Below are positions 1-37,327 of a DNA stretch of 37,327 nucleotides, piece by piece. The notes beneath the pieces are model-generated. The model had not been told where the DNA came from. It saw only the letters and a list, made by a program, of their open reading frames with translations, and did not search any database. Location: IMG/VR virus record IMGVR_UViG_3300029886_000148. One strand, given 5' to 3'. How positions within the stretch are numbered: position 1 is the stretch's first letter; every line of letters starts with the position of its first letter. A program made the translations under genes and the position numbers. This stretch comes from a virus. Taxonomy: Duplodnaviria; Heunggongvirae; Uroviricota; Caudoviricetes.

Positions 1-288
1 TCAATGGTTGGCGTCATTATCTTTTTCTCTTTCTGAACGTGAATATTGCGGTGGACGGTTCATCAGCTGTGGGGCAAGACGTTTTGCCACCTGAAGAATA
101 ACCACCACCGCAGCGGGAAGCATGAGCAAAACACCGAGAAAAATCATCAGAATCTGCACTTCTGGCCGAGAAAATGGCTCAGGCAGCGACAGGGAGCCGC
201 TTACCGACAGCAGCGCCACCGCCAGCAACATCATTCCGATAAATTCCAGTATCAACACGCTTTTAGGCAATTTACCGATCGCGCGCAT
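1..288 (-). CDS. ybjC: small inner-membrane protein YbjC-like (95 aa)
   Basis: Complete 95-aa ORF, hydrophobic, sits immediately upstream of grxA as in the E. coli ybjC-grxA-ybjM-ybjL neighbourhood (recalled from memory). Confidence 0.6.
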   Translation of the reverse strand: MRAIGKLPKSVLILEFIGMMLLAVALLSVSGSLSLPEPFSRPEVQILMIFLGVLLMLPAAVVVILQVAKRLAPQLMNRPPQYSRSEREKDNDANH

Positions 289-447
289 ACGCTTCCCTCT
301 GCAAAGTGAGCCTTCAGTCTAAAACTTTTCACTGTATTGTGTTTAACAGTTATAGCTTTTAGCAATTAATGCAACAGGTTAAACCTACTTTCAGCGAATT
401 CATTTTAGCGTGATCATTACAGGCATAAATCTATGAGGAGAGAAATA

Positions 448-705
448 ATGCAAACCGTTATTTTTGGTCGTCCGGGTTGCCCTTACTGTGTGCGTGCAAA
501 AGATCTGGCTGAGAAATTGAGCAATGAACGCGATGATTTTCAGTATCAGTATGTAGATATTCGTGCGGAAGGGATCACTAAAGAAGATCTACAACAAAAG
601 GCAGGTAAACCCGTAGAAACTGTGCCGCAGATTTTTGTCGATCAGCAACATATCGGCGGCTATACCGATTTTGCTGCATGGGTGAAAGAGAATCTGGACG
701 CCTGA
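448..705 (+). CDS. grxA: glutaredoxin 1
   Basis: Translation from the internal ATG (MQTVIFGRPGCPYCVRAK...) carries the CPYC active site and is an 85-aa glutaredoxin; GAGGAG RBS just upstream. The track ORF 433..705 has a 5-aa N-terminal extension. Confidence 0.9.
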   Translation: MQTVIFGRPGCPYCVRAKDLAEKLSNERDDFQYQYVDIRAEGITKEDLQQKAGKPVETVPQIFVDQQHIGGYTDFAAWVKENLDA

Positions 706-734
706 TCGTCTGACAAGCCCTCGCGTTGAGGGCT

Positions 735-1112
735 TTATTGATTTTTTCTGTGCTGTGGTTTAAACAAACTACTGATAAATAAGAAACACAATGCCCCCAG
801 CGCACACCAGAACACCGCACTTAATAACCATGCCAGCTCTTGCCAGAATGAGCGCGTCGGTGAAAAAAACAGCCGCATAATAAGCATTGAACAGGGTGCC
901 GCCAGCATTGCGCCAAACAGAGGTTTCAAGACTTCTCTACGCTGTGAAAAGAAGCTGGCAACTGCTCCAGGAAGAATGAAAAACAGCAAGCCGATTTCAG
1001 GATGCCCGGCAGCCCGAAAAGCGCCTTTCATGTGCGTCGCCAGAAAAAGACACACCACAATGAAGAGGACAAAACAGCAGATTGCCCCCGCCCAACGTTG
1101 TTTATGTTTCAC
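735..1112 (-). CDS. ybjM: inner-membrane protein YbjM-like (125 aa)
   Basis: 125-aa multi-TM hydrophobic ORF between grxA and ybjL, matching the size and position of E. coli ybjM. Confidence 0.65.
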   Translation of the reverse strand: MKHKQRWAGAICCFVLFIVVCLFLATHMKGAFRAAGHPEIGLLFFILPGAVASFFSQRREVLKPLFGAMLAAPCSMLIMRLFFSPTRSFWQELAWLLSAVFWCALGALCFLFISSLFKPQHRKNQ

Positions 1113-1381
1113 TCGTTCCTCCTGACACTGCGTCTATCGAACACATTTTTCGCCAGTGTGGCGTTCAGTAAGATAAAGCCGCTTCGCATTCCATGCTAAT
1201 ATAGGCCAACGCAATTCATATAGCCGTTGATACCTAATGTGATTACACTAGTAAAATATATTGTTACTTTACTATCGTTTAGGTGCGCTGAATGAATCTG
1301 CGCCCTGAATTCTGGTAAAAAACATTATCGTAAATTACCATTTCTTTCAACAGCTTACTAGTAAACAAGAAGTTAGCCTCC

Positions 1382-3067
1382 GTGAATATAAACGTCGCCG
1401 AATTGTTAAATGGGAATTACATTCTGTTATTATTTGTGGTCCTCGCGCTTGGGCTATGTCTCGGGAAATTACGACTTGGTTCGATCCAACTGGGTAATTC
1501 CATTGGCGTTTTAGTCGTATCGCTGTTATTAGGCCAACAACATTTCAGCATTAACACCGACGCGCTTAATCTTGGCTTTATGCTGTTTATTTTCTGCGTC
1601 GGGGTCGAAGCCGGACCGAACTTTTTTTCCATTTTTTTTCGCGATGGGAAAAATTACCTAATGTTAGCACTGGTGATGGTTGGCAGTGCGCTGGTGATCG
1701 CCTTAGGGTTAGGTAAGCTGTTTGGCTGGGATATTGGCCTGACGGCCGGTATGTTAGCAGGCTCTATGACGTCAACACCGGTTTTGGTCGGTGCTGGCGA
1801 TACACTGCGTCATTCCGGCATGGAAAGCAGGCAGCTCTCACTGGCACTGGATAATCTGAGCCTCGGGTATGCCTTAACCTATTTAATCGGTCTGGTGAGT
1901 TTGATTGTTGGTGCGCGTTACTTGCCGAAATTGCAGCATCAGGACTTACAGACCAGCGCCCAGCAAATCGCCCGCGAACGTGGCCTGGACACAGATGCCA
2001 ACCGTAAGGTTTATTTGCCGGTGATCCGCGCCTACCGCGTCGGCCCGGAGCTGGTAGCCTGGACCGACGGCAAAAATCTGCGTGAACTGGGTATTTATCG
2101 ACAAACCGGCTGCTACATTGAACGTATTCGGCGTAACGGGATTCTGGCAAATCCAGACGGTGATGCCGTGCTACAAATGGGCGATGAAATAGCGTTGGTA
2201 GGCTACCCCGACGCCCACGCCCGACTCGATCCCAGCTTCCGTAACGGCAAAGAAGTTTTCGATCGTGACCTTCTCGACATGCGTATCGTCACTGAAGAAG
2301 TGGTCGTTAAAAACCATAACGCTGTTGGCAAACGCCTGGCACAACTGAAGTTGACCGATCACGGTTGCTTCCTTAACCGCGTCATTCGTAGCCAGATTGA
2401 GATGCCGATTGATGACAACGTCGTGCTTAACAAAGGTGACGTTTTACAAGTCAGCGGCGATGCCCGCCGGGTAAAAACCATCGCCGATCGCATCGGCTTT
2501 ATCTCGATTCACAGCCAGGTCACTGACTTGCTGGCATTCTGCGCCTTCTTTGTTATTGGGCTGATGATCGGGATGATCACCTTCCAGTTCAGCACATTCA
2601 GTTTCGGCATGGGAAACGCTGCCGGGTTGTTATTCGCCGGAATTATGCTGGGCTTTATGCGTGCTAACCACCCGACCTTCGGTTACATTCCGCAGGGCGC
2701 ATTAAGCATGGTGAAGGAGTTCGGCTTGATGGTGTTTATGGCAGGCGTTGGTCTGAGCGCTGGTAGCGGTATTAATAACGGCCTGGGCGCGATTGGCGGT
2801 CAGATGTTGATTGCCGGATTGATTGTCAGTCTGGTGCCAGTGGTTATCTGCTTCTTGTTCGGTGCTTATGTATTGCGAATGAACCGCGCACTGTTGTTCG
2901 GCGCAATGATGGGCGCACGCACCTGCGCGCCGGCAATGGAGATCATCAGTGATACAGCTCGCAGTAATATCCCGGCGCTGGGCTATGCGGGCACTTACGC
3001 AATCGCCAACGTCCTGCTGACGCTGGCAGGGACAATCATCGTCATGGTATGGCCAGGATTAGGATAA
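1382..3067 (+). CDS. ybjL: putative transporter YbjL (AAE-family permease with two central TrkA-C/RCK_C domains)
   Basis: 561-aa ORF with GTG start; TM-rich N- and C-terminal halves flank a soluble central region; sequence matches my recollection of E. coli YbjL ([20 protein letters not shown]...). Confidence 0.85.
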
Positions 3068-3181
3068 AACTGAAGTTGCCCTGAAAATGAAATTTTTTTT
3101 GCACAACCGCAGAACTTTTCCGCAGGGCATCAGTCTTAATTAGTGCCACTGCTTTTCTTTGATGTCCCCATTTTGTGGAGC

Positions 3182-3224
3182 CCATCAACCCCGCCATTTC
3201 GGTTCAAGGTTGGTGGGTTTTTTG
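3182..3224 (+). terminator. possible rho-independent terminator downstream of ybjL / at the prophage junction
   Basis: Imperfect inverted repeat CCATCAACC...GGTTGGTGG followed by GTTTTTTG. The loop is long, so this is weak. Confidence 0.3.
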
Positions 3225-3303
3225 TTGCCTGAAATTTATGCTTTTTAAAATCATGATGTTAGAAGCACTGTTTTTTAACGATGGCGACAAAATGGCGGCA
3301 GCG

Positions 3304-3522
3304 TCAAAGAGAGAGCGCCACCTGTCCTGATTTCATTGGATGCGGCTGAACCGGATTTGACTCTTTTGGCGTTGCAATCGAACGAACAAAAGTTTCATGG
3401 GTAACAAAAGTATGGCTGCAGTTAATGTTCTGGCACTGGTTGTAACGCTCTTTGGTCAATGAAGATACCTGAAAACTGCTGCGAGTATGGGCGGCACTTC
3501 CACACAGTGGGCAAATCATCAT
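3304..3522 (-). CDS. ogr: late-gene transcription activator Ogr (C4 zinc finger)
   Basis: MMICPLCGSAAHTRSS...ERYNQCQNINCSHTF has the CxxC...CxxxxC pattern and length (~72 aa) of P2 Ogr. The track ORF (to 3555) has an 11-aa extension I consider unlikely. Position downstream of D matches P2. Confidence 0.85.
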   Translation of the reverse strand: MMICPLCGSAAHTRSSFQVSSLTKERYNQCQNINCSHTFVTHETFVRSIATPKESNPVQPHPMKSGQVALSL

Positions 3523-3612
3523 TTTTCGAGTTCTCCCCATTTTTGCTAAATTCACAATAATGATACCGCATTATTCCATTTTGCAAACTTAAAAGTTCTC
3601 CATTGCGAAGAA

Positions 3613-4713
3613 TCATTCCATTTCGAAATCATCAATCCTCACTTCAAGCTCCAGACTGGTCGTAAAACCGTTATCCGGGCTGACGGTATGTGTCAGAGTC
3701 GTAATGGTCCATTCCGCATCATCTATCGGCTGTTTAAAGCCGCTGACCTTCACCGGCATTTCCGTATAGAGATCAGCCCGCCCCTCAGCGAGCTGCAGGG
3801 AAAATGAAGCGACCCCACGCTGCAGACGTTCCCATTGCATTTTTGCTGCGCGCTCTGCATTGCTCCGGTTGGCATAAGTGCGATTAAGTACCAGCACGTT
3901 TTCATCCGTACCCACCAGGTAATCGCCCTGCTTCGCTTCCGGCTCTTTCTTCTGATTCTTCGTTCTGCGCTTACGCTTTACCGTAGTGCTTTCTTTCTTC
4001 GCGGGTTCGCGGGTATGCAACCAGCTGGCAATTACGCCCGTGTAGGCTCCGCGATCTGCCAGGGTAAAGCGGTGACTGTCGCCGTCCTTGCGTGTGATAG
4101 TGATCACCGGCAGTGGTTTACCGCTGGCGCTTTTACCCTGTCCCTGTCGGATGAATAACAGATTGCCATTTTTCACCGACGCAATAGCACCGTACTGGCG
4201 CGCCAACCGCATCAGAAAACTGCCGTCACTCTCATTGGTCTGGTCTATATGTTCCACGAGTTTATCTGACAGGTCTTTACCCAGTGCCATCTTCAGTTTG
4301 TGCCGCGCAGCTATTTCCTTCACCACTTCCCCAACGGTGGTCTTGTGCCACGACTTTTCACGGCGGGTATTCAGCGTTTCACGAAAATCAGCACTTCGCG
4401 CCCGGATAGTCAGGCGGTCCGGTGCGCCAGTGTGTTCAATCTCGTCCACCGTGAATGCCCCTTTCGGGAAAAGCGGCTGCCCCTTCCAGCCCAGCGCCAG
4501 CGTAATGACCGCACCACGGCGCGGCAGCACGATTTTTCCATCGGCGTCGTCCAGCTCCAGATCAAGCTGGTCCGCTTCAAATCCCCGGTTATCCGTCAGC
4601 GTCAGCCCCATCAGGCGGTTGTCCAGCACAGTGGTGATATCCCTGCCTTCAATACTGATGCTGAATGCCGGAGTTTTGTTGCCTTTGTTAAGCAGTTCAG
4701 AGCTGAAATTCAC
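3613..4713 (-). CDS. D: tail protein D (late control gene D)
   Basis: 366 aa; position between U and ogr and overall similarity to P2 gpD as recalled. Confidence 0.85.
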   Translation of the reverse strand: MNFSSELLNKGNKTPAFSISIEGRDITTVLDNRLMGLTLTDNRGFEADQLDLELDDADGKIVLPRRGAVITLALGWKGQPLFPKGAFTVDEIEHTGAPDRLTIRARSADFRETLNTRREKSWHKTTVGEVVKEIAARHKLKMALGKDLSDKLVEHIDQTNESDGSFLMRLARQYGAIASVKNGNLLFIRQGQGKSASGKPLPVITITRKDGDSHRFTLADRGAYTGVIASWLHTREPAKKESTTVKRKRRTKNQKKEPEAKQGDYLVGTDENVLVLNRTYANRSNAERAAKMQWERLQRGVASFSLQLAEGRADLYTEMPVKVSGFKQPIDDAEWTITTLTHTVSPDNGFTTSLELEVRIDDFEME

Positions 4714-5195
4714 GACAGAAGCCCTCCCACCGTTTTACTGATATCGCTTAAGGCAGATGTTGCCGTTCCCTGCAGATTATTCAGCTGCGCACTGAGATCA
4801 CCGAACATATCGGACAGGGATTCATCCACCCGTTTGAGCGACAGGGTGAACTCAATCCGGCGCGGTATACCGTCGCGGAAAAACTCCGTTTTAGTCTGAT
4901 TCAGTCCCTCAATCACATACATGCCATAAATCGTGCCGCTGCCTTCAATCAGGGGCCATGCTTTCCCCTGTTCTGCCATCTGCTCCAGTGCCAGCAACGA
5001 CAGCCTGCCACCTGTTATCTCCGGCATAAGAACACCGGAAAGCGTCAGCATGTCGTTGTCCGGTCCCAGAAACTGCGTGGACGGACGTCGGTTTACCCGG
5101 CTGTTTGCCGCATGTCGCCAGCTGCGTTGATACTGCAGCTCCTGATACGGCACGGTGCGCAGCATAAACACGTACAATCCCAGCACCATCATCAT
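4710..5195 (-). CDS. U: tail protein U
   Basis: 161 aa; overlaps D start by 4 nt; N-terminus MMVLGLYVFMLRTVPYQELQYQRSW resembles P2 gpU. Confidence 0.8.
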   Translation of the reverse strand: MMMVLGLYVFMLRTVPYQELQYQRSWRHAANSRVNRRPSTQFLGPDNDMLTLSGVLMPEITGGRLSLLALEQMAEQGKAWPLIEGSGTIYGMYVIEGLNQTKTEFFRDGIPRRIEFTLSLKRVDESLSDMFGDLSAQLNNLQGTATSALSDISKTVGGLLS

Positions 5196-8100
5196 GCGTC
5201 GTATCCCCCCTGATCGCTGTAGTTACTCCTGGCTTTTGCCTTCAGCCTGCGTTCACGTTCATCAAGCTGGCGGGCCACCTCCCGCGCAATATCCTGCGCA
5301 CTTTGTCCTGGCTGCGTCTGGATGATGATCTGCGTCGGTGCCTCAATCCTGTAAACGGGCGGCACAGTGGCTGCGCGACTCACAATTGCTTCTCCACCTT
5401 TCGCGGGAAGTGCCAAAGGGTGCAACGGTGGAAGCTCTGCTGGCGCGGCAGCAACGCCCATCATTCCGGCAACAACGGCAGCCAGTGCAGCTGTATTTCT
5501 CCGGCTGGTCACATTTGCCGGGCCGTTAACAATTTCCGGCCCGTTTTCACCGACGATGCCAAACTGCCCGCGCGGGATATAGCCGCCGCTGTCATACATC
5601 CCCGCAAAGCCATATCCCCATGACGGAAAACCACCCGATGGCATCATCACTTTACCGTCTGTATTCACCGTCGCAGGTTGCTGACGCGTCACACTTTCCG
5701 GTAGTTTCGCCTTTGCGGCCTCTTTACTGACAACGCCGAGTTTCTCCAGCAACCAGGAAACGCCGGATTTCAGGGAGTCCAGCGGATGCATGACCATATT
5801 CAGCCCTTCCGCCAGTGCCTCCCCGAATCGCCGCCCCATTGCCGCTGCACTCTGCAGTTCGGCAGAGGTCGACTTAACGGGCGTCAGCAGATCAGTAAAC
5901 CAGCCCCACAGCGCCTGTACTTTGTCGCCAATCCACTGGAACACGGGCTTAAGCGGTTCGAATGCTGCACTGACGGGACCTGCCGCCGCTTTGAATCCTT
6001 CCACCACGCCACCAAGAAATGCGGTGATGGGTTGCCAGTATTTCCAGACAACCAGCGCCACGCCCGCCAGTGCAGTAACCACAAGACCTATCGGACTGAG
6101 CAGAGCACCTAACAGACCAGATACGGCATACAGGGCAACGCGCAGCATCGCCAGTGGACCAGATGCCAGTACTCGCAGCTCCGTGCCTGCGGCGGCCAGT
6201 CCACCGCGCAGTACCGCCAGAGGATTCATAAACATCACAGCAACAGCACGTAAACCGGATAATCCAGACCGCAAAAGTGCAACCGGCGCACCTGCTACAG
6301 TTTTCAGGACATTTCCCGTCAGTGATGCCGTGCGGCGCAAAGACGACAACGGCGCAGTAAGTAAACCTGCGGCGTTGCCCGATGAAGCAAGCCCGCGTCG
6401 CAGCAGTGCCAGTGGTGCGCCAGCCAGCCAGGACAACGCGCTGCTGGTTCGGGTTACTGCTGCCGTAACGGAAGGTAACGTTTTGATACCCAGCACAGAG
6501 AACCCCAGACGGATCACTGCCAGCGGCCCCAGCACTGCAGCTAACACCACCGCTAAGGTGCCGAGGCCCACGGTAACCGCAGCCACAACAGCCGCTGCTT
6601 TCATCAGTGTGCCCGTCAGTTCCGGGTTAGCTTCCACCCAGCGACGCAACGCCCCCGTGACGCTTTTCACCGTGTACAGAATATCCATCAGCGGCTGGCG
6701 CAGCGTTTCACCCAGGCTGCTGAAGGTGTTCTGCGCTCCGGTTTTAACCAGCAACCACTGAGCAGAAAGTGAGTCCTTGTTGATGTCGGATTCTTTCTGC
6801 ATGGAACCGAGCGCATCATTGCCCGCTGTCAGCTTTAACTGGCGCTGCAGTTCCGGCAGGTTGTTTGCCAGTTTCGCCGCGTCATCGCCAAACTCTTTAC
6901 CAAACAACATGGTCATGGCAGACAGACGCTTGTCCTGCGGCAGTGCGTTCACCTTCTCCAGCACACGCTGGATAGTTCCCATCGCATCCTTCGTCATCTG
7001 CTTTTCAATCACTTCAGGATTGAGTTTCAGCAGATTCATCCCTTCAAAGAAACTCTTGCTTTGCATGGTGGCAATGGACAATTCACGCACCATCGCGTTT
7101 GCTGCACTGGCTGCAACCTCCGGCGCAGCGCCCAGTGTCAGAAAGGTGGAACCCAGTGCCGCCGCTTTACGATAATCCAGACGGTCAGCCACACCGCCCA
7201 GACGTTGCATCACATCAATGATGTCCGCCCCTTTCGACATGGCGTTATCATCCAGATAGTTCAGCGCATCGCCGAGCTGTTCAATATTGCGGGTAGGTAT
7301 TTTGTAGAGCTGGGCGATTTTCCCCAGGCTTTCTGACAGTTCATCCGCTGGCAGCTCAAAGGCTGTTGCCGCCTTTGCTGCCGTACTGGCGAAGGCCAGC
7401 AGGTCACGTTTCTGGTCTTCCCAGCTGTCGTCAGGGTTTGCGACGTTCATGCGCGCACCACCTTCAACCAGTGCAGCGAAGTCCACCGCACCGTTTTCCA
7501 TCGGCAACTGTTCGCTGGCAGCCTTGATGGCATCCTGCATTTCATAAAAACGTGCAGTACGGTTTCCATTATCGTCACGCAGACCATTGACCTGCTTTGC
7601 CACACCTTTCATGGCATCTTCTATGCTGGTATAGCTTTTTACTGCCGCCATCACTGGCGTCCCCATTGCCAGCCCTGCAGCCGTGGTAGTGGCTCCGGCT
7701 CCTGCAATACGATCGCGCACCTCCAGCGAACGGGCATAACTGGCACGCGCCGCATTCATCCTGCGCTGAGCTTCACCCAGTCGCTTCAGCCGCGCCTCCT
7801 GTTTCGACAATTCCTGGTTATAACGTGATGTTTCACGGGCTAAACGGGCAGTTGCTCCCGCATCATCTTTCGCAGAAATTCCCGCCCGGTACAGTTCTGC
7901 ACGCACAAGCGCCGTTTGCTTCTGCAAATATTTTTGCTGTTCTTCCAGGCGTTGGACTGCCAGCGTTTGCCGACCTAAAGCCACAAGGTGCCGTTGTGAT
8001 GGTTGTTCCATCGCCTCCAGCTCAGAGCTAAGCAAATTAGCCTTCTGTCTGGCATAGTTCAGCCTGTCGCCTAACTTCTTGTTATCAGCCTGCAGCTTGC

Positions 8101-8269
8101 GAAATTTTTCCAGGCTATTACCCGCCTGATTGAGTTGCTTTAATGCGTCACGGGAGTTTCTGATTGCGCCAGCCAGCTCTTTCGAACTGGCCTGTGCAAC
8201 ACGGAATGGGCGGGTGAGTTTGTCAACCGCATTAAGAATGACCTGCAGCCGCAGGTTGTTATCACTCAT
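5192..8269 (-). CDS. T: tail tape measure protein
   Basis: 1025 aa; coiled-coil-rich N-terminal half, Ala/Gly/Leu-rich repetitive middle, position after E/E'. Confidence 0.9.
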   Translation of the reverse strand: MSDNNLRLQVILNAVDKLTRPFRVAQASSKELAGAIRNSRDALKQLNQAGNSLEKFRKLQADNKKLGDRLNYARQKANLLSSELEAMEQPSQRHLVALGRQTLAVQRLEEQQKYLQKQTALVRAELYRAGISAKDDAGATARLARETSRYNQELSKQEARLKRLGEAQRRMNAARASYARSLEVRDRIAGAGATTTAAGLAMGTPVMAAVKSYTSIEDAMKGVAKQVNGLRDDNGNRTARFYEMQDAIKAASEQLPMENGAVDFAALVEGGARMNVANPDDSWEDQKRDLLAFASTAAKAATAFELPADELSESLGKIAQLYKIPTRNIEQLGDALNYLDDNAMSKGADIIDVMQRLGGVADRLDYRKAAALGSTFLTLGAAPEVAASAANAMVRELSIATMQSKSFFEGMNLLKLNPEVIEKQMTKDAMGTIQRVLEKVNALPQDKRLSAMTMLFGKEFGDDAAKLANNLPELQRQLKLTAGNDALGSMQKESDINKDSLSAQWLLVKTGAQNTFSSLGETLRQPLMDILYTVKSVTGALRRWVEANPELTGTLMKAAAVVAAVTVGLGTLAVVLAAVLGPLAVIRLGFSVLGIKTLPSVTAAVTRTSSALSWLAGAPLALLRRGLASSGNAAGLLTAPLSSLRRTASLTGNVLKTVAGAPVALLRSGLSGLRAVAVMFMNPLAVLRGGLAAAGTELRVLASGPLAMLRVALYAVSGLLGALLSPIGLVVTALAGVALVVWKYWQPITAFLGGVVEGFKAAAGPVSAAFEPLKPVFQWIGDKVQALWGWFTDLLTPVKSTSAELQSAAAMGRRFGEALAEGLNMVMHPLDSLKSGVSWLLEKLGVVSKEAAKAKLPESVTRQQPATVNTDGKVMMPSGGFPSWGYGFAGMYDSGGYIPRGQFGIVGENGPEIVNGPANVTSRRNTAALAAVVAGMMGVAAAPAELPPLHPLALPAKGGEAIVSRAATVPPVYRIEAPTQIIIQTQPGQSAQDIAREVARQLDERERRLKAKARSNYSDQGGYDA

Positions 8270-8698
8270 CGTTGGCCCCGCTTCTCTGAATCGCTTTATA
8301 CCGCCATTCCAGCACTTCGGTCAGCGGCATAACGTCAGTAACGGATGGCGGCCAGTGAAAAATGGTGGCGATGTCTGCCACCAGATCGTCAACCGTCAGG
8401 CTGTCGGTAAACCGGCAAGCACCGACTTCTTCAACAAAAAAGTGACAACCTCAACCGACATAGCGGTGAGATCTGCCGGGTCCATCTCTGCGATTTCCTG
8501 TGCAGTCAGTACCGGACTGGAAATGCGGGGGATCACGGTCATCATCGCGTTCACATCCATATCCATAATGGCCTGCAGGCGCGTGCCGCGCAGCGCACCG
8601 GACTGCGGCTTACGCAGCACAATTTCGGTGATTTCCGTTTTACCGCGCTTGATAGGGGTATCCAGTTGAATGGTCTTTTCAGTCTGCTTATCGCTCAT
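8262..8698 (-). CDS. E': tail assembly chaperone E+E' (product of programmed -1 frameshift)
   Basis: Hand translation of the -1 frame from the T-TTT-TTG slip site gives an open frame (VEEVGACRFTDSLTVDDLVAD...) terminating at UGA 8262..8264, overlapping the T start codon; total ~145 aa, as expected for P2 E+E'. Confidence 0.6.
8396..8698 (-). CDS. E: tail assembly chaperone E
   Basis: 100-aa ORF between FII and T; contains the slippery heptamer TTTTTTG (plus strand 8435..8441, CAAAAAA). Confidence 0.8.
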   Translation of the reverse strand: MSDKQTEKTIQLDTPIKRGKTEITEIVLRKPQSGALRGTRLQAIMDMDVNAMMTVIPRISSPVLTAQEIAEMDPADLTAMSVEVVTFLLKKSVLAGLPTA

Positions 8699-8752
8699 TT
8701 TGTTGTCCTGTAAATTGGGTTCTGGCGCGGTATCCCGCGCCGTTCAGATACA

Positions 8753-9268
8753 TCAGAGGCCGAGGGCGTTGCGGTGCGCTTCCATCAGGTCCACACCGTC
8801 CACAATTTCCACCATGTTGATAAGGTCCACTTCATAGAGCACCTCACCATTGATGGTCAGCTTCGCGTAGCTGTTGGTACTGGTCACTTTGGTGGTGTTG
8901 CTTTCGCCCGTCTTCCACTCGCCGGAATCCACTTCTCTGTGACGTCCACGCACCACAAGCTCCACGGCCTGCACTTCCCCGGTATCGTCACGCTGGATAG
9001 AGCCGGTAAAGCGCAACTGGATGCCATCCACCGTGGATTTGCCCATCTGCTTAAACAGCAGCAGTTCGGTACCACCAATGGAAAATTCTGTATCCAGTGC
9101 ACTGTCATCCAGTCCCAGATCCACATCCACCGCCCCCGGCATACCGCCGCCGCGATACTTCTCATATTTGCGGGTGAATTTCGGCAGCGTCAGCGACTCA
9201 ACGATTCCCTGCCAGTTGTTCCCGTCGTTAAACAGGTTCAGATGTTTTAATTTGCGTGGTAAAGCCAT
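8753..9268 (-). CDS. FII: tail tube protein FII
   Basis: 171 aa, immediately downstream of the sheath gene; matches the P2 gpFII size and position. Confidence 0.9.
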   Translation of the reverse strand: MALPRKLKHLNLFNDGNNWQGIVESLTLPKFTRKYEKYRGGGMPGAVDVDLGLDDSALDTEFSIGGTELLLFKQMGKSTVDGIQLRFTGSIQRDDTGEVQAVELVVRGRHREVDSGEWKTGESNTTKVTSTNSYAKLTINGEVLYEVDLINMVEIVDGVDLMEAHRNALGL

Positions 9269-9277
9269 GTTGTCCCC

Positions 9278-10450
9278 TTACGCGCTGACCTGGCTGGCGA
9301 AATTCACCAGGTACTGATCGGTGATGCGCTGGCGCAGCATCAGATTTTCAAGTGGCGGCACTGGCGTGTAGTCGTAGTCGATGGTGAGTTTTCCGGCTTT
9401 AAGCGTGTCTTTGTCGTTCACCGACTCGTCCAGCCAGCAATCACCACCAATGAGATAGCCCTGACTGACCAGGCTGCGCATTTTGGCGCGGATACCTTCG
9501 ATAATGTCGCGGGCCAGCGACGGGTTCAGCGGTTTGTCCACCGCCCACATGTGTGCTTCTGCCATCGTGTCCGTCAGCACCTGCGCCGTGCGGGTGTAAT
9601 TTTCGAAGGCAAAGAGCGAGTCATCACTCAGGCAGCGGGAACCCCAGAAGCGGAAACCGTCTTTACGCACAAGCGTGGTGACGTCGTTCTGGTTCAGCAG
9701 ACCTGCATCGGTTGCCGGGTCCTGCAGATCCCAGAACACATCTGCAGAAATTCCGGTGACACCGTTCACGCCCACGTTGGACAGGCTTTTGTGCCACCCG
9801 GTCTGCTCATCAATTTTGGCACGCAGACCAAGCGCACGGGCGGTGGCATATGCCGTTGCTTCGGCATTCAGCACCGTGTCCCAGCCAGTAAAGTCGGGCC
9901 AGATCAGCATTCCTTCGCGCTGGCTGAAGTTTTCACGGTAAGTGATCGCCTCCTGCACCGTCTTGCAGCCATACGCTGACAGGTAAGCAAACCCACGCAG
10001 GCTTTGCGCCACACTCAGCAACTCAGTAGCAACGGCTTTGTTATCGTGACCTGGCACGCCGAGAATGCGCGGTTTAACGCCGAGCTGTGTCTGGGCAGAT
10101 AACAGTGCTTTCATGCCTGTTTTTTTACCTTCAGCAGTCACTGCACCGATGATATTGGTCGTGGTTTCTTCTTCCGTTTCACCCTGCGGCACACGCACAA
10201 CAACGGTCACGGGTTTTGCCTGGTCAGAGATGGCATCCAGCGAACGGGCCAGCGTGCCGGACTCACCCGCTTTACCGCTGGCAGTCAGCACGTCAGTGAT
10301 CAGTACGGGTTTATTAAGAGGAAACATTTTTGCATCGGCATCATCGCCCGTGCAGACCATACCCACGATGGCGGTGCTCACCGTGGTAATGGATCGGGTG
10401 CCTTCGTTGACTTCAACAACGCGCACCCCGTGGTGGTAATCCTGAGCCAT
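9278..10450 (-). CDS. FI: contractile tail sheath protein FI
   Basis: 390 aa; size and position match P2 gpFI. Confidence 0.9.
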
Positions 10451-10526
10451 AGTGGCGAACCTCCTGATTGGATTAGGCTTCGCCCTATGTTGAAGTGATT
10501 GTGCCTGACAAACAGCTAAGCGCAGT

Positions 10527-10544
10527 TGTACCGTTATTCATACA
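10527..10544 (-). promoter_or_regulatory. putative Ogr-binding dyad (TGT-N12-ACA) of the FI late promoter
   Basis: TGTACCGTTATTCATACA lies ~80 bp upstream of the FI start codon; P2 late promoters carry a TGT-N12-ACA element near -55 (established knowledge). The match is to the dyad pattern only. Confidence 0.45.
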
Positions 10545-10592
10545 AAATGATGGTATTTGTCTGCTTGCAGGGATAATCAACATAATGCTGAT

Positions 10593-11159
10593 TCAGGGGG
10601 ATTCATTGCTCTTATTTGCCGGAAATTTTCTATAAATTGTGGAAACACCCACATCAAAAATCAGTGCAATACGCTGTCTTGATTCTCCGGCCTCGAGTAA
10701 ACGTCCAATCTGTGCCCACTGTTCGGTCGTCAACTTAGGACGGCGTCCACCTACTCTGCCTTTAGCACGAGCTGCAGCCAGCCCCGCCCTGGTACGTTCA
10801 ACTATCAGTTCGCGTTCCATTTCAGCCAGGGCCCCCATGACATGAAAAAAGAAACGGCCCATTGGGGTGCTGGTATCAATACTGTCAGTCAGGCTTCGGA
10901 AATTCACGCCACGCTGGCGCAACTCTTCTATCAGCGTAACAAGATGCCGCATACTGCGCCCCAACCTGTCCAGCTTCCAGACAACCAGCGTGTCTCCTGC
11001 CGATAGTGTCCTGAGCAGCTTTTTCAGCCCCGGTCTGTCGGACTTGGTGCCACTGATTTTATCCTCAAAAATCCGCTCACATCCCGCACAGTTCAGTGCA
11101 TTGCGTTGCAAATCGGTGTTCTGGTCATTTGTTGACACGCGTACATAGCCAATAAGCAT
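10593..11159 (-). CDS. serine DNA invertase, Gin/Pin/Hin family
   Basis: From the internal ATG: MLIGYVRVSTNDQNTDLQRNAL...TLVVWKLDRLGRS...GRFFFHVMGALAEMERELIVERT...; near-identical motif set to Mu Gin / e14 Pin as I remember them, with catalytic Ser in YVRVST and a C-terminal HTH. Confidence 0.9.
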   Translation of the reverse strand: MLIGYVRVSTNDQNTDLQRNALNCAGCERIFEDKISGTKSDRPGLKKLLRTLSAGDTLVVWKLDRLGRSMRHLVTLIEELRQRGVNFRSLTDSIDTSTPMGRFFFHVMGALAEMERELIVERTRAGLAAARAKGRVGGRRPKLTTEQWAQIGRLLEAGESRQRIALIFDVGVSTIYRKFPANKSNESP

Positions 11160-11214
11160 GATCATCCCCCTGAATAAAAACCGGGGATGATGCCAGTTAG
11201 CCGTAATCTCTGCA

Positions 11215-11240
11215 TTTTCTTAAACGTTGGTTTGGGAGAA
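11215..11240. repeat. invertase crossover site, left (gix/hix-like 26 bp)
   Basis: TTTTCTTAAACG-TT-GGTTTGGGAGAA; the inner 12-bp half plus core is a perfect inverted copy of the inner half of the site at 12826..12851. Confidence 0.6.
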
Positions 11241-11738
11241 GGCTCTGCATTACCTGTCGGCGTGCCTGTTCCGTGGCCTTCCGCCACTCCGCCGACAGGC
11301 TGGCTGAAATGCAATGGTGCGGCTTTTTCTGCTGAAGAATACCCGGAACTGGCAAAGGCTTACCCGACAAATAAATTGCCTGATTTACGCGGTGAATTTA
11401 TTCGTGGCTGGGATGATGGGCGTAGTGCGGATGCGGGGAGAACAATATTATCCGCTCAGGGCGATGCCATACGTAATATCTATGGTGAGTTCAAGACTGT
11501 AAACACCGAAAATTATTCAATATGGGAATCAGTAGGCTCGTTTAAGGGGGCAGTGGTGCCTTTGAACCCCTCAACGAACAATAGTTATTTCTCCTTAGTC
11601 AGAAGTATGGTGACAGAAAGGTCCGAGGGCGGTGTTTACCCAAAAGTGATTGGCCTTGATGCTTCAAGAATTGTTCCAACTGCAAACGAAAATCGACCCC
11701 GTAACATTGCCTTTAATTATATCGTGAGGGCTGCCTGA
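11229..11738 (+). CDS. silent alternative tail-fibre C-terminal segment (Sv'-like), promoterless
   Basis: Frame open from the crossover site; encodes GLGEGSALPVGVPVPWPSATPPTGWLKCNGAAFSAEEYPELAKAY...NIAFNYIVRAA, a tail-collar-type fibre C-terminus. The GLGE codons are in frame with the GLGE of H at the right crossover site. Confidence 0.7.
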   Translation, partial: GLGEGSALPVGVPVPWPSATPPTGWLKCNGAAFSAEEYPELAKAYPTNKLPDLRGEFIRGWDDGRSADAGRTILSAQGDAIRNIYGEFKTVNTENYSIWESVGSFKGAVVPLNPSTNNSYFSLVRSMVTERSEGGVYPKVIGLDASRIVPTANENRPRNIAFNYIVRAA

Positions 11739-12343
11739 TGGATAAAGCTATATTAAATAAGGAACTCATCGCCACAAAGGCGGGAGATATTACCGTTTAT
11801 AATTATGATGGTGAAACACGAGAATATATTTCCACATCAACCGAATATCTTGCTGTGGGTGTTGGTATCCCGGCATGTTCCTGTTTAGATGCTCCTGGCT
11901 CATATAAAGCTGGTTATGCAATTTGCCGTTCTGCAGATTTTAACTCATGGGAATATGTGCCAGACCATCGCGGTGAAATCGTCTATAGCACCGAAACAGG
12001 AGAATCAAAAGAAATCACAGCTCCGGGTGATTACCCTGAAAAGACAACCACTATCGCCCCGTTAACGCCATACGATAAATGGGATGGTGAGAAATGGGTG
12101 ACGGATACCGAGGCACAGCATAGAGCAGCAGTAGACATGGCAGAAACACAGCGGCAGTCGCTGATTGATGCTGCAATGGTTTCCATTAGTCTGATTCAAC
12201 TGAAATTGCAGGCCGGGCGGAAGCTGACGCAGGCAGAAAACACCCGACTTAACGCCGTGCTGGATTACACTGACGCGGTGATGGCAACAGATACCAGCAC
12301 CGCGTCAGATGTCATCTGGCCAGTTCCTCCTGAGACGGTTTAA
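11738..12343 (+). CDS. tail fibre assembly protein (alternative, tfa')
   Basis: 201 aa directly coupled to Sv' (start overlaps its stop); size and composition typical of Mu U / P2 G-type fibre chaperones. Confidence 0.75.
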   Translation: MDKAILNKELIATKAGDITVYNYDGETREYISTSTEYLAVGVGIPACSCLDAPGSYKAGYAICRSADFNSWEYVPDHRGEIVYSTETGESKEITAPGDYPEKTTTIAPLTPYDKWDGEKWVTDTEAQHRAAVDMAETQRQSLIDAAMVSISLIQLKLQAGRKLTQAENTRLNAVLDYTDAVMATDTSTASDVIWPVPPETV

Positions 12344-12599
12344 TCTCAATCAGAATGGGTTCTCCCTTCTCGTTAACAGATATTTCCATTCCTTCAGGGA
12401 TTTCAGATGCAGTAAAAAACCAGTTATCTTCTGGTAATTCAACAGCCCCGGTCACGTCATGAAGACCGGGGATTACTTCAGTCAAAGTAACAGGATTAAA
12501 CAGGCGCACAATAAACCCTCCAGGAAAAAGCACTTGTTGATGGTTTTCCGTCGTACATCTGGCAGCGGACATAAAAACCGGTATTAGTGACCTGGTCAT
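12312..12599 (-). CDS. putative short tail-fibre chaperone for the currently expressed H variant (start uncertain)
   Basis: 95-aa ORF immediately downstream of H, inside the invertible segment; overlaps the H 3' end, so the real start may be internal. No motif recognised. Confidence 0.3.
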   Translation of the reverse strand: MTRSLIPVFMSAARCTTENHQQVLFPGGFIVRLFNPVTLTEVIPGLHDVTGAVELPEDNWFFTASEIPEGMEISVNEKGEPILIEIKPSQEELAR

Positions 12600-13887
12600 C
12601 CACGATCATTGAAACGTGAACGTTATTAGATGTGCTCCCGTAATCCGTTCTTATTCTTTCCGCTATGCTGATAAAACGTGAAAGCTTAGGTAGCGCAATT
12701 GGATAAACGACTTTAGCCAGTCCATTATCATTAGAACCCCCCGTTCCAAAGACTTCTATTGCACCATCTGACCAGCGTATCCACGCACCATTGGCATTAG
12801 CTCCTCGCTGAATGACATATCTGGCTTCTCCCAAACCAAGGTATGCGAGAAGACCAGCTACATCCTTTCCACTCAAATTAGTCAGCGTATTGTCCAGCGG
12901 TTGTTTGCCTGCCAGCGCATTAAGCATTGTCGTGGCAAAGTTCGGGTCATTCCCCAGCGCCGCTGCCAGTTCGTTCAATGTATCCAGTGCCGCAGGTGCA
13001 GACCCCACCATTGCTGCAATCGCCGATTTCACAAAAGCTGTAGTGGCAATCTGTGTATTGTTGACCGACTGTGCCGCAGTAGGTGCTGTTGGCGTTCCGG
13101 TGAGTGCAGGACTCAACAGCGGCGCTTTTTGTGCCAGCGCATTGTTAATGGTGGTACTGAATTTCGGATCATTGTTAATGGCTGCAGCTATTTCTTTCAG
13201 TGTGTCCAGCGTGGCTGGCGCACCATTAATAAGGGCTGTCAGTGCCGCCTGAACAAACGCGGTGGTCGCAAGCTGCGTAGTATTATTCCCCGCCGCTGGC
13301 GTTGGCGCTTTTGGTGTCCCGGTAAACGCCGGACTTTCTTTCTGTGCATACTGTGAATGCGGGTCCGGTGCGGCAAGATGTTTTGCCATCAGGTCATCCA
13401 CGTACACCTTCAGCTCCAGTGCCTTGTCATCCACATACTTGCGGGTTGCCAGCACTACAGCAGGGTCGATTTTCAAGGTGATATTGTCCGTGCTGCTGGT
13501 AATCAGCACCATGCGCACGGTCTGGGTGCGCCCGCTGCCTTCAGCCAGTTGCGGCTTATAGCTTTCCGGGCAGTTGCCCACGGCAATCAATGCACCTGAT
13601 TCATCAAACAGGCCCACTTCACGTATCCACCAACCACCCTCGTTTTCAGGGATCACCTGTTCAGCAATAATCTGGCTGCTGTTCTGCGGGTCGATATAGA
13701 GCATATTCAGCGCAGCCCGGCGTTTCTCATTCACCAGTGCAGTCTGCTTTGCGTCCGGCGTTGGCAATACTCCGCCGCCATCGCCCACCGCCATATGGGT
13801 AATTTTTAGCGGCACACCGAGCGCGGCGGCGCTGGCAAGTTTCGCCGCGCCAATATCCGTCAGCAGGGTATAAAATTTTGTGCTCAT
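12496..13887 (-). CDS. H: tail fibre protein H (constant N-terminal part 12839..13887 + currently expressed variable C-terminus 12496..12838)
   Basis: N-terminus MSTKFYTLLTDIGAAKLASAAALGVPLKITHMAVGDGGG resembles P2 gpH; two ~70-aa internal repeats; the crossover site falls at codons AYL-GLGE. Confidence 0.9.
   Translation of the reverse strand: MSTKFYTLLTDIGAAKLASAAALGVPLKITHMAVGDGGGVLPTPDAKQTALVNEKRRAALNMLYIDPQNSSQIIAEQVIPENEGGWWIREVGLFDESGALIAVGNCPESYKPQLAEGSGRTQTVRMVLITSSTDNITLKIDPAVVLATRKYVDDKALELKVYVDDLMAKHLAAPDPHSQYAQKESPAFTGTPKAPTPAAGNNTTQLATTAFVQAALTALINGAPATLDTLKEIAAAINNDPKFSTTINNALAQKAPLLSPALTGTPTAPTAAQSVNNTQIATTAFVKSAIAAMVGSAPAALDTLNELAAALGNDPNFATTMLNALAGKQPLDNTLTNLSGKDVAGLLAYLGLGEARYVIQRGANANGAWIRWSDGAIEVFGTGGSNDNGLAKVVYPIALPKLSRFISIAERIRTDYGSTSNNVHVSMIVDDQVTNTGFYVRCQMYDGKPSTSAFSWRVYCAPV
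12826..12851. repeat. invertase crossover site, right (within H)
   Basis: TTCTCCCAAACC-AA-GGTATGCGAGAA; the inner half TTCTCCCAAACC + core is the exact reverse complement of 11227..11240. Confidence 0.6.
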
Positions 13888-14489
13888 GGATTCACTCTCA
13901 TTGTGTCAATAACATGGACCGCCCCGCCTTCATGCGCGGTGCCACCGGAAATAATCGTTTCGTTGATATACGGATAGATCGTGATTTCTTCGCCAAGATA
14001 GCTGGCGGCTCCCACCCAATACGGGCCGCTGGTCTGCAGATTGATGGACATGCCGATCATGTGGCGGCTACATGGTTTGGCATCGCTTATCAGTCGCTCA
14101 AGTTCCAGATAGGTATCTTCAGTGATGCCCTGGTCCTGCACGCCGATATCCAGGCGAAACGTGCCCGGTGCCTCTCCGGTTTGCCACCACTCAATAATGC
14201 GGATCAGAAAGCCGAACGGCTCCACCACCCGCCGCACGGCACTGGTGGTCCCTTTATGCTGATGAATATAAAAAGCATCCTTCACCACCTGGCGCTTGAC
14301 GCTTTCTGTCCAGCCTTCGTCCCAGCGATCCACAGAGAACGCCCAGGCGAGATAAGGCAGGAAGCTGACCGGGCAGGTAGCCGGATTCCACAAGTCACGA
14401 AGCGGCACCTGCAGATCAGAAATCCCGCTGCAGGTTTGCGCCAGTCGGCGCTCCAGTGGTGTTGAACCCGGTGGCAGCAGACTATTCAT
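13884..14489 (-). CDS. I: baseplate assembly protein I
   Basis: 201 aa between J and H, as in P2. Confidence 0.8.
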   Translation of the reverse strand: MNSLLPPGSTPLERRLAQTCSGISDLQVPLRDLWNPATCPVSFLPYLAWAFSVDRWDEGWTESVKRQVVKDAFYIHQHKGTTSAVRRVVEPFGFLIRIIEWWQTGEAPGTFRLDIGVQDQGITEDTYLELERLISDAKPCSRHMIGMSINLQTSGPYWVGAASYLGEEITIYPYINETIISGGTAHEGGAVHVIDTMRVNP

Positions 14490-15390
14490 CCGTTCCTCCG
14501 TTGGTTACGCTCCACTGCGTACATGATGCCGCCTGTGTTTTGTTCAGGACCACATCCGCCAGAGGAGAAGCCAGCTCCACACGCTGCACTCCCTCAACAT
14601 GAAGGGCGGCAAAGATGGCGCTACGGCGAATATCCCGACCAAGACGCGTCTGACTGGCGATGTACTTCTGCAGGCTGGCTTTTGCCGCTGCCATTACCGG
14701 CTCTGCTTCCGGTCCCGGATAGAGAAAAATGGTGGCTTCCACGCGATACGGGATGATTTCTGCGCTGCGAACCGTAAGACGGTCAGCCACCGGGCGGACG
14801 TTCTCACTGTTCAGAGCTTTTTCCACCACGTCCAGCAGGTCCTTTTCTGCAGTTCCATCGCCTTCGCGGCTAAGGACAGTCAGCACCACCTCTGCAGGTG
14901 CCGGGCTGGTTGCACTGGCATCCGCCACCCGACCGTCGGCGCTTCGGGCATGAAATTCATAAGCTGCAGTTGGCCCCGCAACTGAAAGTCCTTCAAAGGC
15001 TGCAGGCACACGCAGGCGTAACGCTTCATCACTTTCCATCACAGCCGCAACAGGCGGTACAGCGTCATCATCAGCAGGTGTCACCGTCAGGCGTTTCACG
15101 TTGTAGTTGGCAGCGAGCTGGTCAAGATCGCCGCCCATCGCGTAAGCCACCATCACAGCATGCGCGGCTTCGTTAATGCGCTGGCGCAGAAGCAACTCAC
15201 GGTAAGCGTTCTCCTGAAGCAATTTGGTGACGGGTTCAGATTCCAGTTCCAGCGTGCGGATCACTGCTTCCTGCTCATTTTTCGGATGAAGCGCAACAAA
15301 TTCGGCCTTGCGTTCGGCAAGCAGCGTCTCAAAGTCCGGCACATCCACAATCTGCGGCGCAGGCAACTGCGAAAGGTCAATCACTGCCAT
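14482..15390 (-). CDS. J: baseplate protein J
   Basis: About 300 aa from the internal ATG (MAVIDLSQLPAPQI...); the track ORF has a 13-aa extension. Size and position match P2 gpJ. Confidence 0.85.
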   Translation of the reverse strand: MAVIDLSQLPAPQIVDVPDFETLLAERKAEFVALHPKNEQEAVIRTLELESEPVTKLLQENAYRELLLRQRINEAAHAVMVAYAMGGDLDQLAANYNVKRLTVTPADDDAVPPVAAVMESDEALRLRVPAAFEGLSVAGPTAAYEFHARSADGRVADASATSPAPAEVVLTVLSREGDGTAEKDLLDVVEKALNSENVRPVADRLTVRSAEIIPYRVEATIFLYPGPEAEPVMAAAKASLQKYIASQTRLGRDIRRSAIFAALHVEGVQRVELASPLADVVLNKTQAASCTQWSVTNGGTDE

Positions 15391-15736
15391 TCTCTGCTCC
15401 TGTTGATACGGAAAGGGAAACAGGCACACCGTTATTACGCCGCCCGGTCAGCTCCACCACCATTGAACCGTCAAAATTGCTGTTAATGGTGATGGAATCC
15501 AGCGTCAGCCGTGGCTCCCAGCGACTCAGCGCCACATACACTGCCGACATGACCTGCAGGCGTAATGCCGGATTTTGTGGCTGATCTATTAAAACCGACA
15601 GGAGGGAACCATATTCCCGGCGGGCAATACGGCTACCCTGCGGTGTCAGCAGAATGTCCCGCACCGACTGGCGCAGATGATCAATATCAGTAATGACTTT
15701 GCCGCTGGTATTGTTCATCCCGCTATAAAGCGTCAT
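15377..15736 (-). CDS. W: baseplate wedge protein W
   Basis: 119 aa between V and J; matches P2 gpW size and position. Confidence 0.8.
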   Translation of the reverse strand: MTLYSGMNNTSGKVITDIDHLRQSVRDILLTPQGSRIARREYGSLLSVLIDQPQNPALRLQVMSAVYVALSRWEPRLTLDSITINSNFDGSMVVELTGRRNNGVPVSLSVSTGAENGSD

Positions 15737-16311
15737 ACCGGGCCTCCGGTTGTGTCGCCGCCTTTCAGGACGCCAGTATGCTGATGCGCATCAACGACGA
15801 TCCCGTTAGAACTCATCACTCCGCCGCCCTGAGTAACGCCACCATTGACCACCACTTCGCTGTTAATACGCGTGCGGTCAGCCTCCAGCACAAACTCACT
15901 GGTTTTCAGGGTAATGTTGTTGGCAGCCTCAATGACCATGGATTTGATGCCCCTGACATACCAGCGCCCGGTGGCGGGTTCATATTCAAACCAGCCGCCG
16001 TCAGGATGCTCTGTCACGCAGGCATCCGCCGACGTCGACGGCGGTGCAAACTGATTCGAATAGATGGCGGGCAACGCAAAGGCGGTTTCCAGATTGCCGC
16101 CCAGACTCAGCAGCACCACCTGTTCGCCTTCCGATGGTCGCCACCATGTCCGGGCATTCCCGGCACGCAGCGTCAGCCAACTGATCCAGTTGGTTTCTAA
16201 GTCACCCGTTTTCACCCGGCAAAGCCAGTTCTTCCTATCCACTTCGGTAACTACACCAGTGCGGATCAGGTTGGTGATAAGGCGCATGATTTCGGTTAAT
16301 TGTGCGTTCAC
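15733..16311 (-). CDS. V: baseplate spike / central hub protein V
   Basis: 192 aa; OB-fold-like N-terminus and Gly-rich C-terminal tip (GGVTQGGGV...GGDTTGGPV); position as P2 gpV. Confidence 0.85.
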   Translation of the reverse strand: MNAQLTEIMRLITNLIRTGVVTEVDRKNWLCRVKTGDLETNWISWLTLRAGNARTWWRPSEGEQVVLLSLGGNLETAFALPAIYSNQFAPPSTSADACVTEHPDGGWFEYEPATGRWYVRGIKSMVIEAANNITLKTSEFVLEADRTRINSEVVVNGGVTQGGGVMSSNGIVVDAHQHTGVLKGGDTTGGPV

Positions 16312-16371
16312 CCTTCCCCCCTTAAAGGTGAACTGTATCTCAATAAGTTGTATTATTATCAGTGTTGTAGT

Positions 16372-16389
16372 TGTACTGTTAACGACACA
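16372..16389 (-). promoter_or_regulatory. putative Ogr-binding dyad (TGT-N12-ACA) of the V late promoter
   Basis: TGTACTGTTAACGACACA, ~60-80 bp upstream of the V start codon, in the short V/ATPase intergenic region. Confidence 0.45.
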
Positions 16390-16398
16390 AGGGAATAT

Positions 16399-17628
16399 AT
16401 GCTTACATCAATAAATGAAATTTATGCTCCAATTCCATACACTAATAAGACAGCAAACTTATTGCTTGACGGTAAAAACCTCATAATAACTGGTGGTAAC
16501 GGGTGTGGAAAAACTAGTTTCATTAGATCTATTTATGATTTCCTTAAAAATAAGATAGATAGACCTAATGATCATAACATCAATAATTTATACAGTACGT
16601 TAGAGTCCTACAAATATCAATTAAATAACGGCGGGCGTGACGACGTTAATTACAACTTTTATTCTGAAGAAATAAAAAACATTGAATTAAAAATTCAACA
16701 ATTAAAAGCCATTAGAATAGAAACAAAAGAAAAAGAAGGTGAAACACGTTCACTATTGAGATTTCACAAAGCTCTACGTGAAGCATCAATTACCTCGCCA
16801 GTTGCCGTTCCTAGGCTATCGGCTTTAATTAATGAAAAATCACATTTTTCTAATGAAGTAGATGGTGATGATTTCTTTGAGAATTATTTGGTTAGCTTAA
16901 AAACAGCTCAGAGCTATGCAATTTCTTTTGATAATGACCATAAGAAAGCTCAGCGGATACAGAAATGGTTTGATAAAATTGAAACTGATATGCAGGAACT
17001 TTTTGAAGATAAAAACCTCTTACTAACGTTTGATAGTAACGAAGGAAAATTTTATCTCAATCAAGATGGTAAAGATAAGTTTACTTTTCAAACATTATCT
17101 TCTGGCTACTCATCAATATTGAGAATTTACGCTGACTTAATAATGAGAGTAGAGATGTGGGGTTTAACACCTGACAGTATCGAAGGTATTATTTTTATTG
17201 ATGAAATAGATGCGCATTTACATGTTTCTTTGCAAAAGCAAATATTAAGATTTTTTAGTCACTCCTTTCCTAAAGTACAATTCATTGTCACTACACATTC
17301 TCCGTTTGTTGTTACATCCGTCACAAATGCCATCATTTATGATCTATCGACCAACGCGAAAATTAGTGATGTGTCTTCATATTCTTATGGTATCATCCTT
17401 CAAGAATTATTCGGAGTAAGTCCAATATCTAAAGTTCTTTCAGATAAGTTAGAACAACTTCAAGATATTATTGACAATATTAACAACAACAATATTGAAA
17501 CTGCCAATAACATAATACAATCCTTAGCACCTTTAGATGAATCCATGGACATCCATGCAAGTGCATTTATTGACTATGCAAAAATGCAGATACTAAAATA
17601 TAAAAAAGCAAACTCTCAGGAGAAATAA
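16399..17628 (+). CDS. ABC-type (AAA_15/AAA_21-like) ATPase, Septu PtuA-like
   Basis: Walker A LIITGGNGCGKTSF, signature-like LSSGYSSIL, Walker B IIFIDEIDAHLH, H-loop TTHSPF, with a long insertion between Walker A and B (SMC/RecF-like). AT-rich. Start taken at the ATG after an AAGGGA RBS, because the track ORF start (16300) would overlap the V start codon. Confidence 0.8.
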   Translation: MLTSINEIYAPIPYTNKTANLLLDGKNLIITGGNGCGKTSFIRSIYDFLKNKIDRPNDHNINNLYSTLESYKYQLNNGGRDDVNYNFYSEEIKNIELKIQQLKAIRIETKEKEGETRSLLRFHKALREASITSPVAVPRLSALINEKSHFSNEVDGDDFFENYLVSLKTAQSYAISFDNDHKKAQRIQKWFDKIETDMQELFEDKNLLLTFDSNEGKFYLNQDGKDKFTFQTLSSGYSSILRIYADLIMRVEMWGLTPDSIEGIIFIDEIDAHLHVSLQKQILRFFSHSFPKVQFIVTTHSPFVVTSVTNAIIYDLSTNAKISDVSSYSYGIILQELFGVSPISKVLSDKLEQLQDIIDNINNNNIETANNIIQSLAPLDESMDIHASAFIDYAKMQILKYKKANSQEK

Positions 17629-18281
17629 TGTTCAAGGTTAATAGAACATATCCTGCACCAAAGTCTCTTTCCAAGAAAGCACGTTATGATGGTGCTGATG
17701 TACATGAAGCACTACAGGAATGTTTTTATGGAAAGTGTTACATTTGCGAAACAAAGAACCCTTTGGATATAAATATTGAACATTTTAAACCCAAGGGTGA
17801 TGATGTGGAAAAAGCTTTTGACTGGGATAATTTATATCTATCATGTTCCAGATGCAACAATATAAAACTATCAAAATATGACAACATTCTTGATTGCTGT
17901 AAAGAAAAGGTATGGGATCGAGTAAAATTACTCCCAGGATATTCTTTTAAAGCAAAAAAAATAACAGTAACAGCACTATTTAATGATATTGAAACGCAGA
18001 CGACTGCTGAGCTACTTGAGAAAGTATATAATAGCGACCATACCATGAGTAAAAAATTAACTTCTGCGGCACTTCGTACCCAAGTAGTGAAAACAACTCA
18101 AAAACTAATTAAAAATATTAATGAATATTATGAAGAAGATACTCCAACAGAACAAAAAAAATACTTAATTGAAAAAATGAAGATGATGATAAAAAGAGAC
18201 GCAGCTTTTTCATCATTTTGCAGATGGATCATTATGGAAGATGCTGAATTAGGTCCAATTCTTGAACCATTTATGGATTAG
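17628..18281 (+). CDS. HNH endonuclease, Septu PtuB-like
   Basis: CYICE...NIEHFKPKG...WDNLYLSCSRCNNIK is an HNH motif set; start overlaps the ATPase stop (TAATG), indicating translational coupling. Confidence 0.8.
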   Translation: MFKVNRTYPAPKSLSKKARYDGADVHEALQECFYGKCYICETKNPLDINIEHFKPKGDDVEKAFDWDNLYLSCSRCNNIKLSKYDNILDCCKEKVWDRVKLLPGYSFKAKKITVTALFNDIETQTTAELLEKVYNSDHTMSKKLTSAALRTQVVKTTQKLIKNINEYYEEDTPTEQKKYLIEKMKMMIKRDAAFSSFCRWIIMEDAELGPILEPFMD

Positions 18282-18290
18282 TAGTAAAAA

Positions 18291-18318
18291 CCCGCCTTCT
18301 AAGAAGGCGGTATTGATT
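18291..18318 (+). terminator. rho-independent terminator after the ATPase/HNH pair
   Basis: Hairpin CCGCCTTC-TAA-GAAGGCGG followed by TATTGATT, directly after the HNH stop codon. Confidence 0.5.
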
Positions 18319-18475
18319 ACATCCTAAAAGGGCGCACCAAAACCTTTAAAAAGAAACCACTTCCAGTTTTGTAAGATTTAAATCCAAAGGCAATAAGGCA
18401 GAGCCAAAACCAGTTGATAACCACGCCCAAAGGACGTGGTTTTCAGTCAGCAATAAATGATGTGGTTTAGTCACA

Positions 18476-18922
18476 TCATTTTATTAACAACTGAAACAAT
18501 ATATCTTTTACTATAGTTTCTGCATATTCATTCATTCCAAGTAAACGACGCTCTGCGTATCGTACTTCCGGTCCTTTTTGACTGACGCGATCACGCAGGC
18601 CGTAATGGTGAACCCGCGCAATGCGCTGCACCTTACCTTCAAACTGCACGCTGGCAGAATCGGCACTGGCGGCAGTTTTCAGGTATTTTGTGGTGCGCAG
18701 CTTTGCAAACATCTGACGTTTGATACGGCCTTTTTTACTGCGTGCTGTTACCCGTCGCGGTTCATAGCTGCTGCCGTCAGGGTTGCGCTGCATCCTGATA
18801 TTCTGCTGCTGTGTCCGGCGAAGTTCCTGCGCCAGCTGGCGCATCATGCTGCTTCTTGCGGCTGGCTCCAGATTCGCCAGCAAGGCACTCAACCAGTCAT
18901 CCACCTTCTGCAGTTCAGCCAC
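18476..18922 (-). CDS. S: tail completion protein S
   Basis: 148 aa, N-terminus MAELQKVDDWL..., position after R as in P2. Confidence 0.8.
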   Translation of the reverse strand: MAELQKVDDWLSALLANLEPAARSSMMRQLAQELRRTQQQNIRMQRNPDGSSYEPRRVTARSKKGRIKRQMFAKLRTTKYLKTAASADSASVQFEGKVQRIARVHHYGLRDRVSQKGPEVRYAERRLLGMNEYAETIVKDILFQLLIK

Positions 18923-19367
18923 GTTTCACCGTCCACATTTCTTCAGGTTCATCAGGTTCCGCTACCGCTTCAACGCTCGACACACTGCCGTCAGTGCTGA
19001 CCAGCACACGCTCCGTCAGTTGCAGGTTAAGACTGATATCACAGACATCGTTGCGCAAAATATCCACCTCAAAGGTGAATAGCTTTTCCCGTAACGCCGG
19101 GTTATTGATGGCATCGGGCTGGTTATCCCGCAGCCACAGTAAAACCGGAGCCATCAGCAGATTCTGGTCGCCGCTGAAATCCTCAATCACCACGTTCAGG
19201 GTGTAGCGGTACTCCCATGACATGGAGCTGGCCCCCGTGGCAACCAGCGAACCGTTATCCACAAACAGATGCAGTTTGTCCGGGTTATTGCGGACATAAG
19301 GCACTGCTTTATTGAGGGCGTGGCGCAGGGATTGTGGTTTGTTCACTGTTTCGCTCCTGACACGCAA
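18915..19367 (-). CDS. R: tail completion protein R
   Basis: 150 aa; similarity to P2 gpR as recalled (...RYTLNVVIEDFSGD...PVLLWLRDNQPD...). Confidence 0.8.
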   Translation of the reverse strand: MRVRSETVNKPQSLRHALNKAVPYVRNNPDKLHLFVDNGSLVATGASSMSWEYRYTLNVVIEDFSGDQNLLMAPVLLWLRDNQPDAINNPALREKLFTFEVDILRNDVCDISLNLQLTERVLVSTDGSVSSVEAVAEPDEPEEMWTVKRG

Positions 19368-19599
19368 TAATCATGTCCACTTTGTCTGCACAGACCGCCC
19401 AGGCGACCTCCGTTTCATCCAGCAATGCGTTCAGATCACCGTTAGTGCGCGGCGCTGCCTGATCCAGCCGACACGGCGTCACTCGCGGACACCCACTGAC
19501 GGTAAGCTGCACCTCCGGTGAGTGCCGGACGTTCCCGCAGCCGGATAATGTCAGCAGGCAAAGGAGTATCAGCCCAGCGGCGTAAATCCTCGTTCTCAC
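19309..19599 (-). CDS. lysC: outer-membrane spanin (LysC/Rz1-like lipoprotein)
   Basis: Lipoprotein signal with lipobox LTLSGCG, Pro-rich; overlaps the 3' part of lysB in another frame, as Rz1-type genes do. Confidence 0.6.
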   Translation of the reverse strand: MRTRIYAAGLILLCLLTLSGCGNVRHSPEVQLTVSGCPRVTPCRLDQAAPRTNGDLNALLDETEVAWAVCADKVDMIIACQERNSEQTTIPAPRPQ

Positions 19600-19870
19600 G
19601 TTTCAGTTCCTCAATCCGATGTTGTCGTTGTCTCAGCAGTGCACTGGTCTGTTCTGCTTCGGCGTAGAGCCGCGCCTGCTCCCGGTTGTTGGTTTCAGCC
19701 AGAATGGACAGACTGATCAGCTGGCTATTTTTCTTCGTTAGTTCGTGCGCTTTACTTTTCAGCGCCGCGCGCTGCGTTTCGATGGTATGGCTGGCGCTGT
19801 TAAGCCGCCACGACTGCCAGCCCAGCGCAACGAGTGCCAGCGCCGCCACTACCGCCAGCGCACGTGTCAT
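19442..19870 (-). CDS. lysB: inner-membrane spanin (LysB/Rz-like)
   Basis: N-terminal TM helix then a charged coiled-coil region; immediately downstream of the endolysin. Confidence 0.65.
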   Translation of the reverse strand: MTRALAVVAALALVALGWQSWRLNSASHTIETQRAALKSKAHELTKKNSQLISLSILAETNNREQARLYAEAEQTSALLRQRQHRIEELKRENEDLRRWADTPLPADIIRLRERPALTGGAAYRQWVSASDAVSAGSGSAAH

Positions 19871-20382
19871 AGTCCAGCTCCTTTAAGGCACCAGGCCATC
19901 TCCCGCGCTCGGCGGTTATCCAGCCCCTGATTAAACACACCTTTTACATACACCCAGCGCGGCAACTGTCGGCACGCATCCGCCCAGCGCCGCTGATTGA
20001 GTAATTTCACCAGTGTGGAACTGCAGGCATTGCCCGTTCCCACGTTGAAGGCAAACGACACTGCAGCGTCATACACCTTCTGCGGCGGCTGTTGCTTCAC
20101 ACACCTTTCCAGCGCCCGCTCCACACGCAGCACGTTGGAGATCAGCCCTTCCGCTGCCTGTCGTTCCGTAATGGTTTTGCCCGGGATGACGCCCAATGTA
20201 TTACCAATGCCGTCGGTCCAGACACCCGCGCTGCACTGATACGGCTGCAGACGACAGCCTTCGTAATCAGCAATCAGTTTCAGCCCCTCCACGGAGGTGT
20301 GAAGCTGCTGAAAACCCGGCAGCGTGGCAGCAATAGCCAGCACGGTCCCGACAAGGCAGCGTTTAACGATTGATGGATTCAT
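19867..20382 (-). CDS. endolysin (lysozyme-like, N-terminal signal-anchor)
   Basis: 171 aa; hydrophobic N-terminus then a lysozyme-like catalytic region (...LIADYEGCRLQPYQCSAGVWTDGIGNT...); adjacent to holin. Confidence 0.85.
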   Translation of the reverse strand: MNPSIVKRCLVGTVLAIAATLPGFQQLHTSVEGLKLIADYEGCRLQPYQCSAGVWTDGIGNTLGVIPGKTITERQAAEGLISNVLRVERALERCVKQQPPQKVYDAAVSFAFNVGTGNACSSTLVKLLNQRRWADACRQLPRWVYVKGVFNQGLDNRRAREMAWCLKGAGL

Positions 20383-20578
20383 AGTCCTCCCGCGAGATCT
20401 GCCCGTCGCGCAGAAGCTGGTAGGCTTTGTGTTTGTAGTACCAGTTGATAGCCAGCATCAGCACACCAATCATCAGGCCGCCCAGCGTTGAGGCATCCTT
20501 GATGGACAAATCGCCCAGCCAGGCCAGCACGACGGCGATGCAATACGTGATAAAGGCGCTGATTCGCTCAAGCGTCAT
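20363..20578 (-). CDS. putative holin
   Basis: 71 aa, two hydrophobic segments and a charged C-terminus; directly upstream of the endolysin. Confidence 0.6.
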   Translation of the reverse strand: MTLERISAFITYCIAVVLAWLGDLSIKDASTLGGLMIGVLMLAINWYYKHKAYQLLRDGQISREDYESINR

Positions 20579-20581
20579 AAT

Positions 20582-20785
20582 TCAGTCCCATAGCTGGACG
20601 GTCTGCACGGTGGTGGTTGTCGGTATGTCCGGCAGCTCCACCTGCAGCCCGTGAGGTAAAAAGGGGCCGTATTCGGCAAGCCCCGGATTTGCCTTCAGTA
20701 CCTGCTCCGTGACACCCTGCGTGCGCCCGTAATGACGCCAGCAAAGCGCGTCCACCGTGTCATACTGATACGCACGCACTTTCAT
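20582..20785 (-). CDS. X: tail protein X
   Basis: 67 aa; position between L and the lysis genes as in P2. Confidence 0.75.
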   Translation of the reverse strand: MKVRAYQYDTVDALCWRHYGRTQGVTEQVLKANPGLAEYGPFLPHGLQVELPDIPTTTTVQTVQLWD

Positions 20786-21312
20786 CAGATAAGCTCCACT
20801 GTGCAGTGCGGCGCATCCTGCACCCGGCTGATGGCCCAGCGGGCGTCACGCCACAAATCACCGCTTGCTTCCGCCAGTTCCTCGCCCCGCTTCACACCGG
20901 ATGCCGTGGCGTCATAGTCCTGATAACGCTCGTTGAGCATGGCGCGTGCCCAGCAGTAAACCGCGTTGAAATAGTGATGAATGCGCTCACTTTTGCCGTC
21001 CAGCTGTTCAGCCGGAACCTCTGCCAGCGAGGCATATCCCAGCATCTGCTGACGTCTGCGAAACTCATACAGCTCTGCGTTGACCTCCGAAATTGCCGAC
21101 AGCGCAACCTGCTTTAAACGCGGCTGCGTCACCGTGCCGTCAGTGCGCATCACGCTGCGAAACTCCGACAGGTCCACATCAGGCCAGAACGGCGTATTTC
21201 TGATGATTTCCGCCTGTTCCGGTGCCTGTTCTGGCGCAACAAACTTCATGCTGCTTTCTCCTGAAATAGAGGGCGGTGGACGGAGTTTTGATGTGGCTGT
21301 GCCTTTCGCCAC
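20785..21312 (-). CDS. L: capsid completion protein L (start uncertain)
   Basis: Position after M; 175-aa ORF with a possible internal start at MKFVAPEQ. Confidence 0.75.
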   Translation of the reverse strand: MAKGTATSKLRPPPSISGESSMKFVAPEQAPEQAEIIRNTPFWPDVDLSEFRSVMRTDGTVTQPRLKQVALSAISEVNAELYEFRRRQQMLGYASLAEVPAEQLDGKSERIHHYFNAVYCWARAMLNERYQDYDATASGVKRGEELAEASGDLWRDARWAISRVQDAPHCTVELI

Positions 21313-21344
21313 CCCGTGCCGCCCGTGCGCGGGGGCACGTTCTG

Positions 21345-21995
21345 TCAGCGGCTGTCATTGCGCAGTCTGCGCTCCAGCTGCTGTTTGTCTTTTTTCACGC
21401 CACAGCGGGGATCGAGCTGTAACGCATGGTTGAGATGATTAAGGGCAGACGCCGGATTGCTTTCACTCAGGACCGCGCCAATCGCTTTATGCAGACGCGC
21501 CCGTGACTGGTCCGGCATATCCAGACCGTCTGTCAGCTCCAGCGTCTGCAGCAACAGATCAGCATCAAAGCCGGTGGCGGCAAGCATTGCGCTCTGCGCC
21601 GCGTCTGCCATTTCCTCTGCCAGCACGGTCTGCACGTTGCGGTTACCCAACGGCATCACCCAGCCATGACGCAGGGCGTGACGCCCGATCTCCAGCGCCC
21701 CGGCATAATCTCCGGCATCAATGCGCCACAGCATCACGTACATCAGCACGTCATCCTGTTGCGCGCCTCCGCCAGCCAGGACACCCTCTGCCCAGGCGGC
21801 GTATTTCGGCAGCAGTTCCACCTTGATTTCCGCTTTTTTGACCGTGGACTGAACGCCCTTGAGACGGCGGCGGTCTTCCGCCAGTTGCAGCAGCATCAGG
21901 TCATAGCCCGACGCGTGGCGAACGCTGCCGCCCTCACGGGCGGCCTGTTCAGCCTGAACGCGCAGGCGATGCTGCCGTGCGGGACTCAGGCTCAT
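21345..21995 (-). CDS. M: terminase small (endonuclease) subunit M
   Basis: 216 aa; position after N as in P2. Confidence 0.8.
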   Translation of the reverse strand: MSLSPARQHRLRVQAEQAAREGGSVRHASGYDLMLLQLAEDRRRLKGVQSTVKKAEIKVELLPKYAAWAEGVLAGGGAQQDDVLMYVMLWRIDAGDYAGALEIGRHALRHGWVMPLGNRNVQTVLAEEMADAAQSAMLAATGFDADLLLQTLELTDGLDMPDQSRARLHKAIGAVLSESNPASALNHLNHALQLDPRCGVKKDKQQLERRLRNDSR

Positions 21996-21998
21996 GGG

Positions 21999-23057
21999 TT
22001 ACGCTCCGGCTTCTGCTACGGCGGCGCTGAAATCGCCAATCTGGATGTTCTCCACCAGTGCAGCGCAGCGGTAGTCCTCAACCACATAGGCTTCGTTAAC
22101 AGATTCAAAGTTTTCAATCCGGTCACGTTTCGGGTTGTCGATAACTGAACGGCGGCGGGTGTCTTCCTGCCAGTAGATGGACAAGTTATCCAGACGGGTG
22201 ATCAGCAGCGCATTCGGCGGGAAGAACGGCGCACGCACGGCCTGCAGACCGCCCATGCGTTTCTGACTGATAATCATATCGGCTGCCAGTTTTTCACTGT
22301 TTTCCTGCTCTTTGTTGACCAGCGGGAAATACTTGTCAGACAGCAGTTCACGACCGCAAATCACCACCAGATCGTCATCGTCCTGGTAGACCACGTCGAT
22401 AAGCTCATTGACCGCATCCATCACCACAGCGTCCAGGTTGGCATATTCGCCACCTTTCCCGACTTTCACCGCACCCGGTGTGGTTTCGCCGCCCGTGGTG
22501 GTGCTGCCCATGACGTGATCCGGTGCATCCTCACGGATTTTCTGCAGCCAGCCTTTGTTCACATCCTGCAGCAGCGGGTTTTCACTACGGTTGGAGGTTT
22601 TCGCACGCTTCACGCCGTTAAAGCCGATCATGATGCGGTCCAGTGCCTGACGTTTCACGATGGCGTCACGGATACGCACCTGGAAATCCTGAAACTTCGC
22701 CCACAGGTCCAGCTTCGCGTAGGTCAGCACCGTGTCAAAGTTGGTCTGCTCGCATTTGTATTCCACATCGACCATCAGCGTCGGATCGACAGGTTCACGC
22801 TCTTTCGCGGTGGTGTCAGTGGTTCCGGCAATGGTGCTGCCAACACCCAGCCCCAGCAGCTGACCGGACTGCTCAGTCACTGGCGTGACGTTAATCAGCG
22901 TCAGGAAAGCGGCGGACTGCTGGATCTGGTCTTCCAGCGTCTGCTGCACAGACGGCTCTACAGTGAACTTGCTGGACAGTTCTTCAACTGCCACACCGTT
23001 CAGACGTGCCAGTTGCTGCAGGTAAGCGTTAAAAGCAAAGCGGGTATTCTTCTTCAT
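21999..23057 (-). CDS. N: major capsid protein N
   Basis: 352 aa; size and position match the P2 gpN precursor. Confidence 0.9.
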   Translation of the reverse strand: MKKNTRFAFNAYLQQLARLNGVAVEELSSKFTVEPSVQQTLEDQIQQSAAFLTLINVTPVTEQSGQLLGLGVGSTIAGTTDTTAKEREPVDPTLMVDVEYKCEQTNFDTVLTYAKLDLWAKFQDFQVRIRDAIVKRQALDRIMIGFNGVKRAKTSNRSENPLLQDVNKGWLQKIREDAPDHVMGSTTTGGETTPGAVKVGKGGEYANLDAVVMDAVNELIDVVYQDDDDLVVICGRELLSDKYFPLVNKEQENSEKLAADMIISQKRMGGLQAVRAPFFPPNALLITRLDNLSIYWQEDTRRRSVIDNPKRDRIENFESVNEAYVVEDYRCAALVENIQIGDFSAAVAEAGA

Positions 23058-23073
23058 CAGGTTTTGTGCTCCA

Positions 23074-23907
23074 TCAGCAATTGGTCAGAGTGTCAGCGGG
23101 GGCGTTACCGCCTGTTGCACGCTGGCGGTAGTCCTGGCGGCTGTCTTCATGACTCAGCTTATTCACCAGTTCGTTAAAGGCGGTTTGCTGCTCCTGCAGA
23201 GCAGTCTCCAGCTCAGACAGGCGTTCTTCCTGCTCAGACAGGGATTTTTCGGTGCGTGCGCTCAGGTTCTGCTGCTCAGTAGCGACCAGTTCCACGGCCT
23301 TATGCACATCAGAGAACCGGGCGTCATCGGACTGCTCTTTTTTGGTAAACAGCGCCGTGACACGGGCAAACAGGGACGGTTTGTCCTCCTGGATTTCTTC
23401 CAGTTCGATCACCGTTTCCTCTGCAGCGGTAAAGAGATTGGCAGGATTCTGCTTGCGGTTTGCCAGCGGGTTATGGGCTGCACTGGCGCTGAATGTCAGC
23501 ATTTCAGTGCCCAGACTGGCAGGGTCATCTGTAGCAGCCAGGCCGACCAGGTAGGCTTTGCCCGTATCAGCAAACTTCGGGCTGACTTCCATAGAGGTGA
23601 ATAATTTCTGGCCTTTTTTCACCAGTTCCACCAGGGACTCCGTTGGCTCAACGTCGGCATACAGTGCCATCTTGCCCGCCAGCGGACCTTCCGTGATTTC
23701 TTCAGCAAACAGCGCCGTCACCTTGCCGTAGCGGTTAAAGGTGCTGTCCGGCAGATAAGACTTGATGTGTTCAAGGTTAATCAGCGCGGTGTACACCGCC
23801 GGGTTGTAGCTGGCTGCCATCTGTTCCAGCCATTCACGCTGGATTTCGCGTCCGTCGGTGGTGGCACCTTCCACCCCGATGCGAAAACGCTTTGCTTTCA
23901 CTGTCAT
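23074..23907 (-). CDS. O: capsid scaffolding protein O
   Basis: 277 aa, acidic and coiled-coil-rich; divergent from P as in P2. Confidence 0.85.
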   Translation of the reverse strand: MTVKAKRFRIGVEGATTDGREIQREWLEQMAASYNPAVYTALINLEHIKSYLPDSTFNRYGKVTALFAEEITEGPLAGKMALYADVEPTESLVELVKKGQKLFTSMEVSPKFADTGKAYLVGLAATDDPASLGTEMLTFSASAAHNPLANRKQNPANLFTAAEETVIELEEIQEDKPSLFARVTALFTKKEQSDDARFSDVHKAVELVATEQQNLSARTEKSLSEQEERLSELETALQEQQTAFNELVNKLSHEDSRQDYRQRATGGNAPADTLTNC

Positions 23908-23985
23908 GAGCCGTGCTCCGTTAGAAAAAACTTACTGGAGCCTTATGGTTGCGGTGATGGGGGCAGTGAAACAATGCGCGGTATT

Positions 23986-24003
23986 TGTACCGACAACCAC
24001 ACA
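23986..24003. promoter_or_regulatory. putative Ogr-binding dyad (TGT-N12-ACA) in the divergent O/P late-promoter region
   Basis: TGTACCGACAACCACACA lies ~50 bp upstream of the P start codon. Confidence 0.45.
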
Positions 24004-24049
24004 AACCGCAGGCGGGGAAAGACGTCATTCAAGGCTGTAGGTTTGTGCC

Positions 24050-25816
24050 ATGAACACCACACTGACACCCGCAGATCTCGATCCCCGTCGGCAGGCCATG
24101 CTGCTGTACTTTCAGGGATACCGCGTAGCCCGCATTGCTGAAATGCTGGGCGAGAAAGTTGCAACCGTTCACAGCTGGAAAAAACGCGACAAGTGGGGTG
24201 ACTATGGGCCGCTGGATCAGATGCAGCTCACCACCGCCGCACGCTACTGCCAGCTCATTATGAAGGAGCACAAAGAAGGGAAAGATTTCAAAGAGATTGA
24301 CCTGCTGGCGCGCCAGTCGGAGCGCCACGCGCGGATCGGTAAGTTTAACAATGGCGGCAACGAAGCTGACTTAAACCCTAACGTCGCCAACCGCAACAAA
24401 GGCCCGCGCCGTCAGCCGGAAAAGAATGTCTTCACCGATGAACAGATTGAGAAGCTGGAAGAAATCTTCCATTCCTCCATGTTCAACTACCAGCGCCACT
24501 GGTGGGAAGCCGGAAAAACCAACCGCATCCGCAACCTGCTGAAGTCACGCCAGATCGGCGCGACCTTTTACTTTGCCCGTGAAGCCCTGATTGACGCCCT
24601 GCTTACCGGACGTAACCAGATTTTCCTTTCCGCCAGTAAGGCACAGGCCCACGTCTTTAAGCAGTACATCATCGACTTCGCCAAAGAAGTGGATGTGGAA
24701 CTGAAAGGCGATCCGATGGTGCTTCCTAACGGGGCCACGCTTTACTTCCTCGGCACCAATGCCCGCACGGCCCAGAGTTATCACGGCAACCTGTATCTGG
24801 ATGAATATTTCTGGATACCGAAATTTCAGGAGCTACGCAAAGTGGCTTCCGGTATGGCTATTCACAAGAAATGGCGGCAGACCTATTTTTCCACACCATC
24901 CAGCCTGACCCACAGTGCTTATCCGTTCTGGTCCGGTGCGCTGTTCAACCGTGGACGCAACAAAGCCGACAAGGTGGACATTGACCTGTCCCACAGCAAT
25001 CTGGCCCCCGGCCTGCTGTGCGCAGACGGGCAATACCGCCAGATAGTCACCGTGGAAGATGCGGTGCGCGGCGGCTGCAACCTGTTCGACCTTGACCAGT
25101 TGCGCATGGAGTACAGCCCGGACGAATACCAGAACCTGCTGATGTGCGAGTTCGTGGACGATCTCGCGTCCGTGTTCCCGCTCAGCGAGCTGCAGGCGTG
25201 CATGGTGGACAGCTGGGAAGTCTGGACCGACTTTCATGCACTGGCACTGCGCCCATTTGGCTGGCGCGAAGTGTGGATCGGTTATGACCCGGCGAAAGGT
25301 ACGCAGAACGGCGACAGTGCCGGATGCGTGGTGGTGGCACCGCCAGCAGTGCCGGGCGGCAAGTTCCGCATTCTTGAGCGTCACCAGTGGCGCGGGATGG
25401 ATTTCCGCGCCCAGGCTGACGCCATCAAAAAACTTACCGAACAGTACAACGTGACTTATATCGGTATCGACTCAACCGGCGTTGGTCACGGGGTTTACGA
25501 GAACGTGAAAGCGTTCTTTCCTGCCGTCCGGGAGTTTGTCTACAACCCCAACGTTAAAAACGCCCTGGTACTCAAGGCTTACGACATTATCAGTCACCGT
25601 CGTCTGGAGTTTGACGCCGGACACACCGACATAGCGCAGTCATTTATGGCAATCCGTCGCGCCACCACCGCCAGCGGCAACCGTCCGACCTATGAAGCCA
25701 GCCGCAGCGAAGAAGCCAGCCATGCGGATCTGGCATGGGCAACAATGCACGCACTGTTTAACGAACCGCTGCAGGGCGAGTCTGCCAATACCAGCAATAT
25801 TGTGGAGATTTTTTGA
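24050..25816 (+). CDS. P: terminase large (ATPase) subunit P
   Basis: 588 aa; size and position as P2 gpP; reads toward cos together with Q. Confidence 0.9.
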   Translation: MNTTLTPADLDPRRQAMLLYFQGYRVARIAEMLGEKVATVHSWKKRDKWGDYGPLDQMQLTTAARYCQLIMKEHKEGKDFKEIDLLARQSERHARIGKFNNGGNEADLNPNVANRNKGPRRQPEKNVFTDEQIEKLEEIFHSSMFNYQRHWWEAGKTNRIRNLLKSRQIGATFYFAREALIDALLTGRNQIFLSASKAQAHVFKQYIIDFAKEVDVELKGDPMVLPNGATLYFLGTNARTAQSYHGNLYLDEYFWIPKFQELRKVASGMAIHKKWRQTYFSTPSSLTHSAYPFWSGALFNRGRNKADKVDIDLSHSNLAPGLLCADGQYRQIVTVEDAVRGGCNLFDLDQLRMEYSPDEYQNLLMCEFVDDLASVFPLSELQACMVDSWEVWTDFHALALRPFGWREVWIGYDPAKGTQNGDSAGCVVVAPPAVPGGKFRILERHQWRGMDFRAQADAIKKLTEQYNVTYIGIDSTGVGHGVYENVKAFFPAVREFVYNPNVKNALVLKAYDIISHRRLEFDAGHTDIAQSFMAIRRATTASGNRPTYEASRSEEASHADLAWATMHALFNEPLQGESANTSNIVEIF

Positions 25817-26841
25817 TGGGAAAGAGTAAAAAAAACCGCGTAGCGGCGATGAATCAGATCCAGCATAAAAGCCAGACTTCAGCCGAAGCATTCAGCTTCG
25901 GCGATCCCGTTCCTGTTCTGGACCGCCGTGAACTGCTGGACTATGTGGAATGCGTACAGACAGATCGATGGTATGAGCCGCCAGTGAGTTTTGACGGGCT
26001 GGCGCGCACCTTTCGCGCCGCCGTGCATCACAGCTCACCGATTGCGGTGAAATGCAATATTCTGACCAGTACCTACATCCCTCACCCGCTGCTCAGCCAG
26101 CAGGCTTTTTCGCGTTTTGTGCAGGACTATCTGGTATTTGGTAACGCCTACCTGGAGAAACGCACGAACCGATTCGGTGAAGTTATCGCCCTTGAGCCTG
26201 CGCTGGCAAAATACACCCGACGCGGGTTAGACCTGGATACCTACTGGTTTGTGCAATACGGTATGACAACCCAGCCGTATCAGTTCACGAAAGGCAGCAT
26301 CTTTCATCTGATGGAACCGGACATCAACCAGGAGATCTACGGCCTGCCCGGTTATCTTTCTGCCATTCCGTCAGCCCTGCTCAACGAATCCGCCACGCTG
26401 TTCCGCCGCAAGTATTACATTAACGGTAGTCATGCAGGCTTCATCATGTACATGACCGATGCCGCGCAGAACCAGGAGGATGTGAACAACCTCCGCAACG
26501 CGATGAAAAGCGCCAAAGGTCCAGGCAACTTCCGCAACTTGTTTATGTACTCACCTAACGGCAAAAAGGATGGTCTTCAGATTATCCCGTTGTCAGAAGT
26601 CGCGGCAAAGGATGAATTTCTGAACATCAAGAACGTGAGCCGGGATGACATGATGGCGGCACACCGCGTGCCTCCGCAAATGATGGGTATCATGCCGAAT
26701 AATGTTGGCGGGTTTGGGGATGTGGAGAAGGCATCCACGGTTTTTGTACGTAATGAATTAAAGCCTCTTCAACAACGAATTAGAGAAGTGAACAATTGGC
26801 TACATGATGACGTAATAAAATTCCATGATTACTCCTTGTAA
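25813..26841 (+). CDS. Q: portal protein Q
   Basis: 342 aa; start overlaps the P stop (ATGA); size and position as P2 gpQ. Confidence 0.9.
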   Translation: MMGKSKKNRVAAMNQIQHKSQTSAEAFSFGDPVPVLDRRELLDYVECVQTDRWYEPPVSFDGLARTFRAAVHHSSPIAVKCNILTSTYIPHPLLSQQAFSRFVQDYLVFGNAYLEKRTNRFGEVIALEPALAKYTRRGLDLDTYWFVQYGMTTQPYQFTKGSIFHLMEPDINQEIYGLPGYLSAIPSALLNESATLFRRKYYINGSHAGFIMYMTDAAQNQEDVNNLRNAMKSAKGPGNFRNLFMYSPNGKKDGLQIIPLSEVAAKDEFLNIKNVSRDDMMAAHRVPPQMMGIMPNNVGGFGDVEKASTVFVRNELKPLQQRIREVNNWLHDDVIKFHDYSL

Positions 26842-26843
26842 TT

Positions 26844-26882
26844 AAAGCCTCTTCTTTAGAAACCCATCCAAAGAAGAGGCTT
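26844..26882. terminator. hairpin between the convergent Q and NTase genes (possible bidirectional terminator)
   Basis: Inverted repeat AAGCCTCTTCTTT...AAAGAAGAGGCTT (13-bp stem). Confidence 0.4.
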
Positions 26883-26893
26883 ATTGCCACCCG

Positions 26894-27211
26894 TTATATA
26901 CCACATACAAAATTGATCTTAACGCTTTTATCAACAACAAGCAGAGAAGTGCCAACAGACTTAATAAATCCCAGTTCATACTCTTCTGAATGCGTCATTG
27001 TAATAATATGAACAGGAACAAATAAATCAAGCTCCCGCAGCTTTCGCTTCAATAATAAACCATCGACACAATCACCTATCACAAGCATATCAATATCATT
27101 TGCATCGCAAAAACTCTTTAATGCTGACCCAAATACATATACATCCACCATATATAAACTATGATGGATAATAACATCACAGATCGATTCAATCGTATGT
27201 TTAAAATTCAC
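26894..27211 (-). CDS. minimal nucleotidyltransferase (MNT/Pol-beta-like)
   Basis: VYVFGSALKSFCDANDIDMLVIGD fits the GS-x9-13-DxD nucleotidyltransferase signature; ~105 aa; GTG start overlaps the upstream stop; AT-rich. Confidence 0.7.
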   Translation of the reverse strand: MNFKHTIESICDVIIHHSLYMVDVYVFGSALKSFCDANDIDMLVIGDCVDGLLLKRKLRELDLFVPVHIITMTHSEEYELGFIKSVGTSLLVVDKSVKINFVCGI

Positions 27212-27870
27212 TACCGTGAAATTCTTCGTAATAAATCACCCAACTTGTAAAGCTCCACCCCGATACTTTGAGCAGCCTCTTTTGCCTGAGTCGTCAATCG
27301 TCCATTAGGATTGGAGGAAAAAACAACATCACAATTGCCATGCAACCCTATCGCATCTCTTACAGAACCCGCTGTCATATCATAATCATTCGCAGCGATA
27401 ATAACTAAGTCCGCCAAGCCACGTCTTTTAAGTCTATATTTTTTGTTGGTTTCTCGCTCTACAGAGCTTACATGTGAATGTTGATTGAACACTCTATTTA
27501 TAAACAAATGCTCTTTATCAAGATGCTCAAGCGGATTATTAGCTCTTAAAGAAGATGCAATATGCCCAAATGAACCCACTCCTATTTTCTTTTGTTCTAG
27601 TAATCTCATTGCATCACCAGAGATAAATTCAACACCTCCCTTGACTGATAGAAAATCAATTTTTTTATTGTCTAGGTATTCATTTATCTCAGGACATGTT
27701 ATCCGGCCAGTATTGATTGCCCCGATCAAATAGGTGTCACCCTGTGTAGTATTAATCACTAAAGTACCATCACCTATCACCTCTATATTTTCGACACATT
27801 TATTTTCTTGTAATTTTCCTGCCATCCATGAAATATAGCCTTCACTCGCATTTATGCTCATTGGATTCAT
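27211..27870 (-). CDS. hypothetical protein, 219 aa (middle gene of the three-gene cassette)
   Basis: Open frame translationally coupled on both sides; no motif assigned (only a C-terminal R-x5-H, RDAIGLH). Confidence 0.55.
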   Translation of the reverse strand: MNPMSINASEGYISWMAGKLQENKCVENIEVIGDGTLVINTTQGDTYLIGAINTGRITCPEINEYLDNKKIDFLSVKGGVEFISGDAMRLLEQKKIGVGSFGHIASSLRANNPLEHLDKEHLFINRVFNQHSHVSSVERETNKKYRLKRRGLADLVIIAANDYDMTAGSVRDAIGLHGNCDVVFSSNPNGRLTTQAKEAAQSIGVELYKLGDLLRRISR

Positions 27871-28562
27871 CCTATAAATAGTTCAGATGCAGCTTCTGGA
27901 AACCTACTACCATTAGCATCGGTTAAGCCCAAATGTTTTGATTCAAAGTCATCTATATGAACACAAAGCTTTGAAAAAACATTCTTCTCATCTTCACTCA
28001 TGAGGTGATAGTTTTGTTCAACCAGTCGCTGTACTTTTCTATTGTTGGGTAAGATATGAGATTGTACTTTTCTTAACCATACTTCTGCATTTGGATTTTC
28101 AGGGTCAACGCTGTTCTCTTGGGTTGGTCCATATGTTACAAAAATGGTATTGTTTTCTCTGAAGTATTTTTCTAACTCCTGTCTAACAGATTCTCGATTG
28201 TCATATGTTTTAACACCAAAGGTTGCATTTATTTTATCAATATGGCCGTTTTTCCAAGAGCGGATAATTTCATCAGTAAAATGTTCCTCTGCCTTATCAA
28301 TTGTCGTATGGCAATTAGCACATAGAAGAATAATGTTGTCAAAATGACCTCTCTGCTCATCAGTTAGATCAGCATTGGTTCTAGGTCCATTATCAATGGC
28401 ACTAAAGATGTGAGCAAGTTCTCCAATTGTTATATTTTTGTCGCCAGCATCAACAAACAAAGGTTGCAAGCATTGTGGATTTTGGCAAAAGCCACCTGAG
28501 CTGGCAAAAAGCCGTCTAACTGTATTAGCGTTTGGGGAAGCTTTTCCCCTACTGCAAGCCAT
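27867..28562 (-). CDS. HNH-motif protein with an unassigned C-terminal domain, 231 aa
   Basis: CQNPQC ... ELAHIFSA ... NIILLCANCHTTID resembles an HNH/zinc-finger nuclease core in the N-terminal ~90 aa; the rest is unassigned. Confidence 0.6.
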   Translation of the reverse strand: MACSRGKASPNANTVRRLFASSGGFCQNPQCLQPLFVDAGDKNITIGELAHIFSAIDNGPRTNADLTDEQRGHFDNIILLCANCHTTIDKAEEHFTDEIIRSWKNGHIDKINATFGVKTYDNRESVRQELEKYFRENNTIFVTYGPTQENSVDPENPNAEVWLRKVQSHILPNNRKVQRLVEQNYHLMSEDEKNVFSKLCVHIDDFESKHLGLTDANGSRFPEAASELFIG

Positions 28563-28651
28563 GAACTAACCTTAAAAGTATAGAAATTAGGATGTTAATT
28601 TATTACTGAACAACCCTATAAGCAAGCTTGCTAATTGTGGTGAGCGCGCGC

Positions 28652-28670
28652 TCGTATCCCCGCCACGCCT
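28652..28670 (-). other. putative cos site (cohesive-end sequence)
   Basis: Minus strand reads GGCGTGGCGGGGATACGAGCGCGCGCT..., which resembles the P2/186 cohesive ends as I remember them (P2 GGCGAGGCGGGGAAAGCAC, 186 GGCGTGGCGGGGAAAGCAT); orientation points toward Q as in P2. Confidence 0.45.

Positions 28671-37327: not shown

Follow-up and report, generated by a model that had tools for sequence, protein, structure and literature searches.

The window, the whole stretch of 37,327 nucleotides analysed here, contains a prophage with the Pfam domains Tail_P2_I, Phage_tail_fib, sheath, GPD, GPA, and integrase. Its gene order, V-W-J-I-H-(G) / FI-FII-E-T-U-D with gpA, capsid genes, and an integrase, is that of the P2-like phages (Peduoviridae), with the tail-fibre gene H placed, as in P2, after I, J, W, and V. 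A serine DNA invertase gene occupies the position of fun(Z) in P2. The reference P2 carries a terminator and fun(Z) between G and FI and no invertase, in agreement with an earlier statement that canonical P2 has no such switch. The features of the locus, including two crossover sites, L and R, and the segment between them, wholly taken up by two cassettes, are collected in Table 1.

Table 1. Features of the tail-fibre inversion locus in the window.
Feature	Position	Strand	Description
Din-family serine DNA invertase gene	10593..11159	-	188 aa; Pfam, PHROG, and Gin-structure alignment
Putative recombinational (Fis) enhancer equivalent	11070..11141	-	Invertase gene nt 19-90
Fis-like G-N13-C 15-mers	11124-11138 and 11075-11089	-	At the two ends of the putative enhancer-equivalent region
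Candidate extended -10 of the invertase promoter	11187..11195	-	TGGCATCAT; conserved
Left crossover site, L	11215..11240		26 bp, TTTTCTTAAACG-TT-GGTTTGGGAGAA; core TT 11227-11228
Presumed silent alternative H C-terminus, StfE-type collar tip	11227..11738	+	169 aa from GLGE; no own start codon in frame context
TfaE-type tail-fibre assembly chaperone gene for the silent tip	11738..12343	+	201 aa; Pfam Caudo_TAP E=2e-29
Strong stem-loop at the meeting point of the convergent cassettes	12270..12308		Inverted repeat I6
Conserved 65-aa gene, candidate mini tail-fibre assembly protein	12312..12509	-	PGAP hypothetical protein
Tail-fibre gene H	12496-13887	-	463 aa in the window orientation
Presumed expressed variable C-terminus of H	12496..12839	-	114 aa from LGLGE
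Right crossover site, R	12826..12851		26 bp, TTCTCCCAAACC-AA-GGTATGCGAGAA; core AA 12838-12839
Constant N-terminal part of H	12840..13887	-	349 codons; Pfam Phage_tail_fib E=5e-65

The invertase ORF (10593-11165, minus strand) comprises the Pfam domains Resolvase (E=2e-53) and HTH_7, and matches PHROG 125 'DNA invertase' (E=1e-101). The structural comparison discloses a gap-free alignment with Gin (PDB code, 3UJ3; E=8e-93), with the nucleophilic Ser9 present and residues 1-184 aligning without gaps to Gin 3UJ3/4M6F. The enzyme is 85% identical to PinE from e14, 77% to Cin from P1, and 74% to Gin from Mu, and its bit score is 312 against Gin versus 122 against the γδ resolvase. The start codon is most likely ATG 11159, because both the PGAP call (567 nt) and the alignment with gin, cin, and pinE give 188 aa; an alternative ATG upstream, at 11165, corresponds to a 190-aa protein. 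At the Fis/enhancer-contact positions, K46, K47, R50, and the stretch ...aQiGRLL... of the window invertase align with K46, R47, K50, and eQaGRLL of Gin, whereas the γδ resolvase displays other residues. The numbering of Hin runs +1 relative to the window invertase. The contact residues defined for Hin (K47, R48, K51, Q151, R154, and L155; PMC3798978) are found in the window invertase as K46, K47, R50, and Q..RL. Judged from its sequence, the enzyme is a member of the Din family (Gin, Cin, Pin, and Hin) of Fis/enhancer-dependent serine DNA invertases, with a size of ~190 aa, an N-terminal resolvase catalytic domain, and a C-terminal HTH, as in the family.

The first crossover site lies 62 bp from the invertase gene. 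Both sites fit the gix/cix architecture, with two imperfectly symmetric 12-bp half-sites (consensus TTnTCnnAAACC, derived from the gix and cix sites in the Mu and P1 records) around a 2-bp core, and L and R agree at 21 of 26 positions. They are in inverted orientation, with the core AA in both when read in the same sense; with identical core dinucleotides in inverted sites, the ends could be rejoined once rotated by 180 degrees. Between L and R, the 14 nt of the inner half-site and core (TTCTCCCAAACCAA) form a perfect inverted repeat. With up to two mismatches allowed, this 14-mer occurs in the 37-kb window at L and R only, against 0.27 matches expected from shuffles, and a scan of the window with the degenerate gix/cix consensus, allowing up to five substitutions, returned L, R, and one five-mismatch match at 3042 that looks like chance. 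The outer half of L carries a G at position 12, where 11 of the 12 compared half-sites have C; e14 has the same G in its outer left half-site, yet inverts. L matches the site adjoining pinE in e14 at 25 of 26 positions, and TTGGTTTGGGAGAAGG, the inner 16 nt of L, is the repeat that has been described for the P segment of e14 (PMC12529663). The 14-mer TTCTCCCAAACCAA flanks the e14 P segment, identical at both ends, and this repeat has been mapped by experiment as the point of inversion by PinE/PinQ (PMC12529663). R matches P1 cixR at 21 of 26 positions and falls within the H codons YLGLGE (...LAYLGLGE|ARY...), the 'YLGL.E' codon context being that of the Mu S and P1 S crossovers. The window holds two crossover sites only, fewer than the three or more of a multi-site shufflon. 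The first-pass annotation had proposed a Gin/Pin-type invertase beside two 26-bp sites whose inner halves and core are perfect inverted repeats, the right one inside H at AYL-GLGE. The domain content and identities of the enzyme bear this out, both sites are read at the proposed positions with 14 of 14 nt in the repeat, and the reading of the H ORF places R as described; the comparison with the gix/cix consensus that it had suggested gives a single deviation, the G in the outer left half-site.

The constant part of H is 98% identical at the amino acid level in the prophage of strain 64, with a dN/dS of 0.06. The expressed tip is rare in isolated phages, the relatives being found in S164 (35% identity) and the Xanthomonas phage DIBBI (32%), and displays a dN/dS of 0.23. 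Its structural model (pLDDT 71) resembles the foot of R-pyocin fibres, the best four fold matches in the PDB all being C-termini of R1/R2 pyocin fibres (prob 1.0, TM 0.52-0.56, E 1e-3 to 2e-2). The GTG start of the following 65-aa gene overlaps the H stop codon. This gene belongs to a family of 141 clusters (57-65 aa) across Enterobacterales and has a dN/dS of 0.23; its product falls in PHROG 5400, with a weak match to the Tfa family PHROG 188 (E=4e-4). The model of the protein (pLDDT 88) finds no match in the PDB, its best BFVD match being a 60-aa 'tail fiber assembly protein' from the Pantoea phage LIMEzero (prob 0.97, E=0.06), and BLASTP detects no similarity to TfaP or KP12 Tfa. These weak matches make the product a candidate fibre-assembly chaperone.

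On the plus strand, L opens the frame GLGEGSALP...NIAFNYIVRAA, a silent tip that matches Pfam Collar (E=9e-16) and PHROG 523, tail collar fibre (E=3e-75). Over its first 66 aa the tip is 100% identical to StfE from e14; with the H protein of an E. coli P2-like phage it shares 52% identity. The chaperone encoded downstream is 89% identical to TfaE from e14, with a dN/dS of 0.15 relative to the prophage of strain 64; on their dN/dS values, both cassettes are under purifying selection. The stem-loop where the two cassettes converge has a predicted RNA folding energy of -37.9 kcal/mol (z=-6.2) and no U-tract. The expressed and the collar tip share no sequence similarity, consistent with the earlier claim that the two are of unrelated types. 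The earlier lengths also hold for the current tip (~114 aa) and for the silent tip (~170 aa, with a 201-aa chaperone), as does the collar-type frame running from GLGE at the left site to NIAFNYIVRAA. The exception is the 95-aa ORF previously read downstream of the current tip: the annotated and conserved gene there is the 65-aa one.

The regulatory elements are proposed by analogy with related systems. Din-family invertases depend on a cis-acting recombinational enhancer with two Fis sites, which as a rule occupies the 5′ part of the invertase gene, ~100 bp away from one crossover. In the P1 record, the cin enhancer is annotated at cin nt 19-90, and the same interval of the window invertase gene shows high identity in the alignment with the cin enhancer region. 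Both Fis-like 15-mers are common to gin and pinE, and the distal one is also present in cin; the proximal one lies ~97 bp from the crossover, and the enhancer-to-crossover distance in Hin is ~100 bp (PMC3798978). A synonymous-site test on the region was not significant (p=0.13), the conservation being inseparable from protein-coding constraint. Inversion is very probably dependent on Fis and the enhancer. The candidate extended -10 element, TGGCATCAT, located between the crossover site and the invertase start codon, is conserved in the window and e14, and appears in the Mu upstream regions as TGGCATGAT; the consensus sigma-70 promoter scan called no promoter for the invertase and did not pick up this element. 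Within the segment, the scan found a single consensus sigma-70-like site (11475-11503, minus strand), which runs antisense to the silent cassette; its count of sigma-70-like sites does not exceed the shuffle expectation.

When 11227-12839 is inverted in silico, codons 1-349 of H run on in frame into the StfE-type collar tip, giving a protein of 519 aa. Four complete E. coli genomes (M7424, M00057, CNREC_004-43, and OY754371) contain the inverted 3601-nt sequence in one uninterrupted stretch at 100% identity, the annotation of M7424 contains exactly the predicted 519-aa H, and both forms of H, 463 and 519 aa, are annotated in RefSeq genomes. In M11957, by contrast, the segment stands in the window orientation, its chromosomal position being the same. 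In addition, the prophage occupies identical coordinates in the sister strains 64 and 61, whose segments are exact reverse complements of each other (1688 of 1688 nt), and DG341-1 is opposite in orientation to DG342-2, DG343-1, and DG351-2, the records being of equal length. Of the complete genomes that carry these two cassettes together, 36 are in window orientation and 55 in inverted orientation. Since the inverted junctions are exact at 100% identity and the segments of strains 64 and 61 are reverse complements, genome comparison indicates that the segment inverts naturally, and does so at the crossover predicted. What isolates of differing orientation document is past inversion in the lineage, and other Pin-type invertases of the host could act in trans. 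The first-pass annotation had held that inversion would swap the C-terminal receptor-binding domain of H and its chaperone, and had named a single orientation or the lack of an in-frame H fusion as evidence to the contrary; the 519-aa fusion, in silico and in M7424, supports the proposed anatomy, and public genomes contain both orientations with the fusion in frame.

Given this anatomy, the in-frame fusion, and the natural occurrence of both orientations with exactly the predicted junctions, the tail-fibre operon of this P2-like prophage of E. coli contains, with high confidence, an active Din-family inversion switch, closest to the e14 Pin/P-segment module. In the proposed mechanism, (i) invertase dimers would bind the two 26-bp sites in inverted orientation; (ii) synapsis would follow, very probably involving an enhancer, bound by Fis, within the 5′ part of the invertase gene; (iii) the DNA would be cut at the central AA/TT dinucleotide, rotated by 180 degrees, and religated; and (iv) the ~1.61-kb segment 11227-12839 would thereby be flipped. 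The late V-W-J-I-H operon would read in from outside the segment, so that only the cassette adjoining the constant part of H would be expressed. The window orientation would yield the 463-aa H with the short pyocin-foot-like tip, followed by the product of the 65-aa gene, and the other orientation the 519-aa H with the StfE-type collar tip, followed by the TfaE-type chaperone. A population of lysogens would release two types of virion, presumably differing in the receptors they recognize, as the unrelated sequences and folds of the two tips suggest.

Alternatively, the flip might be a domesticated or host-serving phase variation, with its main effect in the lysogen and not in the virion. In either orientation, a short ORF made up of a leader and a tip remains on the side of the invertase: MMPVSRNLCIFLNV plus the collar tip in the window (183 aa), and a 127-aa fragment with the other tip once the segment is inverted. 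Such leader-plus-tip fragments are widely annotated as 119-127-aa proteins; if expressed, they could shield surface receptors from other phages. A precedent is the e14 chimera StfE2, reported to block T2 adsorption (PinQ/StfE2; PMC12529663), and the architecture is that of e14: the repeats are the same, and GLGE is preceded by a homologous leader ORF of 13-14 aa. However, the promoter scan found none for the fragment ORF, and the module resides in an apparently complete P2-like prophage, with the capsid, tail, gpA, integrase, and neighbouring tail genes intact, which makes a function in the virion the simplest reading. A purely host-serving explanation is unlikely on this evidence; a host-serving role could nonetheless be additional to the switch of virion fibres and not an alternative to it.

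The active-switch interpretation was also weighed against a locus that looks intact and no longer flips to any meaningful extent, the orientation differences being old events or recombination between prophages. Such switches do decay, as illustrated by the clearly degenerate sites of the related isolated phage S164. Here, on the contrary, the inner 14 nt of the two sites show no mismatch, the invertase retains its catalytic and Fis-contact residues with a dN/dS of 0.015, and both orientations are found among genomes 100% identical over 3.6 kb and in sister strains with exactly reverse-complementary segments at identical coordinates, a pattern that argues for recent, repeated flips and renders a fossil switch very improbable. 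As for a chance inverted repeat or an assembly artefact, the repeat is short, and 5 of 100 shuffles gave two matches with two mismatches allowed. The matches in the window, however, are exact and inverted, conform to the 26-bp family consensus, adjoin an invertase gene, and lie at the codons where Mu, P1, and e14 have their crossovers; a repeat of 14-26 bp cannot mislead long-read assemblies, and each orientation is represented by many independent complete genomes. This explanation, whose probability is negligible, is effectively refuted by the inverted 3601-nt matches, the 519-aa H of M7424, and the reverse-complementary segments of strains 64 and 61.

Among known systems, the module most resembles that of e14 in E. 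coli K-12 (stfP-tfaP / tfaE-stfE / pinE), in which the invertase gene is likewise not part of the segment, ~60 bp separate its 5′ end from the site, and the cassettes are convergent, with chaperone genes (here including the candidate 65-aa one) overlapping at their 3′ ends. The likeness extends to the invertase (85%), the 14-nt crossover shared by both ends, the proximal site (25/26), TfaE (89%), and the first 66 aa of StfE (100%). On the other hand, e14 is a decayed element with a remnant fibre gene, whereas the window prophage has a full-length H in a complete P2-type tail operon; the second e14 cassette encodes StfP/TfaP, with a 137-aa Tfa, in place of the 114-aa pyocin-foot-like tip and 65-aa gene, and the segment measures 1.8 kb in e14 and 1.61 kb in the window.

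The Gin/G segment of Mu and the Cin/C segment of P1 share with the window locus the recombinase family (74% and 77%, respectively), the 26-bp site architecture, the 'YLGL.E' crossover codons, and a constant part with two alternative C-termini, each followed in Mu and P1 by its own downstream assembly gene; the position of the invertase gene relative to the site is also that of Mu. They differ in the length of the G and C segments (3-4.2 kb), the long variable parts, the two full U/U′ chaperones, and the phage backbones. The core dinucleotide is GA in Mu and AA in the window, as in P1, and cin, unlike the window invertase gene, points toward the segment. R-type pyocin fibres (PDB codes, 6CT8, 6CXB, 6CL5, and 6CL6) resemble the expressed tip in predicted fold and likewise belong to P2-type contractile tails, but are 18-20% identical to it and are not inversion-switched.

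Fibre C-termini are likewise swapped by an invertase in the P2-type tail module of carotovoricin Er, whereas p15B Min is a multi-site, shufflon-type fibre switch, compared with the two sites of the window. A DNA invertase has been described in the receptor-binding protein (RBP) hotspot of P2-like phages (bioRxiv 10.1101/2024.10.15.618418). In the P2-like prophages of EPEC E2348/69, tail-fibre inversion was observed by sequencing and PCR, with both orientations coexisting in cultures (Goldberg et al. 2014, PMC4272514). By their published description, an invertase likewise exchanges the fibre C-termini of a P2-type tail module at these loci, one of which differs from the window in having three sites, a shufflon with four variants (PMC4272514). 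The switch in the window appears to be a functional example of a classical phage device; in P2-like E. coli prophages, such inversion has already been demonstrated experimentally (PMC4272514).

The system in the window is a Din-family invertible tail-fibre switch, in which the segment 11227-12839, bounded by two 26-bp crossover sites, contains the expressed short tip of the P2-like tail-fibre gene H with a small downstream gene and, facing them, a silent collar-tip cassette. Inverting this segment in silico joins codons 1-349 of H to the collar frame, in frame, yielding a 519-aa protein, the swap that the first-pass annotation had proposed. Both orientations that such a swap implies occur in public genomes: a search of the inverted version of 10400-14000 against 5,426 complete E. 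coli genomes recovers the inverted form in one piece, at 100% identity, in M7424, M00057, CNREC_004-43, and OY754371. M7424 and M00057 display the inverted form at the same chromosomal position where M11957 displays the window orientation, and the M7424 annotation includes a 1,560-nt H gene, equal to the predicted 519 aa. In addition, (i) the sister strains 64 and 61 carry a 92%-identical prophage at identical coordinates, with the between-site segment of one being the exact reverse complement of the other (1688/1688 nt), and (ii) the orientation of DG341-1 is opposite to that of DG342-2, DG343-1, and DG351-2, the records being equal in length. The cassette pair is in the window orientation in 36 of the complete E. 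coli genomes that carry it, and in the inverted one in 55. The junction of the H constant part with the short tip is found in 35 genomes and that with the collar tip in 441, the latter count being raised by the many other cassette combinations that have the same conserved collar-tip start. This comparison of genomes shows that inversion recurs, and exactly at the predicted point.

Both crossover sites were recovered with the coordinates and exact sequence first reported, and rank as the top inverted repeat of the region in a repeat finder (27 nt, 81%). The two sites agree at 21 of 26 positions and share the inner 12-bp half plus core dinucleotide, TTCTCCCAAACCAA, as a perfect inverted repeat, also as claimed; with up to two mismatches allowed, this 14-mer occurs in the 37 kb only at the two sites (0.27 expected). 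The core dinucleotide is AA at both sites when read in the same sense, a match that religation after the 180-degree rotation of subunits requires. The true gix and cix sites were read off the Mu and P1 records, and the pooled twelve half-sites yield the consensus TTnTCnnAAACC, to which the four half-sites of the window conform with a single deviation: in the outer left half, position 12 is a G. The site beside pinE in the defective prophage e14 carries the same position-12 G and equals the window left site at 25/26 positions, and the e14 P segment is flanked by the same 14-mer. This 14-mer is contained within TTGGTTTGGGAGAAGG / CCTTCTCCCAAACCAA, the repeats mapped as inversion points for PinE and PinQ (PMC12529663). 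The right site lies inside H, at ...LAYLGLGE/ARY..., as originally read, and the crossover in S of Mu and S of P1 falls in the same codons, 'YLGL.E'. The left site, again in agreement with the original reading, opens the frame GLGEGSALP...NIAFNYIVRAA, comprising a Collar domain and directly followed by a 201-aa Caudo_TAP gene. A shufflon reading, for which a third crossover site was sought in the window, was discarded; a degenerate family consensus with five substitutions allowed revealed no credible third site there.

The ORF adjoining the sites contains the Pfam Resolvase and HTH_7 domains expected of the serine invertase first assigned to it, and is 85%, 77%, and 74% identical to PinE (e14), Cin (P1), and Gin (Mu), respectively. 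Its alignment to the Gin crystal structures is gap-free (E=8e-93), with gamma-delta resolvase scoring far below Gin, and the catalytic Ser9 is preserved. The most likely start codon, the ATG at 11159, aligns with the starts of gin, cin, and pinE and is called by PGAP. In the P1 record, nt 19-90 of cin are annotated as the Cin enhancer; the equivalent region of the window is well conserved in the alignment and displays G-N13-C Fis-like 15-mers at both ends, the nearer located ~97 bp from the crossover. The corresponding distance in the native hin locus is ~100 bp (PMC3798978). Codon invariance at amino-acid-invariant positions, compared across the window gene, gin, cin, and pinE, is not significantly different between the putative enhancer and the rest of the gene (5/19 inside vs 10/94 elsewhere, p=0.13); conservation of the enhancer is not separated from coding constraint, and the enhancer therefore stays inferred. 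The Hin residues that contact Fis and the enhancer are kept only in enhancer-dependent invertases (PMC3798978). These residues are present in the window invertase, and inversion very likely depends on Fis and the enhancer.

A candidate extended -10 element of the invertase promoter is TGGCATCAT, which is conserved in the window and e14 within the stretch separating the left site from the start codon, and which reads TGGCATGAT in Mu; since the element lies outside the segment, invertase expression should be orientation-independent. A consensus sigma-70 scan of 10400-13000 detected no promoter for the invertase and none for the silent cassette. Late-operon read-through could be halted ahead of the invertase gene by a weak terminator-like hairpin that has TTTATTC behind it and is located between the left site and the invertase start; the V-operon terminator of P2 lies in the equivalent place, after G.

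The gene order and domains identify a P2-like prophage, the window being 100.0% identical to the E. coli M11957 chromosome over the 3.6 kb tested. The left prophage boundary falls between the end of the host permease gene and gpD. The tandem motif of the H constant part, P-A-[FL]-TGTP...ATTAFV...LDTL.E.AAA..NDP.F..., was read from the translation, with direct repeats D13 and D14 hinting at the same, and is of a kind typical for fibre shafts. The two-gene Septu anti-phage system, placed between baseplate V and the tail-completion genes and encoded on the opposite strand, is a defence moron in an unusual position within the tail operon. A further pair of co-oriented ORFs is a candidate for prophage defence cargo, one being an HNH_2 protein and its 219-aa partner showing no matches in domain and PADLOC searches.

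Positions of the switch, its neighbourhood, and the prophage genes in window coordinates
Feature	Position	Strand	Remarks
Host Asp-Al_Ex/TrkA_C permease gene	1382-3067	+	left end of window
gpD	at 3613	-	after tape measure
Tape measure	5192-8269	-	
Tube FII, E		-	after FI, before tape measure
Sheath FI	9278-10450	-	past inversion region
Equivalent of cin enhancer	11070-11141		
Fis-like 15-mers	11124-11138; 11075-11089		
Invertase start	11159		ATG, most likely; 188 aa
Terminator-like hairpin	11179-11198	-	
Leader-plus-tip fragment	11187-11738	+	silent half-gene + 14-aa leader; 183 aa
Left site	11215-11240		26 bp; TTTTCTTAAACG-TT-GGTTTGGGAGAA
Stem-loop	12270-12308		-37.9 kcal/mol, z=-6.2
65-aa gene	12312-12509	-	
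H	12496-13887	-	last in order V, W, J, I, H
Right site	12826-12851		26 bp; TTCTCCCAAACC-AA-GGTATGCGAGAA
H tandem motif	~12895-13332	-	residues ~186-331; two copies, ~72 aa
I	13884-14489	-	
W, J		-	between V and I
V	15733-16311	-	first in order V, W, J, I, H
Septu system	16300-18281	+	two genes
PtuA			442 aa; PADLOC PDLC00268, E=1e-139; AAA_21
PtuB			217-aa HNH protein; PDLC00321, E=2e-99
ORF pair	27211-28562	-	
231-aa ORF	within 27211-28562	-	HNH_2; PADLOC PDC-M68A, E=2e-29; CBASS-type endonuclease effector N-domains
gpA replication gene, Dam-type methylase			further right
Prophage integrase	36119-37327	+	right end of window

By its sequence similarity, the silent cassette is assigned to the e14 stfE/tfaE type, its chaperone sharing 89% identity with TfaE and its collar tip, identical to StfE over residues 1-66, being conserved at the ends and divergent in the centre. 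Similar collar tips are widespread; a P2-like E. coli phage, for instance, has one at 52% identity in its H protein. The dN/dS ratios indicate purifying selection on both cassettes and on the H constant part. A stem-loop without a U-tract lies exactly where the convergent cassettes meet, at a point that is inside the TfaE-type gene, in its 3' end, and immediately after the stop of the 65-aa gene, and may act as a bidirectional transcript-end or stabilising element.

The expressed tip comprises 114 aa without similarity to the collar tip, so that the two tips are unrelated, as had been supposed. Its relatives in the phage collection are only three records, at 32-35% identity, and it is also present in Enterobacteriaceae prophages. 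The AlphaFold model of this tip (pLDDT 71) has as its nearest fold the C-terminal foot of the R1/R2 pyocin fibre, which accounts for the top four PDB matches (prob 1.0, TM 0.52-0.56). The first-pass annotation placed a 95-aa ORF downstream of the tip; the gene there in fact encodes 65 aa, with a GTG start overlapping the H stop and a GGAGGG ribosome-binding site ahead.

The 65-aa protein belongs to an unannotated family of 57-65 aa found, in 141 clusters, across Enterobacterales, in prophages, with the N-terminal 53 residues strongly conserved (MRLFNPxTxTEVIPGxHDxTGAIELPxDNWFF...) and a variable tail; its gene shows a dN/dS of 0.23 vs the strain 64 copy. A recently truncated Tfa, or broken chaperone, was considered and rejected, since the family is consistently 57-65 aa. 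If it is a tail-fibre assembly factor, the protein could represent the smallest class of these; alternatively, it could have another role, such as a tip cap or adaptor. It matches the Tfa family PHROG 188 weakly, and its model, though confident (pLDDT 88), has only weak matches in BFVD, including a 60-aa 'tail fiber assembly protein' of Pantoea phage LIMEzero; a fold search of the PDB gave no meaningful match, and BLASTP detected no similarity to the neighbouring 201-aa Tfa, e14 TfaP, or the KP12 146-aa Tfa.

It is rather unlikely, in our judgement, that the short cassette constitutes an uncharacterised receptor-binding module or that the leader-plus-tip fragment masks receptors in lysogens. 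Such a module may comprise, according to the structural models, a minimal R-pyocin-foot-like 114-aa tip paired with the 65-aa protein. As for the fragment, PGAP enters the silent half-gene with its leader as a separate 'phage tail protein' and, in the other orientation, the fragment ORF as a 127-aa 'hypothetical protein'. These 183- and 127-aa fragment ORFs appear in protein databases as separate families. The leader of the fragment beside the invertase has a homologue in e14, whose chimera StfE2 is reported to block T2 adsorption (PMC12529663). By analogy, the fragment, if expressed in lysogens, might mask receptors as claimed for StfE2, and the switch would then combine host-range and superinfection-exclusion functions in one device.

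The Din-family switch is a functional inversion system recognisable from raw sequence alone, and offers a clean example in which the crossover, the two protein products, and the two cassettes are all fully mapped. RefSeq enters silent half-genes and the 127/183-aa fragments as independent proteins, and orientation is to be considered in host-range prediction for P2-like prophages and in engineering the receptor-binding proteins of tailocins and phages. Receptor-binding-protein swapping could make use of the short tip and the 65-aa gene, which together would form a compact and as yet uncharacterised receptor-binding cassette, and natural orientation pairs can be mined from public complete genomes.

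Compared to known systems, the nearest relative of the window switch is Pin/P of e14. Reference P2 is devoid of such a switch, as first stated: its stretch from the fibre-assembly gene G to FI contains the V-operon terminator and the accessory fun(Z) and no recombinase, whereas in the window prophage a recombinase gene occupies the equivalent interval before FI. The isolated P2-like Escherichia phage S164 encodes a homologous invertase (89% identity) and stands alone among isolated phages in having a comparable short cassette, there a silent short-tip/small-ORF cassette. Its crossover sites (L004 3466-3491 and 4817-4842) show degeneration and little complementarity, suggesting that the switch is frozen, and S164 was dropped as an orientation control for this reason. 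In EPEC E2348/69, Goldberg et al. detected both orientations side by side in two P2-like prophages, one two-site and one three-site (PMC4272514), and a recent survey of P2-like phages mentions invertases in their receptor-binding hotspot (bioRxiv 10.1101/2024.10.15.618418). Little is added to phage biology: Din-type fibre switches are familiar from Mu, P1, and e14, and earlier work has measured inversion in P2-like prophages of E. coli. The first-pass annotation is thus a correct reading of a known kind of device, in which the composition of the short cassette is the only mildly new element.

Follow-up and report, generated by a model that had tools for sequence, protein, structure and literature searches.

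Gene pair and protein families

The analysed window, a stretch of 37,327 nucleotides that carries a P2-like prophage of E. coli F374, contains two genes which very probably constitute a stand-alone (type I) Septu system, ptuAB. It was acquired horizontally as an accessory cassette and occupies the orf30 slot of the P2-like prophage, bounded by the S terminator on one side and the pV activator site on the other. Profile and fold comparisons assign one protein to the PtuA family and the other to the PtuB family; the anti-phage phenotype and the mechanism we infer by homology to known Septu systems. Taken by itself, the pair is a real, fairly ordinary addition to a known defence family, i.e. one more prophage-borne Septu variant, already recognised by standard tools such as PADLOC.

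The gene ptuA (16399-17628, plus strand) encodes 409 residues and ptuB (17628-18281, plus strand) 217 residues. Both overlap by one base in a TAATG sequence (TAA stop at 17626-17628, ATG at 17628-17630), and the Shine-Dalgarno sequence AGGAG is located 8 nt upstream of the ptuB start. The flanking genes V (15733-16311) and S (18476-18922) are encoded on the minus strand and belong to the P2-like late region; ptuAB is antisense to the late operons of the prophage. Over positions 16401-18400 the GC content is 0.31-0.335, compared to 0.52-0.59 on either side. The gene order, with ptuA first and both genes adjacent and co-oriented, is that of type I Septu systems. A sequence-only reading of the same DNA had described two coupled plus-strand genes joined by TAATG and had pointed to their low GC content and antisense placement between V and S; coordinates, strand, the one-base overlap, the GC profile, and the minus-strand orientation of V and S are all in agreement with this description.

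Profile, Pfam, fold, and motifs characterize PtuA as an ABC/SMC-like ATPase of the stand-alone Septu type. It matches the PADLOC profile PDLC00268 (PtuA1) with E=7.3e-140 over residues 2-404 of 409, whereas the next-best families outside Septu are ATPase_I-A (3.5e-32) and AriA (4.7e-23). The Pfam scores of AAA_21 (68 bits) and AAA_15 (52 bits) both exceed the cut-offs. Each of the ATPase and HNH motifs that had been quoted earlier was located in the two proteins; in PtuA these are Walker A GGNGCGKT (residues 32-39, with K38), the signature LSSGY (233-237), Walker B IIFIDEID (264-271, with D268/E269), and the H-loop TTHSP (298-302, with H300). K38, D268/E269, and H300 are invariant across 31 aligned homologues, most of which comprise 408-412 residues (maximum 419). 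ATG 16399 is supported as the predicted start codon of ptuA: M1 is invariant in the homologues and the RefSeq start is identical. The AF2 model (pLDDT 82) possesses three C-terminal helices (residues 343-404). When it was compared with the PDB by means of Foldseek, the best 50 matches were all PtuA chains (E ~1e-12), and the TM-scores for PtuA chains were ~0.45-0.5.

The same lines of evidence, with individual residues in addition, identify PtuB as an HNH nuclease whose C-terminal domain is helical. PADLOC profile PDLC00321 (PtuB1) is matched with E=2.2e-99 over residues 1-217, and the Pfam HNH score is 26.8 bits (cut-off 21.4). The motifs CYICE, EHFKPK (containing H52), and NLYLSCSRCNN begin at residues 37, 51, and 68; the predicted catalytic or zinc-binding residues C37, C40, H52, N68, C73, C76, and N77 are invariant in 41 PtuB homologues. 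In the AF2 model (pLDDT 93) the C-terminal half is helical (residues 121-215). All 11 significant Foldseek matches in the PDB are PtuB chains (TM ~0.6); a sequence search against PDB PtuB reached only E=0.007.

These full-length matches and folds bear out the earlier proposal of a Septu-like PtuA/PtuB pair, and the profiles place PtuA in a defence family and not in a morphogenetic one, which was the outcome that would have spoken for another role. Three other identities were considered and rejected. PARIS does not fit, as the partner is an HNH protein and not a DUF4435/TOPRIM protein, AriB gives no match, and AriA scores 4.7e-23 versus 7e-140 for PtuA. The OLD family does not fit, as the TOPRIM domain is absent from both proteins in the Pfam and PADLOC results. 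AbiL was ruled out by the profile scores and by the domain of the partner.

Relatives of the ATPase with identities of 57% and 42% still adjoin a PtuB homologue of 217-219 residues. The related pair has an integrase as its neighbour in Klebsiella and resolvases in Vibrio; in both cases the ptuA-ptuB order is kept, with gaps of 8-10 nt. The pair moves as a unit on unrelated mobile elements of other bacteria.

The S-V slot and the exchanged module

The cassette is rare and variable at the S-V site. Among 5,426 complete E. coli genomes 13 carry ptuAB, all of them at this site; the same flanks are found in 1,054 E. coli genomes, these 13 included. Sampling of 57 sites showed 32 to be empty. With about half of the sampled sites empty, universal presence of the pair, which the sequence-only reading had named as an argument against defence, does not apply. 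At least eight cargo types were observed in this slot among prophages, and related prophages carry PARIS, AbiU-like, SIR2, GmrSD-like, or TIR genes there. Since other prophages carry defence genes at this position, the site behaves as a defence hotspot, and in E. coli the P2-like S-V slot accommodates a rotating defence set which includes Septu.

In P2 itself, orf30 occupies the same slot, after the S terminator and directly upstream of the activator site of pV, in the same antisense orientation. The gene is annotated as non-essential, and PADLOC gives no match for Orf30. The expectation that P2 carries an accessory ORF at this position was thus correct with respect to its presence but not to its assumed small size: with 261 residues (786 bp), orf30 is not especially small. 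The Septu cassette shows the traits of a P2-type moron, namely slot position, foreign base composition, and variable presence among relatives. A comparison of cassette DNA and PtuA protein with 50,697 deposited phage records yielded nothing closely similar, and none of these records carries the pair, which is why no isolated phage can be used as a reference. In deposited relatives that were matched through their flanks, the S-V slot is either empty or filled with other cargo.

P2 possesses the phage-exclusion genes old, tin, and fun. Three moron loci of P2-like phages are recognised, the orf30, TO, and Z regions (PMC6823313, PMC3091744), and of two published hotspot surveys, one dealt with the cos-proximal locus (PMC9122126) and one with the fun locus (PMC9519451), neither with the S-V slot. 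In the literature searched we found no paper that names the S-V slot as a defence hotspot, and absence there is no proof. Tentatively, we put forward the possibility that the S-V (orf30) slot is a third, as yet uncatalogued defence hotspot of P2-like phages with three unusual features; separately and with the same reserve, a trigger or target of its own is conceivable for the compact PtuAB subfamily.

A comparison with the empty-site prophage L002 allowed us to delimit the exchanged DNA. On the V side, homology breaks off where the start codon of V lies (16310/16311); on the other side it is found again from 18528 onwards, within the 3' end of S. The exchangeable cargo module, which is not homologous to the empty-site relative, therefore spans 16311-18527 and takes in the V promoter region as well as the last 17 codons of S. 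This finding confirms that a cassette lies between V and S; its extent, which had been equated with the two genes, has to be widened. The module-specific 3' end of S (18476-18527, minus strand) encodes the C-terminus ...MNEYAETIVKDILFQLLIK, compared to ...VNDDVEAMTRDMILQWLAG in the empty-site relative. Downstream of S, a structured non-coding spacer (18311-18475, minus strand) forms a predicted series of minus-strand hairpins (z=-4.5); it occurs only together with the Septu cassette, and the segment 18296-18530 is restricted to the same 13 genomes that carry ptuAB. Each module may bring its own copy of the essential V promoter region and its own C-terminal end of the tail gene S.

Predicted promoter, leader, and terminator signals

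The Ogr/B-type activator box of the late V promoter (TGT-N12-ACA) is located at 16372-16389 on the minus strand. The sequence-only reading had proposed a box at exactly this site, and its assignment is strengthened by conservation: eight prophages that differ in cargo have TTGT...ACAA as the only conserved element upstream of V, and at the corresponding place in P2 the RefSeq entry records a binding site for the activator of pV. Between the V promoter copies of the modules, only the activator box and its spacing may be conserved. In seven other variants the gap from box to start is 46 nt and V begins with ATG, whereas here it widens to 60 nt, with GTG as start codon. The P2 V message is annotated with leaderless geometry, for which the P2 RefSeq entry supplied the transcription start, and the seven variants share the box-to-ATG spacing; text searches of the literature on a leaderless P2 gene V message gave nothing usable. 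For the Septu module we predict a 14-nt V leader, TTAAGGGGGGAAGG (16312-16325, minus strand; deduced start position), with a strong Shine-Dalgarno sequence before the GTG. In this module, a leaderless AUG message of V may have given way to one that starts with GUG behind a 14-nt leader containing a strong ribosome-binding site.

The gap upstream of ptuA comprises 88 bp. A strict promoter scan of this gap found no plus-strand promoter, and the overall number of matches was no better than in shuffled sequences. A lenient scan gave a weak, speculative sigma-70 candidate for ptuA (GTGAAC-17-TATTAT, 16328-16356, plus strand) with 8 of 12 matches; a convincing sigma-70 promoter was found by neither scan. 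Expression of ptuAB may be tied to this intergenic region, as the sequence-only reading had suggested. The ptuA start is only 10 nt away from the activator box; consequently, Ogr-driven late transcription could silence the defence genes once the prophage goes lytic.

A GC-rich hairpin at 18292-18310 is a candidate bidirectional terminator, serving ptuAB on the plus strand and the S operon on the minus strand. Its stem consists of eight pairs, six of them G-C, and the folding z-score is -4.8 relative to shuffled sequences. The minus strand shows a U-run (GTTTTTAC), the plus-strand tail is poorer; P2 annotates a terminator just after S.

Sequence variation and alternative explanations

The explanation that survives best besides stand-alone Septu is a distinct, Septu-resembling ATPase-HNH module which acts mainly as a prophage-stabilising addiction or toxin-like element, or as a nuclease against other mobile elements. 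Several observations are in line with it. Compared with experimentally studied PtuAB, including the PtuA and PtuB chains of solved structure, identity is low (14-18%), which implies that trigger, target, and stoichiometry may differ; the relatives adjoin integrases and resolvases on mobile elements; and Ec78 PtuAB is toxic to the host in the absence of its retron (PMC12819146). In addition, ptuB contains an A8 tract (17953-17960, plus strand) around codon 110. In the M7424 record, the tract was read directly as A7, and ptuB falls into two ORFs as a result; in three other records, which are 99.9% identical, the 1882-base match recurs together with an additional 'hypothetical protein', and the frameshift is apparently common to them. 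This frameshift in M7424 and, apparently, in the three near-identical records hints at a cost or at decay. Opposed to this explanation are the very strong full-length PADLOC matches of both proteins, the defence systems that occupy the same site in other prophages, and the anti-phage defence provided by those stand-alone Septu systems that have been tested to date (PMC13096335). We consider such an addiction or toxin-like module distinctly unlikely.

The frameshift, in up to four of the 13 carriers, and the lack of a convincing promoter would also suit an inactive, decaying passenger that has no current function in this strain. For such a passenger, the pattern of substitutions is unexpected. 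Between lineages, the codon changes in ptuB are mostly synonymous (synonymous/non-synonymous 15/3, 11/2, and 4/1). All ORFs are intact in three lineages, and the predicted catalytic residues are complete here and in the two diverged lineages. Decay of the pair is very improbable. In ptuA, by contrast, many of the changes between lineages are non-synonymous (19/21 and 19/24), which speaks against the Septu explanation to some extent. Diversifying selection in the helical insert of PtuA was considered and rejected, as 12 of 21 changes within residues 51-189 are too weak a cluster.

A third explanation, a type I-A retron (Ec78/Eco7-like) whose effector pair was left over after loss of the reverse transcriptase (RT) and the non-coding RNA, is effectively refuted. 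Retron I-A PtuA and PtuB are among the best PDB matches in sequence and fold, and the only PtuA/PtuB models in NCBIfam are retron ones, which are matched partially. The scores, however, are far below the equivalog cut-offs: 98 bits for NF041760 (cut-off 500) and 26.5 for NF041761 (cut-off 150). Near ptuAB there is no RT gene, retron RNA, or third gene; the neighbours are V and S, and Rfam is blank in the cassette, RybB in the host flank being the only hit over the whole window. PtuA lacks the N-terminal extension of ~60 residues and the signature Gln of retron PtuA (PMC12819146), and the compact pairs in Klebsiella and Vibrio have no RT either. Finally, a role in the phage's own life cycle, e.g. 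as a DNA-processing or morphogenesis nuclease, is suggested by the location between essential late genes of the tail/baseplate block and beside the late V promoter, but is extremely unlikely for a pair that has foreign GC content, is antisense to the late operons, is missing from ~99% of related prophages and from all 50,697 deposited phage records, and whose slot is filled in P2 by a gene annotated as non-essential.

Proposed mechanism and implications

For the stand-alone Septu system, a mechanism can be suggested whose steps are drawn from published work on Septu and retron PtuAB. In the lysogen, ptuAB would be expressed from its own promoter, opposite to the late genes. PtuA would oligomerise via the ABC head and the helical insert, its three C-terminal helices would hold PtuB, and ATP binding would keep the nuclease quiet. 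Tyr237 takes the place of the Gln of the hydrolysis-proficient retron PtuA, which fits a stand-alone Septu in which ATP is bound but hardly hydrolysed. When another phage infects, this would be sensed by way of a phage protein and/or a drop in ATP, and PtuB, released or activated, would then cut nucleic acid (DNA nicking and/or tRNA-Tyr cleavage are reported activities) and stop phage growth abortively. Such an abortive stop would protect the lysogen population and thereby the prophage. A search for tRNA genes found none, i.e. there is no phage-borne tRNA-Tyr counter-measure.

A systematic census of the S-V slot could yield further candidates, such as the DUF6216 gene of BL21. The module, with its V promoter and S end, offers a natural case of cargo swapping that does not break the late operon.

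Comparison with known systems

The stand-alone Septu of ATCC 25922 (PDB 8EE4, 8EEA, 8SUX) is likewise a two-gene ptuA-ptuB system without RT. Its PtuA, an ABC ATPase, contains a helical insert and is extended by helices at the C-terminus, and its PtuB, an HNH nuclease, likewise ends in a helical domain; both proteins match ours by fold, and the signature-motif Gln is absent from PtuA. In contrast, the ATCC 25922 PtuA consists of 465 residues compared to 409, identity is only ~14-16%, and the phmmer match is restricted to the C-terminal half (E=5e-11). According to the summary in PMC12819146, stand-alone PtuAB assembles into a hexameric complex whose DNA nicking is inhibited by ATP; the paper also states that stand-alone Septu has Leu at the signature position and no ATPase activity. 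The 6:2 assembly and the ATP-inhibited nicking may or may not extend to the compact subfamily. A subfamily of this size (~410 plus ~217 residues) has, to our knowledge, no experimentally tested member.

Septu Ec-B88 (E. coli JBBDAGI-19-0041; PMC13096335) likewise pairs PtuA with PtuB in E. coli as a stand-alone system. Defence by Ec-B88 requires the Walker A/B and HNH residues and resembles abortive infection, and it cleaves tRNA-Tyr in the variable loop (PMC13096335). This cleavage was demonstrated for Ec-B88; for the pair described here it is assumed to be possible. The corresponding motif positions are K43, D316, H75, and N91 in Ec-B88 and K38, D268, H52, and N68 in our pair, which indicates that Ec-B88 belongs to a different, larger subfamily.

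The PtuAB effectors of the type I-A retrons, Retron-Eco7/Ec78 and Ec83, gave the best PDB matches in sequence and fold and share the ATPase core, the HNH domain, and, as predicted by the models, the architecture of PtuA C-terminal extension and PtuB C-terminal domain. In comparison with Ec78/Eco7, our pair has no RT/msDNA and no N-terminal extension of PtuA, and Tyr takes the place of the signature Gln: residue 28 aligns with residue 89 of Ec78 PtuA, Walker A begins at 32 as opposed to ~90, and Y237 aligns with Q361. PARIS (AriA/AriB) resembles ptuAB in pairing an ABC ATPase with a nuclease, and in another E. coli prophage a PARIS pair fills the same S-V slot.

The Septu gene pair

Two open reading frames, ptuA (16399-17628, plus strand, 409 aa) and ptuB (17628-18281, plus strand, 217 aa), lie between the baseplate gene V (15733-16311, minus strand) and the tail-completion gene S (18476-18922, minus strand). 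ORF calling and a check of the sequence reproduced the layout proposed by the sequence-only reading: both genes are antisense to the flanking late genes and overlap by one base in TAATG (ptuA stop TAA at 17626-17628, ptuB ATG at 17628-17630); AGGAG is located 8 nt 5' of the ptuB start codon. The low GC content also held, with values of 0.31-0.335 for 16401-18400 versus 0.52-0.59 on either side. ORF calling lengthens the ptuA frame back to a TTG at 16300; ATG 16399 is the supported start, because RefSeq also annotates it, M1 is invariant among PtuA homologues, and these are mostly 408-412 aa long (maximum 419 aa).

All motifs from which an ATPase and an HNH nuclease had been deduced were located: Walker A (32-39), LSSGY (233-237), Walker B (264-271) and TTHSP (298-302) in PtuA; CYICE (at 37), EHFKPK (at 51) and NLYLSCSRCNN (at 68) in PtuB. 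K38, D268/E269 and H300 are invariant across PtuA homologues, as is the CxxC...H...N...CxxC-N set (C37, C40, H52, N68, C73, C76, N77) across PtuB homologues. The Pfam families AAA_21, AAA_15 and HNH each exceeded the cut-off. PADLOC assigned PtuA to PDLC00268 (E=7.3e-140, residues 2-404) and PtuB to PDLC00321 (E=2.2e-99, residues 1-217); the best non-Septu families were far weaker (retron ATPase_I-A, 3.5e-32; AriA, 4.7e-23). A PDB sequence search with PtuA retrieved PtuA chains only, matching the C-terminal half, with retron I-A PtuA (~1e-14) and Septu 8EE4 (5e-11) as best matches; PtuB gave a marginal match only (E=0.007). Because these matches were weak, the structures of both proteins were predicted from homologue alignments and compared with the PDB by means of Foldseek. 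For the PtuA model (pLDDT 82), the top 50 matches were all PtuA chains (E ~1e-12, TM 0.4-0.5, identity 14-18%). For the PtuB model (pLDDT 93), each of the 11 significant matches was a PtuB chain, aligned over its full length with a TM of ~0.6; the following hit had an E of 0.85. The ATPase-HNH pair is real, and its interpretation as Septu is correct. Note that the Septu family is already known and that PADLOC by itself would pick out the pair; what the finding adds is the context, namely a defence-rich slot, a swap module and an apparent change of the V message.

PtuA and PtuB are also the effectors of the type I-A retron Ec78, and the retron-Ec78 proteins are the sole PtuA/PtuB equivalogs in NCBIfam. 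Here, their scores are far under the cut-off (PtuA 98 vs 500 bits, PtuB 26.5 vs 150 bits). No reverse transcriptase (RT) lies beside ptuAB, whose neighbours are V and S, and an Rfam search of the cassette gave no match and no retron RNA. PtuA residue 28 aligns with residue 89 of Ec78 PtuA; therefore, the ~60-aa N-terminal extension of the latter, which binds RT and ncRNA (PMC12819146), is missing. Moreover, the signature motif ends in Tyr237, versus Gln361 in Ec78 PtuA; stand-alone Septu PtuA has a leucine at this position and is without ATPase activity (PMC12819146). On account of these three features a retron effector was rejected: ptuAB is a stand-alone Septu system. The predicted PtuA ends in three helices (343-404), and the C-terminal half of the predicted PtuB is helical; in these single-chain models, the helices fit the published clamp of the PtuA C-terminal extension to the PtuB C-terminal domain.

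Relatives and history of the pair

More than 1,200 PtuA homologues were found, and a compact subfamily of ~410 aa extends across Enterobacterales, Vibrio, Pseudomonas and other genera. In Klebsiella (57% identity to PtuA) and Vibrio (42%), the ATPase gene is followed, after a gap of 8-10 nt, by the gene of a 217-219-aa protein with 56% and 44% identity to PtuB, respectively. In Klebsiella, the pair lies next to an integrase, within an integrative element, and the Vibrio pair adjoins resolvases; ptuA-ptuB is a mobile unit.

Three cassette lineages are 96-100% identical, with both ORFs intact in all. Between lineages, the synonymous/non-synonymous codon changes amount to 15/3, 11/2 and 4/1 in ptuB, and to 19/21, 5/5 and 19/24 in ptuA. 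V (15733-16311) is 6-7% divergent between lineages (comparison with L016 and L017), ptuAB and the V-ptuA gap just 1-4%. This difference suggests that transfer of the module between P2-like backbones is more recent than the split of these backbones. At 17953-17960, inside ptuB, the window has A8, whereas the near-identical M7424 prophage record has A7, a frameshift which breaks ptuB into two ORFs. Three more records (99.9% identical) gave a match one base shorter and carry an additional annotated "hypothetical protein"; the A7 frameshift appears to be common to them. The difference may be either a real off-switch (an on/off slip site) or a sequencing error in the homopolymer.

Occupancy and cargo of the S-V slot

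The P2-like prophage of the window is integrated in E. coli F374 between ybjL and rcdA; left of it, the chromosomal flank contains the host sRNA gene RybB (3148-3226, plus strand, Rfam 104 bits). The P2 reference record has the order S, terminator, Orf30, pV activator binding site, V. Orf30 (261 aa, opposite strand, annotated non-essential) is the accessory ORF which had been expected at this position of P2, and the layout is the same as that of the ptuAB site. The pair thus sits in the orf30 slot, one of three accessory-gene regions of P2-like phages (PMC6823313, PMC3091744). It is not universal in these phages: the V and S flanks are common to 1,054 of 5,426 complete E. coli genomes, but only 13 carry ptuAB, always at the S-V site. 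Among deposited phage genomes, no carrier was found.

In a sample of 60 evenly spaced records, 32 S-V sites were empty and 25 occupied (~56% of these 57 sites empty); an empty site measures ~68 bp from S to V. PADLOC was run on six other occupied examples. Their cargo consists of an AAA ATPase with a DUF4435 protein (PARIS; AriA 5.7e-40, AriB 2.3e-24), an AIPR protein (AbiU-like, 3.7e-28), a SIR2 protein with a partner of unknown kind (ThsA-like, 2e-25), a GmrSD-domain protein (NsnA-like, 3e-23), a TIR-domain protein (weak match, candidate PDC-S66), and a DUF6216 protein, which also occurs in BL21 and had no PADLOC match. Five of the six run antisense to the late genes, like ptuAB. Judged by these cargo types, this third slot of P2-like phages, though rarely occupied, is clearly defence-rich and behaves as a defence hotspot. 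Published hotspot surveys cover two other loci, old/tin near cos (PMC9122126) and fun (PMC9519451); our literature search found no paper presenting the orf30/S-V locus as a defence hotspot.

Both surveyed loci are present in the window. The old/tin hotspot (26894-28562, minus strand) contains a low-GC cluster of three genes, coding for an HNH-like protein of 231 aa (PADLOC candidate PDC-M68A, 2e-29; CBASS-effector-like endonuclease matches), a 216-aa protein without matches, and one of 105 aa whose nucleotidyltransferase match is weak; the gene of a GNAT acetyltransferase (28997-29416) comes after it. The cluster may constitute a second defence system, so far uncharacterised. The fun(Z) slot (10593-11159, minus strand; 14894-15460 in L001), which is flanked by the genes for tail-fibre assembly and for the sheath, contains a recombinase-family, invertase-like gene and no recognisable defence gene.

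The exchanged module and the V promoter region

The limits of the module were set by comparison with an empty-site relative (prophage L002). Homology breaks off right at the start codon of V (16310/16311) and restarts at 18528, within S; the exchanged module is therefore 16311-18527 and comprises the V upstream region, ptuAB, a hairpin, a spacer and the S end. Its right-hand piece was found in the 13 ptuAB genomes only. The GC-rich hairpin (18292-18310, fold z=-4.8) has tails on both strands, a U-run on the minus and a poorer one on the plus strand, and could thus terminate the S operon and ptuAB alike. The 165-bp spacer 3' of S (18311-18475, minus strand) forms a hairpin series (z=-4.5 vs shuffles), which precedes this terminal hairpin. 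The last 17 codons of S (18476-18527, minus strand) belong to the module and are unlike those of the empty-site relative. S measures 444-453 nt across prophages with different cargo; every type of cargo thus seems to come with an S C-terminus of its own. The swap module carries essential promoter and coding sequence.

The V-upstream regions of eight cargo types were aligned; region 16311-16389 (minus strand) was compared with L002, the six cargo examples L010-L015, and L018. The sole conserved motif is TTGT-N12-ACAA, identical to the putative Ogr (activator) box which the sequence-only reading had placed at 16372-16389, upstream of V and immediately upstream of the ATPase start; the ptuA start codon follows 10 nt beyond it. 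The P2 record puts the start of transcription at V's first base. Seven variants have 46 nt between the end of the box and the V ATG, as in the leaderless geometry of P2; transcription in P2 and these seven E. coli variants should thus begin at the A of the ATG and give a leaderless message. In the Septu module, this distance is 60 nt, with TTAAGGGGGGAAGG as the 14 added nt, and V starts with GTG. For this arrangement a short V leader with a strong ribosome-binding site is predicted, and the V message would apparently have changed from leaderless to leadered. The ptuA ribosome-binding site AAGGGA abuts the activator box; with this site and the start codon beside the box, ptuA must have a promoter that overlaps the V promoter region. 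A search for it gave no convincing sigma-70 match. Defence expression is possibly coupled to the lytic switch.

Proposed mechanism and comparison with known systems

By analogy with relatives, a defence chain of four steps is most likely. PtuA and PtuB would be made in the lysogen, and PtuB would be kept inactive by ATP-bound PtuA oligomers. An infecting phage would perturb the complex, via a phage protein or a drop in ATP, upon which PtuB would cut DNA and/or tRNA-Tyr and phage growth would abort. The systems that serve as models share only 14-18% identity with PtuAB of the window, so that this subfamily may differ in trigger, target and stoichiometry. Septu Ec-B88 requires the Walker A/B and HNH residues, is abortive and cleaves tRNA-Tyr in its variable loop (PMC13096335). 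For stand-alone PtuAB, PMC12819146 summarises that it assembles as a hexamer whose DNA nicking is inhibited by ATP, and that a phage tail fibre sensitises it.

Follow-up and report, generated by a model that had tools for sequence, protein, structure and literature searches.

What are the three genes that lie between the portal gene Q and cos in the prophage analysed here, and what could they do for the element that carries them? The window, i.e. the whole stretch of 37,327 nucleotides, holds a P2/186-like prophage of E. coli. The earlier note on this DNA had described the genes as tightly coupled on the minus strand, and the ORF listing of the window verified the whole arrangement: the gene for protein P1 at 27867..28562 (231 aa, ATG start), the gene for protein P2 at 27211..27870 (219 aa, ATG start) and the gene for protein P3 at 26894..27211 (105 aa, GTG start). 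The first junction is a minus-strand ATGA overlap (plus-strand tcat, 27867-27870). The second reads TAGTG (plus-strand cacta, 27209-27213), with base 27211 belonging to both codons. In RefSeq the middle gene begins at Met4, as it does in half of the close homologues, which gives a protein of 216 aa and replaces the overlap by a 5-bp gap. The block was rightly seen as AT-rich: its GC content over 26800-28600 is 0.35-0.38, and that of the structural genes on either side is 0.52-0.57. In phage P2 itself the corresponding spacer is indeed short, with cosL at 1-19, the terminator tQ at 160-181 and the start of Q at 187.

The cassette occupies the variable slot between the replication gene A (gpA, 30115-32529) and the portal gene Q (25813-26841, a Phage_portal homologue), beside cos, and its transcription is convergent to the Q-P operon. 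Between the stop codons of Q and of the P3 gene there is a hairpin of 13-16 bp (26845..26882; RNA fold -26.4 kcal/mol, z -6.5), followed on the minus strand by UUUAAUU. As tQ is annotated at the same relative place in phage P2, this hairpin is likely its counterpart and a bidirectional terminator. The right boundary of the insertion is the cos region at 28643..28798, whose sequence resembles the annotated cos of phage P2. Its core cohesive-end sequence (28651..28669) is 186-like and reads GGCGTGGCGGGGATACGAG as the reverse complement of 28651-28669. Out of 26842-28996, only 28643-28798 is common to 43 P2/186/Fels-2-like phage records, at 88-96% identity. The non-coding leader of 88 bp from cos to the start of the P1 gene (28563..28650, minus strand) must hold the promoter and the ribosome binding site of the cassette. 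The sequence AAGG is located 8 nt upstream of the P1 ATG, and a sigma-70 scan returned no site of consensus grade in 28563..28650. Rfam recognised no RNA family within 26500-30200. As a separate observation, the same prophage carries a Septu system at a different cargo site.

Protein P1 consists of two parts. Residues ~8-120 (28203..28541, minus strand) are an HNH nuclease head of the type found in Cap5, SPARHA and the Lamassu protein LmuA, with zinc-binding Cys pairs. PADLOC models matching this part, and only this part, were PDC-M68A (2e-29), the Cap5-type 'SAVED_HNH' effectors (1e-22) and SduA, and the best sequence match among solved structures was SPARHA (2e-16); PADLOC and PDB matches alike end at about residue 120. 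The motifs quoted in the earlier note are all present in the translations, here CQNPQC, ELAHIF and NIILLCANCH. The catalytic and zinc residues are complete and invariant among homologues. The rest of the protein had been left as about 140 aa of unassigned sequence, which no longer holds: residues 121-231 (27870..28202, minus strand) fold as a conserved four-helix bundle, presumably a coupling or regulatory domain. Full-length homologues of protein P1 form at least 376 clusters at 45-50% identity across phyla. Several other candidate relationships were rejected. The sequence RKVQSH was dropped as a HEPN motif because it is not conserved, and none of the cassette proteins had a HEPN match in Pfam at E<=1. 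Kinship of the C-terminal domain to the ABC-3C CTD10 was also discarded, since Pfam gave no ABC-3C CTD match in protein P1 and hhalign aligned the HNH part only. An isolated and weak match to AbiQ (0.0028) was disregarded.

Protein P2 is internally duplicated, and the repeated unit is probably an alpha/beta domain distantly similar to the restriction-endonuclease fold. The D...(D/E)xK positions of strands 2 and 3 show no conserved acidic or Lys residue in 62 homologues, and the protein looks like a catalytically dead pseudo-dimer of the nuclease fold. The conserved residues are instead Q130, H131, R149, Y163, R171 and D181, with Tyr163 reaching 98%. Can2, Card1 and Cap4, which have the restriction-endonuclease fold, are among the structural neighbours, and a Foldseek search of the protein against the PDB gave no significant match. 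The possible R-x5-H motif that had been pointed out (RDAIGLH) is present, but it does not qualify as a HEPN motif, as HEPN proteins are all-alpha whereas the fold here is alpha/beta and nuclease-like, and as H177 loses its conservation in the wide family beyond enterobacteria. An AbiEi-like match of one homologue (0.0057) was isolated and weak and was disregarded as well.

The nature of protein P3 was judged from scores below threshold together with motif conservation, which point to a minimal Pol-beta-type nucleotidyltransferase with an apparently intact GS/DxD/(D or H) site. Pfam matches to Polbeta (0.0023) and NTP_transf_2 (0.0086) both stay under the curated cut-offs, and a profile search against the PDB recovered 2rff (0.0099) and also HI0073. 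The signature VYVFGS-x9-DIDMLV is there as noted earlier, and all of 66 homologues have F27, G28, S29, D39 and D41. At position 68, which the alignment pairs with the third catalytic Asp of HI0073, 37 of them have H and 29 have D, and E76 is 97% conserved. PADLOC cyclase models did not match protein P3 of the window. The PADLOC check proposed earlier yielded no model that names protein P2 or P3, and Pfam, NCBIfam and PHROG likewise hold no family covering them. We rejected the idea that the nucleotidyltransferase is merely an enterobacterial accessory: six-frame ORFs and HMMs show its gene in nearly all loci, and public gene calls often miss it. A small gene overlooked in this way means that the system is under-detected.

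Do the three genes belong together? The linkage expected from the earlier note was found in other genomes, and it is obligatory. We sampled 80 loci, each from a different species and together spanning many phyla, using six-frame ORFs and HMMs. The order P1-P2-P3 is kept in 63 of them, with a 4-bp stop/start overlap in 24 of these 63, and nine more encode single-protein fusions of 390-479 aa. All but one of the nine fusions are single chains made up of the HNH, the bundle, a single P2-type domain and the nucleotidyltransferase. An example of a natural fusion is the 465-aa protein of Halomonas halodenitrificans (5992-7389 of its locus). The pairwise identities of the three proteins co-vary (Spearman 0.67, 0.46 and 0.40; values reached by 0/500 permutations). 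Linkage is thus far above chance and the proteins co-diverge. Since fused variants exist, models that need differential stability of separate subunits are disfavoured. The trio ranges from Actinomycetota to Bacteroidota and is not specific to E. coli, where 14 of 5,426 genomes carry it. At least five divergent alleles were recognised (100, 84, 69, 67 and 64% identity in protein P1), and those with examined context adjoin the portal gene of P2-like prophages.

The surroundings of the cassette include mobile elements and defence genes. The gpA-gpQ interval of P2 is a published defence hotspot (Rousset 2022, PMC9122126; Vassallo 2022, PMC9519451), which houses tin/old and many systems that have been validated. 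In Pantoea, the cassette lies in a P4-like satellite hotspot beside a type I RM or beside AAA_15/TOPRIM+UvrD (Gabija-like). It was also found in a Pseudomonas prophage, on a Vibrio plasmid and in ICE-like regions, and it adjoins AbiH at another locus. Raw counts in a survey of 146 neighbouring proteins from about 38 loci gave LmuB three times, MADS mad3 three times, AriA (PARIS) twice and integrases four times, besides type I RM, AbiEi/AbiEii, HEC-01 and PDC candidates. The neighbours in other phyla include many housekeeping genes (ETF, GMP synthase). In the accessible part of the DefensePredictor table (PMC13092281), WP_000752436.1 (protein P1) is listed as a predicted novel defence gene with mean log-odds 5.96, a score that varies (sd 4.5, minimum -3.0), and proteins P2 and P3 were not found in that part. 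Table S5A of PMC9122126 lists the WP identifiers of all three proteins and calls them 'hypothetical'. Their sequences were not found in the accessible supplements of that paper, tested-systems tables included, and neither sequences nor identifiers were found in the accessible supplements of PMC9519451. We did not equate the cassette with the Rousset system of '3 hypothetical proteins' that protects against phage P1, as the tested-systems tables do not contain the cassette sequences. The openly accessible literature yielded neither a name nor an experiment for the three-gene system.

On balance, we are inclined to read the cassette as a mobile, self-contained three-component conflict module, most likely anti-phage, carried as cargo of the cos-proximal hotspot. 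The earlier note had expected a defence or toxin-antitoxin-like cargo and recognised no named system, and the hotspot site, the linkage across phyla and the effector-type HNH agree with it. What we infer is the anti-phage role, and in the mechanism proposed here also which way the regulation runs, what the nucleotidyltransferase acts on and what triggers the response. Protein P1 would be the effector, a metal-dependent HNH DNase of the type that heads Cap5, the HNH-APAZ of SPARHA and the HNH-type LmuA. In those systems the nuclease is inert until the C-terminal domain drives assembly. The four-helix bundle of protein P1 may take the place of SAVED, APAZ or CTD and couple the nuclease to proteins P2 and P3. 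The pseudo-dimer of protein P2 could then be a scaffold or sensor that binds nucleic acid or a nucleotide and does not cleave it, with protein P3 setting the state of the complex enzymatically. In the version that we prefer, modelled on HepT-MntA, protein P3 would nucleotidylylate a partner, for which Tyr163 of protein P2 is a candidate, and so keep the nuclease off; infection would lift this block and protein P1 would degrade DNA. The boldest form of the proposal, which we put forward only tentatively, is an unnamed immune system found across phyla, in which a Cap5-type HNH DNase is under the control of a nucleotidyltransferase of ~100 aa and of a duplicated nuclease-fold protein that is catalytically dead. 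The nucleotidyltransferase would act by covalent nucleotidylylation of a non-HEPN partner.

Other explanations start from the same parts. The cassette could be an addiction module that stabilises its mobile element, with protein P1 as the toxin, protein P3 as an enzymatic neutraliser similar to type VII and no dedicated anti-phage function. The antitoxins of HepT-MntA are minimal nucleotidyltransferases, the architecture of a nuclease with its neutraliser fits, and so do the strict linkage, the low GC content, the patchy distribution and the occurrence on plasmids, ICE-like regions and prophages. However, there is no HEPN partner, the occupied slots hold overwhelmingly anti-phage cargo where tested, and defence genes are common among the neighbours. 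We regard an addiction module as unlikely; the two roles are not exclusive in any case, as many toxin-antitoxin modules are abortive-infection systems. Signalling similar to CBASS would require that protein P3, completed in trans by the bundle of protein P1, makes a nucleotide signal or a short oligonucleotide upon infection, which protein P2 binds to switch protein P1 on. This is suggested by the HNH head, which is closest to Cap5, by the Pol-beta fold of the CBASS signal makers, by Can2, Card1 and Cap4 among the neighbours of protein P2, and by one P3 homologue with a faint match to a CBASS cyclase model (0.034). Yet protein P3, at about 100 aa, lacks the helical half that CD-NTases possess, the cassette contains neither a SAVED nor a CARF domain, the alignment of protein P2 with Can2 and Card1 covers the nuclease-fold domain only, with poor rmsd over two domains, and one-chain fusions make a diffusible messenger pointless. 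Such signalling seems quite unlikely to us.

It is improbable, too, that the trio is a restriction-like nuclease without a methylase, in which protein P2 would recognise some property of the DNA (base modification, ends or a structure), the HNH would cut foreign DNA and protein P3 would tail or mark the ends. No recognisable DNA-reader domain such as SRA or winged helix was found, in sequence searches the head groups with abortive-type effectors and not with McrA, and restriction systems have no known role for a nucleotidyltransferase. Finally, the genes might benefit the phage itself, as the cassette adjoins Q, P and cos. HNH proteins encoded beside terminase genes are packaging cofactors in other phage groups, and protein P1 could help to package the DNA or to cut cos, as in HK97-like phages, or be a homing endonuclease with passengers. 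A packaging function had also been raised in the earlier note, and the distribution speaks against it: none of 50,697 phage records contains the cassette, not even those of the 43 relatives with the same cos, and it is rare in E. coli genomes as counted above. Moreover, phage P2 packages without it, the cassette is convergent to the Q-P operon, and in many phyla the trio is carried by chromosomes, plasmids and satellites where no terminase lies near it. Both packaging and homing are hardly credible and, on distribution, close to refuted.

The cassette matters in several ways. In the boldest form of the proposal, it would be a fourth independent coupling of this HNH head to infection sensing, after SAVED, APAZ/Argonaute and the SMC-type Lamassu, and immunity based on a DNase would then make use of the chemistry of type VII toxin-antitoxin systems. 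The hotspots of P2 and P4 have already proved to yield new immune systems, and the trio is an unannotated occupant of them. It is a conserved, co-evolving machine of three proteins, whose single-chain fusions are handy for biochemistry and structure. Its switch mechanism would test activation by assembly as a general rule for the HNH effector, and could show that nucleotidylylation, of proteins or of nucleic acids, serves immunity in a new way.

How does the cassette compare with known systems? The unvalidated PADLOC candidate PDC-M68, for which no describing paper was found, supplies with PDC-M68A the best PADLOC match of protein P1, but this stays within the HNH head and spans positions 8-110 of a profile of 253, and its partners in the cassette lack a PADLOC model. 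In type VII HepT-MntA (HEPN-MNT; HI0073/HI0074) the nucleotidyltransferase is similar to protein P3 in size and in the GS...DxD...D(H) motif, and protein P3 is likewise encoded beside a nuclease, which it could regulate by nucleotidylylation. In contrast to HepT-MntA, the cassette has three components, its nuclease is a DNase-type HNH, neither protein P1 nor protein P2 contains a HEPN domain or a conserved Rx4-6H, and the third catalytic residue of protein P3 is His, as in 56% of the family.

The remaining relatives share the nuclease head. Cap5 of CBASS (HNH-SAVED; PDB 7rwk, 7rwm, 8fm1) has the HNH domain found in protein P1, which carries the four-helix bundle instead of SAVED. Unlike CBASS, the cassette encodes no CD-NTase (cGAS/DncV-like, about 300+ aa), protein P3 having only 105 aa, and it has the duplicated nuclease-fold protein in addition. 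SPARHA (short pAgo with HNH-APAZ; PDB 9om4, PMC12738770) shares the head as the best solved-structure match, and its effector is activated by assembly, but neither a short Argonaute nor APAZ is present in or beside the cassette. Lamassu/ABC-3C with HNH-type LmuA also has three genes with the effector first, and an effector whose C-terminal helical domain presumably docks to both partners. As a comparator we used the Blastomonas plasmid pBSY18_4, with HNH-CTD10, MC6 and a DUF2326 ATPase; hhalign of protein P1 against its HNH-CTD10 protein gave a probability of 99.3% over residues 10-121. The helical domain of protein P1 does not align with CTD10, and no CTD1-12 was found in it. The cassette lacks the SMC/ABC ATPase (LmuB) and the middle component (LmuC), both of which are in the Blastomonas comparator, and has in their stead the seemingly dead pseudo-dimer and the putative nucleotidyltransferase. 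With the present cassette, four or five control modules are now known for this HNH head, the others being SAVED, APAZ, the Lamassu CTD and a Shedu-like module.

The window contains a complete P2/186-like prophage. A host permease gene marks the left end; CI, CII and integrase lie at the right. All three minus-strand ORFs of the cassette were found exactly where the earlier note had placed them: P1, an HNH nuclease with a four-helix bundle (27867-28562, 231 aa), P2, a duplicated restriction-endonuclease-like fold without the catalytic motif (27211-27870, 219 aa; its RefSeq start lies three codons further downstream), and P3, a minimal nucleotidyltransferase (26894-27211, 105 aa, GTG start). The tight coupling described there is visible in the sequence as an ATGA overlap and a TAGTG junction, where one base belongs to both the stop and the start codon, and the AT-rich character is equally clear (GC 0.35-0.38 over the cassette versus 0.52-0.57 in the structural genes beside it). 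The plus strand encodes terminase P (24050-25816) and portal Q (25813-26841), and the minus strand gpA (30115-32529). Between Q and the next gene lie 2.1 kb, of which 28643-28798 is the sole stretch common to other P2/186/Fels-2-like phages (88-96 % identity across 43 records), and because the cos core (reverse complement of 28651-28669) falls inside this block, the cassette lies between Q and cos. Phage P2 has, as claimed, only a short spacer there, 167 bp with the terminator tQ alone, and its cargo genes tin and old are on the other side of cos. A strong hairpin directly 3′ of the P3 stop (26845-26882, -26.4 kcal/mol, z -6.5) occupies the tQ position, making it a shared terminator towards which the cassette and the Q-P operon converge. 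A scan of the 88-bp leader upstream of P1 gave no consensus-grade promoter. Another hairpin, GC-rich (gcccgccattcctggcgggc, 28700-28760), lies on the gpA side within the conserved cos block and may be a terminator or belong to the packaging signal.

The same prophage carries further cargo. A complete Septu system (16300-18281, plus strand, opposite to the cassette) occupies a second cargo site among tail and baseplate genes, with PtuA at 16300-17628 (PADLOC 1e-139) and the HNH protein PtuB at 17628-18281 (PADLOC 2e-99). On the gpA side of cos, 28997-30063 encodes a GNAT acetyltransferase (28997-29416, plus strand, Pfam 4e-10; in E. coli ATCC 8739 another gene, for a hypothetical protein of 225 aa, takes its place), a DinI-family protein (29529-29834, minus strand) and an overlapping 96-aa ORF (29773-30063, minus strand). 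A Hin/Cin-type serine invertase (10593-11165, minus strand) adjoins a tail-collar fragment (11187-11738, plus strand), followed by a tail-fibre assembly gene (11738-12343, plus strand), and 10593-12343 looks like an invertible host-range segment. Just downstream of gpA, in the early-gene region, we identified a Dam-like orphan N6-adenine methyltransferase (32526-33443, minus strand; Pfam MethyltransfD12 1e-77, PADLOC orphan MTase 1e-111).

The identical cassette is present in 14 of 5,426 complete E. coli genomes, including ATCC 8739, with all three genes annotated as hypothetical, and is absent from the 50,697 phage records searched. One genome per species was scanned with the P1 profile, and six-frame ORF calls from the resulting 80 loci were searched with HMMs of the three families. 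The order P1-P2-P3 was recovered in 63 loci, on one strand with full-length P2 in 58 and with a single (C-type) P2 domain in five, and nine more encode one fused ORF of 390-479 aa. The rest comprise P1 and P2 only (two), P1 and a P3-like protein only (one), P1 only or a contig end (four) and a locus truncated by a contig end (one). Among the 63 loci with three genes, 24 have a P2 stop that overlaps the P3 start by exactly 4 bp. The hosts come from groups that include Alpha-, Beta- and Gammaproteobacteria, Bacteroidota, Actinomycetota, Cyanobacteria, Chloroflexota, Planctomycetota, Acidobacteriota, Gemmatimonadota and Omnitrophota; an early impression from word-based protein searches that P2 and P3 are restricted to Enterobacterales was a method artefact, overturned by the six-frame ORFs and HMMs. 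The pairwise identities of P1, P2 and P3 are correlated (Spearman 0.67, 0.46 and 0.40 over 63 loci, reached by 0 of 500 permutations), and the three genes therefore move as a unit. Conservation is far higher in P1 (median identity 44 %) than in P2 (25 %) or P3 (31 %), and an exhaustive profile search, clustered at 50 %, gave 289 representatives of P2. In some loci, such as one from Hymenobacter (L006, 6313-6651) and one from Pseudomonas atacamensis (L007, 6359-6766), the small nucleotidyltransferase gene is missing from public gene calls, so annotation-based surveys would record only two genes and underestimate how often the trio occurs.

In eight of the nine fusions the chain comprises HNH, bundle, one P2-type domain and, at the C-terminus, an FGS...DxD nucleotidyltransferase; in the ninth, the nucleotidyltransferase is encoded by the next ORF. 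The single-chain forms of 463-479 aa (L076, 5992-7389; also L077, L078, L081, L083-L085 and L087) come from Halomonas, cyanobacteria, Chloroflexota and Desulfobacterales and are missing the N-type half of P2. These natural fusions show that P1, a P2-type domain and P3 work in one complex, probably with 1:1:1 stoichiometry. One P2-type domain is apparently sufficient, and full-length P2 would mimic a dimer of it.

In P3, F27, G28, S29, D39 and D41 are 100 % conserved in 66 homologues, and E76 is 97 % conserved. Where HI0073 has its third catalytic Asp, 29 of the 66 carry D and 37 carry H. Pfam Polbeta and NTP_transf_2 matches were both below cut-off; the family profile aligns to the minimal nucleotidyltransferases 2rff and HI0073. 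Judging from motif conservation and this alignment, we take P3 to be an active minimal nucleotidyltransferase.

We hypothesise that P1 would be a DNA-degrading effector, by analogy with other effectors bearing the same HNH head, and that its bundle could similarly serve as a docking or control domain. P2 may be a binding or scaffold module, since the nuclease motif is lost and a set of polar residues is kept. As P3 keeps the full catalytic set, it must presumably transfer nucleotides to something. To our knowledge, the one well-studied case of a similarly sized nucleotidyltransferase beside a nuclease is MntA, which modifies the HepT toxin by AMPylation of a tyrosine; we therefore favour covalent control of the complex by P3, with Tyr163 of P2 as a speculative target. 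Synthesis of a diffusible signal by P3 seems less plausible, as the fusions make such a signal unnecessary.

The setting is consistent with defence cargo. The gpA-gpQ interval near cos is a documented anti-phage system hotspot of P2-like phages (PMC9122126; PMC9519451). The WP accessions of the three proteins are listed in Table S5A of PMC9122126 as 'hypothetical' only, and their sequences were not found in the examined part of its supplements, which includes the tested-systems table. Other P2-like prophages carry alleles in the same portal-adjacent slot (P1 identity 69 % and 67 %, plus one further locus). In Pantoea ananatis the trio lies within a P4-like satellite (Psu, Ogr/Delta, integrase), next to a type I RM or an AAA_15/OLD-TOPRIM and UvrD pair; a Pseudomonas prophage and a Vibrio plasmid also carry it, and at one locus AbiH is three genes away. 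Klebsiella plasmids have a shortened form in a conjugative-element region, such as the reduced relative amid conjugative-transfer genes of K. pneumoniae pS141.1 (L092, 4998-6316; a 222-aa HNH protein, then 135-aa and 61-aa ORFs, which are candidates for a single-domain P2 and a truncated nucleotidyltransferase). Among 146 flanking proteins from about 38 loci, PADLOC matched LmuB (3), MADS mad3 (3) and AriA (2), as raw counts, as well as type I RM, AbiEi/AbiEii, HEC-01 and several candidates; Pfam recognised four integrases, and housekeeping genes are likewise common. The DefensePredictor supplementary table lists P1 (WP_000752436.1) as a predicted novel defence gene (mean log-odds 5.96, sd 4.5); we found no sign of an experimental test in that material. 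Hotspot site, linkage and effector head type support the defence or toxin-antitoxin-like module proposed in the earlier note, and its HEPN-like hint was not borne out. From these sequence data a defence function is likely, and we read the cassette as nuclease-effector defence cargo whose three-component architecture is clearly delimited, widely distributed and as yet without a name. The family is wide-ranging, includes natural single-chain members and gives a much-studied effector head a new control module.

That the trio is not a named system agrees with our searches: no name was found in open-access literature or among the PADLOC models of 2023, and neither P2 nor P3 has a family in NCBIfam, Pfam or PHROGs. 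The match of P1 to the unvalidated PADLOC model PDC-M68A is confined to the HNH head, and no paper describing PDC-M68 was found in the literature searched. The P1-type head is also found on several other effectors, each with a control element as its second domain: SAVED in Cap5, APAZ in SPARHA (PMC12738770) and CTD10 in an ABC-3C/Lamassu-type operon of Blastomonas plasmid pBSY18_4, where the alignment with P1 covers the HNH part only. In that operon (L090, 4983-7779) the head fused to ABC-3C CTD10 is followed by MC6 and a DUF2326 ATPase, which is evidence that the HNH head is a swappable effector cassette. By their defining tests the trio is not CBASS (it has neither CD-NTase nor SAVED domain), HEPN-MNT (no HEPN partner), Lamassu (no SMC ATPase or middle component) or SPARHA (no Argonaute), but it shares its effector head with CBASS, Lamassu and SPARHA and its nucleotidyltransferase type with HEPN-MNT.

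Follow-up and report, generated by a model that had tools for sequence, protein, structure and literature searches.

The 37,327-nt stretch of DNA analysed here (the window) very probably carries, at positions 28643–28796, the cos site of an intact P2-like prophage (~34.2 kb; Fels-2/Elveevirus type) that has rcdA and ybjL of Escherichia coli as its neighbours. The site is a conserved block of ~150 bp with cargo on both sides, and the two cargo segments are replaced separately. Assignment of the block as cos, like the predicted cleavage positions, is based on homology and gene context. P2-type cos is a textbook element; the cohesive ends of P2 and 186 were mapped experimentally and have 19-nt 5′ overhangs.

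The predicted cohesive-end sequence and its relatives

The core of the site comprises two features.

28651–28669, minus strand: predicted 19-nt cohesive-end sequence (cosN core), GGCGTGGCGGGGATACGAG, from homology to P2, 186, SEN8 and Cartapus
28643–28650, minus strand (read from 28650 to 28643): conserved flank CGCGCGCT (+20 to +27), the Q-side border of the cos block

On the minus strand these features read in the context ...AAAGCGGGCA GGCGTGGCGGGGATACGAG CGCGCGCT CACCAC.... An earlier note, made from the letters of the window, had reported the string GGCGTGGCGGGGATACGAGCGCGCGCT at this place and had noted a resemblance to the ends of P2 and 186. The string is present, with coordinates one base off (the 19-mer runs from 28669 to 28651, not from 28670 to 28652), and the resemblance was confirmed against NC_001895 and NC_001317: the record of P2 starts with GGCGAGGCGGGGAAAGCAC TGCGCGCT, annotated cosL, and the record of 186 starts with GGCGTGGCGGGGAAAGCAT TGCGCGCC, annotated ‘cos; cohesive end’.

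The circular junctions of P2 and 186 were rebuilt and aligned without gaps to the window. The 19-nt overhang is identical at 15 of 19 positions to 186 (nucleotides 1–13 match exactly) and at 14 of 19 to P2; the segment from −40 to −1 matches at 31/40 and 29/40 positions, respectively, and the whole segment from −40 to +27 at 52/67 and 50/67. For comparison, P2 and 186 agree with each other at 52 of the same 67 positions. The next-best ungapped 67-mer score on either strand of the window is 37/67 (background mean 16.8, SD 3.6); the cos match stands ~9.7 SD over the window background and is the single such site in the window. The pattern GGCGWGGCGGGGAN7GCGCGC, with up to two mismatches, occurs once in the window versus 0.01 occurrences expected from shuffles. 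Alignment to P2 and 186, which the earlier note had proposed as a check of its cos reading, is thus beyond chance (52/67 and 50/67 versus 37 elsewhere), and homology to the cos sites of P2, 186 and P4, together with a 19-mer identical to that of SEN8 and Cartapus, argues for this reading.

The window has in common with P2 and 186 the core GGCG(A/T)GGCGGGGA, the GCGCGC flank, the segment from −38 to −1, the three TGCATG repeats at about −124 to −96 and the location between Q and A. The difference lies in overhang positions 14–19, which read TACGAG in the window versus AAGCAC in P2 and AAGCAT in 186. Because four of these six bases are unlike both P2 and 186, the nick positions are assumed. A ‘55-bp cos region’ common to P2, 186 and P4 has been described (Ziermann & Calendar 1990, as quoted in PMC3931495), and the window fits the conserved region flanking cos, both in the alignments from −40 to +27 and in a profile of 56 loci (see below) conserved from −38 to +26.

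The 19-mer GGCGTGGCGGGGATACGAG opens the record of Salmonella phage SEN8, where it is labelled ‘putative cos site’, and is in print as the SEN8 cos in the genome announcement (PMC5427200). It lies inside a feature of Escherichia phage Cartapus described as ‘putative cos site, homologous to the cos of P2’, and it is also present in Fels-2, Yersinia phage MLG42, 813R9 and ST13-OXA48phi12.1. SEN8 and MLG42 are propagated phages, and Cartapus gives rise to encapsidated DNA. The cos features of SEN8 and Cartapus are annotations by similarity, and those of SEN8, Fels-2 and Cartapus are predicted only, like that of the window; the literature searched yielded no physical end-mapping of the ...ATACGAG subtype of cos. 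These three phages (Felsduovirus/Elveevirus, Peduoviridae) share with the window the 19-mer followed by CGCGCGC, the block upstream of it (87–99% identity across close relatives in BLAST-aligned pieces) and the layout A, orf62, DinI, variable segment, cos, variable segment, Q. What differs from the window is the content of the variable segments: a hypothetical protein plus an HNH endonuclease, and a DNA-binding protein, in SEN8; a DUF4145 protein and two hypotheticals in Cartapus; hypotheticals of 565 and 243 aa in Fels-2.

In Klebsiella phage 4LV2017 the cos reads GGCGTGGCGGGCATACGAG, with a G to C change at overhang position 12; even so, the DNA of the packaging region, from L to Q, agrees with that of the window at ~96%. 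The change is either a case of natural tolerance at this position or a sequencing error.

The prophage that carries the site

The segment 26842–29530 of the window is 100% identical to five complete E. coli genomes, M7424 (NZ_CP063153) among them. The prophage sits between rcdA and ybjL and is bounded by 18-bp att repeats; its excised size in M7424 is 34,188 bp. The attR core, AGGCAACAAAAAACCCAC, is located just past ogr, and attL just beyond the right end of the window, after int. Positions 1–3300 of the window are host chromosome (ybjC, grxA, ybjM, ybjL) outside the prophage. The cos site is missing from the RefSeq annotation of these E. coli genomes; knowing its position defines the two ends of the virion chromosome.

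The orientation of the window is opposite to that of the P2 map, with int, C, cox, B and A to the right and Q and P to the left; the capsid, lysis and tail genes lie left of P. The genes that frame the site or bear on packaging are the following.

25816–26841, plus strand: portal gene Q (Pfam Phage_portal; 94% aa identity to Q of Klebsiella phage KP12 over residues 1–339)
24050–25816, plus strand: terminase large subunit P, the expected cos cutter (Terminase_6N, Terminase_6C and Terminase_5; 99.2% aa identity to KP12, full length)
21345–21995, minus strand: terminase small (endonuclease) subunit M (99.1% aa identity to KP12 gpM, full length; RefSeq ‘terminase endonuclease subunit’)
30115–32529, minus strand: replication gene A, the conserved right-arm boundary (Pfam Phage_GPA, 4e-126; 98.5% aa identity to KP12 A)
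29529–30022, minus strand: SOS module with two LexA boxes (29988–30022), orf62 (29961 to 29773) and a DinI/Tum-like gene (29762 to 29529)

The site is therefore found between Q and A in the P2 order, and the element also encodes its own terminase subunits P and M. Each of the head, terminase, tail and lysis genes compared with KP12 is full length, and most have 94–100% aa identity; the full-length essential genes include M, P, Q, N, O, A, int, cox and ogr. LysB is 85% identical to its KP12 counterpart over residues 17–142, and LysA has no counterpart in KP12. As cos is in the position seen in P2 and 186 and the terminase is full length, the site belongs to an element with an apparently working packaging machine.

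In the SOS module, the two LexA boxes match the consensus at 17/20 (CACTGTTTATATTTACAGTA) and 15/20 positions, and DinI is recognized by Pfam at 1.3e-22. The placement of LexA boxes ahead of orf62 and a DinI/Tum-like gene is like that in the p95-tum operon of 186, and the predicted induction switch is thus a close neighbour of the cos region.

Two other regions of the prophage showed differences from its relatives. The repressor in the immunity region (35304–36086, plus strand) is only 54% identical to that of KP12, and a 558-aa ‘chromosome segregation ATPase’ present between repressor and int in KP12 and 813R9 is absent from the window, which has a 63-aa ORF instead; this difference matches a minor int-proximal hotspot described in NAR 2026 (PMC13586616). 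A third cargo island (16300–18281, plus strand), at the P2 ‘orf30’ position flanked by baseplate gene V and by tail gene S, carries a complete Septu defence system according to PADLOC (PtuA 9.6e-140, PtuB 2.2e-99). The prophage of M7424, otherwise near-identical, has two short genes annotated where the window has PtuB, and an indel near 17940–17990 distinguishes the two sequences there.

Anatomy of the conserved block and predicted packaging

The cos block as a whole was delimited by conservation and by breakpoints in relatives, and its parts are as follows.

28643–28796, minus strand: whole conserved cos block, ~150 bp (BLAST conservation and breakpoints)
28670–28707, minus strand: proximal conserved segment, −1 to −38, TCATGCAGGTGCATGAAAACCACTGCATAAAGCGGGCA, with TGCAT-type motifs (family consensus; identity with 186 and P2)
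28717–28740, minus strand: GC-rich hairpin followed by a T-run (TTTT) (RNA fold −32.1 kcal/mol, z −4.4)
28765–28794, minus strand: three (T)GCATG repeats, −96 to −124, candidate recognition elements for terminase or an accessory factor (conservation)

A BLAST search against 50,697 phage records showed the block to be conserved in 91 of them. For a wider comparison the core pattern was scanned in one genome per bacterial species, and P2- or P4-like loci were kept if Q, A or psu was nearby. The 131 cos-containing sequences compared consisted of 120 scan loci, the window and reference phage records; 72 of the 131 were unclassifiable, being chance matches in high-GC taxa or having flanks missing. 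A profile anchored at the cut site was built from 56 distinct P2/P4-type cos regions among the matches listed. It is strongly conserved from −38 to +26, reading tcaTGCA.cTGCAT.AAAA.Cg.ccCat.AAGCGGGCA before the cut and GGCGtGGCGGGGA.AgcA.TGCGCGC after it; GCGCGC is at least 80% conserved in the 56 regions, and right after +26 the information drops to background. The profile also shows the TGCATG repeats at −124 to −96 and an inverted repeat at about −66 to −53. The window holds every element of this profile.

The TGCATG repeats are in register in P2, 186, P4 and all Fels-2-type relatives. The 150 nt upstream of cos hold a mean of 4.9 TGCAT motifs, compared with 0.24 on the downstream side (55 loci), and within the window GCATG is seen five times in 28670–28800 (131 nt) versus 0.22 expected, a local enrichment of roughly 20-fold. 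The repeat array thus appears to define the family and may contain the recognition elements. The conserved signal is asymmetric, extending over ~127 nt on the gene-A side and only 7–8 nt past the overhang on the Q side, and similarity to KP12, 4LV2017 and 813R9 stops 1–2 nt beyond the CGCGCGCT flank. As is generally known, the cos of phage lambda (cosN plus cosB) is likewise nicked to give 5′ cohesive ends and has its recognition elements on one side only; its sequence, however, is unrelated and its overhang is 12 nt long rather than 19, and, unlike in lambda, the candidate recognition elements here are on the side of the future right chromosome end.

The hairpin at 28717–28740 is found in most P2/P4-like cos regions and is missing from P2; we therefore rejected it as a universal part of cos and read it as a terminator rather than as a packaging signal. 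It is likely to shield cos from read-through of the tum operon and is probably not needed for packaging. Satellite P4 and P2 have the core cos packaging signal in common (Rousset 2022, PMC9122126).

Identity of the cos block to KP12, 4LV2017 and 813R9 is 87–92%, less than the 95–97% of the flanking backbone, but its identity to MLG42 is 96.7%; the block has therefore had a history of its own. A 66-aa ORF (28631–28831, minus strand) crosses the block. The records of MLG42 and ST13-OXA48phi12.1 call its equivalent a ‘hypothetical protein’, and the SC480 copy, which contains an internal stop, is labelled a pseudogene. As a gene it is probably spurious: it matches no family, and its start and stop fall outside the conserved block.

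Packaging can be pictured on the model of P2 and 186; the observed part of the picture is the homology, the position, the limits of conservation and the intact terminase genes. SOS-dependent induction would lead to excision of the prophage, and the phage's own terminase, gpM with gpP, would recognize the cos block, with recognition determinants almost wholly on the gene-A side (the TGCATG repeats at −124 to −96 and the segment from −38 to −1). The terminase would nick both strands 19 nt apart around 28651–28669 and leave 5′ overhangs. The product would be a linear virion chromosome of ~34.2 kb. It would start at the left with 5′-GGCGTGGCGGGGATACGAG, next to which come island 1 and Q, and its right end would carry A, orf62, DinI, the GNAT gene and the cos block. 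Where the strands are cut, the length of 19 nt for the overhang and the part played by the repeats are predictions from sequence comparison.

Several other explanations of the block were weighed. The site could be a genuine cos left as a relic, never cut, in a prophage that no longer makes virions. Inducibility of the prophage is presumed here, the close copy SC480 has a frameshifted A gene, and the split annotation of the cargo gene PtuB in M7424 indicates that decay occurs in this prophage family. We nevertheless regard a relic as improbable, given that every essential gene compared with KP12 is full length and most have 94–100% aa identity, that the att repeats are intact in M7424 and that the cos core is the same as in productive phages. 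The strong hairpin with its T-run, as well as the start of the P2 old-tin mRNA ~150 nt from cos, would fit a block whose main role is transcriptional, as an insulator or terminator that separates the tum operon from the cargo, with the packaging site elsewhere. This is highly improbable: P2 lacks the hairpin, yet shares the 19-mer, the segment from −38 to −1 and the TGCATG repeats with 186 and P4; the ends of P2, 186 and P4 were mapped at this very sequence; and a second cos-like site is absent from the window.

It is true that the core pattern arises by chance in high-GC genomes (Streptomyces, Myxococcota) and that P4-like satellites have near-identical cos cores, so a GC-rich sequence that resembles cos by chance, or a cos belonging to a satellite, was considered as well. 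The window, however, has 50% GC and 0.01 matches are expected in it, the match spans ~150 bp, the site is bordered by genes Q/P and A of a P2-like phage, and the satellite genes psu, sid and delta are absent. Chance or satellite origin has a negligible probability and is refuted by the extended alignment and the gene context.

Two cargo islands around the cos block

The two variable segments next to the cos block have the following content.

26842–28642 (~26.82–28.64 kb), minus strand: island 1, a three-gene operon (limits from breakpoints in relatives)
28562 to 27867, minus strand: gene 1 of island 1, HNH-like, 231 aa (PADLOC PDC-M68A, 2.3e-29; Pfam HNH_2)
27870 to 27211, minus strand: gene 2 of island 1, 219 aa, no detectable relatives (WP_135960113 is the window's own middle protein)
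27211 to 26894, minus strand: gene 3 of island 1, 105 aa, minimal nucleotidyltransferase-like (weak Polbeta/NTP_transf_2 similarity, below the Pfam cut-off)
28797–29530 (~0.73 kb), plus strand: island 2, with a gene for a GNAT acetyltransferase of 139 aa at 28997–29416 (limits from breakpoints in relatives)

In comparisons with eight relatives, homology of the left backbone ends at 26765–26823, in the last codons of Q (stop at 26841), and the breakpoint between island 1 and the cos block is at 28641–28644. The breakpoint between the cos block and island 2 is at 28792–28796 in seven of the eight, while in 14EC007 similarity extends to 28882; the one between island 2 and the right backbone is at 29519–29531 (29458 in 14EC007), with the DinI stop at 29529. 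To KP12, 4LV2017 and 813R9 the backbone is 95–97% identical, and there is no similarity within 26823–28641 or 28797–29519. The proposal of the earlier note that cargo islands lie astride cos is thus supported, in the form of two separately replaceable segments that flank a conserved 150-bp block.

Its view of what belongs to the cargo requires one correction. The LexA/DinI module, which had been counted with the GNAT gene as cargo between cos and A, is conserved backbone, because KP12 has orf62 and DinI proteins of 100% aa identity and because similarity to all relatives begins again at the DinI stop (~29519–29531). A terminator-like hairpin, CCTTGGGGGCAAGG (29511–29524, both strands), is located at this junction of island 2 and backbone, between the convergent GNAT and DinI genes. 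At the opposite border, the 3′ end of Q (26765–26841), homology ends 20–75 nt before the stop and the C-terminal codons swap with island 1; in line with this exchange, KP12 Q aligns only to residue 339 and with 94% identity, lower than that of its neighbours.

A census of the islands was made in 5,426 complete E. coli genomes. A 2.7-kb query gave a megablast match of any kind in 1,271 of them. The three-gene cassette of island 1 was present in 14 genomes, including ATCC 8739, and the GNAT gene (at least 80% coverage) in seven; five genomes had both. The independent lineages are fewer than 14, because the cassette-only genomes include several assemblies of ATCC 8739 or look-alikes. As both islands are so rare, the match in most of the 1,271 genomes presumably comes from the cos block. 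ATCC 8739 shares 21860–28792 with the window (cassette and cos), followed by a different gene of 225 aa; 14EC007 has the cassette in common and then a P-loop NTPase; SC480 shares 28641–32412 (cos and GNAT) but has a different gene, of 290 aa, beside Q. The cassette therefore occurs with at least three contents of island 2 (window, ATCC 8739, 14EC007), and GNAT occurs with another island 1 in SC480. These observations support independent assortment of the two islands in complete E. coli genomes.

The three-gene cassette between cos and Q, as described in the earlier note, was confirmed by gene order; its genes are translationally coupled. Gene 1 matches the PDC-M68A candidate as well as models of CBASS-type HNH effectors, in its N-terminal 120 aa only. 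Genes 2 and 3 gave no match in NCBIfam, PHROG or PADLOC, and gene 2 also gave none in Pfam or among PDB sequences; the GNAT gene had no match in PADLOC. No blastn match to island 1 was found among the 50,697 phage records. Two cassette proteins, WP_000752436 and WP_001009569, are listed in Table S5A of Rousset 2022 (PMC9122126), where the middle protein of the ATCC 8739 copy of the cassette is WP_012304892; the same table lumps the ATCC 8739 cassette, orf62, DinI and the island-2 gene into one arrangement. In the portion of the text of Rousset 2022 examined, the cassette does not figure among the tested systems. Identity of the cassette with the validated three-gene anti-P1 system of that study is unsupported, as its peptide words are absent from the portion of the supplementary text examined.

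The island-2 protein is recognized as a GNAT acetyltransferase by Pfam (Acetyltransf_1, 4.4e-10), by PHROG (acetyltransferase, 5e-23) and by similarity to PDB entry 1y9w (7e-15). Its gene lies between cos and A, where it had been placed before, and is transcribed away from cos, thus having the position and orientation of old/tin in P2.

Neither the hotspot between A and Q nor the P2-type cos nor the 19-mer is new, all being already published, and no new kind of element is described here. The same interval is said to have been named the ‘TO region’ by Odegrip et al. in 2006. The gpA–gpQ region ‘adjacent to the cos site’ has been reported as a hotspot of anti-phage systems (Rousset 2022, PMC9122126; NAR 2026, PMC13586616), and the locus analysed here is like it in having variable accessory genes between conserved A and Q beside cos. 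Both studies score the A–Q interval as one locus with one ‘arrangement’, orf62 and DinI included. Here, in contrast, the locus resolves into backbone (orf62–DinI), island 2, cos block and island 1, with the islands swapped separately. The refinement added is a finer division of the hotspot, in which two slots, each swapped independently of the other, flank a fixed packaging signal of 150 bp and the SOS module counts as backbone. It matters for annotation and counting, as lumping the two sides of cos inflates the number of combinations of defence ‘arrangements’, and the two-slot layout is useful for engineering of P2-like phages or cos-plasmids.

The cos block is the only sequence conserved among divergent P2-like phages within the variable A–Q hotspot. 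It may conceivably be the cause of the hotspot, by serving as a shared homology arm and by initiating recombination at the double-strand break made by terminase, although we hold this idea only tentatively. If true, recombination driven by the cos block would let each flanking segment be replaced independently. Breakpoints at the edges of the block, its 87–92% identity versus 95–97% for the backbone and the independent assortment of the islands are compatible with such a recombination anchor and do not discriminate it from other processes; the recombination process at these hotspots was described as still unresolved in NAR 2026 (PMC13586616).

In P2 and 186 the gap between cos and Q is only 167–173 nt long and holds the Q terminator, unlike the 1.8 kb of cargo found here. 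Relatives of the prophage carry at this place retron St85 (4LV2017), Hypoth_Ymh (813R9), AIPR/Abi (ST11 phages), an ATPase with RloB (ST13-OXA48phi12.1), DUF4145 (Cartapus) or a hypothetical protein with an HNH endonuclease (SEN8). Among the matches listed, the distance from A to cos is at least 458 nt wherever it is measurable. A short P2/186-type gap of 144–207 nt between cos and Q was seen, again among the matches listed, in at least 19 confirmed P2-like prophages across species, and 0.8–3.6 kb separate cos from Q in at least 21 prophages, plus 4LV2017. About half of the sampled prophages have cargo between cos and Q, a common arrangement in the family though one absent from the P2 and 186 prototypes.
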